This document shows, one piece after another, positions 1 to 64,000 of a DNA stretch of 64,000 nucleotides (its first letter is position 1; the number at the start of each line of letters is the position of its first letter). The stretch covers positions 1-64,000 of the forward strand of contig NW_026782031.1 of assembly GCF_031769215.1 (NCBI RefSeq), written 5' to 3'. The notes beneath the pieces were generated by a model. That model was not told where the DNA came from and searched no databases. It saw nothing but the letters and a program-made list of their open reading frames with translations. The translations under genes were made by a program, and so were the position numbers. The stretch comes from Ylistrum balloti (lineage: Eukaryota).

Positions 1-96
1 AATTTCATATTGGCATCTCAAGATTTCAGAGATGTTACATTTTTCGTTTACGAAAATTAAAAGAGGTTATAAACGGGAAATCGAATGTTTTTTTAT

Positions 97-180
97 CATT
101 ATTATTATTATTATTATCAATATCATTATTATTATTATTTTATCATTATTATTATTATTATTCTTCTTATTATTATTATC
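97..180. repeat. (ATT)n microsatellite, imperfect
   Basis: Run of att triplets with occasional atc/ctt interruptions; explains the poly-Ile and poly-Tyr ORFs at 32-327. Confidence 0.95.
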
Positions 181-2829
181 AGAAGGTCGGCAGTTCTCAT
201 TCCATGCTGTGATAAAAGTTCCAGCAGTAAGACTGGTACACCAAATACTGTTAAAATCCTACATCATAAAAGAACAAATTTGTTTAGCAGTAGATTTCAA
301 ATAGCGCATTGTATTAGTACAAGGTAATTTTTGGAAAGGAATAATAATAAAAATAAAAGCACATCAGAATTTGCGATCACCGTGACAAAAACCTCCCATT
401 CAAAGATGCCAGGTCCTGGTTTATGTTTTTATGTGTCAAGTAAATCTACGAAAATGTGATCTTATTGAAAATTTTGAATCGCTAAATGCGGAAAAGATCC
501 AAAGTGAAATTATCCAAATAAAACCTGTTTTAATAACTGAACTTCACACAAATCGAGATACTTTTGTAGCAAACCAGAGGTTCACAATAGTCCCTAAGAT
601 TAAGAATATTCTTAAGCTAAAGAAAATTCTTTTACTTAGGAATTCCTAAATATAGAAAAATCAATGAAATAACAGGCTTACATGTCGTAAACTGTAAAAT
701 CTCAGAAAGACTGAGAATATCTAACAATTTAACATTTATTTCATAAATTCTTCAAATTAAAGAAAACAAAAAATTGAAGTGGACTTTATCATTACAATGC
801 ATAAAAAATCAGTAATCTAAATAAGTATTCAATATGAAAATAGTCTTAAATTTCAAAAAATTTACTTACAAATAATAATATTAGTGACTTTTACTTCTAA
901 TGAACCAAAATTCAATTTCTGAAGTTCATAGACGCTTAAACAGCATACAATACTAACATATAAACAATTAAACATATATTTTACAAAGGGCAAAATGAAA
1001 TATACGAAAATTGTTTCCACAGAGACAATTGAAGAAGAGATCCGAGGGATCTTGGCGCTCATCATTTTCTTTGGATCTTATCCTTCTTTTATATTCTTTC
1101 TTAAGCTTTTAATCATGTGAAATTTGAAAATTCTTCCGAAGAAATGATGAAAATACACGGACATATAATCTTTGTAAAGATGGCCGTCTGTATGTCACTT
1201 TTTTCCGATCAGATCTAAAGTCAATAGTTCGCAAACAGGGAAGCTTACATGTCGAATTCGAGAAAGATTCATCCAGTACTTCTCAAGAACAGCGATAAAG
1301 AGAATTGCCTACAGACAGAGGATAGACATCGGACTACAGACATAGGTCAATTTGAATCTGATGATTATGGGCTAAACACTGTATCTACAATGAAAATGAC
1401 TTTAAAAGGAAAACATCTTCAGCTTAAATCCGATAGATATAGGGCAGTTTCACGTCTAGAATTAGTTATGTTTCTAAAAATGTCATTTATTTTAATTATG
1501 TTTTAAAAAGTTTGATTTAGGGATATGACAAGTTTTAGAACATCCTACTATTTTGTTGGTTGTCTAGTTTTGACTTCTTGGAACTAACAAGATAATCGAA
1601 GAAGTGGTGTTGCAGTTTGAATGCATACCTTAAAAGTTTTGTATTCAATAAATTTTCGTCTACACAAGATAAGAAATGCGTACTGTGGTCAATAATACAT
1701 CATGTGTGTGAGTGTGTGCATAGCTGCTGGCACGGGAGAAGGGAGATAACTCATATACCAAAAGGATATTGATAATAATCAAGGGGTCTGACACGCTCTT
1801 TTTACTTTTCTAGTTTTGTTTTGTTTTCAAATTTATTTCCGTTCATGATTAATATCACATAAAAAACAAACGTTTTCTTAATTATTTTTCAGGTCGATCT
1901 AACCATTGCGCGTATTAACTGCGTCAGCAATCTTTATATACAGATAGTTATCTAAATATATTTTGTATATTTCAAATCTGTCATGATATCAGAATTACGT
2001 TTTGTAAATTTAGAGCAAGAGAATGCTCCCTGAAAACTTGTGACAGGTTCGGAGTTCGCGAGGGAAATGTCCGGTATATAGCCCTTTAAGGGCGAATACT
2101 GTTTTAAATGAATATGATAGTTTGTTTTATGTGGTTCGAGTGAATGAAACAGTCTTGGAATAATCTAATCTTGTTTCAGTAATTTTTTTATTGTCAAGTG
2201 TAATATGACGTAGATATATGGTATGGTTGATCTTCTTCCTACCTCCTTTAGCGGAAAGTTGCTAACAGAAACTTCTTGAATTTAAAAACAAATATCTAGT
2301 ATGATTTAAAACACACTTCTGATAACATTGATTCTGTATTGCACGTCATAGGTCACCAACAACGAGATATTCTCCTTCAAGCTGACCAGTATGACGTAGT
2401 CAATAGATCGGTTCTGCAATATAACAACATATAACGCTAATGGTCAGCTGCATATGAAATCCATAACTAATGACCATAAATAACATAATTATAACATATA
2501 ACGTCGACCACTAATGGTGGCACTGATACGGTTCTGATGTAAATGATCAACACAGCAATAAGTGCTTTCTTTATAAGACCACCAGAGGTCAAGATGCATT
2601 GAAAAAAAGTCAGAAAACAATTAAGAATAAAAGTGGTCAAGATCCCTTCTGTCGGAAATGGTCAAGATCCTAAAAAAGTTCACTGAAAATCGACGGTGCC
2701 ATCAATGTGCCGTTATTACACAAATGAATGACGTCACTATCCTGTGGTCACCTCTCGTTCATGGACGATGCAGAGAACCTCAAATGCAGTTCAAAAGTTG
2801 CTACTGTACAATTATTTTGCACTCAGTAA

Positions 2830-3229
2830 CTAAAGTACCAATAGTTGGCACTGGATACAAAGTGGAAACAGCACCATGTGCTTCTCTTAAAACTGGTGAC
2901 CGAATTTCCTCCGCCAGTAGAGATAGTCCCGGGTAGGCTCTTTTGTCAACACCACGGATAAGTCGAGTCTGTAGTTGAACAATGCTATTGTCTTTGCTCT
3001 CTTTGACCATCGCCATCCTGTACATTACATATAGTGATTTTGATAATTTGATTACGTATATAATGCACTGGTACCTATAAGCTGTACTGCATTTGGATAT
3101 ACTAAAACTTGAAACGTGTTCGCTCTGCGAAATTAGCTATGTCTCTCTTCCGAGACCCGGAGAGCTACCACAAGGATCTCCTTTTGACTTGACATGGTAG
3201 ATTTCTGCAGTGAAGACACCATAAAGGAC
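2830..3229 (-). pseudogene. Decayed copy of the last coding exon of the novel gene family
   Basis: Acceptor (tttgtttag) at 3230-3231, then PLWCLHCRNLPCQVKRRSLW* and, after an insertion of roughly 120 bp, LFNYRLDLSVVLTKEPTRDYLYWRRKFGHQF*EKHMVLFPLCIQ. Clearly homologous to 4751-5043 but with premature TAG (3165-3167) and TAA (2887-2889). I found no recognisable exons 1-3 next to it. Confidence 0.85.
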
Positions 3230-4750
3230 CTAAACAAAGAATGTATATTTCATTCCATTTTTAAAGTTCAAGGGTTCCACTATTTATCTGATTAGCAACA
3301 ACGTCGAAAAATCAACCTTGATTTTGAAGAGTAGAAATACCTTATCAAAATTTAAAGCCGGTATTTGTTGATTAATACGCTTAGCTGCCATTTTTCACTT
3401 TTTTATCCAATCGTTATAAACCTACAAAGCAAACGTAAAAGTACTCCAAAGATAGCACATAATATCACTAAAATCTGGTACCTGTAACTGAGCGAGATCG
3501 GTGTTTCTCAGTCAACGGATGAGATGCTGTAACATAATCCCAATCGAGGCTTTACCCGTTGTTAGAATGTTACAAGATCTTTTTCCTCCGTTTCACAAAA
3601 CAGTCTTTAAAAAATTTCAGCAGAGACAAACTTTTTCAATATTATAATTTTTATTGCAATATTTAATGCAAAATAAAGAATGGTTACATAGACATCAATT
3701 TTTTAAACAGTAAGCAAATATTAATCAAACATGACAATGACGCCTAAAGTTTATTACTTATGTGACTAACTATTGCTTTAAATATTTTCAATATAAACAA
3801 TCTGTACAAACATTCATATGGCTGTTTTTGTTATTTTGCAAGGTTGGTGAAAACATAGTTTATACAAATAAATTGAGCCAAATTATACCAATTTACGATT
3901 ACGAGGATTAAACTTATTGCTATAACAGATACATTGATTTATTAATGATTTTTTTCTTAGGACCATGATCAGACAAATATATAAAGAATTGGAACAGAGT
4001 GATATATACAAGCGTAGTCATAATATATGGAACCATAGGCAGTGGTGGTCAGTGTTCGTACTGACCACTACGACAAACATAATTCTAGGTGAAAAGTGAA
4101 TTTCAAATTATCTTGGGACGGAAGTAAAAGACACGATAACGACAACATTTCTCACTAAGGTCACGTAATAGGGAAGAATTAAATCCGGGGCATTAGCCAT
4201 GATAAACCTGTACAGGATTTTTACACAAAGCTTAGCAACATTGACAAACTTAAAAATCAAAAGTTGTACATAGATATATTGTTCCGATGTATCTGGCCGC
4301 AATGCTATTACAAATAAAAACATACAAGGCACACTGAATGGAACATCACATAAACTGATGACGTCAATCCAACATCTCTCTTTTCCATCATTTGACTACC
4401 CTCATCATTCTTATTAGAGGACAGGATATGAATCTGAAATATAAACAAACCTTTGTTGAATTTATTTTTTCCGTGTAAGTTGTTGGCTTACTTTAAAACA
4501 AATCTGTCGACAACTATGACCTGTTTAAGCCAAATGCTTTTGTCAATTTAATCGAAAATCTAAAACTGTGCATAGAGAATGTTACTCTGCAGTGTCTACT
4601 CATCAGAAATAAGTTAACATTGAATGCATTTTATTCCTTTATCTGGTCCAGCCACTGACAGAAATGATCATACTAAGGAGAAGAATGTTTAACTCCTTAT
4701 GAATAACTGCCAAAAGGGAGAGAAGTATTTTAAAACTATACAGTGCCTAC

Positions 4751-5713
4751 CTAGCGAGGAACTGGGTACCAATAGTTGATCTGGCGCTGGATACAAAGAG
4801 GAAACAGAACCATGTGCTTCTCTTCAAACTGGTGACAAAATTTCCTCCGCCAGTAGAGGTCATCCCGGGGCAGCTCCTTGGTCAACACCACGGATAACTC
4901 GAGTCCATAGTTGAACAATTTCATTGCTTTTGCCCGCTCGGCAAAATTAGCTTTGTCCCTCTTTCGAGATCCGGAGGGCTTCCACAAAGATCTTCGTTTG
5001 ACCTGACAGGGTACAGTTCCGCAGTGAGGACAGCGTGAAGGACCTAGACAAGAACATGACGTGTACATCACGATAGAGGAAATAGGATGTAAAGTAAATA
5101 TAACAAAAAGAGGACGGAATCTCATCAGACAATATTACTTACGAGTCCTCCATTCATGGATCATCGACATCATGGTTGAGTATCCCTTTCTGACACGTCT
5201 CCCAACGGCTGGAGCGTTCCTTAACAGCAGGCTTACAAGGGCACAGAGCAGAGTACACAACACCTCATTGCCAATTCGCTGAAATGTATGAAACAGGCAT
5301 TAAATCTACTTTTCGAATATAAATAGTGATTGTTACAGACAATAGATAGACTGAAAACGTCAGAGATAAAGAAGATCGTACCCTTACCATTGCAACATCG
5401 ACAGACGTTGGACAAACTTTCTCGAATTCCGATGCGGTTAGATAGTGGTAAAATCTTTGGACATATCCTGGCTCGGGCTCCACGCTAAATGGAAAAAGAA
5501 ATTAAAAGATGAAATATTTCTTTAAAAAATGTATTAACGCACAATAGTATTGGTCTTTTACTTAGAATATCGTGCATTCCATCAATATATTCACGGTAGA
5601 TATATCATTAAAATTTTTTTCTAAACTTACCATACAAGGCCCTGATATATACCGGGACCTTGATGCATGACGCTCAGCATTACCACAAATAGCAGGAATA
5701 ACCTTATATCCAT
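4751..5713 (-). CDS. Novel 4-exon, 202-aa predicted membrane or secretory-pathway protein, copy A
   Basis: Exons 5713-5631, 5484-5388, 5278-5143, 5043-4751; all introns GT-AG and phases 2/0/1 join without frameshift. Translation: MDIRLFLLFVVMLSVMHQGPGIYQGLVC-VEPEPGYVQRFYHYLTASEFEKVCPTSVDVAM-RIGNEVLCTLLCALVSLLLRNAPAVGRRVRKGYSTMMSMIHEWRT-RPSRCPHCGTVPCQVKRRSLW...KHMVLFPLCIQRQINYWYPVPR*. Exon lengths (83/97/136/293) are identical in copy B. Confidence 0.85.
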
Positions 5714-5811
5714 TGTGGTAAGCCAAAGGTTTACAATAAAAAGTAAAATTCAGGGGAGAGACTCATCATCTCCGCCTTTACCGATTGCTAAGCAGCGTAG
5801 CAACTAGAGTA

Positions 5812-5844
5812 TGACGTCACAAATGGCTTCTAATCATGACGTCA
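5812..5844. promoter_or_regulatory. Pair of perfect CRE palindromes (TGACGTCA) upstream of copy A
   Basis: TGACGTCA at 5812-5819 and 5837-5844, about 100-130 bp upstream of the ATG; the pair recurs upstream of copy B. Function is inferred. Confidence 0.5.
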
Positions 5845-8399
5845 TGCAATTGTCTGTGCATATATGTTGGGTAAACTATTATCGATGACGCTATGAATGT
5901 TACTCTGTTGAACCAAGAAGTATAATTGGGATCCCCGAATCATCTTACATTCTATTCAGCAATATCTATGGTTCCTGTTAATCTTGGCCTAATATTTCTT
6001 AGTCATATTTAGACTGAATGGAACAGTTAATCAAATGTATAAATATTGACGTAATTATGTCACATGTAACAAAAGCTCATCAAAACAACAGAAGATAGAG
6101 AAAGAGAAGTAATCTTTTTCAACTTTGTAAACAAGAAGACCTGAAGTAAGTATCTATATATAACTGTATATCACTGGGGTCCTGTGACACATAATCAGTA
6201 ATCGGGATGAAACATTTTAAAGAAATAAACATATATAAAACTTCACGCTGGGAAACGAGTTTTGGTACATGACTTGTGTATTCATTTGTGTTAGACGAAT
6301 GAAACATTTTAAGAGAGAGAGAAAAAAGGAAATATGTGTATGTTAAATATCCCAGGTGAGCTTTTAACTCTAGAGTCGTAACCGATCACCTCGTCACAGT
6401 CCGCCAATACTTTCATTTTGCAATTACCTAGCCTTGTCATTGATGCGAGTCTCGTTCGTATGGGTTATATTACACATTTTTTCAACTCTGTGAACTGAAA
6501 ATACCTCTGACCAGCAAACATTTGTTGCCCAATCAATGTTCTACAATGACGCGAGTCTCTCATCGCCGCCATTTTGTAACCGCGAGCCAGGAAGCAGACG
6601 ACGCTTGAACTTGATTTCGGGACTAAAACCATACTTTCCTAAAATTGTGTTTTGGCACTAAAGATAAATGTATTTGATTGTAAAACAAATGAAGAAGTTT
6701 CGCAATATTGACTCTTTCAAACGTTGAATCGTCACAGACAACCTAACGAATATGGAAACGAAAGAAAGTAGCCGATACGAATGTTTAAATAGCGTATGTC
6801 CACGGTTGGTCAGATCGTCTAATTAAGTCACGATGTATTCAGATCAGTTGTAGTCAAGTCCCTACTGCCATGAGTAGAGATGAGTCGAACTTGATCAAAG
6901 TCAATATTACCAGAATATACCATAAATCGTTTTAAATATATATTGTCATTATTTCTGTGTCTCTGTCGCAGGATGTTCCTAGATGAGTAAATGGTGTAAG
7001 TACACAAATATACCGGTACCCTCAGTACAGTAAAAAGCCTTGTGGGACTGGTTCACACGGACATTGAAAACGGCGTGGTAGGATAGATGATGATATTAAT
7101 CACTTTACCATCACAAGCAATTTTAAAATGTCGTTATTTTGTACATACAAATACAGACTACAGTACAGCTAACAGGTTATAAGGATTTTCTTGGGTTTTT
7201 TTTATAAATGATTACCTGGGATAGACACGGTGACATTTTGAATACTGAGATTGCATATGAATACTTATTAACGATTAGCTTGTAATGAAAATAACAAATA
7301 TTATAAACGTTTGATACGGGACAGAAATGCTATTTGCTATTGTTGTGTTATCCCTAGTAGGTGCTAAATGAAATCTGGACCGATTAGACAATAAAAATGG
7401 TTGTCATGGCGGCCGCTTTGGGAAAAAAATCGTTTCTTTTTAAGGGTTAGTCGGATGGGGACTAAATTCGAACCCGTACGACATCAAAATGGACGCTATA
7501 GACACTATATTGAAAATCTTGCTATCATACTCCTCTTGGAGAGAAGGTCAAATGAGACTTTAGCTTAAAACCTCGAGGTAAAGTCTAACGAAATCAGATC
7601 AAAACCAATCTCATAATTTTAAGCAGTAACAGAACACCAGTTCTGTCACAAACTCCAGGTAAAGTCAATAAAATATAGATACGCCAGAAATACAAGGATG
7701 AGGACATACATGTGTGATGAAAACACAAGTTTGAATCTATTCATACAATACGCCACTGTACGAATAAGACGTGTCCTTGTAAAGGTCCCATGAAAGTTAT
7801 TTGATTCATAATCTGTTTGAAAAATACTTTTACATGGAAGTAAAATTTGACAATTCAAATTACATTTCGGTCCAAAAATCTGTTAAGACTTAGTTTCGAG
7901 TTTAGGCAATGCATTCTCAGAAAGAAGTCAAAAGGTCTTAGTTTATATGTTGTATTTTATGTTCTATATCGGCAATATTTGTTTTTCCGGTGAGAATTTG
8001 CCCGGAATGTCACGTACGAGTAAAAATGAATGTCTGCGAACTATTGGAATCGTAGAATATCACAGAACAAAGTGTCAAGACAGTTTGAGTTGTATATAAT
8101 ACGACAAATGCTTTGTGGAGACGTGGTAGGTACCGCCCACAAACAGGCGTCCGAGTGTGACGTCACGTCAGAAAGATACGTATTTACTGATGACGTATTT
8201 CAACAATCGGTTTCAATCCTCTTCATAGAATCATTATAGGACTTAGATATGTCAGTTCCAGAACCGTTCAAAACAGACTGCGATATGTCAACATCCGTTT
8301 AGAGTTCAGTTTTGCTTCAATGTCAAATAGTTGCTCTCTAAGTATGGTTTAGATGATACCCCCGATTCACTAAAAGGGACTGGTCTAAATAGCTATTCA

Positions 8400-8790
8400 C
8401 AGTTTCACCTTGATAGCAGTAACGGTGTTGCTTGGGTGTATTGTCGGTCGGGAGAACATAACAGTGATAAACTTGTAATATAGCGGTGTCAGTTCGACAG
8501 AGGAAGCACTACGATTTGGGAGTATTACAACGCATGGAAGCTCCGTGACGAAATTATACGTCATTACATCATTTTTTGTATAGCTGTAATATTTACAGTA
8601 TAAATAGTTTTGCAAAAGGACTACGCACGACCTCATACTGCACGTGTTGTTAGGGCAAATTAACAGCGGCAGAACATCGCCGTGCTGTGTCACCAGATTT
8701 GTCTCCAATCAAGCATGTTCGGAATGAAATGGAGCGGCATCTGCATCAGGAGCCAAACCCTCCTGCAACATTTGAATTGACCAAGACAAA
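8400..8790 (+). mobile_element. Degenerate Tc1/mariner transposase fragment
   Basis: Interrupted frames read FHLDSSNGVAWVYCRSGEH...FDRGSTTIW, QKDYARPHTARVV and SPDLSPIKHVRNEMERHLHQEPNPPAT, matching the Tc1 DDE motifs (QDNARPH, SPDLSPIEHVW). Stops and frameshifts are present. Confidence 0.85.
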
Positions 8791-9164
8791 ATTCAATGCA
8801 GATATTTCAGTTAAGACAGTTTGTTTATAATGTTTTGATCAAGTTCAAATGTTTAAAATTTTTTAACGTTTTTTAACAAAGAAAGAATGGCTGAAAAATA
8901 GCCGTTGTTAAATTCGTTATTTTTCCGCAAAGTAGCATTTGAGTGTCACGGTAAAAGTCCATTTGTTACATGGACTACAACATATAACAAAGACTCGCAT
9001 TCCTATGATTGCAGTATTCGGCTTTGGTATGGGACACGCCGTATTCCCAATATGTAACAACACACCAGTCTTGAAAACGGCCCCGGGGTCAAACAGACCG
9101 GAAATATTGTCTTTCCAAAGTAGGTCAAAAGAGAGTTCAGTGACCTACTTCTGAATGCGGTCAA

Positions 9165-10050
9165 TAGAGTACCGAACACTGACCAATGTAAATACGGTCT
9201 GTAGAGTACCGAACACTGACCAATGTAAATCCGTTCTATAGAGTACCGAACACTGACCAATGTAAATCCGGTCTTTAGAGTACCGAACACAGACCAATGT
9301 AAATACGGTCTATACCGAACACTGACCAATGTAAATCCGTTCTATAGAGTACCGAACACTGACCAGTGTAAATACGGTCTATACCGAACACTGACCAATG
9401 TAAATCCGTTCTATAGAGTACCGAACACTGACCAATGTAAATCCGGTCTTTAGAGAACCGAACACTGACCAATGTAAATCCGGTCTTGAGAGAACCGAAC
9501 ACTGACCAATGTAAATCCGTTCTATAGAGTACCGAACACTGACCAATGTAAATCCGGTCTTTAGAGAACCGAACACTGACCAATGTAAATCCGGTCTTGA
9601 GAGAACCGAACACTGACCAATGTAAATCCGGTCTTGAGAGAACCGAACACTGACCAATGTAAATCCGTTCTATAGAGTACCGAACACTGACCAATGTAAA
9701 TCCGGTCAATAGAGTACCGAACACTGACCAATGTAAATCCGGTCTTTAGAGAACCGAACACTGACCAATGTAAATCCGGTCTATAGAGTACCGAACACTG
9801 ACCAATGTAAATCCGGTCTTTAGAGAACCGAACACTGACCTATGTTAATACGGTCTATAATGAACACTGACCAATGTAAATCCGGTCTTTAGAGAACCGA
9901 ACACTGACCAATGTGAATCCGTTCTATAGAGTACCGAACACTGACCAATGTAAATCCGGTCTTTAGAGTACCGAACACTGACCTATGTTAATACGGTCTA
10001 TACCGAACATTGACTAATGTAAATCCGGTCTTTAGAGAACCGAACTGACC
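9165..10050. repeat. 37-bp minisatellite, about 24 copies, with shorter variants
   Basis: Unit gagaaccgaacactgaccaatgtaaatccggtcttta; the ORF-track translations repeat every 37 aa (3 units). Confidence 0.95.
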
Positions 10051-10944
10051 ACTTCAACAAATTTTAATTGAGGAAAGAAATGTAAACTATTTTCGGCGAT
10101 CAAGACCGGATAAAAAAGCCATCCCGTGCGGAGATCGACCATTCGATGTACAAACTAAGAACATAAAACATCACAAGCATAAAATTGATAGATACTCTTA
10201 CAGACATGACATCACAACGATCAAGATTATTCCGGTTGTATATTTTCAAAACAAAATTACAAATTAAAACAAGGCACGGCAAACGGAATATCACAAAAAC
10301 TGATTTTGTCAACCCAAGATCATCCTCTTCCATCATTCGACCACCCTCAACATCCTTCTCTGCTCTGAGACTTGAAATGAATCTGCAGCATAAAAAACTT
10401 TATTGAATTTATTTTAACAATGTATTTTGAACAGCATCATGAGTACTAGCTTACTTGTATCGATCCGTCAACATGTAAACGATGTCTACTTCATAATACA
10501 GTTATTTAGAATATTCTGTGTTGTATTTCTAAATTTATAACAACTGACTACATGTTATGTACGTGTTTGCTGCACGATCCTTCCTGTGTAGTAATATAAA
10601 CACGATCAGAATTGATTTTGATTATAGTGATATATGAAAGATATTCATTAATACCACATTAAATGTTCTTGTCCGCCTCAAACGTATTTAGATGTCATTA
10701 TTATGTTCCTTAAATGACGTCCGTACTGACGATTCAGAATCTTCAACAACCAATACATTGACACAATAATAAGGATATATGACGAGGAAAGGGGGAGGAG
10801 GAATACAGTGCCTACCTAGCATTTTATTCCTTTATCTGGTCCAGCCACTGACAGAAATGATCATACTCAGGAGAAGAATATTCAACTTCTAATGACAAAC
10901 TGCCAAAAGGGAGAGAGGTATTTTAAATACAATACAGTGCCTAC

Positions 10945-11963
10945 CTAGCGAGGAACTGGGTACCAATAGTTGATCTGGCGCTGGATACAAAGAGGAAACA
11001 GAACCATGTGCTTCTCTTCAAACTGGTGACAAAATTTCCTCCGCCAGTAGAGGTCATCCTGGGGCAGCTCCTTGGTCAACACCACGGATAACTCGAGTCC
11101 ATAGTTGAACAATTTCATTGCTTTTGCCCGCTCGGCAAAATTAGCTTTGTCCCTCTTTCGAGATCCGGAGGGCTTCCACAAAGATCTTCGTTTGACCTGA
11201 CAGGGTACGGTTCCGCAATGAGGACAGCGTGAACGACCTAGACAAGAACATGACGGGTACATCACGATAGAGGAAATAGGATGTAAAGTAAATATAACAA
11301 AAAGAGGACGGAAACTCATCAGACAATATTACTTACGAGTCCTCCATTCGTGGATCATCGACATCATGGTTGAGTATCCCTTTCTGACACGTCTCCCAAT
11401 GGCTGGAGCGTTCCTTAACAGCAGGCTTACAAGGGCACAGAGGAGAGTACACAACATCTCATTGCCAATTTGCTGATATGAAAGAAGAAATACATATTTT
11501 TTGACCGAGAAAACAGTTTTCAATGTGGAAAGCGGCCGATGATTTAAAACTTGATACAATTAGACCAAGTTAGAAATAAAGTATAATTTAGTACGGAGTC
11601 CCATATGATTTTTACCTTTTTGATATCGGCAGGTGTTGGACAAACTTTCTCTAATTCCGATGCGGTAAAATGGTAGTAAAATCTTTGGAGATATCCTGGC
11701 TCCGGTTCCACGCTTAATGGAAAGAAAATGAAAGTGAACGATGAAGTAATTCTTGATTTGTAAAAAAATATTCTTTTGTTAATACAAAACTCCAAAAGAT
11801 ATTGACATTTTCTGAGAATATCGCGCGTGCCGACAAAATAGTCGCAGTTGCAAAGTATAAAGAAAACTTGCTAAACTTACCATACAAGGCCCTGATATAC
11901 ACCGGGACCTTGTTGCATTACGCTCAGCATTACCACAAATAGCAGGAATAACCTTATATCCAT
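10945..11963 (-). CDS. Novel 4-exon, 202-aa predicted membrane or secretory-pathway protein, copy B
   Basis: Exons 11963-11881, 11712-11616, 11472-11337, 11237-10945; GT-AG introns, same exon lengths and phases as copy A, open throughout. Exon 2 reads VEPEPGYLQRFYYHFTASELEKVCPTPADIKK. Confidence 0.85.
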
Positions 11964-12061
11964 TGTGGTAAGCCAAAGGTTTACAATAAAAAGTAAAATT
12001 CAGGGGAGAGACTCATCATCTCCGCCTTTACCGATTGCTAAGCAGCTTAGCAACTAGAATA

Positions 12062-12104
12062 TGACGTCACAAATGGACCAATGTAATAAACCATGATGAC
12101 GTCA
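12062..12104. promoter_or_regulatory. Pair of perfect CRE palindromes (TGACGTCA) upstream of copy B
   Basis: TGACGTCA at 12062-12069 and 12097-12104; the spacer differs from copy A but both sites are intact. Confidence 0.5.
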
Positions 12105-12474
12105 TATTTTTTTTCTGTGTCGCACAATAGACAGCTAACATGACAAGTGTGTTTCTCCTTCTCTCTTTTTTCTTTGTTCTTTGATGAAGACGGGGAACTG
12201 TTTCGGGAAGTCTCCCCGCTCGCACCCGACACAGACCTGGTCATTTGGTGGGTCTATTTCAATAGCAAAGACATATTTAGGAGTATTGTTGAAGACTTCT
12301 CAAAAAACGATAATGTTTCCGTTTTCATTGGTATTTTAATATTCTAAAGCTGTAATGGTAATGGATCATACTAAAACCCGTGTTAGCAATACCTGACCTT
12401 GCAGACATCCTGAAATATACCGAAAAATTGTCATAAATGACCCAACGAGCAAGGCTCTGAATGTAGATATGATC

Positions 12475-12530
12475 TGTCTATCTGTCTGTCTGTCTGTCTA
12501 TCTGTCTGACTATTTTTTTTTTTTTTTTAC
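12475..12530. repeat. (TCTG/TCTA)n microsatellite followed by poly-T
   Basis: tctgtctatctgtctgtctgtctgtctatctgtctg then a T run. Confidence 0.85.
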
Positions 12531-13507
12531 TTTAACGGCACTCTTTTAATCGGGATTGATCCTGGATGTCGATAAAACCCTGTTTCAATATCGGCCAAGT
12601 ATTTCTCGAGAGGAAAATGCTGTCATTTGTTAAACACTTGATACTGGTGCTATCACTTAATCGCTATGGCATTCCCTGTGATAACGGTGTCTGTATGACA
12701 ATTAAACACCGTCAGTCACAGAAATAGCGACTCATTCAGATATCGGTTAGATGGCCGTACAGCGAATCGATCTGTAATTTAGTAGGCTACACCTGTCAAC
12801 AATACAAACAGGTGCTAACATCAGATAATTTTATATCTTAGTGTCAGACATCGTCATACAGATACAAATTAGTTCAAATTATGGCTGTCAACTCAACATG
12901 TTCTACGATGGTTTGGATGCCTTGGTATCGGAAAAAACATTGCGTGGCTGTTAAAATCATACAGAAGGATAAAATCAAATTGTGTTGAATAGGATGTCTT
13001 TGCGTCAATGTATTTGATGCAAACAGGAATCAAATCACCGTGTTGTAATCTTTACATAAAAATAACACACCGATTGTTTGAATATTTTGAGGTTGGAAAC
13101 ATTCGTACAAACAGGAAAATCAACACAGGCCTACCAACATTAACATGATTATATAAAGCTCCATTTCTTTTTTGATTGCCATCCTTGTAGTGACTAACAT
13201 GGGATAGCTTTAATGTTCAACAACTGTTTACACCGGATGTGACCTTTCGTCATGGAATAAGGTCACAGGTCGGAGGACTGAAATCTGGATGCCAACGGGT
13301 CAACTTTAAGACAACATTTATGTTTTGGTTGTCAGCTTCATATTGGATAATATTGTCGACATAGATTGGGTGTATTAATATTATCTATTTCCGGTACAGT
13401 AAACACTCCAATACGGGGTTGTGAATAATATAGTTCATACGTTCGAGGGTCGCATACTGCAATACTGACTCAAACCAACAATCGTTAGCATTAAAGTATT
13501 GTATATT

Positions 13508-14584
13508 ATGATGGCTGCTCATAAAACAGACATGGTTTGGTTAGAAATAATTGATGCTAATCCTGTTGAGAAGGTTCCAATCGCATGCGTGTGTGCTGAA
13601 GGACTGAACGGAACTATAACTTTCATCGATGAAAATGCCCAGGACATTCCTCGAGCAGATGACCAGTGCTTTCCTTTTCCAGAAAATGTCCACGAACAAA
13701 TAAAACAGATCGTTCTTATTCCAATTACAATCCTGATTCTCGGATGTAATTCAGGAGTTTTGTGTCTAATTGCGACAAACAAAATCTTCCGTACTCCAGC
13801 CTACCTTCTCATTGCAAACCTTGGCCTTGCCGATCTGACAGTCGGTGTCGTAAGCATCGGCACCATGCTTACTCAAGCTAAAGAGGAAACTCTCGACCTG
13901 TGTTTAGTTCGGATAGGATTCACAGTGGCATGTTGTGTTTCTTCGATTATCTGTCTGATGTGTATCGCCATAGAACGGTATATCGCCATCACGTATTCGC
14001 TGACGTACAGACAAACTGTTACGGCTTGCAAGGTAACTGTAGTGGTTCTCCTTTCATGGCTTGTATCGCTCGTGGTTGGATTCGCCCCTTTGATAGGATG
14101 GAAGATAGAATCATATCACTACTATTGTTCCTTTCTTTACGTCCTTCCATCTGACTACATAATATTTTTGTTTTCTTCCTGTGTTTTCCTACCAATAGTT
14201 GTAACTTTTACAATGTATGCAGTGATCTATAAGTATGCCAGACGGCACATCAAGAGAATTGAAGCCATAGAAAATCTTAACTTAGACAGAAGAAATAATA
14301 GAATTTTCAGATTTTCTCCAAGAAATTTGAGATCTCTGAAAACCTTGCTGGCAGTTTTTGGTTGTGTCATTGTCACGTGGCTGCCGTTTTTGATTGGAAC
14401 GATCACCCAGGTCATATATGGTTATACTACCTGTTTCTTAAAGGACATTGTAGGAACGCATCTTCTGTTATTGGGGTTCACAAACTCGTTCCTGAATCCA
14501 TTGATATACGCGCTGGGAACCAAGGACTTTAGAGACAAAGTCAGAGAAACGTTTGGGCGTCGCGTCAGTTTTAACTCTCCGTAA
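13508..14584 (+). CDS. Class A (rhodopsin-like) GPCR, single coding exon
   Basis: Seven hydrophobic segments with class A motifs: TM1 GCN, TM2 NLGLADL, Cys at the top of TM3, IAIERYIAI (ERY), TM4 SW, ECL2 Cys, TM5 FLP, TM6 TWLP, TM7 NSFLNPLIY. The first ATG is at 13508; the track start at 13499 is TTG. Subfamily not assignable by eye. Confidence 0.95.
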   Translation: MMAAHKTDMVWLEIIDANPVEKVPIACVCAEGLNGTITFIDENAQDIPRADDQCFPFPENVHEQIKQIVLIPITILILGCNSGVLCLIATNKIFRTPAYLLIANLGLADLTVGVVSIGTMLTQAKEETLDLCLVRIGFTVACCVSSIICLMCIAIERYIAITYSLTYRQTVTACKVTVVVLLSWLVSLVVGFAPLIGWKIESYHYYCSFLYVLPSDYIIFLFSSCVFLPIVVTFTMYAVIYKYARRHIKRIEAIENLNLDRRNNRIFRFSPRNLRSLKTLLAVFGCVIVTWLPFLIGTITQVIYGYTTCFLKDIVGTHLLLLGFTNSFLNPLIYALGTKDFRDKVRETFGRRVSFNSP

Positions 14585-15239
14585 TAAGGAGTAAATATAA
14601 GGTCACCGGGTCAACTGCAACAATCCGGAATAGTAGAGACAGTCTGGTGTTTGACTAGATGTAACTCTCCGTCACGGTAGAAACCTCCATAACATTCGGG
14701 TACCAGTTTTAAGTCTCCTAAACATAAGAAACCTTCGGGTGACGCGTCAACTACAACCCTTTCTAAGAAGGACACATTCTGACGTTGCAGCAGTTGTAAC
14801 TTTCCGTAACAGGAAAAAAGTCCAGGTGTAAATTTCCGTTTGGACTCCACGTCCATTGTAACCTTCCATATAGAAGAAGCATCACGTAAATTACTTTTAT
14901 TATTGTACGTACGTCTGTTGTTATATACAGAAACAATCCATTTCATTTATGCTATTCTTCATTTAGGATGACGAATTTTCATTTCATTAATTCTAGATCA
15001 ACAATTCCGGGGAACATTTATTTGTCATAATTACAAAATGAGATTCAGATAAAAAGCATCCCCGTAAAGACACAACAAATAGGTAAGAGGTACACTTTTT
15101 ACATTTACAATTAACTTATTGTACATGTAAGGTAAGTTTATTCTAGTGCAGGAGTTTATAAAAGTCCTCTATACGAGACTAATACACAACAAATAATGGT
15201 TTTTTCAATACATCCATCCGGTCTTGTACTTTGATGTCA

Positions 15240-15690
15240 ATGTTCGATTGTTGCTTTGTAATTCAAGCCTTTTTTTATTTACCTTTAAAACAACGTTTTC
15301 TGGCAGATCAAATTATTACAGTTCTGATTGAAAAACAGTTTTTCCTGAGCATATTTATGGGTCGTTTCGAGAATGATATTTTCGTATGTCTATGCCTGTG
15401 GCGATCTGTGGCATCTTTCCATAATGTTATAGCTTTAAAACATTCATTATGGTAAATTTGATTGCTTATTTTGTACAGTTCTATCATATTTCCCGTGATT
15501 CTCCTGGAAGCAAGCGTTGGTAGCTTAAGTTTCATCAACCTCTCGCTGTAGGCCATGTCTTTCATTCCCGGGAGGCACTTAGTTGCTTTTCTCAGGACTT
15601 CCTCTAAATTGGCAATATGTTTATGTAGGTGTGGTGCCCAAACCGGCTTATGAATATGTGGAGAGCAGTTTATAATATCTTTTGTCAAAG
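15240..15690 (-). mobile_element. 5'-truncated CR1/L2-type LINE, C-terminal end of ORF2
   Basis: VWAPHLHKHIANLEEVLRKATKCLPGMKDMAYSERLMKLKLPTLASRRITGNMIELYK...LRKNCFSIR followed by LPENVV; typical post-RT region of CR1-clade elements. Confidence 0.85.
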
Positions 15691-15970
15691 CAAATTTGAT
15701 TAATATTTTGGTTTCTTCTACGATTGCGAACATAATAAGATATTAGTCATACTCGCTTAATATGTTTGTTGGTACTGAAAATAAACCGTTAAATATCCCG
15801 AGTACTCACACTGTTTTATCTTTTGTATATCTTATCTAACATTTTACTAAATGGTGCAATATATGTACCTGGTTTTCTCTAATTGGTTCAATTTATGAAA
15901 ATGTATGTTCAATGTTTTCTTTGTGCACGTCTACAAAAGCGTTATTTTTCATCAATGAAACCAAACAAAA

Positions 15971-15975
15971 GTGTG

Positions 15976-16006
<31 letters not shown>

Positions 16007-16010
16007 TTCT
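15971..16010. repeat. (GT)n plus poly-T simple repeat
   Basis: About 10 gt dinucleotides followed by a T run. Confidence 0.9.
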
Positions 16011-18764
16011 TGTCAAATGTGACTCCCATTTCCCTATTGTGTGATTTTGCATTTCTGTATCCCAAACCTTTAGTGTTTATTCGTTATAGCAGGACCAATT
16101 CTCAATATCACAATTTTCGGGCAAGATATTGGCAACTCACAATGAATGATTTTCTAGAGATGCAGAATGATGGAGATTATGGGAAAGTTCACGATTGGTC
16201 GTCAAATAAATATGCTAATGCTTTGTATTATATTCAAGCTTGACGTGTTTGATGCTTGCTAATTTGCCTGTTGGTTCAATTGTTGTTTACGTTGTTGTCA
16301 TTTGAGACCGTGATATTACTTACTTTGATTGGCCAAGGTTTACATGGCGGGTAACGTCGATGAAGCGGAAGATGCTTATCCTTGCGGAACATCTTGTCTT
16401 ATTCTCCTTGTTCTTTGTTAAGAGTCTCACCAAATGTTAACATGTCGATATTTTCCTTGTTCATGAAACATATGCCTTTATGGAAAGAGTCGGTTGTGAA
16501 CACAAGATATAGCGACACTTCCAGGCTATGGGTTCATAAAAATGTGCGATTTTTCGCGCTGTCCATTCAGGATGTCTTTTTAGCAATACTCTATGTAAAT
16601 GTGGTACATTGTTCAACCAATAATGGCCTAAAATGACTGTCGCTTACTGTTTTAATTAAAATCAAAATGTCAGTTTGCTTGTCAGCATAAGTTGGGTATT
16701 GTGTATCATACCATGTCGCGTATGTCATGCTTTAAAATGACCAACGTTGCAAAAGTCAGGAAACCCTTAAACAGGCCTTTTGAGTCATATGAAAGTTATG
16801 CTATAGTTAACAATATTAATTTCATTTTTGGTGAAAACTCCTTTTTTTCCTTTTTGAAACGGATATGCATCTAATGTGTAGATTTCAGCGGGGCTCTTTA
16901 TTCTTGTTCTTGTATATATCATTGAAACAAAGGTGTACATCTGAAATGGAAATTATAAAAACTCGTCTGTTTAACGTTGATGTCAACATCGTCACGTTTC
17001 CGTCGCCTTACACAAAAAGGAATGATGAGTCACTTTAATAGTTATTAATGAAAATGAAACTGCATAATCAAATTTATATCAATTGAATTCACAACTTGTA
17101 AACAATTTGACAAAAAAATACAGACATGTATTACTCAGTCGTTTGTTTCTTTTGTTCCAAAGATGTTTTAAATAAACGAAAGTAGCGTTAATTTAGACAA
17201 ATTTCACTATTAAGAGAAGATACTTAATCTTCCAAAAATCTGGTCTTGTACGGTCACCTTGGTCAACGTTGAAAACTTTCGCTTTTATCTCATTAATTTT
17301 AAGACTAAAATAGGACTTTTTTTTAGTGTGTAGGTGTTTCGGATATTGTGCAAGTTGGTCCTTTTTGCTAAAAAGAATGATCTTTCATATGACGAAAAAT
17401 ACGTTTTCATGATAATCTTACAACAGATTTAAAATATAATGATGCAAAAAAGATTAGACTGGTTTCTCAAATATCACTTCATCACAAACAAACAACCATT
17501 TATATATATTTTTTTATTTTGTATAAATAAAACGTTTTACACACATAGCAAAGAACTAAATTCACACAATTAAGGCACATTGCCAACAGTACATCAAAAT
17601 AGAGGCACAGTTTTAGTAATCAACAATGACAGATTGCACGCTTGTCAATTTCATCTGAAATTACACAAATCTTTAACCTCGGCGCACCACTCTTTACATA
17701 AGAAAGAAATGAAGGCATTACGATCGAAATAAGAAATAATTGATACAAACAAGTCTTTCATTAAATAAATAATTGTAAAATTGAAAGAATGTAGTTAAAT
17801 AATTATGAACCCATTAACAAATAACAGCGTAAAATAAATTCTAAAATAGAAAATGTTGGTAAAATAATCTACGTCAACTCGATGAACTTTCAAGTAACAT
17901 AATCCAGACAGTGAAATAAATGAGGGACTCTACTCATAATGAAAGACACTGATGGATCTTTCGTGAGTCGTATTCTCAATATTTTTCGACAGAAAATTTA
18001 ACAACTCAATTAAACAATTATGTAATTAATTGACAAACACAGTGGAAAGGAAATTTACCTGTAAACCAAAACAAAGTGGTACAACAATTTATGTAGATGC
18101 CCGTTCGCAGATAACAGTTAATGTAAAATTAAAATGTAACAAATAACTATTCTTTTTATAAATTAACAAGTTAAAGAATAAGAAACAGTAGAGATAAATG
18201 GCCAATGTAACCGAAATCAACCAAACATTTTGATCAAATGACAGGAAGCAACATTTGGGAATGAACCCAGATGACCCAAACAAGAAAGTACTGAATAATA
18301 ATATTGTACGTATATTCACAATTACCACACGCTACATACCTGTAAGAGTACAACATGATTTCGTAACTGACTATATGTATCTTTTGTTTTATAAGATAAC
18401 ACAAAATGGCGGATAAAATTCTTCAAAAGTAGAAGAAAAAATTGAATTAAATTTGATAAGCTTTCAACGTAACTAGAATCGAACAAAATTAATATATAAC
18501 AAAACCGCACAAACCAAACGTTAAGGAGTAACATAACTAGCATTAAGTCGTAATGCAAATTCAAACAAGTGCAAAGATGAATGATTTTAAAACCAACTAT
18601 CATTCAGAAAATGTTTGTTAAGAATTCTTGGTCTAAGACACATATATGTATATCATTATCGAAAACGTTTTGATTTTATAAACAATAACAAGATTTTGTC
18701 AGCATGTAGAAAATATTTTGATTTTCTTGTGGAGAAAATCGATATCTGAAGACCAACAGTTCAG

Positions 18765-19415
18765 ACATCTCAACACCTGTCATCTAAATGTATAATATCT
18801 CAACACCTGTCATCTACATGTAAAATGGCACAACACCTGTCATCTACATGTAAAATGTCTCAATACCTGTCATCTACATGTAAAGTGTCACAACACCTGT
18901 CATCTACATGTATAATGTCTCAGCACCTGTAATCTACATGTATAATATCTCAACACCTGTCATCTACATGTATAATATCTCAACACCTGTCATCTACAGG
19001 TATACTGTCTAAACACTTGTCATCTACCGGTATACTGTCTCAACACCTGTCATCTACATGTATAATATCAACACCTGTCATCTACATGTATAATATCTCA
19101 ACACCTGTCATCTACAGGTATACTGTCTAAACACTTGTCATCTACAGGTATACTGTCTCAACACCTGTCATCTACATGTACCATATCTCAACACCTGTCA
19201 TCTACAGGTATACTGTCTATACACCTGTGATCTACAGGTATACTGTCTAAACACCTGTCATCTACATGTAAAATGTCTCAACACTTGTCATCTACATGTA
19301 TAATATCTCAACACCCGTCATCTACATGTAAAATGTCTCAACACTTGTCATCTACATGTAAAATGTCTCAACAGCTGTCATCTACATATAAAATGTCTCA
19401 ACACCTGTCATCTAC
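18765..19415. repeat. 30-bp minisatellite, about 22 copies
   Basis: Unit ctcaacacctgtcatctacatgtataatat with variants. Confidence 0.95.
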
Positions 19416-22369
19416 AAATATATCTTTAAACTACGAGACAAAAACGATACAAATTTAAATGTTCGCCAGTCGTTTGAGATATAATACTGTGTACACCACC
19501 ACAGTTGAATGGTCAGTATGTTAACTGAAACAACAAACTCTGATGTGCGGTGTGTTTGACTAGATGATATACATAATTTGATTTCAGAAAGTAGAATATA
19601 AATAAATGTAGAATTTGAACGATGTACAAATACCAAAAATATATCGATCTGTAAGAATTGACAGCAACTAAAATATCGATTACGTTGACGAAAACAGATT
19701 ACGTAAAACTATTCTTTACAATTCAGGGAGTGAATTGTTGTCAAATTTGGCGATTGAGTACATATATCTATAAACAATAAACAAGTTTGTATAATACAAA
19801 TTCTATCGCAAGGAAAACTGTATACGTAGCATCCGAAAATAATGGAAAGTTTGCGGTTTGAGAAAGTTATTGTATGGCAAGGCATTTTCGCACCAAAAGA
19901 CACTGACGGAATGATCAACAATCAACAGTAGCCCCAGCAAAGGAAGCCGTGTTGGAATTAAATGGTTGGATGGTTCAGGAATAGTCAATTTTTTATTTGT
20001 TACATCAGCAATAGTTATATGGTAAAGACACTGATATGTCAAAAATGTTTCAACGATAAATAATCACTTTTATTTATACTGACTTATGAGATGTATGAAG
20101 TACAACACCCCCCCCCTCCCACTCCCCTGAATTATAATTTCGGAAACATTCGCACTCCGTAAGAGAGACAATATAATTCCCATCGACCAGAAATCGTTTA
20201 GTTATAACAATAACCATTGACAATAATTCAAGAAACATTCCCTCCTCACAATGACCATACACCTTCCCTGTTAAACATATTTACCAAACAGAAGAATTAA
20301 CTTCCACCATACAACATAACAAACCTCGATCTAGTATGTCTGGAAGTACTATAAGTTGTATCACCTAATTTTCCCATTCAGAAACGATTTCAATTTACTA
20401 CAAGATCGAGAACTTGGCCACGTCTCAAAAAAGGATAAATTCAAAAATGAAGGTTTAATTTAGAAATTTTAGCAAACGTCATTACATGTTATCGTCCAAA
20501 TAACACCGAGAAATAAGAAACTTGTTGTATGTATGATAAAGTTTCCAAAAACGATTTGGCGGTTTTATCTAGATATCACATGACAATCCAGATTTTAGAT
20601 TTGAGATTAAGAATTACATAAATATCTGATAACGATACGACAATTTGAACTACATGGATCGACATCCGGTGATCTGCTACACCATCACCATTACACTGGC
20701 TCTTGAAAGGCACTTTGCCTACTCAGACCGGAAACAGGAAATGGCTATTTGTTTGTCGTGAATATAATATCCTATCCAACAGCCTTATCATGGTTATAGT
20801 CCAGATTTACCTTCTTTGCATTAAAAATGGATCCGAGTATCGATTTTTCTCATTAAAGGTATTTCTGATTTTCAGAAAAATAAAAGGCAATGCGCTAATG
20901 AAAATGAGTCCAGCCCCAATTTAAAAAAAAAATGCTTTATCAGCAGACATTCGTCAATAATAAAGTGTTCTGGTAAAAAAGAACACAACAAAGTAAAAAA
21001 CATTCTTAATTAGAAATTTGTCATGTACGCCAGAAAACACGGGCACGTGCTAAGGGAGACAACTGGTGTAGAATTTCGGATACGTTTTACCATAAAGCTG
21101 TCGATTGAATCAACAAAAGACGGGATTACTGTTTAAATGTCCATTAAAGACCAACATTCTGGGGGATTAGTAGCAATATTTTCCATTTTAGACCATAATA
21201 AACACTTTACCGGATTTAATAATAATCATTTTCAGTTCAAGTTTATCTTAAAATTGATCTGCCTAAACGTCCCTACACAAACAGGTAAACTCAGGTTATC
21301 TATACCCGTCTCTCCACTCACCATCTGTCAATGTTGATTTTCACCATTCAAAATACATCAGGTGTTTAACCAAGAGTCTTCATATATAATACCAGGAAAA
21401 TGAAAGTAACGCAGGCTACCTTATTGATTGAACTATTGTGACAAATGGTTACCTGTAAGTTGCAGACTTACAGACTATGAAATATTTAATAAATTTGGTC
21501 AATTAATTTATCACCAGGTAACTGAAATAAGTTTAGCCTTCACACATCTGAGAATACAATCAATTCTTATTGGTAAATAGAGACGACTGTTAACCAATGG
21601 AATGCTCTGTAGCTTGGCATAAAATCAAAATAATCTAAAGTGAACTTTGATTGGTTGATAAAAAAAATATAGTAATAAATGGTAATGAAGTATATTTCAA
21701 ATTAATCGGGTGCCACTATAGCCAGGTGAAAACTATTAACCCTTGATCCGGAAGTAAAATTCTTAAACTAATGAATTTGTGTTGCTGCAGGATTAGTTTG
21801 CAGCACACACAAAAAAAAAACATGGGGTTGCTCCAAGATATCAAACTGTCTGTAAGTTCTGTAATTATTATTTTACAAAAGAGGAAGACATTTCAATATT
21901 AAAAACAACATGTATATGATAACCAAGGCACCAATATCTAAGATATATAAAAGGCAGATATAACTATAATAGCTTTTTAAGCCCAGCCCTACCTTTCTCA
22001 TCAGTATGTTTGTAGTTCAATCCTGGAACTAAATCTGACAAAATAGTGTCTCATGGTAATGTAACTGAATGGATTAGATTGAAGATAAACAGCCCATCTT
22101 GTGAATAAAATACTTGTTAACCAATGAGATGCTCAGTACCTTGGTACCAAGAAAGTGTCAATACAAAGGATTCTGGTTTGTCCAACTAATGACCATTGAG
22201 ATGCCCATCAACTTTGTACCAAATAACAAATGCAATATAATGTATTCTGATTGGTAAATATGTGTGACTGTTAACCAATGGGGTTCTCTGTAACTTAGCA
22301 CAAAGTCACAATCGTCAATAACATGTTATGTGATTGATTTATAGAAATTTTAATAAACCATAAGCCAGA

Positions 22370-22850
22370 TTAAAGAGGCCCAATGCTTTTAACAGTCATC
22401 TGACTATAAATACCTATGAAATACTCCAACAGAAGTTGCAGTGGTTGGGACAATTATTGTTAAAACAATTTTTAAATGTAACAATAAAACTGACTTTATT
22501 TCTCAGTATTCATACAAATTTTAAGGTAATGGCATCTATGGAAATGGAGAAGTTTCAAAATGGTGGCCATTTTGGATTTCAGACCATGACACAAAATAAC
22601 ACTTGGTCAGGAACATCTCAGGATTGTTCAAGAAAATGTGATACCATTGTTATGTTATAAAATGCCTTCTATGTCAAACTTTTGATGCAGCCAAAAATAA
22701 CACTACTTCCAAGCAAGTTGGAGCCTATAATATTCAACCAACAGATCTTGAGAACAAGTTTGAAATGTTTATGGCATATGGCGGACGACGACAGATGAAA
22801 CACAATGAGTATAAGTCATCATGACCTTTCAGGCCAGATGGCTTGATAAA
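22370..22850 (+). mobile_element. Non-autonomous element remnant (HINE/Helentron-associated-like)
   Basis: 5' end agaggcccaatgcttttaacagtcatctga matches the start of the element at 32150; internal ggtggccattttggatttc and 3' ggacgacgacag...gtcatcatgacctttcaggccagatggcttgataaaa resemble bivalve non-autonomous Helentron-type repeats. Family assignment is from recall; boundaries approximate. Confidence 0.5.
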
Positions 22851-23126
22851 ATACTGAGCAACTTGGTATACAAATCATCTTCAATACCAGGATCTCTTAT
22901 TGGTCAACAGAGAAGCTGTGAACCAATGAGAATGCATGTTAATTACTTGGCACAGTGCCAAATAACAGCCACCAACAAAATCAGAATCTGATTGCTATGT
23001 AACAATTAACTACATGCAGATCAATTTACATATTAAACATGTCTATGTTGATGAAGGATGTTGTCGTTTGATTTCATTGGTCTATTTTTCCACCAATGAT
23101 ACTCACATCAGATATGTACCAACGGA

Positions 23127-26100
23127 TCAGTAGAAAGGATCACAACCCTGCCATTTGATGGCTGCACCATACCATCTGTGGATGAAAAAAAGTTGATGAT
23201 TATTGAACAGAAACATGTGAAAGGAACAGTAACAGTTATGGTGCAATTCTAAAACTGTTTAAAGTTCAAAACAATTTCGCTTTTCAACTTTTCTAACATC
23301 TGCATATAAATGTTGTTTTTTGAAACTCTTTTTTGATGTATTCCATAGCCCTGTGTTCGTCAGTTAACAGGTACATAGTATTCATTGATTGGGTAACTCT
23401 TTATAGGTATATGAAAATAAAGTCGATAACAGATGTCTTCTTGTCTGTTTGCAGAGTATATGCCATGTAGACACCTAAGTAGTTACTGTTGGCAACCTCA
23501 ATGAACAGCATAAGGGAGGTCAATCATATGCCATTCAGAGTAATCAGGGAAAAAGTAAGAAAACAAATTCAACAGCAAACCTCAACCAGTCAATTTCTCC
23601 GCTACCTGAGAAAAAAAAGTAGGGAGCCTCGATCAACACACTTCGGACATTCACCTGAGGTGGCCAACGCTCGACCAACAGAGCTGTTGTAGTCACCAGA
23701 TGTTCATTAGTGTTCAAGAGCAATATGTTTATATTCAGCAGTTAATGTAACTAAAGGTTAAGTATTAATTAAGAAGTAAGTATCATTGCACATATTTTCA
23801 CAGAATACAAGACAAATGTTAGAAATATTTTCTATAAGACAAATATTAGAAATATTTTCTACAAGACAAATATTAGAAAAATTTTCTATAAGACAAATGT
23901 TAGAAAAATTTCCTTTAAGAAATGTGTTCGAAAAATTTTCTATAAGACATATGTTGGAAAAATTTGCTATCAGAGAAATATGTTAGAAAAATTTTCTAAC
24001 AGACATGTTAGAAAAATTTTCTATCAGACAAATATTAGAAAAATGTTCTATAAGATACATGTTAGAAAAATTTCCTTTAAGAAATATGTTAGAAAATTTT
24101 TCTATCAGACAAATGTTAGAAAAATGTTCTATAAGATAAATGTTAGAAAAATTTCCTTTAAGAAATATTTTAGAAAATTTTTCTATCAGACAAATGTTAG
24201 AAAAAATTTCTATAAGACATATGTTAGAAAATTTTGGTATCAAACAATTTAAGAGTTGACATACTTTGACATTATGATGTGCTCCAGGGACGGAATCTTG
24301 TCATCTTCCTTCCGTCGCATCAGATGTGTCTGTCCTTTAACACTGCGACCATGTCTTGTTTCTTTGAAAAGAAGTTGATACGTGTATATATGTGTTCACA
24401 CGTGTATATATGTGTTCACACGTGTTCATGTGTGTTTATATGTGTTAATACACATATATCTGAAGTTTATCAAAATGAATATAGAATTCAAACATAAAAC
24501 ACATATACATGGGAACAAAATAGAATCCAAAGAAGAAACCAACAGACAGTAAGAAAAACCTGCAGAAAATGTCTATAAAGGACCAAAATCAAACCTTTAA
24601 AAGTTTATATATCACTATGCAGTTTAGCATGTTAACATGTTTTTAATATGTCCTATTCAGATTTAGAAAGATTTATTTTTACTAAAATCCATTTTTGTTT
24701 ATTATGCTTCCTGAAACATTCTAGGGGAGCATATCTTTACTGCTTTGTCTGTCCATCCTTCCCTCCTTTCTTGTCCGCAGCATAACTTTGCTCACAGTTA
24801 AGAAAGAATCATAAACCTTTGTGTATATATTGGTCATACTCAATGTACTATACACCAATCCAAGGCCCACAACCCCTTAATTACAGAGTTATTGCCCTTT
24901 GTTAAAATTTCCCATCTGGAGCATAATCTTATATTGTTGCATTTAAACTATGGAAATGTAAATTAACATTGGTCAAATTTTGGTCATACTAAGACTTGTT
25001 CCCTGAACATAACTTTGCTTGCATTAACACAATGATAATAAAACTTGATTGCATACACTGATTATACCAAGATGATGTGCATTGTACAAGAGTCAGGGTC
25101 TGTAACCCCTTAATTACAGAATTATTGCCCTTTGTTAAAATTTTGTTTCCAACAGAATTGGCGTTTGGGCTTATTTATCCACTGTTTTGTTAATGACCTA
25201 TATTGAGTTTATAGGGTTTGTGGGCTTATTCAAAATCAGTACTGGCCTATATTTAGTATAGAAGGTTTGTGGGTTTATTCAAAATCAGTACTGACCTATA
25301 TCAAGTATACAGGGTTTGTGGGCTGCCAGTCCTGTGTAGTAGTATAGTGAGAAGCGATTCTCCACCCTCCAGTCAGAAACAAGGTCTATTTTATTGCTGA
25401 ACAATAAACCAATCTGACCATTGGTACTAGTCAGCCATAATGGCAGTTTAGGAGTCTTCAGCATACTGCCAACCTATGGAAATATAGAATAGAGAAGACT
25501 GATTATAACTGTACGCCATACAGACATCCTCGGAGTGGTCTTCATGAATACAATGAAACGGTTGAAATAAATATATAAATCATAAAAGTACAATAACATA
25601 AAAATACCTGATCATCGTGCAAATAAAATTTAATGAAATCATTGAAGAAGCTAAAATTTTGGGGAGAATATTAATTGTTTTTCAATATCAGAAAATATAT
25701 TTCTCTTATTGGCCTTATTAATAGGTGTGCAGTAAAAGGCTGTTAACACAGTATAAATACATGATAACAGTACAAGCGTGAATTTTCATGGGTGTTTTAT
25801 TTATATTGATTTCATAGATATTTGTAATCTGCAAAGTCTAGGTCTGTAAAATGATAAACAGTTCAAACTGATATTAAAGTGCATTACTAAAACTAAACAT
25901 GAAGTGCAAACAAAAAAAGTTATTCTAAAAACCATGAATTAGGAGTCGCACAAAAAACCTAACTTTACAGTAAAGCACTTTAAAAAATGACAAGAATTTT
26001 GTAGATAGTCTTAAAAGTATTATAAAACAGATTTCTACAATGTAAACAAAACCCTGAAACAGATTGCTATGATGTAAACAAACCCTGAAACAGATTGCTA

Positions 26101-29100
26101 TGATGTAAACAAACTCTGAAACAGATTGCTACGATGTAAACAAACCCTGAAACAGATTGCTACGATGTAAACAAACCCTGAAACAGATTGCTACGATGTA
26201 AACAAACTCTGAAACAGATTGCTACGATGTAAACAAACTCACTTCAGTCCTAGCGTTCGTTTGTTCTGCCTTATCATAGTATAAGAAACCAATGGTACTT
26301 CTGACTTGTATACCTCTCCTTGGCTTGGCCTGGAAAAACATTAAAATATGTTATCATACAATGTGGGTATCCGTCTATTTTGAGATGTTATCAGTTATTC
26401 TACCATATAAAGTAACATGATATGTTTTTGTAGAATTTTTGACCAGTGTAACTTTCCTCAGCATTTACAATACCACCCCTCACTAAGCCAGAATTGTAGG
26501 AAATGGTATTGCAGCCTCTGTTCCTATAGCTTTATAAAGTACTCAGTGTTTTCCAAATGATAATACCACCAGGTTTTGTAACATTTAGACACCTAAATAA
26601 AAAACAGTGTCACCAACTTCTATCCATATATTTTCTGGTCATAGGCCTTCAAAATAGAGGATGCTGATAAAGAAAGGAAAAGACCTTATCATCAGTTATA
26701 TTGTATAGTTATCACATCTGTATATACAATGTTTTATGTTATGTATCAATATAAATATGGCTGTATAAACTCAAATTTTTTTTTTTTTGAAATTTCCAAA
26801 TGCAAATCAAAATTAACTAACATTAGTTAGCTAATTAGCGATGCTGAAAAAGAACCCTATCTTCCCATTAAAATTAAAATACATTTAGCATCAGCTTAAA
26901 TTTGTTTAAAAGTGAACATTTTAAAAAATAAGTTGAGTTTATAGGACAAAGGGAGTTATTTCTCTTCAACAATACTTGAAAAGTTCAAATTATTAAGCAC
27001 ACTTTGCAAGTGGATTCAAAGCTTCAAAGCACCTCTAAACAAACACACTGCAGTATATCATATTGTACAGAAGATTAACATATATGTGTGTGATTATAAG
27101 CAGCTCTAAACAAGAATTTTTAATGACAAACAACAAATAACAGTACACAAAAAGTAAACAACTTATGAAATCAATTCTAACTTGTTAGATGTGAAGTTAA
27201 CCAAAATGTGGCATTAACAGAAAAGTTTTTGTTTTCAAAAGTTCATTTTCTTTCAAGTCAAAGCGTATATAACACAGGTATAGAGAAAAGGTCTGATAAA
27301 AACTCATTATATAACACTAGATATATATTATAGATTCAGCATTGTAAGCATTGCAATATATTTTACTCCACAGATCAGCAATTCTAAAGGAATAATTACA
27401 AACATTGTTTAAGTGATCTGATATCTTACCTCTGAAGGGTTGAATTATCAAACAGTTTCAATATCATACATTGATTGTATAACATTTTACATATGCAAAC
27501 TTGATGATTAAATCTGGACTTAGAAATTCTGAATAATTATGGCTGTAGGATTGCTTTCTGTGGCTCATAAAACTCCACTTTAAGGTTACACAGAATACAA
27601 TGTCATAGGTAGAAGGTAGTCAGCAAGCTCCTCTACACGCAAGGTATATACTAACACTACTAGTTATATTGTATGTTAGTAAAAAGTACTCCAGACAGCA
27701 GAACTCCACAAACTGATAAAATTAGTTCGATCTATTAGACACTCCTTTTCAAAATGAAGATTTGAAACAAAAATAACAGGCTCCACTTTAAGGGAAAATG
27801 CTGAAGAAAATTATCTAGAATTTTTTCCTCCATTTCAGATGTTTGAATTTGCATGAAAATAATTTCTATGAATTTTTATTCTTTCTTAAATAAGTATGAT
27901 AACTGACTCTTTGAAGCAGCCATTTTGGATTATAATCATGGTGCCCGTTATGTTTGTAGTCATAGTGGAACTTACATCTTCTTCATTCATTTCGTCTGGA
28001 TTGGGGTTACGTTGGTCACGGGCATTAATAGGTTCATCATCCTGTTTCACATATTCATGCAGTGATTTAAAACCAGGTTGAAAGTCATATCCCTGTTATC
28101 AATTCCTCTTAAAGCTAATTTATAAAATTCAACTTTTCAAAAGACCAAACTCCTCAATGATGCATACCAAACTACATGTATCTATGTATCCAGCTGAATC
28201 ATTGTAAGTGGACAAATGTAACCTCTGCAAGTCAGGGGTGGACCTATTAAGGATATTGTAATAGTACTTGTTGGTAATTCTACTGAACAGCAAGTAACGG
28301 TAGATTTATAATCAGGTATGATGTCATTGTCAGTTAAAAATGTGCTACCATACACGTTTTATTGACTGTGAATTTTGTAAAAGTTAGAAAATATCTTTAT
28401 CAGCACTTTTGTATAAATTTTTAGAGATCAAAGTGATATTTCTAATGTAAATGTGTTTTTTCATCTTTAGAAATCTCATTTAAATGAAAATGTTTCATTC
28501 CCTGATAAGGTTTTTTTCTGGTAGAAAGAACTCTTTTGGAGTTGAAGATTCATATGCCACTGTAAGGTAGCATATAGCCTTAAATGGACTAAATGGTTAG
28601 ATTTCTTTGTTTTTTTACTTTAGGAAAGCATTGTCATACATAAAATTAGACTATCCACAAAATTAAAGCACTTTTTTTCAGAATTATTGATAAAAATAAT
28701 CAGCTTCAAACTGACACTGGTCAACACTTGCTGTTGTGTCTACCACCATTCCCTGTTTTGATCATAGATAGCTAAGTTCATCATGTGACCCTCTGCTTTG
28801 TTATGATTTCTAAATTTGTGCAAACACTCATTGATCGATAGTGGTATGAATAAGTGTTGTGTCACTCCTATTTTATCTTAATTTTTGATGTTTTTGATAA
28901 AATTGTCATGTAAAGTTTTAGATATTAAAATTAATAGAAAATGCACAATTTTCCAATGAATATTTAAATGTTACTATGAATTTTATCAGTTATGTAACGA
29001 AAATCTAATGATTTAGTGCCTTTAACCATTTAACAACATTGATATCTTTCTCAAATAAATTGGTGCAAAACTCATACCAAATCAGTCATTATATATAGGA

Positions 29101-32100
29101 CAGTGTGCTTATACAGTGATACATGCATGGTAAACATCAGTGCCCCTCCGTACATGCAAAAATATAGGCAAAGGTATTTTATATTGCTTTTTTCGATCTG
29201 GTACTTAAAATTTCAAATTTTTATTTACTTTAATTGCAATTTTGTCTTGAAACAACAGGATTATAACATAAACAATTTCTCATGTACTGTATTGTTGTAA
29301 ATTTACAGAAAAAAAAATAAAGATATTTTATTTTTCAAAATCTAAAATTCATATATGAATATACTTTTACATATTGATAGAATCTTTAAACTATTAAATT
29401 TCATGACATCCTTCCTCTCAAATGTAATAATCACACTGTGCTCTAACAAACAAGACATAACTTAAAGAAATAATGTTCTCAAAAAAGAAAAAGCAAAATT
29501 CTCAAAGATATTCAATGTTTTAACTTATACATTTTTCTATTTTTTTTTTCAAACAAAAATAAACAGGAAGTTTTGTGATGCGTACCAGTACTTTGACATC
29601 TTCGCCATATATGAGATTATTATTATGGAGATAAGGCGTAGCCATGCCAGTCATCAATAGGTTAAGAAGGGCCATAGTGCAGTCTTCATTGTCTGTTAGT
29701 AACTTCCTTTGTCGGTCATCTTCTTCCATCTGTAAATCCTCATAGATCCTGTAATATTATAAGAAAATGCTTTTATTTCTGTCTAGTTATACTTAACGAC
29801 ATCATCATTCTTTCTCCCCCAGGTATGTGGCCATAGTAAGGGAGATAACTCAAGTTGCTAAACCAGAGTTTTGAGTGCCCAACTTGCAGAGAAGAAAAAC
29901 CTGGTTACATCTCTTCAAAATGAAGACGAAGAGGGTATTTAAGGGATTATCAAGAACAAAAAAGAATCTCAAGTTATAAAATTTGTATGCATTTATGTAA
30001 CAATCTTGGTTACGTTTAAATATTATTTTAACTTAAAACTGATTTTGAATTTTGTGATTCTGAACATTGACAATTAAAATTAGGTGACTACAGCATTTTT
30101 TCTCAATTGGAGGTCAGGTTATAGCCAACATCTGGCTGACTGTTGAGGTCAGGTGAGTGGCCGGTACTACTACACAGGTGACCAGATAGATTGTCACATC
30201 TGAACAGATACATCCTTGGAGACTGTATTTTCCAGTGACTTCTCGAAATTACAAACTTGACAAAATGTTGCAAATAAATTCTGATTAATGACCTTAGTTT
30301 ATCTAAATGCAGGACTTACTTTATCTGTGAATCTAAGTCTAAGACAGAATGATGTTGCTATAGGGTTAACTTGTACTTACAGCACTCACTTAGCTGTGGT
30401 CCTAGACAGGATGATGCTGTTATAGGGTTAACATGTAATTAAAGTACTCACTTAGCTGTGGTCCTAGACAGGATGATGTTGTTATAGGGTTAACATGTAA
30501 TTAAAGTACTCACTTAGCTGTGGTCCTAGACAGGATGATGTTGTTATAGGGTTAACATGTAATTAAAGTACTCACTTAGCTGTGGTCCTAGACAGGATGA
30601 TGCTGTTATAGGCTTAACATGTAATTAAAGTACTCACTTAGCTGTGGTCCTAGACAGAATGATGTTGCTATAGGGTTAACTTGTACTTACAGCACTCACT
30701 TAGCTGTGGTCCTAGACAGGATGATGTTGTTATAGAGTTAACTTGTAATTAAGTACTCACTTAGCTGTGGTCCTAGACAGGATGATGCTGTTATAGGGTT
30801 AACATGTAATTAAAGTACTCACTTAGCTGTGGTCCTAGACAGGATGATGCTGTTATAGGGTTAACATGTAATTAAAGTACTCACTTAGCTGTGGTCCTAG
30901 ACAGGATGATGCTGTTATAGGGTTAACATGTAATTAAAGTACTCACTTAGCTGTGGTCCTAGACAGGATGATGCTGTTATAGGCTTAACATGTAATTAAA
31001 GTACTCACTTAGCTCTGGACCTAGACAGGATGATGTTGTTATAGGGTTAACTTGTAATTAAAGTACTCACTTAGCTCTGGACCTAGACAGGGTGATGTTG
31101 TTATAGGGTTAACTTGTAATTAAGTACTCACTTAGCCGTGGTCCTAGACAGGATGATGCTGTTATAGGGTTAACATGTAATTAAAGTACTCACTTAGCTG
31201 TGGTCCTAGACAGGATGATGCTGTTATAGGGTTAACATGTAATTAAAGTACTCACTTAGCTGTGGACCTAGACAGGATGATGCTGTTATAGGGTTAACAT
31301 GTAATTAAAGTACTCACTTAGCCGTGGTCCTAGACAGGATGATGTTGTTATAGGGTTAACTTGTAATTAAGTACTCACTTAGCTGTGGACCTAGACAGGA
31401 TGATGCTGTTATAGGGTTAACGTGTAATTACAGTTCTCACTTAGCTGTGGACCTTTGTTATAGGGTTAACTTGTAATTACAGTACTCACTTAGCTGTGGT
31501 CCTAGACAGGATGATGCTGTACAAGAACATGATACAGCCATTGTTTCCCTCTCTGCGAAACTAGAACACAGATACAGAATAACCATACATTAAATACACT
31601 ACAGCAGTAAGTGATCTAAAGTATTTTATCCAGTCATAATCAATTTTCTCACAAATTGAAGATTTTACTCTCACATACAAATAATGTAGCTCTACATTAT
31701 GAACAATATAATTCTTTGGACAATTTATTTGATTTTTTCTCATTTTTTAGATCATTTTAGCTACCGGCTCTAAATACTTATATCTGAGAATTTAATTGTG
31801 CAAATCATGATTAAGTGATTATAAGACTGCAGTGTACTTGAATTTTGAAGCAAAGACAATGTATAATTGAAAAATTGCACCAACTTCTTCAAATCATGTT
31901 CTCCGCAAGGTTTCTCACACATGCAACCTTAAAATATGTATCAGGAAAGATGATTTTTTATTGTATTCTACGTAAACTTTCACAGTAAATTTACCTCTGT
32001 CCAGTGTCTATTCATAAACATCTCCAGGTCCTTGTAGTTCTTGAATTCAAATAATAAAATCTGAAAATTTAAATAATGTAAATCAAATGTACTGTAATCA

Positions 32101-32456
32101 TATAGTGTATAATCATTGCCTATAATTAGAGTGATAACATAAAACTAACACAAGAGGCCCCAAGGGCCTTAACAGTCACCTGAATCACAATGGTTCTCGT
32201 AACATGTCATAGAAATGAAGAAATAAACATTGTACACACAATGCATAACATTAACTGCTGTCCCATACAAAGTACAAAGGCTTTCAACCAAGTTTGAGTT
32301 AAAGAAATAAAATTCAAAAATTTGATTTTCCTATTTAAAATCTTCCATCCATAAACAGTAGAACATCTTTGAAATTTCAGTCAATTTGATCCATTCTTGG
32401 CCTGGCCCATCAGCCCCTTGGGGTCAACCAAGGTCAAGAGGGAAATGTGAGACCCT

Positions 32457-32490
<34 letters not shown>

Positions 32491-35400
32491 TGAAATTTAC
32501 AATCTTGATTAAGCCTCTGAAATCCATCCATCCATAATTTAAATCTATTTGATTCTACTATCCTGGGAATTTGAGAAGAAGATTTTTGAAGTTTTAAATC
32601 AATTTCACCCTTTTGGCCCATAATAATTAATGATTAAGGGATTTAATTACAGGTACCTAATTTCTGCTGGTAATACTGTTGAAACTGGAATGTTACTACC
32701 AGGAAAGGGCTTAAACCAAAATAAATACAGCAAACAAATTGTTGATAATTTAAATATAATTTAAAATTTACCTTCTCTGTGATTCCATCATCCCGACAGC
32801 GATAGTCATTAGGGAAGCATCGGTCAACCTGTTGTAGACAAATACAGCACCGCCGATTTTCACCAACTTTCCACAAAATTTGACACATCGCTGATATCAG
32901 AGCACGCTTCCTTTCAAACTCATTTGGCTGAAGGGCACTTTTAAAAAGTTTCAAAAAAGATAATCAAATTCACGTAAACAAAATTAAAGAGTATCATTTT
33001 AGTGACAATATTTAGGAGTGGAGGTGAGGAGATGGGGATGGATTGGATATTTCAACAGTAATATTTTAGTGGTAATATTAGTTTGGGCTTGAAAGTGGGA
33101 GGCAACCATACCTGCCAAATTTCCTGATTTTTACTCCTTGGCTGTTAACTGGTAGAGGTGTCAGAAATAACGGTAATGTAATGACCAGTTACAAAAAAAA
33201 AAAATTGTGAGGTATGAGGGTACCTTTTACCAAAACTGATTTAGTAGTGAAAGTATCATTAGGTTTTATATAAGTGAGAACAATTTTTTTTATAAAATGT
33301 CTTTTGACAGCAATATTTCTATCATATCAATGTCTGCGATGTGATGAAATTTAGAATGTAACAGTTTAGAAGTAATATTATTTTGGTAGTTCAAGTGTGA
33401 AACATGTATGAACAATTCAAGTTTTTTGTTTTTGTGGGTTTTTTTCTTTTTTTTTTTTTCTTACCAAATTGAAGTTGCTTAATTTATGTAGTTTTAAAAA
33501 AGATTTAGCACACACTTTTACCTGATTCCTAAGGATCAACTGAAGGATTTTCTAGGTTATTGAGCTATAACACTAAAAATGGAATATATGCAAAGAGTAC
33601 ACCCCTTTACCTGTGTTAATCCTTATAACTTTATCACAGACTGCAATATTTATCACATTTATAACAGATTGTTTTCTCTGATTTCTTACAACACTATTGG
33701 CCAACCAAACATGATATTACAAAATGATGCAAATTTTTATTTCATGGAATGAAAATAGAAACAAATTGACCAGTGCAAGTGCTTGTTTTAGAGAGAACTG
33801 AATTACTGTTGAAAGATCTTTAATGAAATTCTAAAACTGCAGAGAAACAGTTAAACTGTACCTGAAGACATGCAAATTTTCTACGAAAAAAACCCTAAAA
33901 AAACACTACCTCTTCACAGAATTTAATTCATAGATTTTTTGACATGTGGTAGACAGCAGTGATAATTAGATTGAATTTTAGTCTTTGTGATGAACATTGA
34001 TAATCTGATAAAGAGTTATATTACTGATTACAGTATTTAAATGAAAAGCTTCTTCATACTCTCTGTAACTGTGTGTTATATCTCCTTTCATCATCAATAC
34101 AAACACCAATCATGTATAATTATTCATTTTGGTATTGTAAATACATATATGTACTGGCATGTCAGGGAGGGTCCAGAGATGTGTTGGACTCCAAACCTAA
34201 GCCTAAATGGAAAAATATCACCGATAAAAAGTTACTACTTATATTTGCCAAATACAAAATATATTTCATATACTCTATAGACGTTTTACGACAACTTGAC
34301 CTTGTAACCTTATCCTGCAGTCAAGTGACTTCTCATTTTATTGCAGTCAATTTTGATTAAAATTTTTGAAGATAATATCTAGCAGTAAAAATTTCGATAA
34401 GATAAGATAAAAATATATATAACATATAAAAATACCTGGCGTGATCTGAATCATCAAAAATTTAGAAAATTTATCTTTATTTTCATTCCGTTGCTAAAAA
34501 ATGCATGTGATCTGAGGTCTAATGATAAATTATGGATAAAAAATCAGATTTACAATCCAGGTGATTTTGTTGCCTGAGGGAAACAAAGATTTAGGAAGGT
34601 ATACTTTGATATGGTATATTTGGGTGAAATCAGACGGACAGACAGATGGATGGACGTCTGTCTTTAGGAGTAGTTGTGAGGAGATATGTTTTGTCCTTTG
34701 ACTTGTGGGTTATGATGCACACTATTTCAAAGACTTTGAAAAATCATTAAATTTCCATTCATTCTGTTGCTAAACTAGCACTTGTACACTAAAGTCTAGT
34801 GATGGATGATATGTAAAAACATTTCATCGCCTATAGAAAAGATTTTGCAACGGAATGAAGTGCAATTGAAATACGCAACTAGTCCTAAAGGAGTGCTTCC
34901 TTTTTTTTTTCAATTTAGAACTCTTCGACAGCCACTATCACTCATGATAAACATGAGGTAACGTGAGGTTATCTGGAATATTCATTATGAAGTCAATCAA
35001 TCAATAGTGAACCCAAAATACTGAATTATCTTTCTTCAAATCAAGTTTCACAAGCTAATCTTAATCTACTGGCTCAATAATTAAATTTTAATATTTCATG
35101 TGTTTGATATCACTTCTGTAGAGTTACAGGGCTACCTATATAGTCACTTGTGGACCTTATCATAGAAATATCATCATCAATTGTAGGTTCATGTTTCAAA
35201 CCTTTACAGAGAAAATATTGCATCGACAATATTCCTTACCTACATCATCTATAACAGTGTCTCACATCTAGTTTGTCTCCCTAAGTTTGATCTTAAAAAA
35301 ATATTGATAAACTTTTCACAATTTGTCTAATTTTATTCATCTCTGTTATCATAATGATTTATAATCACTTCATTTAGCTTTTAATTTCATTTGTAGTGAA

Positions 35401-38400
35401 AATCAGAAATAATTTCTTCCAAGATACCGAACAATAGTCCAGATGGTGATCAACATTTCAACAAAGAGCAGTGGTAGAATCAGTCCTATGAATGACATGG
35501 TGTTCAACAGCAATAACTGTTATTTGTAATCTTAAATCCCACACAAGTTCAGGAAACAAAATAATTCAATATCGTTGATACTTGTTTTAATATATCATTA
35601 TTTTTGTAAATTATTATCAAATATTATAGGAATATGTAAAAAGATTTTATTTATTTATAGATTTTTTTGAATGTGTAAGAATTTTACAAATTCAAGCTGA
35701 TCTATTGCTTTTTATTTTTATGAATTAATACTTTTATATTGAATTTCAATAAATTAAAACAAATAAACTTTAAAAAAATCGATATTCTCTCACTTTATCA
35801 TTCCAGTTAGGATCTTTTCTCTTGCTCGATATATATAGATTTACAAATGAGGATACCTGAGGATGTGAAAAAGTCAGCCCTAAAAATAAATTTGGGGTAA
35901 CTCACACAATACTTACCTCCGTATGAGAGCTAGTGAAGCAAACTGACGATCAAAAATGAGACTCTTTAACAGATAGGCCTGTATAGCTAATACAAGGCCA
36001 CGCGAACCGCTCTGTAAGTGAAGTGTGCAAGCAGAATAGACAGTTATTTATACAGAATGGTAGGAGAGTTATACTCAAACTGATACCTTTTACAAAGATT
36101 TTAATTGTTAAGATTACAGAAACCAGAATGAAAAGCTTCAAATATAACTCCGAGTTATCTACTAACACAATATTACAAAACTGAAAATGTATTTTATCCT
36201 AAACACTGTTGTGTTGTTTGTAATTTATCAATTACAAAATAATGAAAAAAAGAGTCCCACCTATGAAGAAAAAAAACACAATTAAAACCTTAAGGTATCA
36301 ATTTAAGTATTATAGAATCATAGTGGTTAAATCTATATTTCTAAAAAAGAAATTAAGCAAAATTCCAGAAAGTGAAGGATGCTGTTTTATCACCAATTAT
36401 CTAGCTATAATGTTAATGAAATATGAATTAAGATATATAAAAGTTATTTTTTAAATTAGCAAAGAATTTTTTTATAATCATTATTGTACATTAAAGACAT
36501 TGTTTCTGAGCAAATAAAATCCCACCTTTCCATCATTATTATCATTGTCCTCAGTAAACAACCTAGACCAGGAGGGGCTAGGTTTTAACTTAAGGATATA
36601 TGCTACCACATACCAATCTTGATTTAAAAAGAATTCTTACTTAAGTAACCCAACAAAGTGTCTCTTTTAAACAGCTTATTTGGACTTTAATGATAATATA
36701 CTGAAATATCAATTTGGAAAAAAAATATTCAAGAAAAGTGTGGAGGTAACATTCACCCTTAAGTGAAGATGGCTGACAATAGCTATTTTTAAGCATTTTT
36801 TTTCACCTGTTTAAACAGTTATAATTCCCAGACTATGATAGCTATTATCAAAATAGTTAGTTGAAAATTAATTGACATTCATGATAAACAAAATCATCAC
36901 TTCTGTCTTTTCCTTTTGACTGATAAAGCATTTTGCATTTAAATGACATTTGTGGAGAAATATCTGGAATGGATAATGTACCCTGAGTGTCTGTAGTCCA
37001 TAGGAAAATGGTCCAGAGATATCATAGAAATCTATAGTTGATTTCCTCCATTCTGTGGAAAAGAAATGGACCTGACTTGCCCATGATCCAAAGATCATGT
37101 GTTTGAGAGCCTGGAAAAAGAAAGAAAAGAGTAAATTTAAAAGTCTATTGTGATTTAAATCACAAACATACAGACTTGGGCCTTAAAAGGACACATGAGG
37201 ATACATGACTGTTTCTTTTCTGTGACCTACTGATGCTATCCATATGTATATATATTATGTTAACAATGCAAGTATCAACCGCAACAAGCTCAGGATAAGT
37301 TGGTAGTAGGTATAGGTATATATGATGATGATGCTCTTAGGAAACATTTTCCCTGACTACCAGATGTAGGCCCTTTCCAGTTATAAAGAAAACTATTTGT
37401 GCCCTCACTTTCAGATGTAAGCCTTTTCCATAGTAAAGAAAACTATCTGTGCCCTGGCTACCAGATGTAGCCCTTTCCTATTATAAAGAAAATGATCTAT
37501 GCCCTTACTTTCAGATGTAGGCCTCCTCTATTATAAAGAAAACTATTTGTGCCCTGGCTACCAGATGCAAGACTTTTCCATTATAAAGAAAACTATTTGT
37601 GCCCTGGCTACCAGATTTATGCCTTTTCTATTATAAAGAAAACTATTTGTGCCCTGACTGCCAGATGTAGGCCTGTTCCATAATAAAGAAAACTTTTTGT
37701 GCCCTCACTATCAAATGTAGGCTTTATCCATTATAAAAGAAAACATTTTTTGTCCTGACATTGAACTGGTCCTTGTCTAAGTCACAAGACCTCTTCATTT
37801 AAATTAGGGATTAAGGGTGTCCTGATCATTTAGGCTCCATCATACATTATGATATTCCAGAACAATGAAGCCAGCATTTGTGTTAAAGGTCAAGGTCAAT
37901 GAATCCCCAATACTCTGTACTATATATCTGTCAGTCCTTTACCTAGATTTCTAGTTTTCAATAATTAACTCATGTTAACAAAACAGTAATTAGTAACAAC
38001 AGGTGTGGTGGAAGCCCAACATCCCTGCAGGGTATTCAGTTCCATATACATAGTTGTGGTGGGGATCCAAGGGTGGATACTCAAGTATTCAGTGCAGGGC
38101 TCATCAGGGAAGAATAAATATAAGTTACATTATGATGTTTGCAACTAAGGTACAATAACAATTAAGGTCATGTACTTTAATTGCAAACAACATCATAATG
38201 TAACTGGTGTGCTCTGAAGACGGCCTCCTTTGGGCCGTAACATGTCAGCATGTAGGATGTAATTTAAACAATACGCTATGCAGTGGATCCATGTGTGTTG
38301 TGCCTCATCCTTTCTACTTTAAAACAGTAATTAGTGTTTTCAGTTATCTAATTATACTTGTATTTTCATATTCTGTCACTAAACAGCAGTACATACATCG

Positions 38401-41400
38401 TGCATTATATATATATTGATTTACAGTTTTACACCATTTAGTAATGACGCAATCTTACTGTCAATTAGTCAACTCTAATATAACAGCAGTTATTTGTTTA
38501 ATTGCAGAGTTTATCACCCCGTAAACAGCCAGGGTCGTTTTGAGGCCGAGTCTCCTTGCTGCTACCTCCCTGAACAACATACAGGAGGTCCCTCACATGC
38601 CATCCAAAGCAAATGGACAAGTGTCCTGCTGAAGGATACAACCACATCTGCAGAGACCAGTCAGTTTCTCAGCTTTCTGAGAAACACAAACTGACAAGGA
38701 GAGGGAGTATTGAACCACGCACCTTAGATCTTCACCTAACGCTTCATAGCCCATCTTCTTAAGGGCTATCAAAAGCATAGAGAGTAAAAGAAGATTGATT
38801 TTGTCCTTAAATCAATGAAGGATATGTGATGCATGATGAACACATCTGATAGCAACTTTGAAATTGGAATACTTTAAAAGTCTTTTGAACCCCTAATTAC
38901 AGGTATGATGGTTCCAGTCCAGTTGTCTACATGAAAATCCTGGTAAAAGTTTAAAATTTCTGTTTGATTTTAAGCCTGCTGTGTGATATCAGCAACGCAA
39001 ATGAGAGCTTTGCACTTTAAAATCAATATCCATTAAAATCTAACAATAAAAGATGATGAATAATAAAACAATCCACATTTTTATTGATCATAACCGTACC
39101 AAATCACAAAATCATATGATTAATTCATTTTACCTTTTCAGTCAGGTACCAGTATTACAATAATACAACTGATTGATTACAACTACATTATATGACTAAA
39201 ATCTACATCATTTATGACAAGTGAAACTGTTGGATCATATTTTATCTAAAAACAGGAAGTGCCATACTACGGATATGTGTTTTTAATTGACACATCACGA
39301 TTTAAATCTCCGTTCGGATGTCAGAATATCACATACTAGGAGGCTGATCTGCGCTGCCAGGACACATATTTGACACACTGTGCCCAGTGACTCCATTTAG
39401 ACGTCAGAATATAATGGCAAAACCAGCAGGCTGATCTGTGCCTTCCAGTACACATATTTGACACACTGTGCCCAGTGACTCCATTTAGACGTCAGAATAT
39501 AATGACAAAACCAGCAGGCTGATCTGTGCTGCCAGGACACATATTGACACACTGTGCCCAGTGACTCTATTTAGATGTCAGAATATAATGACAAAACCAG
39601 CAGGCTGATCTGTGCCTTCCAGGACATATATTGACACACTGTGCCCAGTGACTCTATTTAGACGTCAGAATATAATGACAAAACCAGCAGGCTGATCTGC
39701 ACTACCAGGACACATATTGACACACTGTGCCCAGTGACTCTATTCAGATGTCAGAATATAATGACAAAACCAGCAGGCTGATCTGTGCCTTCCAGGACAC
39801 ATATTTGACACACTACGCCTTATGACTCCATTTAGACGTCAGAATATAATGACAAAACCAGCAGGCTGATCTGTGCCTTCCAGGACATATACTGACACAC
39901 TGTGCCCAGTGACTCTATTTAGATGTCAGAATATAATGACAAAACCAGCAGGCTGATCTGTGCCTTCCAGGACATATATTGACACACTGTGCCCAGTGAC
40001 TCTATTTAGACGTCAGAATATAATGACAAAACCAGCAGGCTGATCTGCACTACCAGGACACATATTGACACACTGTGCCCAGTGACTCTATTCAGATGTC
40101 AGAATATAATGACAAAACCAGCAGGCTGATCTGTGCCTTCCAGGACACATATTTGACACACTACGCCTTATGACTCCATTTAGACGTCAGAATATAATGA
40201 CAAAACCAGCAGGCTGATCTGTGCCTTCCAGGACATATATTGACACACTGTGCCCAGTGACTCCATTTAGACGTCAGAATATAATGACAAAACCAGCAGG
40301 CTGATCTGTGCCTTCCAGGACACACATTGACACACCGTGCCCGGTGACTCCATTTAGACGTCGGAATATAATGACAAAACCAGCAGGCTGATCTGTGCCT
40401 TCCAGGACACATATTGACACACCGTGCCCGGTGACTCCATTTAGACGTCAGAATATAATGACAAAACCAGCAGGCTGATCTGTGCCTTCCAGGACACATA
40501 TTTGACACACTACGCCTTATGACTCCATTTAGACGTCAGAATATAATGACAAAACCAGCAGGCTGATCTGTGCCTTCCAGGACATATATTGACACACTGT
40601 GACCCGTGACTCCATTTAGACGTCAGAATATAATGACAAAACCAGCAGGCTGATCTGTGCCTTCCAGGACACATATTGACACACCGTGCCCGGTGACTCC
40701 ATTTAGATGTCAGAATATAATGACAAAACCAGCAGGCTGATCTGTGCCTTCCAGGACACATATTGACACACCGTGCCCGGTGACTCCATTTAGACGTCAG
40801 AATATAATGACAAAACCAGCAGGCTGATCTGTGCCTTCCAGGACACATATTGACACACCGTGCCCGGTGACTCCATTTAGACGTCAGAATATAATGACAA
40901 AACCAGCAGGCTGATCTGTGCCTTCCAGGACACATATTGACACACTGTGCCCTGTGACTCCATTTAGACATCGGAATATAACAACAAAACCAGAAGGCCA
41001 ATCCATGCCTCCCAAAACATGTATTTGACACACTATGCCTTATGATTCCGTTTAGACGTCAGCATATCACAACAATACCAGGAGACCAATATGTGTCCTC
41101 CAGGACAGCAGAACACCTACATAATGATAACAAAACTGACCACAACTAGTGTTATGGTTTAAGGTGAAAATTGTCATTAATTAGACTTACCACAGCAGTT
41201 TCCACCGTAATGGGTGTTCCACCAATCAAATGACGACTTCCAGACATTGGACGGATCGTGTTCCCTAATAATGTAAAGGGATAAAGTTAGGGATTAATAC
41301 CATATAAAGGCTTATTGTCTGATAAATATGGTATGTATTTATGGTCACTAAATAAGCTATGGATGGGATTAATACCAAATAAAGGCTTATTGTCGGACAA

Positions 41401-44400
41401 ATATGGTATATTTTTATGGTAACTAAGGAAGCTGTGGGTGGGATTATTACTCGTCACAGGCTTGTTGTCCAATAAACATGGTATGTATTTATGGTTACTA
41501 AGGAAGTTATTCAGGAATTGCTGTAAATAATTGTTTTATTATATACATAAACATGAATTTTGACAAACTTCCTATAGTTTACACTGTTATCAATATCACA
41601 CACTAGCACTCTACATTTTGTTCTGTTTTAGAAATAAACAACAACAATTGTTTACATCTAGCTGCATTTTAATAGAATTTTAATTTCTGTATATCTGACA
41701 ATCTTCAATTTTTTTAATTTTGAGTTTTAAATTTCCGATTGTCCAAAAAATCATTTAAGACAGTGAGGTAACTTAAGGACAATGAAACTGGTTAGGTAAG
41801 CTGCCCTAGATACATTAATCTCTTTAGATACTGCTTAGTGACAAAACTACTAGGGGCAGTAAATTTTTTTTTGCTTTATCAACGACTGACAAAATTCACT
41901 TTAATCTTGTAAGTAGCCACTATCGGGGATCTTTATTGTTGACAAATACCTGGTCGATATATTCATGAGTACTCATAACTATAAAGTTTACTACTTTAAA
42001 CACTGTTTGAAGTGATTTATGAAAAGTCAATAAATCTCTCACAGAATAAGAACATCACAACCGATGATCCTTAAAGTGAGATAAGACAGTAGGAGGAGGA
42101 AATGAGTACTGGAATTTTCGGCAGCAGGTACCGGGTACTCAAGTTTGTGTACTCATTATAAAACTTGAACTTCTCTCAATACTCAAGTGAAAATAAAATT
42201 ATATCTAAAATTTCCATTATGTACTAGAGTGGCACTTTATAAGAGAAAGTTAGAAACTTCATTGATTCAAAGGTTTTTGTTTGCTGACTTTTTAAGGTAC
42301 ATACAAATTTTACTTTTACTTGTCACCCAAAGTTTGACTTACTGAAATAACTGTATCAAGTGTCTACAGTAATAAACATTTTGGTCATAAAAATCTTACT
42401 GAAAGAGCCCAAAACTTATTGATATATTAGAAAATATTGTGCACAGGTGAAATGGATAAAATCTAAATTTAATTTGAACATTTCTGAAGAAATTCTTCCC
42501 ATTTCTTCAAATCCACCAAAGCCTATGATTAAAAAACAATTTCTAAATGCTGGATGTGAATAAAAACAGAAAAATACTAAAAAAAAACTTCATTTTCTGT
42601 GTGATTGCCTGTTGTAGATTTCATAATCCTATCAATTAATCACTGATAGTTCTAATATAGGTTATCAACACTGATTTTAATGGTTTTGATCTTACATGCA
42701 GTTTATTTTGAATCATACATACACACTAAAAAAAAATAACAAGAAAATACCAACATGTTAACATAATCATAATCCAAACTCAAATTCAATACAACTAGGA
42801 CAAAATATGAACAAAAGATAGATTTACACAGAGACTCCTGAAAAAGTAAAAGGAGAATAAGACCAGGTGTTCCAGAAGAGTAACCATCTTCTACTTCATT
42901 GCCGACACTCACCCTGCATATTCAGTACATAACAAGTACTCTGTTTTGATTTAAAAAATTTAATGCATTTTGTCAATTGACTGTTTCTTTCAGTGTCAGT
43001 GTTAATTAATTCCTTAATGTTTATTAAGATATAATGTTTGTTTAACAATGTACCCTTACTTTTTCAATATCTAAAAGTCAGAAAGCACCTGTAAAAAAAA
43101 TAATAAAATGAGACTCGGATAGCAAGGTTACATATGTTGGAGCTGTAATATTATACTTACCTAACTTAACTGTGACTTCTGGCCAGCTGTCAACATAAAA
43201 TGTTTTCACTCGCTGGGTTAGTGGATTTGGTGCAGTCTTCTTGGCATCTCGAAATTTTACTTTTTTCTGTAGACGAAAGTGAAGTAAAAGGTTTCAATTG
43301 TTAGTCAGTTTGTATAAAATGTACTACACAGTCTTTCAGCTGGATATTAATAATGTGACTATATAATAACAGCTTACATAGGGTTCATTAAATAACTTAA
43401 GTTTCCTGTGAACACAACATAAATGCACAATGGAAAGTGATATGCAAATATTAACCATTAAGAGTACTCATTCCTTCTTTTTTTAAATTTTTTTTTTTGG
43501 AATTCAAGTCAATATGTAATGATAGAAAATTCAAATAGTTAGCTATCAAATTTCTGCAATCGTTTATATATATTTCTAGGCAATTTAGCACAATTCATAA
43601 TTGTTTGGTTCTTTATTTGTTGATGGCTACCTCACTGAACAACATAGGGGAGGCCCCTCTCTTGCCATTCTATACTGCTTAAAGATATAATTACATATAG
43701 TGTCCTGAACAATTTCACAAATTTCTGTGATAAGAAAAGGTGATGCTGAAACATTTCTGAAATCTACCCATTCATAATCTTTGTTATCGTAGCAACAATT
43801 AGTTGGTTTTATCTCTAACCAATTACATTTTTATTACTTCAAATTTTTGGTGATTATCACCCCATCACTTCATTGGGTCTTAATAAATATTTACTACAAC
43901 AACGTTTAACAAAACATTATTTTATTTCTATATCATTGAAATATAATTTCTCACTAAAATTTCATGAAATATCACCACTTAAAAATACTTTATCAAGATG
44001 TCATTCAAATTATAAAACACATCCAATTTTTTTTTAAAATAAAACAATTCTGAAAAATTGAAGAAGCAGTGATGTATGATTAAACGAAGAAGTGTAACTC
44101 AAAATGCTCAAGTGATTTATTGTTGCTTTCAATACGAAGACAAAAACAAAACACAAACAACCCAAGTGACATGATTAAAAAGTGTAGGTCAGCATGGTCC
44201 AACAGATAAATTGTCACATTTAACTTTACCTGAAAGTTTTATGTGCAATCACCTTTTACTTGTAACATATATACAGAGGATGAAATTAACAATCAAAAAC
44301 AGAAAAAAATAACATTTTGTAATTTGGAGTCCGTCGTTCTTTAAAAGCAATTGGTCAGAAAAGCTGTTATCCCACAGTGAATGAGCTCTTATCTGTCAGT

Positions 44401-47400
44401 GAATATGTCAATGAAAGGTGAACATGACAAGTTGTTCTTAGTCAGAATAAGTTAATTATTAACAAGTCAAATAAAAAAAAATAACAAGATTTAAATATAA
44501 AATATATCATCATCTGAAGGGGTCTATATCCCCAGCTTTTTTATACAAGATGCAATGTCCTGTATACATATTGTAGAAAGTGTATATTTTTTACTATACT
44601 TTTTCTTTCTGGTGTCAGCTCGTGCACAACAATGTCAATCAGTAGTGAAAACAGTGAATTAACAACAATAACATCCGTGGGAAGATAAGGGTCACACAGA
44701 GGTCGAGAAGGATGCGAAAATAAAGGCCAACAGTAACCCAAATCAGGGAAGGGATGTGTGTATATCATCAACACATTGGGGTAAAATACTTACTACAGGT
44801 AAATCTTCCACCTATTTGTGTACAAATTGTAAAGTACTGTCATTCCAAGATGTCCAAAAAATTAGGATTAAACAAAAGAAACTGTATTCATTTTACAGTC
44901 CAAAGAACTATACAATTTTACTATCTTAAAGTGTAAACATTCTTTTTGACTAATCCAATATCATAAAAAGTGTATAGATTATATCATATATGTATTTCCT
45001 TACAAAAACGTATAAAAATCATACTTATCTATCATTCTTAGGTATGAAAATGATATAACTCTATTTTGAAAAGTGTTATAATGTAAGTTTTCTTACAGAA
45101 ATGTGTAAAATCTTTAAAAAAAATCAGAATACTTTGTATATGAAAATCAATATTTCGCCATGAAATATGTGAAATGTATTTTATCATTAAAGCATATTTA
45201 AATTTTTACTGCCAAAAGTGACCATATCATTGCTCTTCTTAATAATCATCTTCACGGTTTTAGAATTAAAATTGTAGTTTTACAGTCAAATGATATACAA
45301 ATAGTTTACAGCTTTTATCGACTATAAAAGTTCTTCCGTTTTATGATCAAAAGAGATACATCACACACATTTGTAATTAGAAAACCATCAAAGTAATCAA
45401 CTGATTCAAAGAAGAAATGTTAAAATTTACCTGAGGTAACCAGGAGACAATACTCAAAGTCAAATGGTTTCATACATCAAAAAATCAAACCCCACATTCG
45501 GAAAGATCCAACACGTCACCTACACAATGTCTGACTGAATACACAGCTTGATGTACATGCATGGAATCATTTATTCATTTCCCATCAAATTATCATAGAT
45601 GCATTCATATCCATGTGCACTTCTATCTCCCTGGGAGTCAAAATAAATTCTATATATGATGGAGCATGTGACATTTTTATCACATAAGTTTGGAAAGCTG
45701 TTGTCATCATCACAGTGTTGTCAATATATGTAAATATGGTCATAGATTTTTAATCAATGTTTTCCACAATTTCCATGAAAATTTAATTAGGTCGTCATAG
45801 TAACAATTCCTCTCAATGAAGTACCCAGTGACTGGCTGATAAGGACACAATATCCTGTCACAGACGACTGAATGCTCCAAACTGTTGTTAATTCTTTTGG
45901 CCCCCTAGAGGAAACAGTCGAACAAAGCGAGGCATCAGTCATTTAATTCTGATGTAGATGTTCCCCAGTATAGTACAAGTACATTAATAGTAATTACAGA
46001 CAAACTTTGACAGTTATTTCCAATATGTTGCATGTGTAGAATCTATCAGAAAAATGAAACGTTAAAACTGCATCATTTCACTTTTGTGATAAAATTTGGA
46101 TGTCAGCACCGAGCTGAACTTTGTCACTACCTTATATATTATAAACGGTTTCAATGGTATGTAGAATATCTCATTTGTATCTAATTAAATATTACAGAGC
46201 CTCAGTGATCACTTTGGTGCATGTTCCTGATCAGTCAAAGAAACCATATGCTTAATCAACCAGAATATTATCGAAAAAGGAAACACAAACATGATGAAGT
46301 CATTACAGAAATGAGAAACTATCATCACAGTAATGTACAATAACATGACACACTTAAAACTCTTCAAATTATTGCTTCATACAAATGATGATCTTTAAAA
46401 AATGTATTTTGTAGTACAGCAACATACATTGTTTCCATGGTTACAGACAAACAATGAAAATTAAATGTGATAAATAAGATTTAGGGAGAAAGATTGAAAA
46501 ACAAAGTGAGAAGGGGCTCACATAGATATACCCCCTGTTCTCAAGGTTTTTCTTGTACACAAACTTTTTAAGTGACCTTTGACACCAAAACAATTTTTTC
46601 ATGTGTAGATCTTGGTGGTGTGATGCTATGGTGCGAATCGATCTGAACCAAAACTGTTCAAGGGTTCATGGAATATTTTGTACAAAACGTTATCACACAC
46701 TCTCACACACGTAACACAAAACTTACTACTATTTACACCCCTTACCTAAGTGTGGAATATAATTATGTTTATGCATTAGTTACTCAGTGTTAGTGAACAT
46801 TTTTACCCTTGAAATAATGTTAAAGCTATGTTGAAGGATGAAAGAAAGTAAGCAAGTGAACAAGCTTTTACATATTATAATGTACTGACACTTCCTGCCA
46901 TTGCCCAAATCCAGACTCGTGTTATCTAAAATAAATAATACCGCTACTTTGATAACTCGGCTTGAGGTACTTGTGATTCATGTTTTGCTCAGTCTAACAA
47001 GCACCTCTTCCCTGAAATGCTACGAACACTTTGATAACATCTATGTTGTTTGCTCAGTAAGGATAAAACATATATAATTCAAGCTGACTATATGTTTTCT
47101 ATTTCTAGCATGTTATCTATTGTTGATCTGTGATGGGCAATCAATTATTCAATAGAAAATTCTTAAAGATGTGACGTACACAAAATGCCAACCCACATAA
47201 TATATGTTACTTTACTTTGTAAAGAGCCAAGATGAAAAGAGATGACAGCATACAAATCATCTTTAATGGATTCTGACGCAGTTTTTTACTTAGGCCATGT
47301 AAATAAATTCTGACAAATTTTGCAAACAAGTTCAAAAGATTTCCATGAGAAGCCTCGTCTATCATTGTGTCAAACACTGCATGTATCTCTATACACATAC

Positions 47401-49426
47401 TTTAACAAATATACCAGTAATGTATGCAAGGAATACACCTCTGTAGTTAAACGTTTGCAAATTTTGCTCTTTGTCTTGCTTATAGAGCTAAGAAAAGGTT
47501 TGATATAAACACTAAAATGCAACATGTTTATATGTCTTATGAAGAAAAAAAAAACCTGGAGGAAAACTATGTAATTATATGTAAGGTTAGAAAAATTAAT
47601 GTACACAGGTTTATTCAAATATAAAGAATATATTGAAGATGAGAGACCAACATGGGTCAAAGAAGAAAATATGAAGAGTTAAGAGAATAATAGTTCAAGG
47701 AATATATAGAATGGACCTGTGATTAAGAGACTCACAACAACAGTCAATGTATAGATAATGGAGCTGTGATTAAGAGACTCACAACAAGAGTCAATGTATA
47801 GATAATGGAGCTGTGATTAAGAGACTCACAACAAGAGTCAAGGTATAAAGAATGGACCTGTGATTAAGAGACTCACAATAGTCAAGGTATTGATAATGGA
47901 GCTGTAATTAAGAGACTCACAAGAGTCAAGGTATAATGAATGGTCCTGTAATTAAGAGACTCAGAAGAGTCAAGGTACAGAGAATGGACCTGGAAGTAAG
48001 AGACTCACAAGAGTCAGTGTCTAGATAATTGTCCTGTTATTAAGAGACTCACAAGAGTCAAGGTATAGATAATGGTCCTGTAATTAAGAGACTCACAAGA
48101 GTCAAGGTATAGATAATGGTCCTGTAATTAAGAGACTCACAAGAGTCAAGGTATTGATAATGGAGCTGTAATTAAGAGATTCACAACAAGAGTCAAGGTA
48201 TAGAGAATGGACCTGTGATTAAGAGACTCACAAGAGTCAAGGTATAACGAATGGTCCTGTAATTAAGAGACTCACAAGAGTCAAGGTACAGAGAATGGAC
48301 CTGAAAGTAAGAGACTCACAAGAGTCAGTGTCTAGATAATTGTCCTGTTATTAAGAGACTCACAAGAGTCAAGGTATAGATAATGGTCCTGTAATTAAGA
48401 GACTCACAAGAGTCAAGGTATAGATAATGGTCCTGTAATTAAGAGACTCACAAGAGTCAAAGTATTGATAATGGAGCTGTAATTAAGAGACTCACAAGAG
48501 TCAAGGTATAGAGAATGGACATGTAATTAAGAGACTCACAAGAGTCAAGGTATAGAGAATGGAGCTGACATTAAGAGACTCACAAGAGTCAAGGTATTGA
48601 TAAGAGACTCACAAGAGTCAAGGTACAGAGAACGGAGATGACATTAAGAAACTCTCAAGAGTCAAAGTATAGATAATGGACCTGTAATTAAGAGACTTAC
48701 AAGAGTCAATGTGTAGATAATGGACCTGTAATTAAGAGACTCACAAGAGTCAAGGTATTGATAATGGAGCTGTAATTAAGAGACTTACAAGAGTCAATGT
48801 GTAGATAATGGACCTGTAATTAAGAGACTCACAAGAGCCATGGTATAGAGAATGGACCTGTAATTAAGCAACAAACAAGAGTCAAGGTCAAGGAATTATG
48901 ATTGATAAAAAGTTATGTTTTTTTATTGATGGAAAAAATTGCCAATAAATGTAGGTGTTGGAATATCTGTGAGACTTAGGAAGCAGGCCAGGGATAGAGA
49001 ATGTACATGATATTGGGGATGGACCTTTTGCATTTCCCAAAATCATTGCCTCGATCATCCAGAAACAGATTTATACTGTATATTGAGGAAATAAACTTTG
49101 GACTACAAGGAGCATTGCCCAGTAAGACATACAAATATAAAGTTGAGATCATAAACTTATTGTGTAGGTTGTAACTAAGCAATGACTATAAATCTGAATG
49201 TAATATAACATATGACTTGATTCATGTATTTCATTTTAATGACTAAAAGTCATCTTTACAGAAATATGCTCACCTTGTTGTCTTCCAGGCCAAATCCACT
49301 GTCCAATATCTTGAGTAATTTGTTTAGTCTTTCACGTTCATATCCAGCCGGAGTGAGACCAAGATCACTCTTTTCCGTGGAATTACTAGCACCATTCATT
49401 TTTATGTCAGTGTCTGCTTGTGCCAT
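23127..49426 (-). CDS. MINDY4B: MINDY4B-like (FAM188B-family) inactive deubiquitinase; 13 phase-compatible coding exons (477 aa), or 14 (516 aa) with a candidate extra exon
   Basis: Exons 49426-49274, 43266-43161, 41264-41191, 37110-36982, 36011-35917, 32937-32772, 32060-31995, 31560-31490, 29748-29586, [28092-27976], 26329-26243, 25473-25296, 24361-24265, 23175-23127; all GT-AG with matching phases. MINDY3/4-type motifs: GGTPITVETAV-ALKHMIFG, ALQP..ERKRALISAMCQILWKVG, DGITEK, GCIMFLYSIILSRT, CTMALLNLLMTG, VGSMLKTPKLPLW, SDWRVENRFSLYYYTG, IPSLEHIIMSKWYGAAIKWQG. The first two exons are linked by phase only and are less certain. Confidence 0.85.
23806..24240. repeat. 27-bp minisatellite, about 16 copies, in the last MINDY4B-like intron
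   Basis: Unit agacaaatgttagaaaaattttctata; begins about 25 nt after the donor at 24263-24264. Confidence 0.95.
24720..25140 (+). mobile_element. Non-autonomous element remnant (HINE-like)
   Basis: tctgtccatccttccc head, repeated cataactttgct and ccc(c)ttaattacaga(g/a)ttattgccctttgttaaaatt internal blocks, typical of bivalve non-autonomous repeats. Boundaries approximate. Confidence 0.45.
25165..25325 (-). repeat. 49-bp triplication of an exon end plus 5' splice site
   Basis: Sense CCCACAAACCC...ATATAG|G(T/C)CA recurs with donors at 25295, 25246 and 25197. Confidence 0.85.
26040..26240. repeat. 31-bp minisatellite, about 6.5 copies, abutting a donor site
   Basis: Unit gatgtaaacaaaccctgaaacagattgctac; the last copy runs into the reverse complement of the GTGAGT donor ending at 26242. 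Confidence 0.95.
30343..31520 (-). repeat. 62-bp minisatellite, about 19 copies, made of 31 nt exon end plus 31 nt intron start
   Basis: Sense unit ACAGCATCATCCTGTCTAGGACCACAGCTAA|GTGAGTACTTTAATTACATGTTAACCCTATA; the first half matches the 3' end of exon 31560-31490. Confidence 0.95.
32150..32630 (+). mobile_element. Non-autonomous element remnant (HINE-like) with internal poly-G
   Basis: Starts acaagaggccccaagggccttaacagtcacctga (shared with 22370); contains a G run of about 30 nt at 32456-32489 and gaagaagatttttgaagtttt...ccctttttggccc blocks. Confidence 0.55.
37360..37745. repeat. 50-bp minisatellite, 7-8 copies
   Basis: Unit ttataaagaaaactatttgtgccctggctaccagatgtaggccttttcca. Confidence 0.9.
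38505..38790 (+). mobile_element. Dispersed SINE/MITE-like element
   Basis: Colinear blocks (gccagggtcgttttgagg; ggtccctcacatgccatcca; gaaccac...gatcttcacc) are shared with the reverse complement of 60815-61150; a fragment also occurs near 43620. Class not determinable. Confidence 0.55.
39340..41100. repeat. 87-bp minisatellite, about 20 copies, intronic
   Basis: Unit gacaaaaccagcaggctgatctgtgccttccaggacacatattgacacaccgtgcccggtgactccatttagacgtcagaatataat; 88-bp variants break the reading frame. Confidence 0.95.
41285..41515. repeat. 75-bp diverged tandem repeat, 3 copies
   Basis: ggattaatacc..aaaggcttattgtc.ga.aaatatggtat..att..tatggt.acta recurs at 75-bp spacing just upstream of the acceptor at 41265. 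Confidence 0.85.
46490..46765 (+). mobile_element. Non-autonomous element remnant with CA-rich tract
   Basis: agtgacctttgacacc, cacacactctcacacac tract and a terminal tactatttacacccc...gtggaatataat; resembles HINE/DINE-type ends. Weak. Confidence 0.35.
47705..48890. repeat. 44-bp minisatellite, about 26 copies, with 47-bp variants
   Basis: Unit aagagactcacaagagtcaaggtatagataatggtcctgtaatt. Confidence 0.95.
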
Positions 49427-50413
49427 TTTGCAGTCGTAAAGTCTGGGCACTCAGTTGACAATATTTTGGCACATAGGAATAGTTAGTAGAAATGTTTCAC
49501 AGCTGCTGCATCTGTTCAAATATAATTGATATACAAAATATGATTCAGTTCATCGCAGAGAAGGGTGGGGCAGTCCAAAATGTCTTTTAGCTTATTCCAA
49601 ATTCTCAAGGCAGGGGCTATATAGAGCCAGTTTGATTGCATTGATATCAACATGTTTTCATTTTATTCAAAAATCTTATTTTACAAAAAAAACGCCATGC
49701 CGATGAAATTTCTGTTTTTCAGAAATGATATTGTATAATTAGGTCTCACTCACAGTAGCTTGATATGATAACAAACGTGATCGTAAAATTGATTTTTTAA
49801 AGTTATACTTGCCCCTACAAATACTAAACAGCAGTTATATATTTTCAACTAGAACATCGTCTGCCCAGAGACGTATATACGTCTCTGGTCTGCCGAAACA
49901 ACCTTTTTAATTATGCATCAAAATATAGACTATTGTATCCAATTGCTAATTTCAGTTTTTAGCATTGTCCTGAAATCACAACATTTAAATATGTTGTACT
50001 CGGGTGGTGTCTATAGACTATAATACCGTAGGCTGATAATCCGTTCTAATATCTGACCGCTTACTATTGGCAAAGGTTCTAAAGTCAGCTGTGCCGATAC
50101 TGATTGGATTGCCTAAACTTAGAAATCGTGATCTGACAATTCTAGAACAGAATTTATCACAGTTATATCTAAATGCTGAAATTAAAGTCACAATAGAACA
50201 ATAAAGATAAACGAAACTATATCATAAATACTCGGAATACAATTAATCCATCGATCAGATTAATTAACACTTTGATTGAAAAGACTACAAAAATCGAACC
50301 GACCATATCAATGGAGGTCTCGATCTAAGTTCATGAAGGTGTTAAAATTTTGTAACATCTATGACGAGTTTGTTATAGGTCGTACCTCTTTAGGTGGGAC
50401 ATCCGTAACTTAC

Positions 50414-50570
50414 CTTATAATGACTGATATCCCTATGGTTTAAATTTGGCATGGTTGGAGCGTGTCATACCCCCTTCAATAAACATCGAGGAGGTTGAGC
50501 TCAGAGCAAGCACCTGTCATAAATCCACCCATAATGCCGTGTAATTGGCCGGTAACCAGAGACGCCAAAT
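50414..50570 (-). other. Candidate upstream (5' UTR) exon of the MINDY4B-like gene
   Basis: AAG|GTAAGT donor at 50413-50412 in a CpG-richer region about 1 kb upstream of the first coding exon. The 5' boundary is unknown. Confidence 0.35.
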
Positions 50571-51190
50571 GAAGGGAAATAACTCTCATAGTAATTCGAT
50601 TCTAGAGCAGAAGAAAAAAGGCTTGCTCTGAAAATTGGGTTAATTTGAATAACTTGAATTTGAGAGTAACATTTACAGATGCACATTTTGAAAGACAGTA
50701 AAACAAACACACAATTATTGATATTCACAGAAATCAATATAATATTCACTAATGATCGATATCCACAGAAATCAGCTTTACTAGTTTTCAGCAACACAGA
50801 TGGTGCTTTCCGGAATTACCAAGCGGTTTACATATCAGCGCTTCATTATATGCACTGTTAGTAAGTGGGTTCGAGCCTTATAAATATTTTCAATTCACTT
50901 TTATCTAAGACATACATTTTAAAATTTGGTTGGCTATTTATTATAAATGGGTCGAGTTTCTGTAGGTAGGCTTGAAAGTATAAAAATATGTTTGTTTCTG
51001 ATGTACTTTATCGTTCAGGCCTTTTCAAAGTTGGAGCTGACCTTTATGATATAACCAGGTATATTTTAAGAAATATGCCTAACAATCACAGAAGAATATC
51101 AACTTTCATTTTTTGTGAGGGTAATGTTTAAAAACAAAAGCATCTATTCAGCATACGTGGTTATATAGCTTCCGATAAACAAGCATCTTT

Positions 51191-51412
51191 CATATGCTGT
51201 AAATAGTGAGTATTTGAATACTAACCTGTGCTTGTACATTGCAGTAAATATGCTGAAAATATTGAGTATTTGAATACTAACCTGTGCTTGTACATTACAG
51301 TAAATATGCTATATATAGTCAGTATTTGAATACTAACCTGTGCTTGTACATTGCAGTAAATATGCTGTAAATAGTGAGTATTTGAATACAAACCTGTGCT
51401 TGTACATTGCAG
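51191..51412 (+). repeat. 56-bp tandem repeat, 4 copies
   Basis: Unit gtgagtatttgaatactaacctgtgcttgtacattgcagtaaatatgctgtaaata starting at 51206, 51262, 51318, 51374. Confidence 0.9.
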
Positions 51413-52883
51413 TTGGATATAACTTTCTATACTAACTGAAACCACTGAAAAGTACCATACTGTAAACTGGGGTCCAGTACATGAAAAGTTTTATCGTTGA
51501 TGTTTTGGCGGGGGACCAGACGTAACAACCCTTGGGGAAATAGTATTAAGGTTGCAAACACTCGAGGATCCCCATCTTTGCTAACTTCACCATCTTTCCC
51601 CTTGGGCTAAGTTCCACTTATCTATATTTTCTTTCGCAATTGCACATAATTCTTCATTCTCTTGTAACGCGCCTTTCAAGGTTATTCATAAAAAGAATTA
51701 AGGATATCCATAAATGGACTTAAGGATATCCAAAAATGGAATTAAGGATATCCATGAATCGATTTATAGGTAAAACTGTTTTTTATTATTGTTTTCTCAG
51801 TTTATGTTTCCAATGTACACAATTAACTGATAACAACAGATAAATAGAAAATAGATGTCTCCTTATTTTTGAATTATCGATACTCTGTTCATTGAAGAAC
51901 ATTTATCACAAAGATTCTTTTGATATGCAGACTGCTGTCTGAACTTTGCTGATTTACCTGACCTACATATAATATTTTAAAATAGCTGAGTATATCGACA
52001 TCGTAAGTAACTTAATGCCTGTGTAACCGTTAAGATTTTCTGTTTTTCCCGGACGCTTAGTCCTCTTTTTGGAATACATTCATGTTTTATCATCACAACA
52101 AATAACCTATATTAGATATTATTGCTACCATCGCAGAAGAAAGAAATCAATATTTTAAAAATTTACAATGGCTTCTCATTTATCCGTATTTGATCTGATA
52201 AAATTGTTAAGATTTTCATCAAATAAATAATCATTTTTGTTTTGGAAAATCATTTATAAATTTCAATTTATTTCATGTCCTTCCCAGTTTTATTACAATG
52301 TTGTTGGATGTATCTTTCTATCTGAGAAAACGAGATGTCGTACTCTAAAAGCAGAATGAAGATTCCCGGTGCTTTGAATCCATTGAACGGCAGATAACAA
52401 GCAGTGACAGATTTACATTTTTGTTAGTTTCTGTCATTAAAGACATGCGTTTCTTTAATTTACTAGTTTCTACAGGTAGATTAAGAAGATATAATATTTT
52501 TAAGTTTGATGTTTATTTGTTCTTTTCTTTTTCAACAATTTTAGTTCTTAACATTCTTAGCAAAGCAATGTTTCTCGCTTTGTCGAGTGTCCCGCCAAAG
52601 CAAGTGTGTGCTAGTGGATGAGAATGTCACACAGGGACTTGGCACACATTCTCAGCCTGCGATTCATATAACCTGTATATGGACCATGGACTGGGATTTC
52701 GTGTCAAGTCCTCGTGGGGTGTCGTGTTGTGTACTAGTCATCGCACTGAAAACGCCCGTGGGTTGCCCCGCCGTCTTCCAACCCATAATCACTTATCAAT
52801 TAAATTCAGATTTCAATCAATAAAGCAAAAAGTATCCGGAAAAAATTAGCTTTTAAACAGACTCGAACATTATGACGTTGATT

Positions 52884-53400
52884 GCCAGTTTTACTAGACT
52901 TTTATCCTGACAGTTTTACTAGACTTTTATCCCGCCAGTTTTACTAGACTTGTATCCCGCCAGTTTTACTAGGCTTTTATCACACACCCCAACCAGTTTT
53001 ACTAGACTTTAATCCCGCCAGTTTTACAAGACTTTAATCCCGCCACTTTTACTAGACTTTTATCCCGCCAGTTTTACTAGGCTTTTATCACACACCCCAA
53101 CCAGTTTTACTAGACTTTTATCCCGCCAGTTTTACTACACTTTTATCCCGCCAGTTTTACCAGGCTTTAATCACACACCCCAACCAGTTTTGCTAGACTT
53201 TTTTCCGCCAGTTTTACTAGACCTTTACCCCGCCAGTTTTACTAGACCTTTATCCCGCCAGTTTTACTAGACTTAAACCAGCCAGTTTTACTAGACTTTA
53301 ATCCGTTAGTTTTACTAGACTTTAACCCCCCCCCCCCCCACCTCAGTTTTACTAGATTTTACACACACCCACCCCCAGTTTTACTAGACTTGTAGACTAT
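52884..53400. repeat. 25-bp minisatellite, about 20 copies, with longer variants
   Basis: Unit ccagttttactagacttttatcccg; variants carry acacacccca or a C run. Confidence 0.95.
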
Positions 53401-53815
53401 ATCCAGTCCGTTTATTATATACAGTGACGTCCTTTACTATAAAGACGCATGTTTCGTGAATCTTTAAACTTATCGTTACCGTTCTCTATTTAAAAAGGGA
53501 AGTAACTCGAGCCACTTTGTTACGCTCACTGGATTAATCTAGTGTAAAGCGATTGAAATTTTCACCGCATGCTTGAAAATCCTAACCGATAGGAAGAACC
53601 ACCTGTATATCTCGTCGGCTGAAATGCCGAAAAGCAGTAATAAGATAAATAAATCTTACATATAGCTGCCAGCGTGAACACGGAGACATTCTTTTATTTG
53701 ATTTAAACATATTTTATTGTATTAATATATACATTGGGATTGGGCACAAGTTGGCCAACTTATATTAAGCCCTTTTCTGAAAACTATTGTACAAACAAAT
53801 ATACAAGATGGCATG

Positions 53816-53959
53816 NNNNNNNNNNNNNNNNNNNNNNNNNNNNNNNNNNNNNNNNNNNNNNNNNNNNNNNNNNNNNNNNNNNNNNNNNNNNNNNNNNNNN
53901 NNNNNNNNNNNNNNNNNNNNNNNNNNNNNNNNNNNNNNNNNNNNNNNNNNNNNNNNNNN
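53816..53959. other. Assembly gap (144 N)
   Basis: Run of n characters. Confidence 1.
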
Positions 53960-54289
53960 ATATGACGTTTATAAAGATAATATAGTTAATATGGTCTCTC
54001 CAAGACAAGGACAACACCATGAACTGTTCACTGTACATTGCTTTCTTACTTTTCTAATGTTCATCACGTCCCGTGCTCATTTTTTTGGAAAAGAACACTA
54101 ATAGATACACTTCTTTTAAGGCCTATCAAAATTTGTACACTAGTTTGTATATTCGTTCAACTTCAAAATTGTCAATCTTCATCTAAATATCATATAGAGT
54201 GCCTAAGTAATCCTAGTATATCAACAGTAAAATAAGCTAGGCCATAGTTTCAAATGTTATTTCTCAGAAACGGCAACCGTACCAGTTAA

Positions 54290-54395
54290 AACACGAGACG
54301 GACGCCGGACACCATGCCGGATTGGGCGACAGACTGACGCCGTGCCGAATTGAGCGACAGACGGACGCCGGACACCATGCCGAATTGGGCGACAA
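54290..54395. repeat. Short CpG-rich imperfect tandem repeat
   Basis: gacggacgccggacaccatgccg(g/a)attgggcgaca occurs twice around a shorter central copy. Confidence 0.75.
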
Positions 54396-55310
54396 GTTAT
54401 GATGGTTTTTTTTTTTACCAATTAGATTAAACGCACACCTGTTACAAAGACATACATTGAAATACATCATGATATGGTGGATGTCAGGTTTGTTGAAGAC
54501 GCATCACATGCTACGTTGGAAGATAGGCTACCGTTTCATTGTAATAGCAGGATTCAGACACGCTCACTTCTCGTGTTCTGATGTTGACGTGTTGCGTCTG
54601 TTATTTATTCAATATTTATTCCCAATTCCATGGTAAACACAGCGTAAGAATTAATCTACATTTTGATAGAATATTTATCACGAAAAAGAATTAGCTGTCG
54701 CGTGTGTATCGTTTATAACCGCTAAAGGTACATCTTATCGATCTGATTGCGTTACTTTTATACAGGTAATTTTTTATATTACATTTCGGTCTGTAATAAG
54801 AAACATGCATGATGCTGGCGATACAATAAGCGGAATTTGGTCCAGGAGTACGCGTAATGTTTTCAGCAACAGTTCATAAATGTGTTTCTTTCTAAATTTT
54901 TTTAAACTAATGTAAACTACGAACTTTTATAAACCTGTAAGTCCCTGGTTCAACAAAAGCTGCCACCTTGTCAGCTTCTAAGTAATATTACCGCTAATTA
55001 TTTAACCAAGGAAATATATGGAAAAGTAAAGATTTCACATGAAAAAAAACACTTGAATTTTCTTTCTCCCAGGGGCTATTGCTCTGTTTGACAACACATT
55101 ACGCAATCTGACGCGATACCACTTTAGGGAATCCTGTTGGACGAGTACAAAGCGTTCTACGTCACTATTAAATCTCAAGGGTGGAGGTTTCCCATTTTGA
55201 GACCACCCCCGAAATTCACGGTCCGTTCAGGTAAACGCTTTGAAGACAGCGACAGGTGAGGGGATTTTAGTGAGGTGTTTTCACTTCGCCGACTTCAATC
55301 AAATCTGAAA

Positions 55311-55666
55311 ATGGCGACGCCGAAGTCGCCAGCAAAATTTCGCTCTTGGAGTTCGATGGACTCTATCGACCCAGCTGACATTCGTCGACTCTATGACCCA
55401 GAATCATCGTCAAAGTCTTCGTCAGTGCGATGTGTGAGCACATGGATGTTTTCATTACTTATTCTGGGATCTTCGGTTTTATTTCTGATAGGTTTACTTG
55501 TAGGATACTACGTGAGGGAAAGCCAAAACTTCGATAATGATCACGGGAGTATAGCACATTGTTTTTACGGTGAAAGAAGCGATGGCTTTTCACCACAACA
55601 AGTAGACTCTGCACACGAGAATGTCATGTATCTACTTTCATCTGAGAATATCAACACATTACAAAG
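55311..55666 (+). CDS. First coding exon of a type II membrane protein, probably peptidase M28B (NAALADase/PSMA/transferrin-receptor-like)
   Basis: MATPKSPAKF...; one TM (WMFSLLILGSSVLFLIGLLVGYYV, compare TfR FLIGFMIGY); ends LLSSENINTLQ(R)|gtgagt, comparable to PSMA LKAENIKKFL with a phase-2 intron at what I recall is the equivalent position. No downstream exon identified in the window. Confidence 0.6.
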
Positions 55667-58600
55667 GTGAGTATTTAAATTTGACAGGTAATTAAAGTAA
55701 GGATTTGTTTATTTTCCGCTGTGAAATAGAGTTTCGATTTGGTCTATTCATTGGCTGTGATAAAATCTGTCATGTAACTTTTTAATGGATTTACGTTGAA
55801 GATTTTATTTAAAAATCAAAACAGTATAATAGCATTTTTTGTTACATTATATAATTTAAAAACAAGACAATAAATGGCTGTTTGCCTTTTGTTACTATCA
55901 ATTTCATACTTTATTTTTGACATCATCAGTCATTTTGATATTAATGTTTTATTAAGAAAAACAGGAAAATAATTAGATAAATAGGAATGGAAATTAAAAG
56001 GTTTTGTTTTGCATGTCAGATATTTATTTATTTACTTTTTTTTGAAGATGAAAAAAATGAATGAAATATCAACAACAAGTATATAGACATTGCTGATATA
56101 TGAAATGTGTGGTATTCATAATGATCCATTATATCTGTGGAATATTTTATATGACCATCATTAGAATGGCCTTATACCACATTCATACCTCAAAATGATG
56201 ATACAGGTATCAGCAGAACTGTTCATGACGTTAAATATTAATACACCATGGTCAGGTGAGCTCTGCCTTTTGTCACCCCTGTCTGGATGACATCTGTCAT
56301 GTGTTCTGTAACCACAGATATCCTGCTGACAGTGTCACCACAAACATAATGTCCCAAAATTTTTTGTGTCATCACCGGTCAATTTAAATCTGACCACTAC
56401 AGTCTGCATGAGTAAAAAACACACATTATACATCTGGAAATCTCTTAATATTTGTTTTCTTTGTACAATTCACCTCTAAACCATGGACTTTGGTATACAT
56501 AAGTTTGTGAACATATTCAAGTGAAAATATTCTCATCTGGATCATTTCTCGTTGAATGCATTTTAGGATTTGAAGAAAGTTTCCCTAATTAAAGATTCAT
56601 ATAATGCTTTAATATTTTAATAAAGTCAGATTAACGAAACATCTAGGAAACTAGAGATGTGTTATCTGTCTGGTATGAATCTGGGGCAATGTTTAGTCCA
56701 GGAGCTGATAGTACATGTACCACACTAATTTTTTATGAGGTAACACAAATTAATCCTTCCAAAAGATATCAGTGAATAAATACTACTTTAATATTATACA
56801 ACAGTTTTTTCTTCGTTCATCATCAGCCTTTTCAATGCCCTGTGATAAGCCCATAATCTGGGGATAATCCCAAAGTGTGCCTCAACGGGATCCTTGGCCC
56901 CTGAAATTAAAATTTACCCCTCCATTGTTCAATTTCCTTTAAATTATTAAAGGATGGCTTCACTAATTTTTTACTTTGCCCTGAGCTTCTGTACGATTTT
57001 CAGTGTCAGAGGTAATGTATTGATATGGGCTTATTTTTCAGGTAAAATACATGAATAGTATAAAGACATACAAATATAGTGACACCACCTGTCAAAATTT
57101 TGTAAATAAAACCTTCAACAATTATATGAAAAAGTCTTCAACAAACCGTTAACAATTAAGATTTTTAAAGAAAAAGAAAAACTGGTTTGCCCACCTGCAG
57201 TCAATAAATCTAAACAACATGTAATTACTGGTAAAGGCAAGGATTGAAGTTTTGCACTCACTTATTCTTTGGTCAGGTTCGGATATAGTTACACAAGAGT
57301 GACAAATTGTGGCTGCCCCTCCTGTCGCTGGACAAAGGGAGGTGATATATAACTTGTACTCTGGACAATATCTAATCCTACCTGCTTATTACATGGTACA
57401 GATAATTCTAGCTGATGTCACTTTCGTTGTTGTATTTCTTTCACCTGGTTCGACTTGCTTGAACTTTATGACCAAAGTGTACTGATGCTACTGTAGATAA
57501 GTGATATATACCTTAACACAAACAAGATACCCTTGTTTAACAAAGTCAACAAAGTTGTAACTACTGAACAGTCTTAAATCAGTCGGTGTATCTACAGGTA
57601 ATTCTGGTTTAAAGTTTTTAACCTTTAGTTTTTCATAATACTGATTAATTGTTAAAATGTTTGAAATCTCATCCAGATGAGCTATAATTTCTGTGTTTTC
57701 CACAAGCTAATGAAAAAGATGATACATGTACATCAAGCCTGACTACCTTATAAGCTGCATCTAAGAGTTAACTTCTGTAAACTTTAAAGGTGTTTTAAGC
57801 TTCTTTAGGGGGTTAAAACATCAAAGAAATTGATGAAGGGACATTCTTTATTATGATGGTGTCTTTTTATAAAAGAGTGAAGATTTGACAGAATTTTTTT
57901 CATGGAAGGTGTTAAAAGCTGTGTGCATCATTAGACAATTCTCCCTCAGGGATTTCAAAACAAGTTTTCCTCTTGATTGCCCAGAATCTGACAAAAGACA
58001 CGCCCCTCTGTTGGTACAAAGAGCTTCACCTTTGATTGCTTACAAAAGGGGTCTGGCCCCTTAGTTTGGAATGAAACACAAAACGGACAGCTGTTGTTCC
58101 ATAGTACTAACTCAACAAAGATGACTTTTGGGCTATCATATTGGGCACCACCAAAGCAACAAACATTGTTGAAGATGATAAAAATAGACCTGTTAAGTTT
58201 TCTTCTAAAGTTGACAGTAAAGGACTAAATATAATCATGTATTAGTACATAGTTAGGCATTAAGCTTCAATTATTTGTGGAATTGTTTAAAGTGTTGTTG
58301 GGACAAAGGAAAATTTCTTTCAGCTCATGCACTATGCAGTCTTACCGAGTTTCAAATCTTGGCTACCAATTAACATTTAATTTACTGTTATGTAATCTCT
58401 GAACACAAGCTTATCATATAAATTACAGGGTAGTGAGATAATAAACATTTAAATATTGTTTAACAAAAAACAGGTAACAAAGTAGATAGCTGACTGTGTT
58501 TGTCAGACAATATGACGATAGACACTGTAGTGAACAAAACAACACATCATAAAAATTTGGAAAAAAATTTAAAAATAAAAAAAAAAAAATTGGAATATTA

Positions 58601-60814
58601 CTGAATGTGCTTTTTGAAAGGTGGAAGAAATCAATTTCCTCTAGGAAATATTCTTTGAAGTATTTGAGAACAATTATATGAAAACAAAGGTGGTAGTTTG
58701 GTGGACACGTTTTGTTGAAATAATTGTTAACATGGAATGTTCAGACTTGAAAATGAATGGAATGTTTATTATTTTCATTCTTGTATATTGGTAACATTGT
58801 TAAATATTTCTTTGTATTCACAATGCATAATAAATCCTCTCTTGGGTGAACTAATCTGCTACCCTTCCTAATCCTACCGACCAGAATCATTTCAATTGTG
58901 ACCATTTTATAACTGATTGGTTTGTTTGAATGAAATGTAATTTGAAATTTTAACATAGCTTTGGAATGTACATGTGTTCATTTAATACACCAGTTGTGTA
59001 TATGTTATAGCTGAAGTTAACCCCTTGATCAGGAGATATACATCACAGGTCATTGATAATGCAAATTATTGTTTTTGTTCGATTAAACAAGATTAATAAA
59101 TGGCTATTATAATAGTAGTATTGATATTAATTAATGTTGGGCCATATCTCTTAATGGTTCCTGATTGGTTGATCAATGTCGATACTGGACTACTTTTTCA
59201 TATTGTAAAAGTTAATGATTGTCATGAAATTTTTTCCTTTTTTCGTGCAAGAGGAATTGTTTTGGATAGCACACAAATTATAGTGATTTAACAAGAAAAA
59301 TTCTTATCAATGATAAAAGGCACAACAATGAATATTGTAATAATTCATAGCTAATTTGATCCAGATAGTACTTCCACAGTGTTCTGTTAGGTAACACTGG
59401 TATATTTATGGCTCTAATTGTAAAGTTTTTCGAATCCGTATATTGATTTTTGGGATTCAAATATTTGAGGCTATGTGCACATGTCTGTACCTTGACTCAT
59501 CAAAATTTAGAAAATGATGCTCTGGACCCACCAGAAAAAATCCTTCAAAAATGACTTCTTTTTGTTCAGAATCTCTAATAGGTCTCAATAATTGTCCCTA
59601 ATTTTAACATTCATTGTTTTTGGTTATAGTTACTTACAAAATAATAACAGAAAATGAAATATTAATCAGTTGCCATGGAAACAATTTTCTAACAAATACT
59701 TTTCACTTATTGCAATGAAATATAAAAAAAGAAATGAAATGGAAAAAAAAAAATTGAAATAGTAAGGGGAGATAATCCTTTGTCAGAGGTGTATATATAG
59801 AGCTTTTGAAATTATATATGATTCACAAAGTGTAGTTTATAACCTTATTTCTTTAGAAGAATTGTAAATATTTAATCAGTTATGAAAATTTAGTATGGAA
59901 CTTGATTAAATTTCATTTTGAGTATAACTATTATAAGATTTTTTCACCTGGTCCGTTACTGAAGCTTAAGAGGAAAGTACAGACATAATGTACATGCATG
60001 CAGTCAATGGAGATGGTGTTATTGAGCTGTGTAATAGAAAATAATCTCCATTTGTCACCGAAAAGATTGATCAATGTATGAATAGTACATGGATCTACAC
60101 CAAAACACCTGGTCTATTAGGAATTTGTACATGTGTCAATAAAGATTGTTACTTTCTTTGTGGAGTCATTTGGTTACTGTAAAACTCCACCTGCTGACAG
60201 AGAGTTACACAGATCAGGCGGATATCTGTTTACTTAAACTTTACAAGGATTCACTGCATGTCCAGGCCCAATAAGGAGCCCTGCCCCTAAATCACAGTCT
60301 GGGCTCTAGTGCAGTCTGTCATTGAATTTTTTTATGGTGTTCTAGGTTTTCTTGTGTGTCTAGAGAGCACAATACAGTGTCTAGTGCAATATAGGAAGTC
60401 TGTTTTATGTTATAGCTGTATATAATTGTTTTGGCTAGATGTCCTTGTGTTAACCAAGTTTTCATCTCCATTCCAAAATATTTACAATATACCTTTAACC
60501 AGAGCTTAAGTACTTTAAAGTGATTTTTTTCCGAGGTATAACTTTAAAGACTTTCTGTCTGATTTTTAGGAAAGATCACTTTAAGCAATCTTTAATGCAT
60601 AATTTATAGAAAACTTTGAAAAAAGATGAATCCAAATGTTAAATATAAAATGATCTCTGGCAGGAATCCTTGTGAAAAGAAATGACATACAAGTAATTTT
60701 CGTGATTTGCTGTTAAAATTGTATTACAGTTTATAAAAACTGCCATATTTATCAAACCCACATACACTATATTTATTGTTGTTCAGTCTGAGCTTTACCA
60801 ACAAATACTATTTC

Positions 60815-61150
60815 AGTGTCCTCACATCTAACTGTGAGTCTGAGGAAGTCACATTACCGTGGTAGACAGAGCAGTTGACCCACACGACCTTGGGTGAAGA
60901 TCCAGTGAATGTGGTTTGATGCTTTTCTATCTGCTGCACTTTCTGTTTCTTAGGTAGCGGAGGGACAGATCTAGAACATTTTGTGTTGTTGTCATGATTC
61001 TGTATTTGAGAAGACAAATTATCTGAATTGTTCTGGATGGCATGTGACGGGCCTTCCATTTTATTCGGGGAATGAGCAACCAGCTACTACAAAGAATCCC
61101 TACCTCAAAATGACCGTGGCCATTCTCAGGGAAATAAAACCTAGAAATCA
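60815..61150 (-). mobile_element. Dispersed SINE/MITE-like element, same family as 38505-38790
   Basis: Reverse complement shares three colinear blocks with 38505-38790; part of it seeds the 280-bp array. Confidence 0.55.
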
Positions 61151-62040
61151 TTTTGAGTCGGAGGTAATATGTAGCTCCTGGACTTGTTCAGAGTACAAGT
61201 AGCTTCATTTCTGCCACACTTTCTGTTTCTTAGGTAGCGGAGGGACAGATCTAGAACATTTTGTGTTGTTGTCATGATTCTGTATTTGAGAAGACAAATT
61301 ATCTGAATTGTTCTGGATGGCATGTGACGGGCCTTCCATTTTATTCAGGGAATGAGCAACCAGCTACTACAAAGAATCCCTACCTCAAAATGACCGTGGC
61401 CATTCTCAGGGAAATAAAACCTAGAAATCATTTTGAGTCGGAGGTAATATGTAGCTCCTGGACTTGTTCAGAGTACAAGTAGCTTCATTTCTGCCACACT
61501 TTCTGTTTCTTAGGTAGCGGAGGGACAGATCTAGAACATTTTGTGTTGTTGTCATGATTCTGTATTTGAGAAGACAAATTATCTGAATTGTTCTGGATGG
61601 CATGTGACGGGCCTTCCATTTTATTCAGGGAATGAGCAACCAGCTACTACAAAGAATCCCTACCTCAAAATGACCGTGGCCATTCTCAGGGAAATAAAAC
61701 CTAGAAATCATTTTGAGTCGGAGGTAATATGTAGCTCCTGGACTTGTTCAGAGTACAAGTAGCTTCATTTCTGCCACACTTTCTGTTTCTTAGGTAGCGG
61801 AGGGACAGATCTAGAACATTTTGTGTTGTTGTCATGATTCTGTATTTGAGAAGACAAATTATCTGAATTGTTCTGGATGGCATGTGACGGGCCTTCCATT
61901 TTATTCAGGGAATGAGCAACCAGCTACTACAAAGAATCCCTACCTCAAAATGACCGTGGCCATTCTCAGGGAAATAAAACCTAGAAATCATTTTGAGTCA
62001 GAGGTAATATGTAACTCCTGGACTTGTTCAGAGTACAAGT
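60937..62040. repeat. 280-bp tandem repeat, about 3.9 near-identical copies
   Basis: Exact 280-bp period (ttctgtttcttaggtagcgg at 60941, 61221, 61501, 61781); I see only three substitutions among the copies. Confidence 0.97.
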
Positions 62041-62799
62041 CGGTTCATTTAAGGAATAGACGTATTGTAAATTACAAACACTTGTAAAATAAAGGAATTT
62101 ATAATAGGAATACTTGTTTAATAAGAAACGTGCACAGGTAAAATAACAACATATAGATAACAAGCTCCCACAGAGTGAGAAAGTCATACACATACCTCAA
62201 AATTGTTCAAAGGTTATGTTAAGTAGTAAAATGTATTGAGAGAGGTATATGAGTAAATACATTGGAAATCTTAAACATCACTGTTGTAAAAACCTCAAAT
62301 GAAAAATCCACAAGAAGTACAGGTGTAAAGAGTGATCACTCAATGGACTGGGTCTATACTCAAGTCTAAACATTGGTTTAACCGTGAATGGACTGTGATC
62401 TTCAGATTTGAGTTTATTTATGTAGGTGATTGGTGAGTTTGTACGTCTGAAGGACATGGTTTGATGAACCTTATAAAACATCAATATTAGGTTACATGTT
62501 TTTTTTAAAGTTTGTTTGATGACAAAAATGTGAATCATTATATGTAATAAAGTATTAGAAAACAGGTACCAGCCTCATCTGTCAATACACCCATACTTAT
62601 AATGTGGGCGTATTGAGAGACGGGGCGGGTACCTGTGATTAGAACTGAGGTTATGCTATATATTGTGTCATTATCTTTGATATGTACATAACTTATAGAA
62701 ACTGCAGGTCTACACCCAGTTCATGTTTGAATCTGTAAATTTATATATTGAAATTGACTCTGCACTAATTTCATAAAGATGTTGTTGTTCTATACACCA

Positions 62800-63420
62800 A
62801 ATTGAGCCAACCATCATCAGTACAATCTGCCATCCTTCCTTAAGCAGTTCTCATTATGGATATTTCTTGAGAAGTTACTGGATGGATCTTTCTCAAAGTT
62901 CATATGTAGGATTTCTTGAACCTTAGTTGTACCCATTTGATCTTGGGACTGATTAGAAAACAAAATTGCTACCAGCTTGTGGCCATCTTGTATTTTAACT
63001 ATGAAAGATTGTTATCACTATTTTTTTTTTCGAGAAGTACGAGAGGTATCTTTGTCAAAGTTCTTTTATAGGTTCCATTTGATCCCAAGTTGTGCCAGTT
63101 TGATTTTGGAAGCAACTAAGAAAAATAAAATGACTGACAGCCTGTGGTCATCTCTTATTTTGTAAGATGAGAGTTTGTTATTGTGTTGCCTGCAGAGCTG
63201 GCGGACACTTAGTGATCACTTTGTCTGTCGTCACATCGTCACGAAGGGTGCAGATTAAGTTTAATTTCAGGCTGTCTGTGACCCTTCTTGGCAGAGTTAT
63301 GCCCCTTTGAACTTAGAAAATTCTCATGGAATATTGTTTTCTGGACTTTTTTGGGTTATGCTTTGAGTTATAGAAATGAAATTCAGTATATGGCTTCTTG
63401 TTGGAAGGGTACAGATTAGT
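62800..63420. mobile_element. Degenerate non-autonomous element remnants (HINE-like)
   Basis: gtggccatcttg, cacttagtgatcactttgtctgtcgtc and agagttatgcccctttgaacttagaaaatt motifs resemble the other remnants here. Boundaries uncertain. Confidence 0.4.
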
Positions 63421-64000
63421 TTTGACATCCAGTTCTGAGGAACTCTTGTTGGTATTTCTATATCAGTACCGGATGAATGTCCCCTTGGTCCTTTTGTTTG
63501 AGTGACCTTTCTGTTTTGAGCATAGTCAGGAAAAAAGTAACCAACAAGTGACCACCTTAAATTTTAAAAATTGAAACCTCATTAGTATACGGATCTTTAT
63601 CAAATTTCATATGTATTTAGCCAAGTCCCCTGGTCCCCTGTATTGCAATGTCGGTATTGGGCTAAGATGGGCAACGTTAATACATTTTACTTGTGGGTTC
63701 TGTGGTCCCTAGCCTGTTGTGCATTGTCCTATTGCAAAATAATCAGAAAAAACAAAATGGCCAAAAGGTGATCGTCTTGGATTTGACAATTAATCAACCT
63801 ATTTATTTTTTTTGAGAGATATTCTCTTTCTTCATTTGATTAGATATGAATAAAGGGGCTAATCAGAGAAAAGATAGGAAAGCTGAGGGCTCAACTGTTA
63901 AGGAAAAATAAAGACTATAAATACAATAGTAAGTGCGAAGGTCCTTCGATGATCTAGATCTCTTGGTCTTGAAATCACCGCAGTATTTGATGGCATACTA

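What the first reader, a model, noticed from the sequence alone, without database searches (positions are those of the whole stretch)
4751..11963. Unassigned two-gene family with a receptor-like layout: leader, small variable ectodomain, membrane segment, conserved Cys-rich tail
Seen: two intact 202-aa, 4-exon genes 6.2 kb apart that the ORF track captures only in fragments. Each exon maps to one module: hydrophobic N-terminus (LFLLFVVMLSVM), a 32-aa polar exon with one Cys (a second Cys spans the exon 1/2 junction, so a disulfide loop is possible), a hydrophobic stretch (VLCTLLCALVSLLL) followed by basic residues (RNAPAVGRRVRK, positive-inside pattern), then a 97-aa domain with CPHCGTVPC. I recognise no named family for the whole protein. 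Inference: a small single-pass or hairpin membrane receptor family, possibly for recognition or immunity. The second hydrophobic stretch is short (about 14 aa), so topology is uncertain.
Basis: partly seen in the sequence, partly recalled or inferred. Interest (0 to 1): 0.85.

Follow-up and report, generated by a model that had tools for sequence, protein, structure and literature searches.

The report
Scallop-specific small membrane protein gene family
Two neighbouring genes in this scallop genome belong to an undescribed family of dozens of small membrane-anchored proteins, whose conserved inner domain matches no known protein family or solved structure, so the genes are real but their function is unknown.

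Summary
Confirmed: there are two intact four-exon, 202-aa genes on the minus strand (A 4751-5713, B 10945-11963). They are identical to RefSeq models LOC132546691 and LOC132546690 of the scallop Ylistrum balloti. A broken exon-4 remnant lies at 2846-3241.

It is not a two-gene family. This genome has about 22 annotated copies, and Mizuhopecten, Pecten and Argopecten have dozens more, often as tandem pairs. The seven loci spliced here, from three of these genera, share one four-exon plan. A spliced transcript of an Argopecten member exists.

It is not a transposon. Dispersed paralogues share only the gene and a ~130-bp promoter with two TGACGTCA sites.

The predicted protein has a signal peptide, a ~40-aa two-Cys ectodomain, one membrane helix and a basic cytosolic domain (C-x2-C-x4-C…H…C, possibly zinc-binding). 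That domain is the selected core (pN 0.08 against pS 0.87 between genera). It folds confidently (pLDDT 83) and matches no Pfam family and no PDB fold, only unnamed bivalve proteins.

Exon 4 is homogenised among dispersed paralogues (pS 0.14 against 0.58 in exons 1-3). The ectodomain shows no diversifying selection, so an immune or recognition role is unsupported.

The scan's own P2X7-ballast lead for this stretch failed the HMM and fold tests, although two short motifs still fit. My best guess is a membrane-anchored adaptor.

The parts
4751..5713 (-). Gene copy A (LOC132546691), 202 aa. Exons: 5713-5631 (signal peptide), 5484-5388 (ectodomain), 5278-5143 (TM helix plus basic juxtamembrane stretch), 5043-4751 (C-terminal Cys/His domain plus stop).
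   Evidence: Spliced model with GT-AG introns. Identical to P0001 / XP_060066392.1.
10945..11963 (-). Gene copy B (LOC132546690), 202 aa. Exons: 11963-11881, 11712-11616, 11472-11337, 11237-10945.
   Evidence: Spliced model. Identical to P0060 / XP_060066391.1.
5714..5844 (-). Conserved promoter and 5'UTR of copy A. It holds two TGACGTCA (CRE-type) palindromes at 5812-5819 and 5837-5844, a near-palindrome GTTGCTACGCTGCTTAGCAAT at 5784-5804, and GGCGGAGATGATGAGTCTCTCCCC at 5753-5776.
   Evidence: About 80% identical to the upstream regions of dispersed paralogues and of Pecten and Argopecten genes, while introns and 3' flanks do not align. An Argopecten transcript contig starts inside the palindrome element.
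11964..12104 (-). Conserved promoter and 5'UTR of copy B. CRE-type sites at 12062-12069 and 12097-12104, a perfect palindrome TTGCTAAGC-T-GCTTAGCAA within 12034-12054, and the GGCGGAG… box at 12003-12026.
4626..5286 (-). Recently homogenised tract shared with 10819-11480 of copy B: exon 3, intron 3, exon 4 and ~125 bp of 3' flank, 96.7% identical. The 5' half (5397-5826 against 11625-12076) is only 83% identical.
   Evidence: Self-BLAST. Intron 3 is 98% identical against 72-76% for introns 1 and 2. dS is 0.03-0.06 in exons 1, 3 and 4 against 0.28 in exon 2.
2846..3241 (-). Third copy: a degraded exon-4 remnant (pseudogene fragment) with in-frame stops and a ~137-bp insertion. No exons 1-3 were detected.
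   Evidence: tblastn and blastn hits at 71-88% identity. Sequence read.

Best explanation
**Shown**
- The two genes are functional members of a scallop (Pectinidae) multigene family. It has roughly 20 or more genes per genome, scattered over many scaffolds, often as small tandem pairs.
- All members examined keep one four-exon plan. They also keep a ~130-bp promoter/5'UTR with two TGACGTCA sites.
- The family is not transposon-borne.

**Predicted from sequence**
- Each protein is a ~200-aa type I single-pass membrane protein.
- It has a cleavable signal peptide (probably cut after the conserved Q-G-P-A/G, near residue 21).
- A ~40-residue ectodomain has two conserved Cys (C28, C52), probably forming a disulphide loop.
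- One transmembrane helix spans about residues 62-85.
- The strongly basic ~95-residue cytosolic domain is mostly helical. It has invariant C110-x2-C113-x4-C118 and C189 and near-invariant H112 and H182, so it may form a zinc site.

**Shown about that domain**
- It is the selected core of the protein.
- It is kept nearly uniform among dispersed paralogues of one genome, most simply by gene conversion confined to exon 4. The N-terminal exons keep old divergence.

**Inferred mechanism (least certain step)**
- The protein acts as a membrane-anchored adaptor or regulatory subunit.
- The uniform cytosolic domain would engage one conserved intracellular partner or ligand.
- The diverged ectodomain and TM halves would let different members sit with different membrane partners or compartments.
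- Transcription would be driven through bZIP/CREB-type sites.
For: - **Gene models and annotation:**
- **Family size and range:** 41 hits, all Pectinidae, nearly all 202 aa. An exhaustive profile search of 1.84 billion representatives found only 15 clusters: scallop proteins plus three short metagenome ORFs.
- **Tandem pairs recur:** consecutive LOC numbers and second copies in L007 and L008.
- **Conserved exon plan:** seven loci of three genera.
- **Spliced mRNA:** Logan contig L010 carries the uninterrupted CDS of P0042. It aligns to genomic L009 in four blocks, exactly at the predicted exon borders.
- **Not a TE:** similarity between dispersed paralogues and between genera is limited to the gene and ~115-145 bp upstream. 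No shared terminal inverted repeats were found.
- **Promoter footprint:**
- **Topology:** hydropathy and charge.
- **Selection:** exon 4 has pN 0.08-0.10 against pS 0.84-0.88 between Ylistrum and Pecten.
- **Exon-4 homogenisation:** A against the dispersed paralogue P0002 has pS 0.14 in exon 4 and 0.58 in exons 1-3 (Fisher p = 1.6e-7). The C-part tree unites the Ylistrum copies that the N-part tree splits into two starred groups.
- **Domain fold:** AlphaFold2 on a 20-sequence alignment gives pLDDT 83.4 and pTM 0.75. The only structural neighbours are unnamed bivalve proteins (Mizuhopecten, Mytilus, Crassostrea) at TM 0.58-0.65.
Against: - There is no direct RNA evidence for the window's own two copies. 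The one run found was genomic: its contigs span introns and show no intron-skipping joints.
- No signal-peptide or TM predictor was available. Topology rests on hydropathy, charge and the -3/-1 rule. In copies A and B the hydrophobic core is short because R80 replaces the family's usual G.
- Zinc binding is inferred from conserved Cys/His only. Model coordinates could not be inspected. C175 is replaced by V in a Mizuhopecten subgroup, and C118 and H182 are missing in some distant members.
- The full-length model is poor (pLDDT 58).
- The AU test does not reject monophyly of the Ylistrum copies in the N-terminal part (p = 0.46). The gene-conversion reading therefore rests on the synonymous-site contrast, not on tree conflict.
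- The adaptor mechanism has no direct support. No partner, motif (no ITAM) or expression pattern is known.
Confidence: 0.6

Rival explanations
1. The C-terminal domain is a shortened, highly diverged relative of the P2X7 cytoplasmic ballast / ZCD / KolX domain. That is a Zn- and guanine-nucleotide-binding module, probably of Kolobok transposon origin. Here it would be tethered to the membrane by its own TM helix, much as in P2X7. This concerns ancestry and biochemistry, and it could coexist with the adaptor idea.
For: - The lead comes from the scan's note s1-246969.
- Rump et al. (PMC7016195) list the positions conserved in invertebrate ballast domains: R546, A549, Y550, Y/F553, W559, I/V568, P570, C572, R578 and F/Y581-P582.
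- The scallop family has R142-x2-A145-x3-F149 and L185-x-P187-x-C189-x8-Y198-P199. The internal spacings inside each block are the same as in the ballast list, and both blocks occur in 28 of 29 members.
- The second pattern arises in only 0.06% of shuffles of the domain, and both patterns together in 0.004%.
- Like the ballast, the domain is C-terminal, predicted cytosolic and Cys-containing.
- The only named protein in the AFDB list is a P2X7-intracellular-domain protein, at rank 15.
Against: - No PF20478 hit at E<=10 for any of nine diverse members or for the exons.
- No P2X7 chain at E<=10 in a profile search of PDB sequences.
- Foldseek against all PDB chains returned 0 hits.
- The AFDB hit K1PT17 has E 8.8 and TM 0.17, which is chance level.
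- Language-model neighbours show no P2RX7_C.
- The defining seven-Cys dinuclear-zinc motif is absent. Only C-x2-C-x4-C plus one invariant and one variable Cys are present.
- The two motif blocks need a 21-residue insertion between them, and W559, Y550 and R578 are not matched.
- The motif match was noticed after the fact, among thousands of possible families.
Confidence: 0.25
2. The protein is a membrane-tethered nuclear or nucleic-acid-binding factor. The basic, Cys/His-containing cytosolic domain would be released by regulated proteolysis and act in the nucleus.
For: - The C-domain has net charge +8 to +12.
- A KR-x10-KRDKA bipartite-NLS-like pattern is present in copy A and in 16 of 29 members.
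- There is a weak, sub-threshold resemblance of the C-x2-C region to a transposase zinc ribbon (PF12760, E 0.14).
Against: - The NLS-like pattern is absent from 13 of 29 members.
- No DNA-binding fold or family was matched.
- No recognisable intramembrane or juxtamembrane cleavage motif was identified.
Confidence: 0.08
3. The protein is a secreted or processed precursor. The second hydrophobic stretch would not be a membrane anchor, the whole protein would enter the secretory pathway, and the di- and tribasic sites (KRR, RKR) would be convertase cleavage sites releasing Cys-containing peptides.
For: - There is an N-terminal signal-like leader.
- The hydrophobic core is short in copies A and B (KD19 1.8).
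- There are several basic clusters and 7-9 Cys in the protein.
Against: - In most members the hydrophobic stretch reaches KD19 2.0-2.3 over ~20 residues, and the charge asymmetry is positive-inside.
- The most conserved part is a ~95-residue folded helical domain, not short peptides between cleavage sites.
- The Cys positions within the TM stretch vary.
Confidence: 0.05
4. The gene is a passenger or domesticated gene of a mobile element, which would explain its dispersal to many scaffolds.
For: - Copies lie on many scaffolds.
- Exon depth in a genomic run is tens of times the flanking depth (the tool warns that this is no copy number).
- A pogo-like transposase lies 6 kb from one Pecten copy.
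Against: - Similarity between dispersed copies stops ~115-145 bp upstream of the ATG and within a few bases of the stop codon.
- No shared terminal inverted repeats flank A or B.
- Introns are retained, so the copies are not retrocopies.
- Neighbours are ordinary genes that differ at each locus: a GPCR, ankyrin-repeat protein, ASC channel and SSF transporter.
- Purifying selection is strong across genera.
Confidence: 0.02

Closest known systems
P2X7 cytoplasmic ballast / ZCD domain (Pfam PF20478 P2RX7_C, PANTHER PTHR36981; KolX of Kolobok transposons; zebrafish Nanor)
   Same: - It is a C-terminal, cytosolic, Cys-containing domain that follows a membrane helix, as in P2X7.
- Two short motif blocks, R-x2-A-x3-[FY] and [ILV]-x-P-x-C-x8-[FY]-P near the C-terminus, have the same internal spacing as positions reported conserved in invertebrate ballast domains (PMC7016195).
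   Different: - It is about half the size.
- It lacks the seven conserved zinc-coordinating Cys.
- The family HMM does not match.
- No fold match to solved P2X7 structures was found.
- A 21-residue insertion is needed to line up the two blocks.
- Free-standing ZCD proteins are reported to lack a TM region (PMC7016195), whereas this family has a leader and a TM helix.
Small bitopic signalling adaptors and accessory subunits (DAP12/TYROBP, DAP10, FcRγ, CD3ζ; KCNE, FXYD, MRAP). This is a comparison of layout only, made from general knowledge.
   Same: - The layout matches: signal peptide, very short Cys-containing ectodomain, single TM helix, and a cytosolic tail that carries the function.
- A conserved acidic residue (E65) sits at the outer end of the TM helix.
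   Different: - There is no sequence or fold relationship.
- No ITAM is present in any of 29 members.
- The YxxM seen in copies A and B (YSTM) is not conserved in the family.
- The tail is a folded ~95-residue Cys/His domain rather than a short linear motif.
Unnamed bivalve proteins sharing the predicted fold (AlphaFold DB clusters A0A210PWW4, A0A210QZQ7, A0A6J8B8D0, A0A6J8DSQ7, K1QBI5)
   Same: - Foldseek probability is 0.95-1.00, TM by query is 0.58-0.65 over ~95-100 residues, and sequence identity is 17-25%.
- The domain lies at or near the C-terminus in four of the five.
- By UniProt accession style they come from Mizuhopecten, Mytilus and Crassostrea. The tool did not print the organism, so these species are my reading.
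   Different: - They are beyond the reach of HMMER from the scallop family.
- Their lengths differ (144-337 aa).
- None has a name or a known function.
- Their sequences could not be fetched here, so whether they have a leader and a TM helix is unknown.

Membership tests
P2X7 ballast / ZCD (PF20478, PTHR36981, KolX) | Significant match to the family's profile HMM | tested here: not met
   No PF20478 hit at E<=10 for the exons or for nine diverse members. A profile search of PDB sequences found no P2X7 at E<=10. The exhaustive profile search returned only 15 clusters; those looked up were this family's own members and fragments. PANTHER and profile-profile tests were not available.
P2X7 ballast / ZCD (PF20478, PTHR36981, KolX) | Seven conserved Cys coordinating two zinc ions (PMC9587614; 'remarkably conserved' in PMC7016195) | tested here: not met
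   Only C110, C113, C118 and C189 are invariant or nearly so. C175 is replaced by V in a Mizuhopecten subgroup. Distant members lack C118.
P2X7 ballast / ZCD (PF20478, PTHR36981, KolX) | Ballast fold as in the full-length P2X7 structures | tested here: not met
P2X7 ballast / ZCD (PF20478, PTHR36981, KolX) | Conserved C-terminal positions R546, A549, Y550, Y/F553, W559, I/V568, P570, C572, R578, F/Y581-P582 (PMC7016195) | tested here: inconclusive
   R142, A145, F149, L185, P187, C189, Y198 and P199 fit with identical spacing inside each of two blocks (28 of 29 members). Y550, W559 and R578 are not matched, and 21 extra residues separate the blocks.
P2X7 ballast / ZCD (PF20478, PTHR36981, KolX) | Binds zinc and GDP/GTP | not testable with these tools
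   This needs recombinant protein, metal analysis and nucleotide-binding assays.
Type I single-pass membrane protein (topology class) | Cleavable N-terminal signal peptide | tested here: inconclusive
   Read by eye: n-region with R4, a 12-residue hydrophobic core (LFLLFVVMLSVM), and conserved Q-G-P-A/G with small residues at -3 and -1. No SignalP-type predictor was available.
Type I single-pass membrane protein (topology class) | One hydrophobic helix of TM strength with positive-inside charge bias | tested here: met
   KD 19-residue maximum is 1.8-2.3, centred on residue 76. No second peak lies in the C-domain (maximum 0.65-0.96). Net charge is -2 to 0 before the helix and +5 to +7 after it.
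ITAM-bearing adaptors (DAP12, FcRγ, CD3ζ) | Y-x-x-[LI]-x6-12-Y-x-x-[LI] in the cytosolic tail | tested here: not met
   0 of 29 members.
   Shared sequence ends ~115-145 bp upstream of the ATG and at the stop codon. The short imperfect inverted repeats around A and B are unrelated to each other.

The most novel reading that the evidence does not exclude
The C-terminal domain is a cytosolic zinc-binding fold, restricted to bivalves and not previously recognised. It would serve as the common output module of a diversified set of minimal type I membrane adaptors. Exon-limited gene conversion among dispersed paralogues would keep it uniform across the genome, while the outer and TM halves stay free to diverge. 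This would be a lineage-specific signalling module under CRE-type transcriptional control.
Probability: 0.2. Interest if true: 0.7.

Novelty: new variant of a known kind. Interest (0 to 1): 0.42.

Why it matters
Molluscan genomes are full of taxon-restricted genes of unknown function. This one is better founded than most:
- The C-terminal domain is under strong purifying selection across scallop genera.
- The domain model is confident, yet it has no counterpart in the PDB or in named AlphaFold clusters.
- The family has tens of copies per genome.
- A promoter with bZIP-type sites is conserved across genera.
- Homogenisation is unusually confined to one exon among dispersed copies.

If the domain proves to be a new zinc-binding fold, or a membrane-tethered offshoot of the P2X7 ballast/KolX domain, it would add a bivalve-specific signalling or regulatory module. 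It would also give a handle on the still unknown function of ballast-like domains.

Today it remains an uncharacterised family that RefSeq already lists as 'uncharacterized protein'. The immediate value is a clean description and a set of testable predictions, not a discovery of function.

Tried and rejected
**Searches that found nothing**
- Pfam scans of the separate exons and of nine full-length or divergent members gave only sub-threshold noise (DUF7577, Zn_ribbon_IS1595, Fer4).
- PDB sequence searches with one sequence and with a profile gave nothing relevant.
- A further profile search (A3) and a walk from the most distant metagenome exon added one ORF only.
- Language-model neighbour searches scored 0.56 or less, which is uninformative.
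- Fold searches with the domain model found no match in the PDB by Foldseek, the PDB by VIA-align, BFVD, Swiss-Prot AFDB or the ESM Atlas.
- Paper searches for six LOC identifiers, six UniProt accessions and the metagenome sample names returned nothing.
- A regex scan of all held DNA for a ballast-type C-x-C-x2-C…CC ORF, meant to seed a profile-profile test, found none. The HHalign test against P2RX7_C therefore could not be run.

**Results too weak to use**
- The full-length AlphaFold model had pLDDT 58 and was not used for fold search.
- The only sequencing run offered was genomic, so there is no splice evidence for copy A.

**Readings rejected**
- Positive selection on the ectodomain: dN/dS is 0.56 between A and B and lower in other pairs.
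- Tree conflict as proof of gene conversion: the AU test gave p = 0.46.
- Transposon context.
- ITAM in the tail.
- A conserved bipartite NLS: only 16 of 29 members have the pattern.
- The long ORFs at 9003-9724: they are translations of a 37-bp satellite, not genes.


Full report
**What is there**

On the minus strand of the window lie two complete genes with identical architecture. Copy A has exons 5713-5631, 5484-5388, 5278-5143 and 5043-4751. Copy B has exons 11963-11881, 11712-11616, 11472-11337 and 11237-10945. Exon lengths are 83/97/136/293 nt, every intron is GT-AG, and both encode 202 residues.

The proteins are letter-for-letter the RefSeq models XP_060066392.1 (LOC132546691) and XP_060066391.1 (LOC132546690) of the saucer scallop Ylistrum balloti.

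A third, broken copy was missed. It is an exon-4 remnant at 2846-3241 (-) with in-frame stops and a ~137-bp insertion. No N runs touch the region; the only one is at 53816-53959.

**Not a two-gene family**

A word-indexed search found 41 clusters, all from Pectinidae (Y. balloti, Mizuhopecten yessoensis, Pecten maximus, Argopecten irradians), almost all of 202 aa and all 'uncharacterized protein'. The Y. balloti clusters hold 22 distinct sequences. Where members were listed, each carries its own LOC number.

Consecutive LOC numbers show recurrent tandem pairs or triplets on different scaffolds: 132546690/91, 132544464/65, 132554715/16, and 117335406-08 in Pecten. Fetched loci from Argopecten and Pecten also carry a second copy within 3-9 kb.

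A genomic run shows exon depth tens of times that of the introns. This fits many copies, although the tool warns that depth is not a copy number.

An exhaustive HMMER profile search of 1.84 billion cluster representatives found only 15 clusters. These were the scallop proteins, their fragments, and three short ORFs on metagenome contigs from a Tara Oceans sample and a sample labelled BUSC20-1. The three ORFs keep the signature C-x2-C-x4-C … R-x2-A-M … F-P-x-C-[IV]-Q-x2-[IL]-x2-W-Y-P.

**Real, expressed, selected**

The four-exon plan and intron phases are identical in seven loci from three genera, although intron lengths vary from 99 to 1410 nt.

A 1235-nt Logan contig (SRR19746220) carries the uninterrupted CDS of the Argopecten member P0042. 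It aligns to the genomic locus in four blocks, exactly at the predicted exon borders. This is direct evidence of splicing for the family. For the window's own copies I obtained no RNA evidence, because the one run offered was genomic.

Between Ylistrum and Pecten, exon 4 has pS 0.84-0.88 (saturated) but pN only 0.08-0.10. The C-terminal domain is therefore under strong purifying selection.

**Not a transposon**

Dispersed paralogues in the same genome (L001, L011, L012) and orthologous-grade genes in Pecten (L002) share with copies A and B only the exons and ~115-145 bp upstream of the ATG. For L001, L012 and L002, similarity ends within a few bases of the stop codon. L011, the closest relative, also keeps the introns and a short 3' piece.

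The weak inverted repeats around A and B are unrelated to each other. Neighbours differ at each locus and are ordinary genes.

**Promoter**

The ~130 bp upstream are as conserved as the coding sequence, at about 80% identity across genera. Four elements recur:
- a distal ATGACGTCA site;
- a proximal CATTTGTGACGTCA site;
- a palindrome GTTGCTAAGCTGCTTAGCAAT;
- a GGCGGAGATGATGAGTCTCTCCCC box.

In the window the TGACGTCA sites lie at 5812 and 5837 for copy A and at 12062 and 12097 for copy B. The Argopecten transcript contig begins inside the palindrome. The two CRE-type sites therefore lie just upstream of the transcribed region. Regulation by bZIP/CREB-type factors is an inference from the consensus, not a test.

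**Protein anatomy**

- *Leader.* Residues 1-21 look like a signal peptide: R4, a 12-residue hydrophobic core, and conserved Q-G-P-A/G.
- *Ectodomain.* Residues ~22-61 form a short segment with nearly invariant C28-V-E-P-E-P-G-Y and C52.
- *Membrane helix.* A 19-residue hydropathy window peaks at 1.8-2.3 around residue 76. The flanking charge is -2 to 0 on the N side and +5 to +7 on the C side, which fits N-out/C-in.
- *C-domain.* Residues 107-202 are strongly basic (net +8 to +12). C110, C113, C118 and C189 are invariant, and H112 and H182 are nearly invariant.

Mean pairwise identity across 29 members is 65% for the leader, 61% for the ectodomain, 59% for the TM segment, 47% for the juxtamembrane stretch and 76% for the C-domain. 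The ectodomain is therefore not especially variable, and its dN/dS is below 1 in every comparison.

Zinc binding by the Cys/His set is an inference. I could not inspect model coordinates.

**Fold**

The full-length model was poor (pLDDT 58). The C-domain alone, with a 20-sequence alignment that includes the distant metagenome members, gave pLDDT 83.4 and pTM 0.75. The model has a coil bearing the C-x2-C-x4-C motif packed against four helices.

Fold searches gave the following:
- Foldseek against all PDB chains returned nothing at E<=10.
- BFVD, Swiss-Prot AFDB and the ESM Atlas gave nothing.
- AFDB clusters returned five unnamed proteins, which I take from their accession style to be from Mizuhopecten, Mytilus and Crassostrea. 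They score TM 0.58-0.65, probability 0.95-1.00 and 17-25% identity.

At the fold level the domain therefore seems to be bivalve-wide but unnamed.

**Mosaic evolution**

Copies A and B are 96.7% identical from exon 3 through ~125 bp past the stop, with intron 3 at 98%. They are only 83% identical from exon 2 to the promoter. Exon 2 has dS 0.28 against 0.03-0.06 in the other exons. This agrees with the scan's note s1-246943.

The same pattern appears at longer range. Copy A against P0002, on another scaffold, has pS 0.58 in exons 1-3 but 0.14 in exon 4 (9 of 63 against 42 of 73 synonymous sites; Fisher p = 1.6e-7). Copy A's exon 4 is closer to that of P0002 than to that of P0004, whose exons 1-3 are much closer to A.

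All within-Ylistrum exon-4 comparisons (pS 0.03-0.40) lie far below the between-genus value of about 0.86. Exons 1-3 of the two Ylistrum subgroups are as far apart as between genera (about 0.6).

The C-part tree unites the seven closely related Ylistrum copies (SH-aLRT 94), whereas the N-part tree splits them into two starred groups. The AU test does not reject Ylistrum monophyly for the N part (p = 0.46), so the case rests on the synonymous-site contrast.

The simplest reading is repeated gene conversion confined to exon 4. Constraint keeps exon 4 similar enough to recombine, whereas the other exons and the introns have drifted too far.

**The P2X7-ballast lead**

The scan's note s1-246969 suggested a distant relationship to the P2X7 ballast domain. 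I tested it seven ways:
- Pfam PF20478 gave no hit.
- A PDB profile search found no P2X7.
- The exhaustive profile search found only 15 clusters; those looked up were this family's own members and fragments.
- Foldseek against the PDB found none.
- VIA-align found none.
- The only named AFDB hit is a P2X7-intracellular-domain protein at rank 15, with E 8.8 and TM 0.17, which is chance level.
- Language-model neighbours showed none.

The family also lacks the seven zinc-coordinating Cys that define the ballast (PMC9587614; PMC7016195).

One thing remains. Two short blocks, R142-x2-A145-x3-F149 and L185-x-P187-x-C189-x8-Y198-P199, reproduce the internal spacing of positions that Rump et al. list as conserved in invertebrate ballast domains. 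The second block arises in 0.06% of shuffles, and both together in 0.004%. [quoted passage not shown]

The resemblance was noticed after the fact and needs a 21-residue insertion between the blocks. I rate true homology at about 0.25 and do not file the family as a member. A profile-profile test could not be run, because no ballast sequence was available through the tools.

**Mechanism**

What is shown:
- a selected, spliced, multi-copy gene family that is not mobile;
- predicted single-pass, N-out/C-in proteins whose conserved, folded, basic Cys/His domain faces the cytosol.

What is inferred:
- The small ectodomain and folded tail fit an adaptor or accessory subunit better than a ligand-binding receptor.
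- Genome-wide uniformity of the tail, against old divergence of the outer and TM half, suggests one common intracellular partner and varied membrane contexts.

Alternatives are a membrane-tethered nuclear factor (an NLS-like pattern is present in only 16 of 29 members), a processed secreted precursor, and a ballast-like Zn/GDP module. An immune or recognition role has no support here.

**Verdict**

- The family is undescribed and lies outside every named family I could test. It is, however, an instance of a common phenomenon, a taxon-restricted gene family already annotated as 'uncharacterized'.
- Interest is moderate.

Noticed in passing
window 9154-10045: A 37-bp satellite (24.6 copies, 87% matches) lies between the two gene copies. 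The long ORFs listed at 9003-9724 on the minus strand are translations of this repeat, not genes.
   Followed up: partly
window 13499-14584 (+): A single-exon rhodopsin-family GPCR ORF of 361 aa (Pfam 7tm_1, E 8e-38) lies head-to-head with copy B, about 1.5 kb from its start. I did not examine whether this pairing recurs at other family loci. It does not at L001, L002 or L012, judging by their listed neighbours.
   Followed up: partly
window 32643-32954 (-): An ORF matches the MINDY-3/4 deubiquitinase conserved domain (E 7e-10). It is probably one exon of a larger gene.
   Followed up: no
window 18768-19416, 30342-31520, 39341-41107, 47703-48888, 60930-62050: The window holds several large minisatellite arrays. 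Their periods are 30, 62/371, 87, 44/132 and 280 bp. The last has four copies at 99% identity.
   Followed up: no
protein P0047 (LOC132562362, Y. balloti, another scaffold): This 276-aa RefSeq model starts with the second half of the family's C-domain. It runs on past the usual stop into a coiled-coil region with a weak MIEAP-like end. It may be a chimeric or read-through annotation, or a real exon-4 fusion.
   Followed up: no
L003, L004, L005 (metagenome sample 'BUSC20-1', SRR11455649) and L006 (Tara Oceans ERR1726715): Short metagenome contigs carry single-exon homologues of the C-domain at 30-41% identity. They are presumably animal (molluscan?) DNA within the samples. The prokaryotic gene caller truncated one of them to 56 aa, while the exon reads on for ~100 aa. 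The source organism was not identified.
   Followed up: partly
L002:2726-4203 (Pecten maximus): A pogo-like transposase gene (HTH_psq, DDE_1) lies 6 kb upstream of the Pecten family member. It is not linked to family members at the other loci examined.
   Followed up: no
window 4307-4468 vs 10256-10415: A third, weaker block of similarity (76%) lies ~300-450 bp downstream of both copies. The original duplicated unit therefore reached about 450 bp past the stop codon.
   Followed up: no

What the first reader, a model, noticed from the sequence alone, without database searches (positions are those of the whole stretch)
5279..11880. Patchwork identity between paralogs: only exon 2 and its flanking introns have diverged
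Seen: amino-acid differences A vs B are 2/27 (exon 1), 10/32 (exon 2), 3/45 (exon 3) and 2/97 (exon 4). Intron 3 (99 nt) differs at only 2 positions and about 110 bp of 5' flank is nearly identical, yet introns 1 and 2 differ in length (146 vs 168; 109 vs 143 nt) and barely align. A single duplication would not leave one intron 98% identical and its neighbour unalignable. Inference: gene conversion keeps the promoter/leader and membrane/tail blocks uniform while the presumed extracellular exon escapes, a variable-outside/constant-inside pattern like that of allorecognition and immune receptor clusters.
Basis: partly seen in the sequence, partly recalled or inferred. Interest (0 to 1): 0.8.

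Follow-up and report, generated by a model that had tools for sequence, protein, structure and literature searches.

The report
Gene-conversion mosaic in scallop gene pair
Two neighbouring copies of an uncharacterised scallop membrane-protein gene look patchy because short stretches have repeatedly been copied from one copy into another (gene conversion), and exon 2 is simply the old part that was not overwritten; this is a clear but ordinary example of a well-known process.

Summary
Genes A and B lie on the minus strand, have 4 exons and encode 202 aa. They are 96-99% identical over the promoter with exon 1 and over exon 3 to the 3'UTR. They are 84% identical in exon 2 and 53-70% identical in introns 1 and 2.

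The genome is the saucer scallop Ylistrum balloti, and both models equal RefSeq "uncharacterized" proteins. The genes are not an isolated pair. The family has at least 30 copies here and was found only in scallops. A second copy of the whole A+B unit lies on contig C120.

Comparing the four genes shows gene conversion directly:
- Intron 2 and the flanks group A with A' and B with B'.
- Exon 4 groups A with B, which share 4-5 derived letters found in no other copy.
- AU tests reject the opposite groupings.
- B carries an A-type 3'UTR inserted at a 17-nt duplication, a junction footprint.

The immune-receptor reading is not supported. Exon 2 has dN/dS of 0.3-0.6 and no variation in four resequenced samples. 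It is identical in another tandem pair. It shares at most 17 identical bases in a row between A and B, so it can escape passively.

The scan has already reported regional conversion in other gene families of this genome.

The parts
4751..5713 (-). Gene A (RefSeq LOC132546691, 202 aa). Exons 5713-5631, 5484-5388, 5278-5143 and 5043-4751 (stop included).
   Evidence: The spliced translation is identical to P0020 / XP_060066392.1.
10945..11963 (-). Gene B (RefSeq LOC132546690, 202 aa). Exons 11963-11881, 11712-11616, 11472-11337 and 11237-10945.
   Evidence: Identical to P0055 / XP_060066391.1.
5621..5826 (-). 5' homogenised tract in A (partner in B: 11871-12076). It covers 113 nt of proximal promoter, exon 1 (signal peptide) and the first ~10 nt of intron 1, with 5 mismatches in about 205 nt. 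It is nearly the same in all four genes A, B, A', B'.
   Evidence: Contigs of other samples switch to B's upstream sequence exactly at 5826 (loose ends).
5284..5620 (-). Old, unconverted central block in A (partner in B: 11478-11870): intron 1, exon 2 and intron 2.
   Evidence: Exon 2 is 84% identical and the introns 53-70%, with indels. The block tree groups A with A' and L029 at 100/100, and an A+B clade is rejected at p-AU 2e-6. The longest exact A/B match is 17 bp.
5015..5283 (-). Tract alike in all four genes (partner in B: 11209-11477): last nt of intron 2, exon 3, intron 3 and the first ~30 nt of exon 4. A and B differ at 10 of about 270 positions.
   Evidence: Intron 3 shows 0-3 differences among the four genes, although the two units differ by 7-16% in neutral DNA.
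4738..5014 (-). Most recent A/B conversion tract, inside exon 4 (partner in B: 10932-11208). There is 1 mismatch in 277 nt, against about 7% difference to A' and B'.
   Evidence: Site pattern AB|A'B' is 9:0:0. A and B share letters at 4964, 4949, 4943, 4808 and 4838 that are unique or nearly unique among 18 copies. The (A,B) clade has 100/98 support, (A,A') is rejected at 5e-5 and (B,B') at 5e-3.
4626..4737 (-). A-type 3'UTR, up to the AATAAA signal (copy in B: 10819-10931). A and B differ at 9 of 112 positions, whereas B and B' are about 100% identical. This is the older copying event.
10803..10948 (-). Junction footprint in B. A 17-nt direct repeat (10803-10819 and 10932-10948, the second overlapping the stop codon) brackets the 129-nt A-type 3'UTR. 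B's native post-stop sequence starts only after the distal repeat.
   Evidence: B's distal sequence is 77% identical to the immediate post-stop sequence of L004. B's proximal 129 nt are 91% identical to A and 44% identical to L004, which is the level of a shuffled control. B' has the same structure.
2835..3224 (-). Broken third copy: exon 4 fragments with stop codons, downstream of A.
   Evidence: C174:2842-3009 and 3108-3224, each with a stop codon inside.

Best explanation
A and B are old head-to-tail paralogs, 6.2 kb apart, of a scallop-only family. The family encodes 202-aa proteins with a predicted signal peptide, an ectodomain of about 43 aa with two Cys, one membrane segment, and a conserved Cys/His-rich C-terminal part of about 97 aa. 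The patchwork comes from repeated non-allelic gene conversion, meaning repair copied from a paralog, in tracts of about 200-700 bp.

At least three events can be told apart:
1. An older copy of an A-type 3' end into the B-type gene, with a non-homologous end marked by a 17-nt duplication. It happened before the whole A+B unit was duplicated to contig C120.
2. Homogenisation of promoter with exon 1, and of exon 3 with intron 3, among all four genes of the two units.
3. A recent tract of about 277 nt inside exon 4, between A and B only.

Exon 2 and its introns are the remnant that keeps the original divergence. They most likely escape passively. The introns are full of indels, and exon 2 offers no identical run longer than 17 bp for strand invasion or heteroduplex extension.

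Shown: the mosaic, the incongruent histories, the shared derived letters and the footprint. Inferred: the repair mechanism, the order of events and the passive escape.
For: - Gene models are exact and equal to RefSeq proteins.
- C120:929027-937515 is collinear with window 4748-12076 at 84-91% identity and with unrelated flanks. It is therefore a second copy of the unit, not a haplotig.
- Informative sites: intron 2 gives AA'|BB' 32:0:0, the distal 5' flank 34:3:3 and the distal 3' flank 36:6:6, while exon 4 gives AB|A'B' 9:0:0 (Fisher p = 3e-9).
- ML trees and AU tests by block are incongruent.
- Exon 4 dS is 0.033 for A-B against 0.19-0.30 for the other pairs. Exon 4 dS is not intrinsically low, with a median of 0.47 within the subfamily.
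- A and B share 4-5 derived letters absent from the other 16 copies, so the identity is not a consensus artefact.
- A run of 46 consecutive concordant polymorphic sites gives a pairwise permutation p <= 0.0005.
- B and B' have a chimeric 3' end with the 17-nt duplication.
- Independent data: contigs of four other samples hold A-specific intron 1, exon 2 and intron 2 with 0-2 differences, at the same depth as the single-copy flanks. They bridge the exon 3/intron 2, exon 2/intron 1 and 3'-flank/exon 4 junctions. They switch to B's flanks exactly at 4626 and 5826. One contig over 4888-4994 carries the A/B-specific letters.
- Mosaic identity recurs in other pairs of the family.
- Passive escape: the longest exact match in the centre is 17 bp, exon 2 dN/dS is below 1, and exon 2 is 100% identical in the C433 tandem pair.
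Against: - No read or contig spans a whole conserved tract of about 650 bp, so the linkage of A's unique centre to A's exon 4 rests on the assembly plus short bridges.
- Three letters private to A inside the tracts (5663, 5669, 5206) were not seen in any of the four other samples, which show the B-like letter there. They may be rare alleles or assembly errors.
- Near-identity of exon 3 with intron 3 among genes on two different contigs requires exchange between loci whose physical distance is unknown.
- Passive escape is an argument from sufficiency. Selection against conversion of exon 2 is not excluded, and two 8-codon windows (codons 49-56 and 89-96) have pN/pS above 1, on very few sites.
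- Expression and function were not tested, because no RNA run was found.
Confidence: 0.85

Rival explanations
1. Conversion homogenises promoter with leader and membrane with tail, while selection for diversity keeps conversion out of the extracellular exon 2, as in allorecognition or immune receptor clusters.
For: - Exon 2 lies in the predicted ectodomain (hydropathy), and exons 1-3 have higher dN/dS (0.3-0.5) than exon 4 (0.07-0.19).
- The same exon 2 island is seen in the pair L007/L008.
- One 8-codon window at the end of exon 2 has pN/pS 1.65 within the subfamily.
- The family is large and lineage-restricted.
Against: - Exon 2 dN/dS is below 1 in every comparison.
- There is no variation in A's exon 2 in four other samples.
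- Exon 2 is identical in the C433 tandem pair and 96-99% identical among dispersed subfamily-2 copies.
- The ectodomain is not the most variable part across genera.
- The ectodomain has an invariant framework.
- No recognised immune-type domain was found.
Confidence: 0.1
2. Assembly or polishing artefact. The near-identical blocks were produced by collapsing or consensus polishing of multi-copy sequence, or A and B are two haplotypes laid in tandem.
For: - The pair lies only 4.6-12 kb from the start of its 161-kb contig.
- Exon 4 k-mers are present at 10-30 times single-copy depth.
- A-private letters at 5663, 5669 and 5206 are not found in other samples.
Against: - A and B share derived letters that are unique in the family, so the tract is not a family consensus.
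- The same A-then-B arrangement exists a second time on C120.
- A-specific segments sit at the same depth as single-copy flanks in four samples, not at half depth. The homology boundaries 4626 and 5826, and a B-type and an A-type letter at 4737 at about equal depth, are reproduced in those samples.
- RefSeq annotates both genes.
Confidence: 0.04
3. No conversion. One old duplication was followed by strong purifying selection on exons 1, 3 and 4 and on a functional element in intron 3.
For: Exon 4 is under strong constraint (dN/dS about 0.1) and is conserved across four genera.
Against: - Synonymous sites, intron 3 and the 3'UTR are homogenised too.
- Intron 3 is only about 70% identical, and of different length, in the other subfamily members.
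- No Rfam match was found.
- Selection cannot produce the AB|A'B' against AA'|BB' conflict or the AU rejections.
Confidence: 0.01

Closest known systems
Conversion between the human fetal globin genes HBG1/HBG2, and other tandem duplicates such as RHD/RHCE or the red/green opsins (from general knowledge, not tested here)
   Same: These are head-to-tail paralogs a few kb apart. Sharply bounded tracts that include introns are nearly identical, while neighbouring parts keep the old divergence. Paralogs within a cluster are more alike than positional orthologs.
   Different: Here the gene is an uncharacterised scallop-only family with at least 30 copies. At least three tracts of different age overlap. 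Exchange also involves a second copy of the unit on another contig. One tract end is a non-homologous junction with a 17-nt duplication.
Conversion-shaped receptor clusters with variable ectodomains (MHC, KIR/Ly49, invertebrate allorecognition loci; from general knowledge)
   Same: It is a clustered, lineage-specific family of single-pass membrane proteins in which the cytoplasmic exon is the most uniform part.
   Different: There is no dN/dS above 1 and no polymorphism in exon 2 in four samples. The ectodomain is about 43 aa with an invariant framework and no Ig, LRR or lectin domain detected.
Regional gene conversion reported by this scan in other gene families of the same genome (nicotinic-receptor pore segments, a GNAT acyltransferase cluster, a cdc25 palindrome)
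   Same: The same organism and the same process. In the acyltransferase case the apparent 'hypervariable cassette' was likewise read as the old stretch that escaped overwriting.
   Different: A different gene family and different DNA. Those notes were not re-checked here.
P2X7 C-terminal 'ballast' domain (Pfam PF20478, P2RX7_C)
   Same: A short C-terminal motif with the same spacing (P-x-C-x4-I-x3-[FY]-P), a CxxCG-type Cys cluster at the start of the tail, and a predicted cytoplasmic position after a membrane segment.
   Different: The Pfam model finds 54 places in this genome but none of the family's loci. It gives no hit on the exon 4 peptide or on relatives at E <= 1. Profile-profile alignment covers only 16 columns, with probability 0.3%. 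The tail is half the length of the ballast domain.

Membership tests
Non-allelic gene conversion / concerted evolution between paralogs | Abrupt change of identity that includes neutral sites (introns, synonymous sites, UTR) | tested here: met
   Intron 3 differs at 2/99 positions against 95/253 for introns 1+2 (p = 5e-14). Exon 4 dS is 0.033 against 0.29 for exon 2.
Non-allelic gene conversion / concerted evolution between paralogs | Different blocks of the same genes support conflicting trees | tested here: met
   Site patterns are 32:0:0 against 0:9:0. AU tests give 2e-6, 5e-5 and 5e-3.
Non-allelic gene conversion / concerted evolution between paralogs | Derived substitutions shared only by the converted partners | tested here: met
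   Letters at 4964, 4949, 4943 and 4808 are unique to A and B among 18 copies, and 4838 nearly so.
Non-allelic gene conversion / concerted evolution between paralogs | Mosaic confirmed on single molecules that span the tracts | not testable with these tools
   Only short-read contigs were available. They bridge the junctions but not the whole 650-bp tract.
Diversifying-selection recognition receptors (allorecognition / immune type) | dN/dS above 1 in the exposed variable part | tested here: not met
   Exon 2 omega is 0.13-0.57. Only two 8-codon windows exceed 1, on very few sites, and one of them is cytoplasmic.
Diversifying-selection recognition receptors (allorecognition / immune type) | High allelic polymorphism of the variable exon | tested here: inconclusive
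   There are no differences in A's exon 2 in contigs of four samples. However, contigs drop rare variants and the sample is small.
Diversifying-selection recognition receptors (allorecognition / immune type) | Recognisable binding domain (Ig, LRR, lectin and so on) in the ectodomain | tested here: not met
   No Pfam hit. The only similarity is a weak LRRCT-like match to GPIb-beta, E = 0.93.
P2RX7_C (PF20478) domain | Match to the family profile above its cut-off | tested here: not met
   Searches give no match at the family's loci. hhalign probability is 0.3% over 16 columns.
P2RX7_C (PF20478) domain | Ballast-like fold | tested here: inconclusive
   The AlphaFold2 model is of low confidence (pLDDT 62.7, pTM 0.29). 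Foldseek against the PDB gives nothing below E = 5.

The most novel reading that the evidence does not exclude
The family could be a scallop-specific recognition or signalling receptor system. Ectopic conversion would keep one signalling tail (exon 4) uniform across dozens of dispersed genes within a species, while the ectodomain, membrane and juxtamembrane modules are kept distinct. That would be a modular 'constant tail, variable head' design maintained by recombination rather than by descent.

Hints in this direction:
- Between the two subfamilies, exon 4 dS (0.62) is about a third of exon 2-3 dS (about 1.7).
- In the exon 4 protein tree all Ylistrum copies form one clade (99/95). In the exon 1-3 tree they split, with other genera in between, although the AU test does not reject one clade (p = 0.20).
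Probability: 0.07. Interest if true: 0.6.

Novelty: new member of a known kind. Interest (0 to 1): 0.25.

Why it matters
This is a clean, well-controlled example of short-tract gene conversion in a mollusc. A second copy of the two-gene unit serves as an internal control, and a junction footprint gives the direction of one event. It shows that apparent 'young' paralogs and 'hypervariable' exons in this genome can be products of overwriting. That matters for dating duplications and for calling fast-evolving exons in bivalve gene families. It also flags an uncharacterised Pectinidae-only family of small single-pass membrane proteins with a very conserved Cys/His-rich tail. It does not reveal a new mechanism.

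Tried and rejected
- Pfam on the exon peptides and on four scallop relatives gave nothing above noise.
- P2RX7_C idea from another note: the Pfam model over the whole genome hit 54 places but none in this family. Local hhalign of the tail alignment against ten P2RX7_C segments of this genome gave only a 16-column motif, probability 0.3%.
- A profile of 28 family proteins against PDB sequences gave only GPIb-beta at E = 0.93.
- The AlphaFold2 model from the 28-sequence alignment has pLDDT 62.7. Foldseek against the PDB found no match. The ESM Atlas gave no usable hit.
- Full HMM scan of 1.84 billion representatives: 15 hits.
- Rfam over 4000-12500 found nothing, so there is no known RNA to explain the conserved intron 3.
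- My 'global' permutation p-value was uninformative, because one almost identical pair (L007/L016) dominates it. Only the pairwise values are used.
- No RNA run holds the stretch, so expression and the possible 3'UTR intron stay untested.
- AU test of one Ylistrum clade on exons 1-3: not rejected (p = 0.20). Family-wide homogenisation of exon 4 therefore stays a hint.
- Transposon-borne gene: considered and rejected. Similarity between copies ends at about -113 and at the stop codon or 3'UTR, without terminal repeats, and all copies keep four exons with canonical splice sites.
- Haplotig: considered and rejected. The flanks of the C120 copy do not match the window.
Full report
**1. What is there**

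The stretch holds two head-to-tail genes on the minus strand. I rebuilt them from the sequence.
- Gene A has exons 5713-5631, 5484-5388, 5278-5143 and 5043-4751.
- Gene B has exons 11963-11881, 11712-11616, 11472-11337 and 11237-10945.
- All splice sites are GT..AG. Introns are 146/109/99 nt in A and 168/143/99 nt in B. Each gene encodes 202 aa.

- Amino-acid differences are 2/27, 10/32, 3/45 and 2/97.
- Intron 3 differs at 2 of 99 positions.
- The 113 nt before the ATG differ at 2 positions.
- Introns 1 and 2 align poorly, at 53-70% identity with many gaps.

The contrast is far beyond chance in neutral classes.
- Intron 3 against introns 1+2 gives Fisher p = 5e-14.
- Synonymous differences in exon 4 against exon 2 give p = 0.01.

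**2.

The exon 4 peptide, searched by reference in the window's own genome, finds 48 matches. About 30 of them are intact, lie on many contigs and often form tandem pairs. I could build 20 complete four-exon models; 18 are intact at 202 aa and two (L027, L029) are broken.

Word searches with the exon 4 peptide and with a database relative found only "uncharacterized" proteins. They come from Pecten maximus, Mizuhopecten yessoensis, Argopecten irradians and Ylistrum balloti.

A local comparison shows that my four spliced models equal RefSeq proteins of Ylistrum balloti:
- A = XP_060066392.1
- B = XP_060066391.1
- the two genes on contig C120 = XP_060064044.1 and XP_060064045.1

The genome is therefore the saucer scallop, and the models agree with an independent annotation.

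An HMM of 28 family members against 1.84 billion representatives finds only 15 proteins.

Procedure note:
- The spliced model was searched exon by exon, by reference.
- No typed joined sequence was sent to any search tool.
- Whole-protein work used the database entry P0020, which is identical to A.
- Joined coding sequences were built only inside local scripts, for dN/dS and for comparison with fetched proteins.
- The N run at 53816-53959 was left alone.

**3. The decisive control**

C120:929027-937515 is collinear with window 4748-12076, covering gene, intergenic DNA and gene, at 84-91% identity. The flanks of the two regions are unrelated. The whole A+B unit therefore exists twice. I call the C120 genes A' and B'.

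Without conversion, every block should group A with A' and B with B'. Informative sites give:

| Block | AB\|A'B' | AA'\|BB' | AB'\|BA' |
|---|---|---|---|
| Intron 2 | 0 | 32 | 0 |
| Distal 5' flank | 3 | 34 | 3 |
| Distal 3' flank | 6 | 36 | 6 |
| Exon 4 | 9 | 0 | 0 |

The contrast between exon 4 and intron 2 gives Fisher p = 3e-9.

ML trees with AU tests agree.
- In the central block A groups with A' and L029 at 100/100, and an A+B clade is rejected (p = 2e-6).
- In exon 4 A+B has 100/98 support. A+A' is rejected at 5e-5 and B+B' at 5e-3.

Exon 4 dS is 0.033 for A-B but 0.19-0.30 for the other five pairs. Exon 4 is not intrinsically slow at silent sites, since the median dS within the subfamily is 0.47.

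A and B share letters at 4964, 4949, 4943 and 4808 that no other of 16 copies has, and 4838 nearly so. The identity is therefore not a family consensus produced by polishing.

A run test on polymorphic sites gives 46 consecutive concordant sites for A-B, with pairwise p <= 0.0005.

**4. Anatomy of the mosaic**

- **5826-5621.** Promoter, exon 1 and the intron 1 donor, with 5 mismatches. It is alike in all four genes.
- **5620-5284.** The old centre.
- **5283-5015.** Exon 3, intron 3 and the start of exon 4, with 10 mismatches in 270 nt. It is alike in all four genes, although the two units differ by 7-16% in neutral DNA.
- **5014-4738.** The rest of exon 4, with 1 mismatch in 277 nt. Only A and B are alike here.
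- **4737-4626.** The 3'UTR, with 9 mismatches in 112 nt between A and B, while B and B' are the same.

At least three events of different age are therefore superimposed, and some exchange has occurred between the two units.

B and B' also carry a footprint.
- Their native post-stop sequence starts 129 nt after the stop. It is 77% identical to what directly follows the stop codon in L004.
- It is preceded by an A-type 3'UTR that is 91% identical to A and 44% identical to L004, the level of a shuffled control.
- The insert is bracketed by a 17-nt direct repeat that includes the stop codon, at window 10803-10819 and 10932-10948.

I read this as copying from an A-type template that ran past the end of homology and was rejoined non-homologously. 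It happened before the unit was duplicated. This gives the direction of that event as A-type into B-type.

**5. Is it an assembly artefact?**

Five public runs hold the stretch, and I laid the contigs of four of them on it; they come from four samples under two organism labels.
- A-specific intron 1, exon 2 and intron 2 are present with 0-2 differences. Their depth equals that of the single-copy flanks, not half of it.
- Contigs bridge the exon 3/intron 2, exon 2/intron 1 and 3'-flank/exon 4 junctions.
- Contigs run off into B's own flanks exactly at 4626 and 5826.
- At 4737 the A and B letters occur at about equal depth.
- One contig over 4888-4994 carries the A/B-specific letters.

Limits:
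- No contig spans a whole 650-bp tract.
- Three letters private to A inside the tracts (5663, 5669, 5206) were not seen in any sample.
- Depth figures for contigs are crude.

I rate an artefact at about 4%.

**6. Why exon 2 is different**

- Exon 2 dN/dS is 0.28-0.57 among the four genes and 0.13-0.51 across the family.
- Its dS between A and B (0.29) equals the ordinary old divergence seen in unconverted exon 4 pairs.
- A's exon 2 shows no difference in four samples.
- The C433 tandem pair has an identical exon 2, and its introns are 91-94% identical.
- Across four genera, mean identity is 63% in the ectodomain, 57% in the membrane segment, 45% in the juxtamembrane part and 76% in the tail.
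- Sliding windows exceed pN/pS of 1 only in codons 49-56 and 89-96, on a handful of sites.

The central block also offers no exact A/B match longer than 17 bp, and its introns are full of indels. From general knowledge of homologous recombination, this is too little homology to start or extend a heteroduplex. Passive escape is therefore sufficient. Selection is not excluded.

**7. What the protein is**

Hydropathy shows a signal-like N-terminus (residues 1-19) and one membrane segment (about 62-85) followed by basic residues. The layout is therefore:
- a leader;
- an ectodomain of about 43 aa with two conserved Cys and an invariant CVEPEPGY motif;
- a membrane segment;
- a C-terminal part of 97 aa with CxHCGTxPC and a conserved C-terminal motif.

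No family could be assigned.
- Pfam gave nothing.
- The P2X7 ballast idea from another note rests on a 16-residue motif only.
- The fold model is of low confidence and finds nothing.
- A weak LRRCT-like similarity of the ectodomain to GPIb-beta (E = 0.93) is a lead only.

**8. Wider pattern**

Mosaic identity recurs in other pairs. L007/L008 show the same exon 2 island, and L010/L019 have exon 1 at 100% identity next to intron 1 at 72%.

Between the two Ylistrum subfamilies, dS is about 1.7 in exons 2-3 but 0.62 in exon 4. The exon 4 protein tree unites all Ylistrum copies (99/95). The exon 1-3 tree splits them, but not significantly (AU p = 0.20). Family-wide homogenisation of the tail exon is therefore a hint, not a result.

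The scan has already reported regional gene conversion in several other gene families of this genome. I did not re-check those notes.

**9. Verdict**

Gene conversion is supported at about 0.85-0.9. The immune-receptor analogy is not supported. This is a new, well-documented instance of a known process in an unstudied scallop-only gene family, and its interest is low to moderate.

Noticed in passing
window 4287-4467 (A) and 10256-10415 (B), minus strand: A block about 300 nt downstream of the stop codon is conserved at 70-81% across most subfamily members. It contains a TGACGTCA palindrome and is preceded by an acceptor-like TTTCAG. The stop codon itself is followed by a donor-like GTAGG in nearly all copies. 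This may be a 3'UTR intron plus a non-coding fifth exon.
   Followed up: partly
window 5812-5819 and 5837-5844 (A); 12062-12069 and 12097-12104 (B): Two CRE-like TGACGTCA palindromes lie about 100-135 nt upstream of each ATG. The distal one lies beyond the end of A/B similarity yet is present in both genes, which suggests a functional promoter element.
   Followed up: no
window 9154-10045: A 37-bp minisatellite of 24.6 copies (87% matches) lies between genes A and B. The collinear alignment with the C120 copy of the unit has a gap over this part.
   Followed up: partly
window 2835-3224, minus strand: A broken third copy of the family (exon 4 fragments with stop codons) lies downstream of A. 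The local cluster therefore once had at least three members.
   Followed up: partly
window 13499-14584, plus strand: An intronless 361-aa open frame that looks like a rhodopsin-type seven-helix receptor lies next to gene B. It is unrelated to the finding.
   Followed up: no
protein residues 21-55 (exon 1 end to exon 2; window about 5653-5403): The ectodomain resembles the C-terminal half of an LRR C-terminal cap as in platelet GPIb-beta (shared YRDL-CV-P start and a second Cys at similar spacing). The match is not significant (E = 0.93).
   Followed up: partly
window 5663, 5669 (exon 1) and 5206 (exon 3): Letters private to gene A in the assembly are replaced by the B-like letter in all contigs of four other samples. 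They could be rare alleles, polymorphic conversion or assembly errors.
   Followed up: partly
window 5043-5125, minus strand: The last 82 nt of intron 3 are open in frame with exon 4 and start with ATG, giving a 124-aa ORF in both A and B. This is probably trivial given the near-identity of the intron.
   Followed up: no
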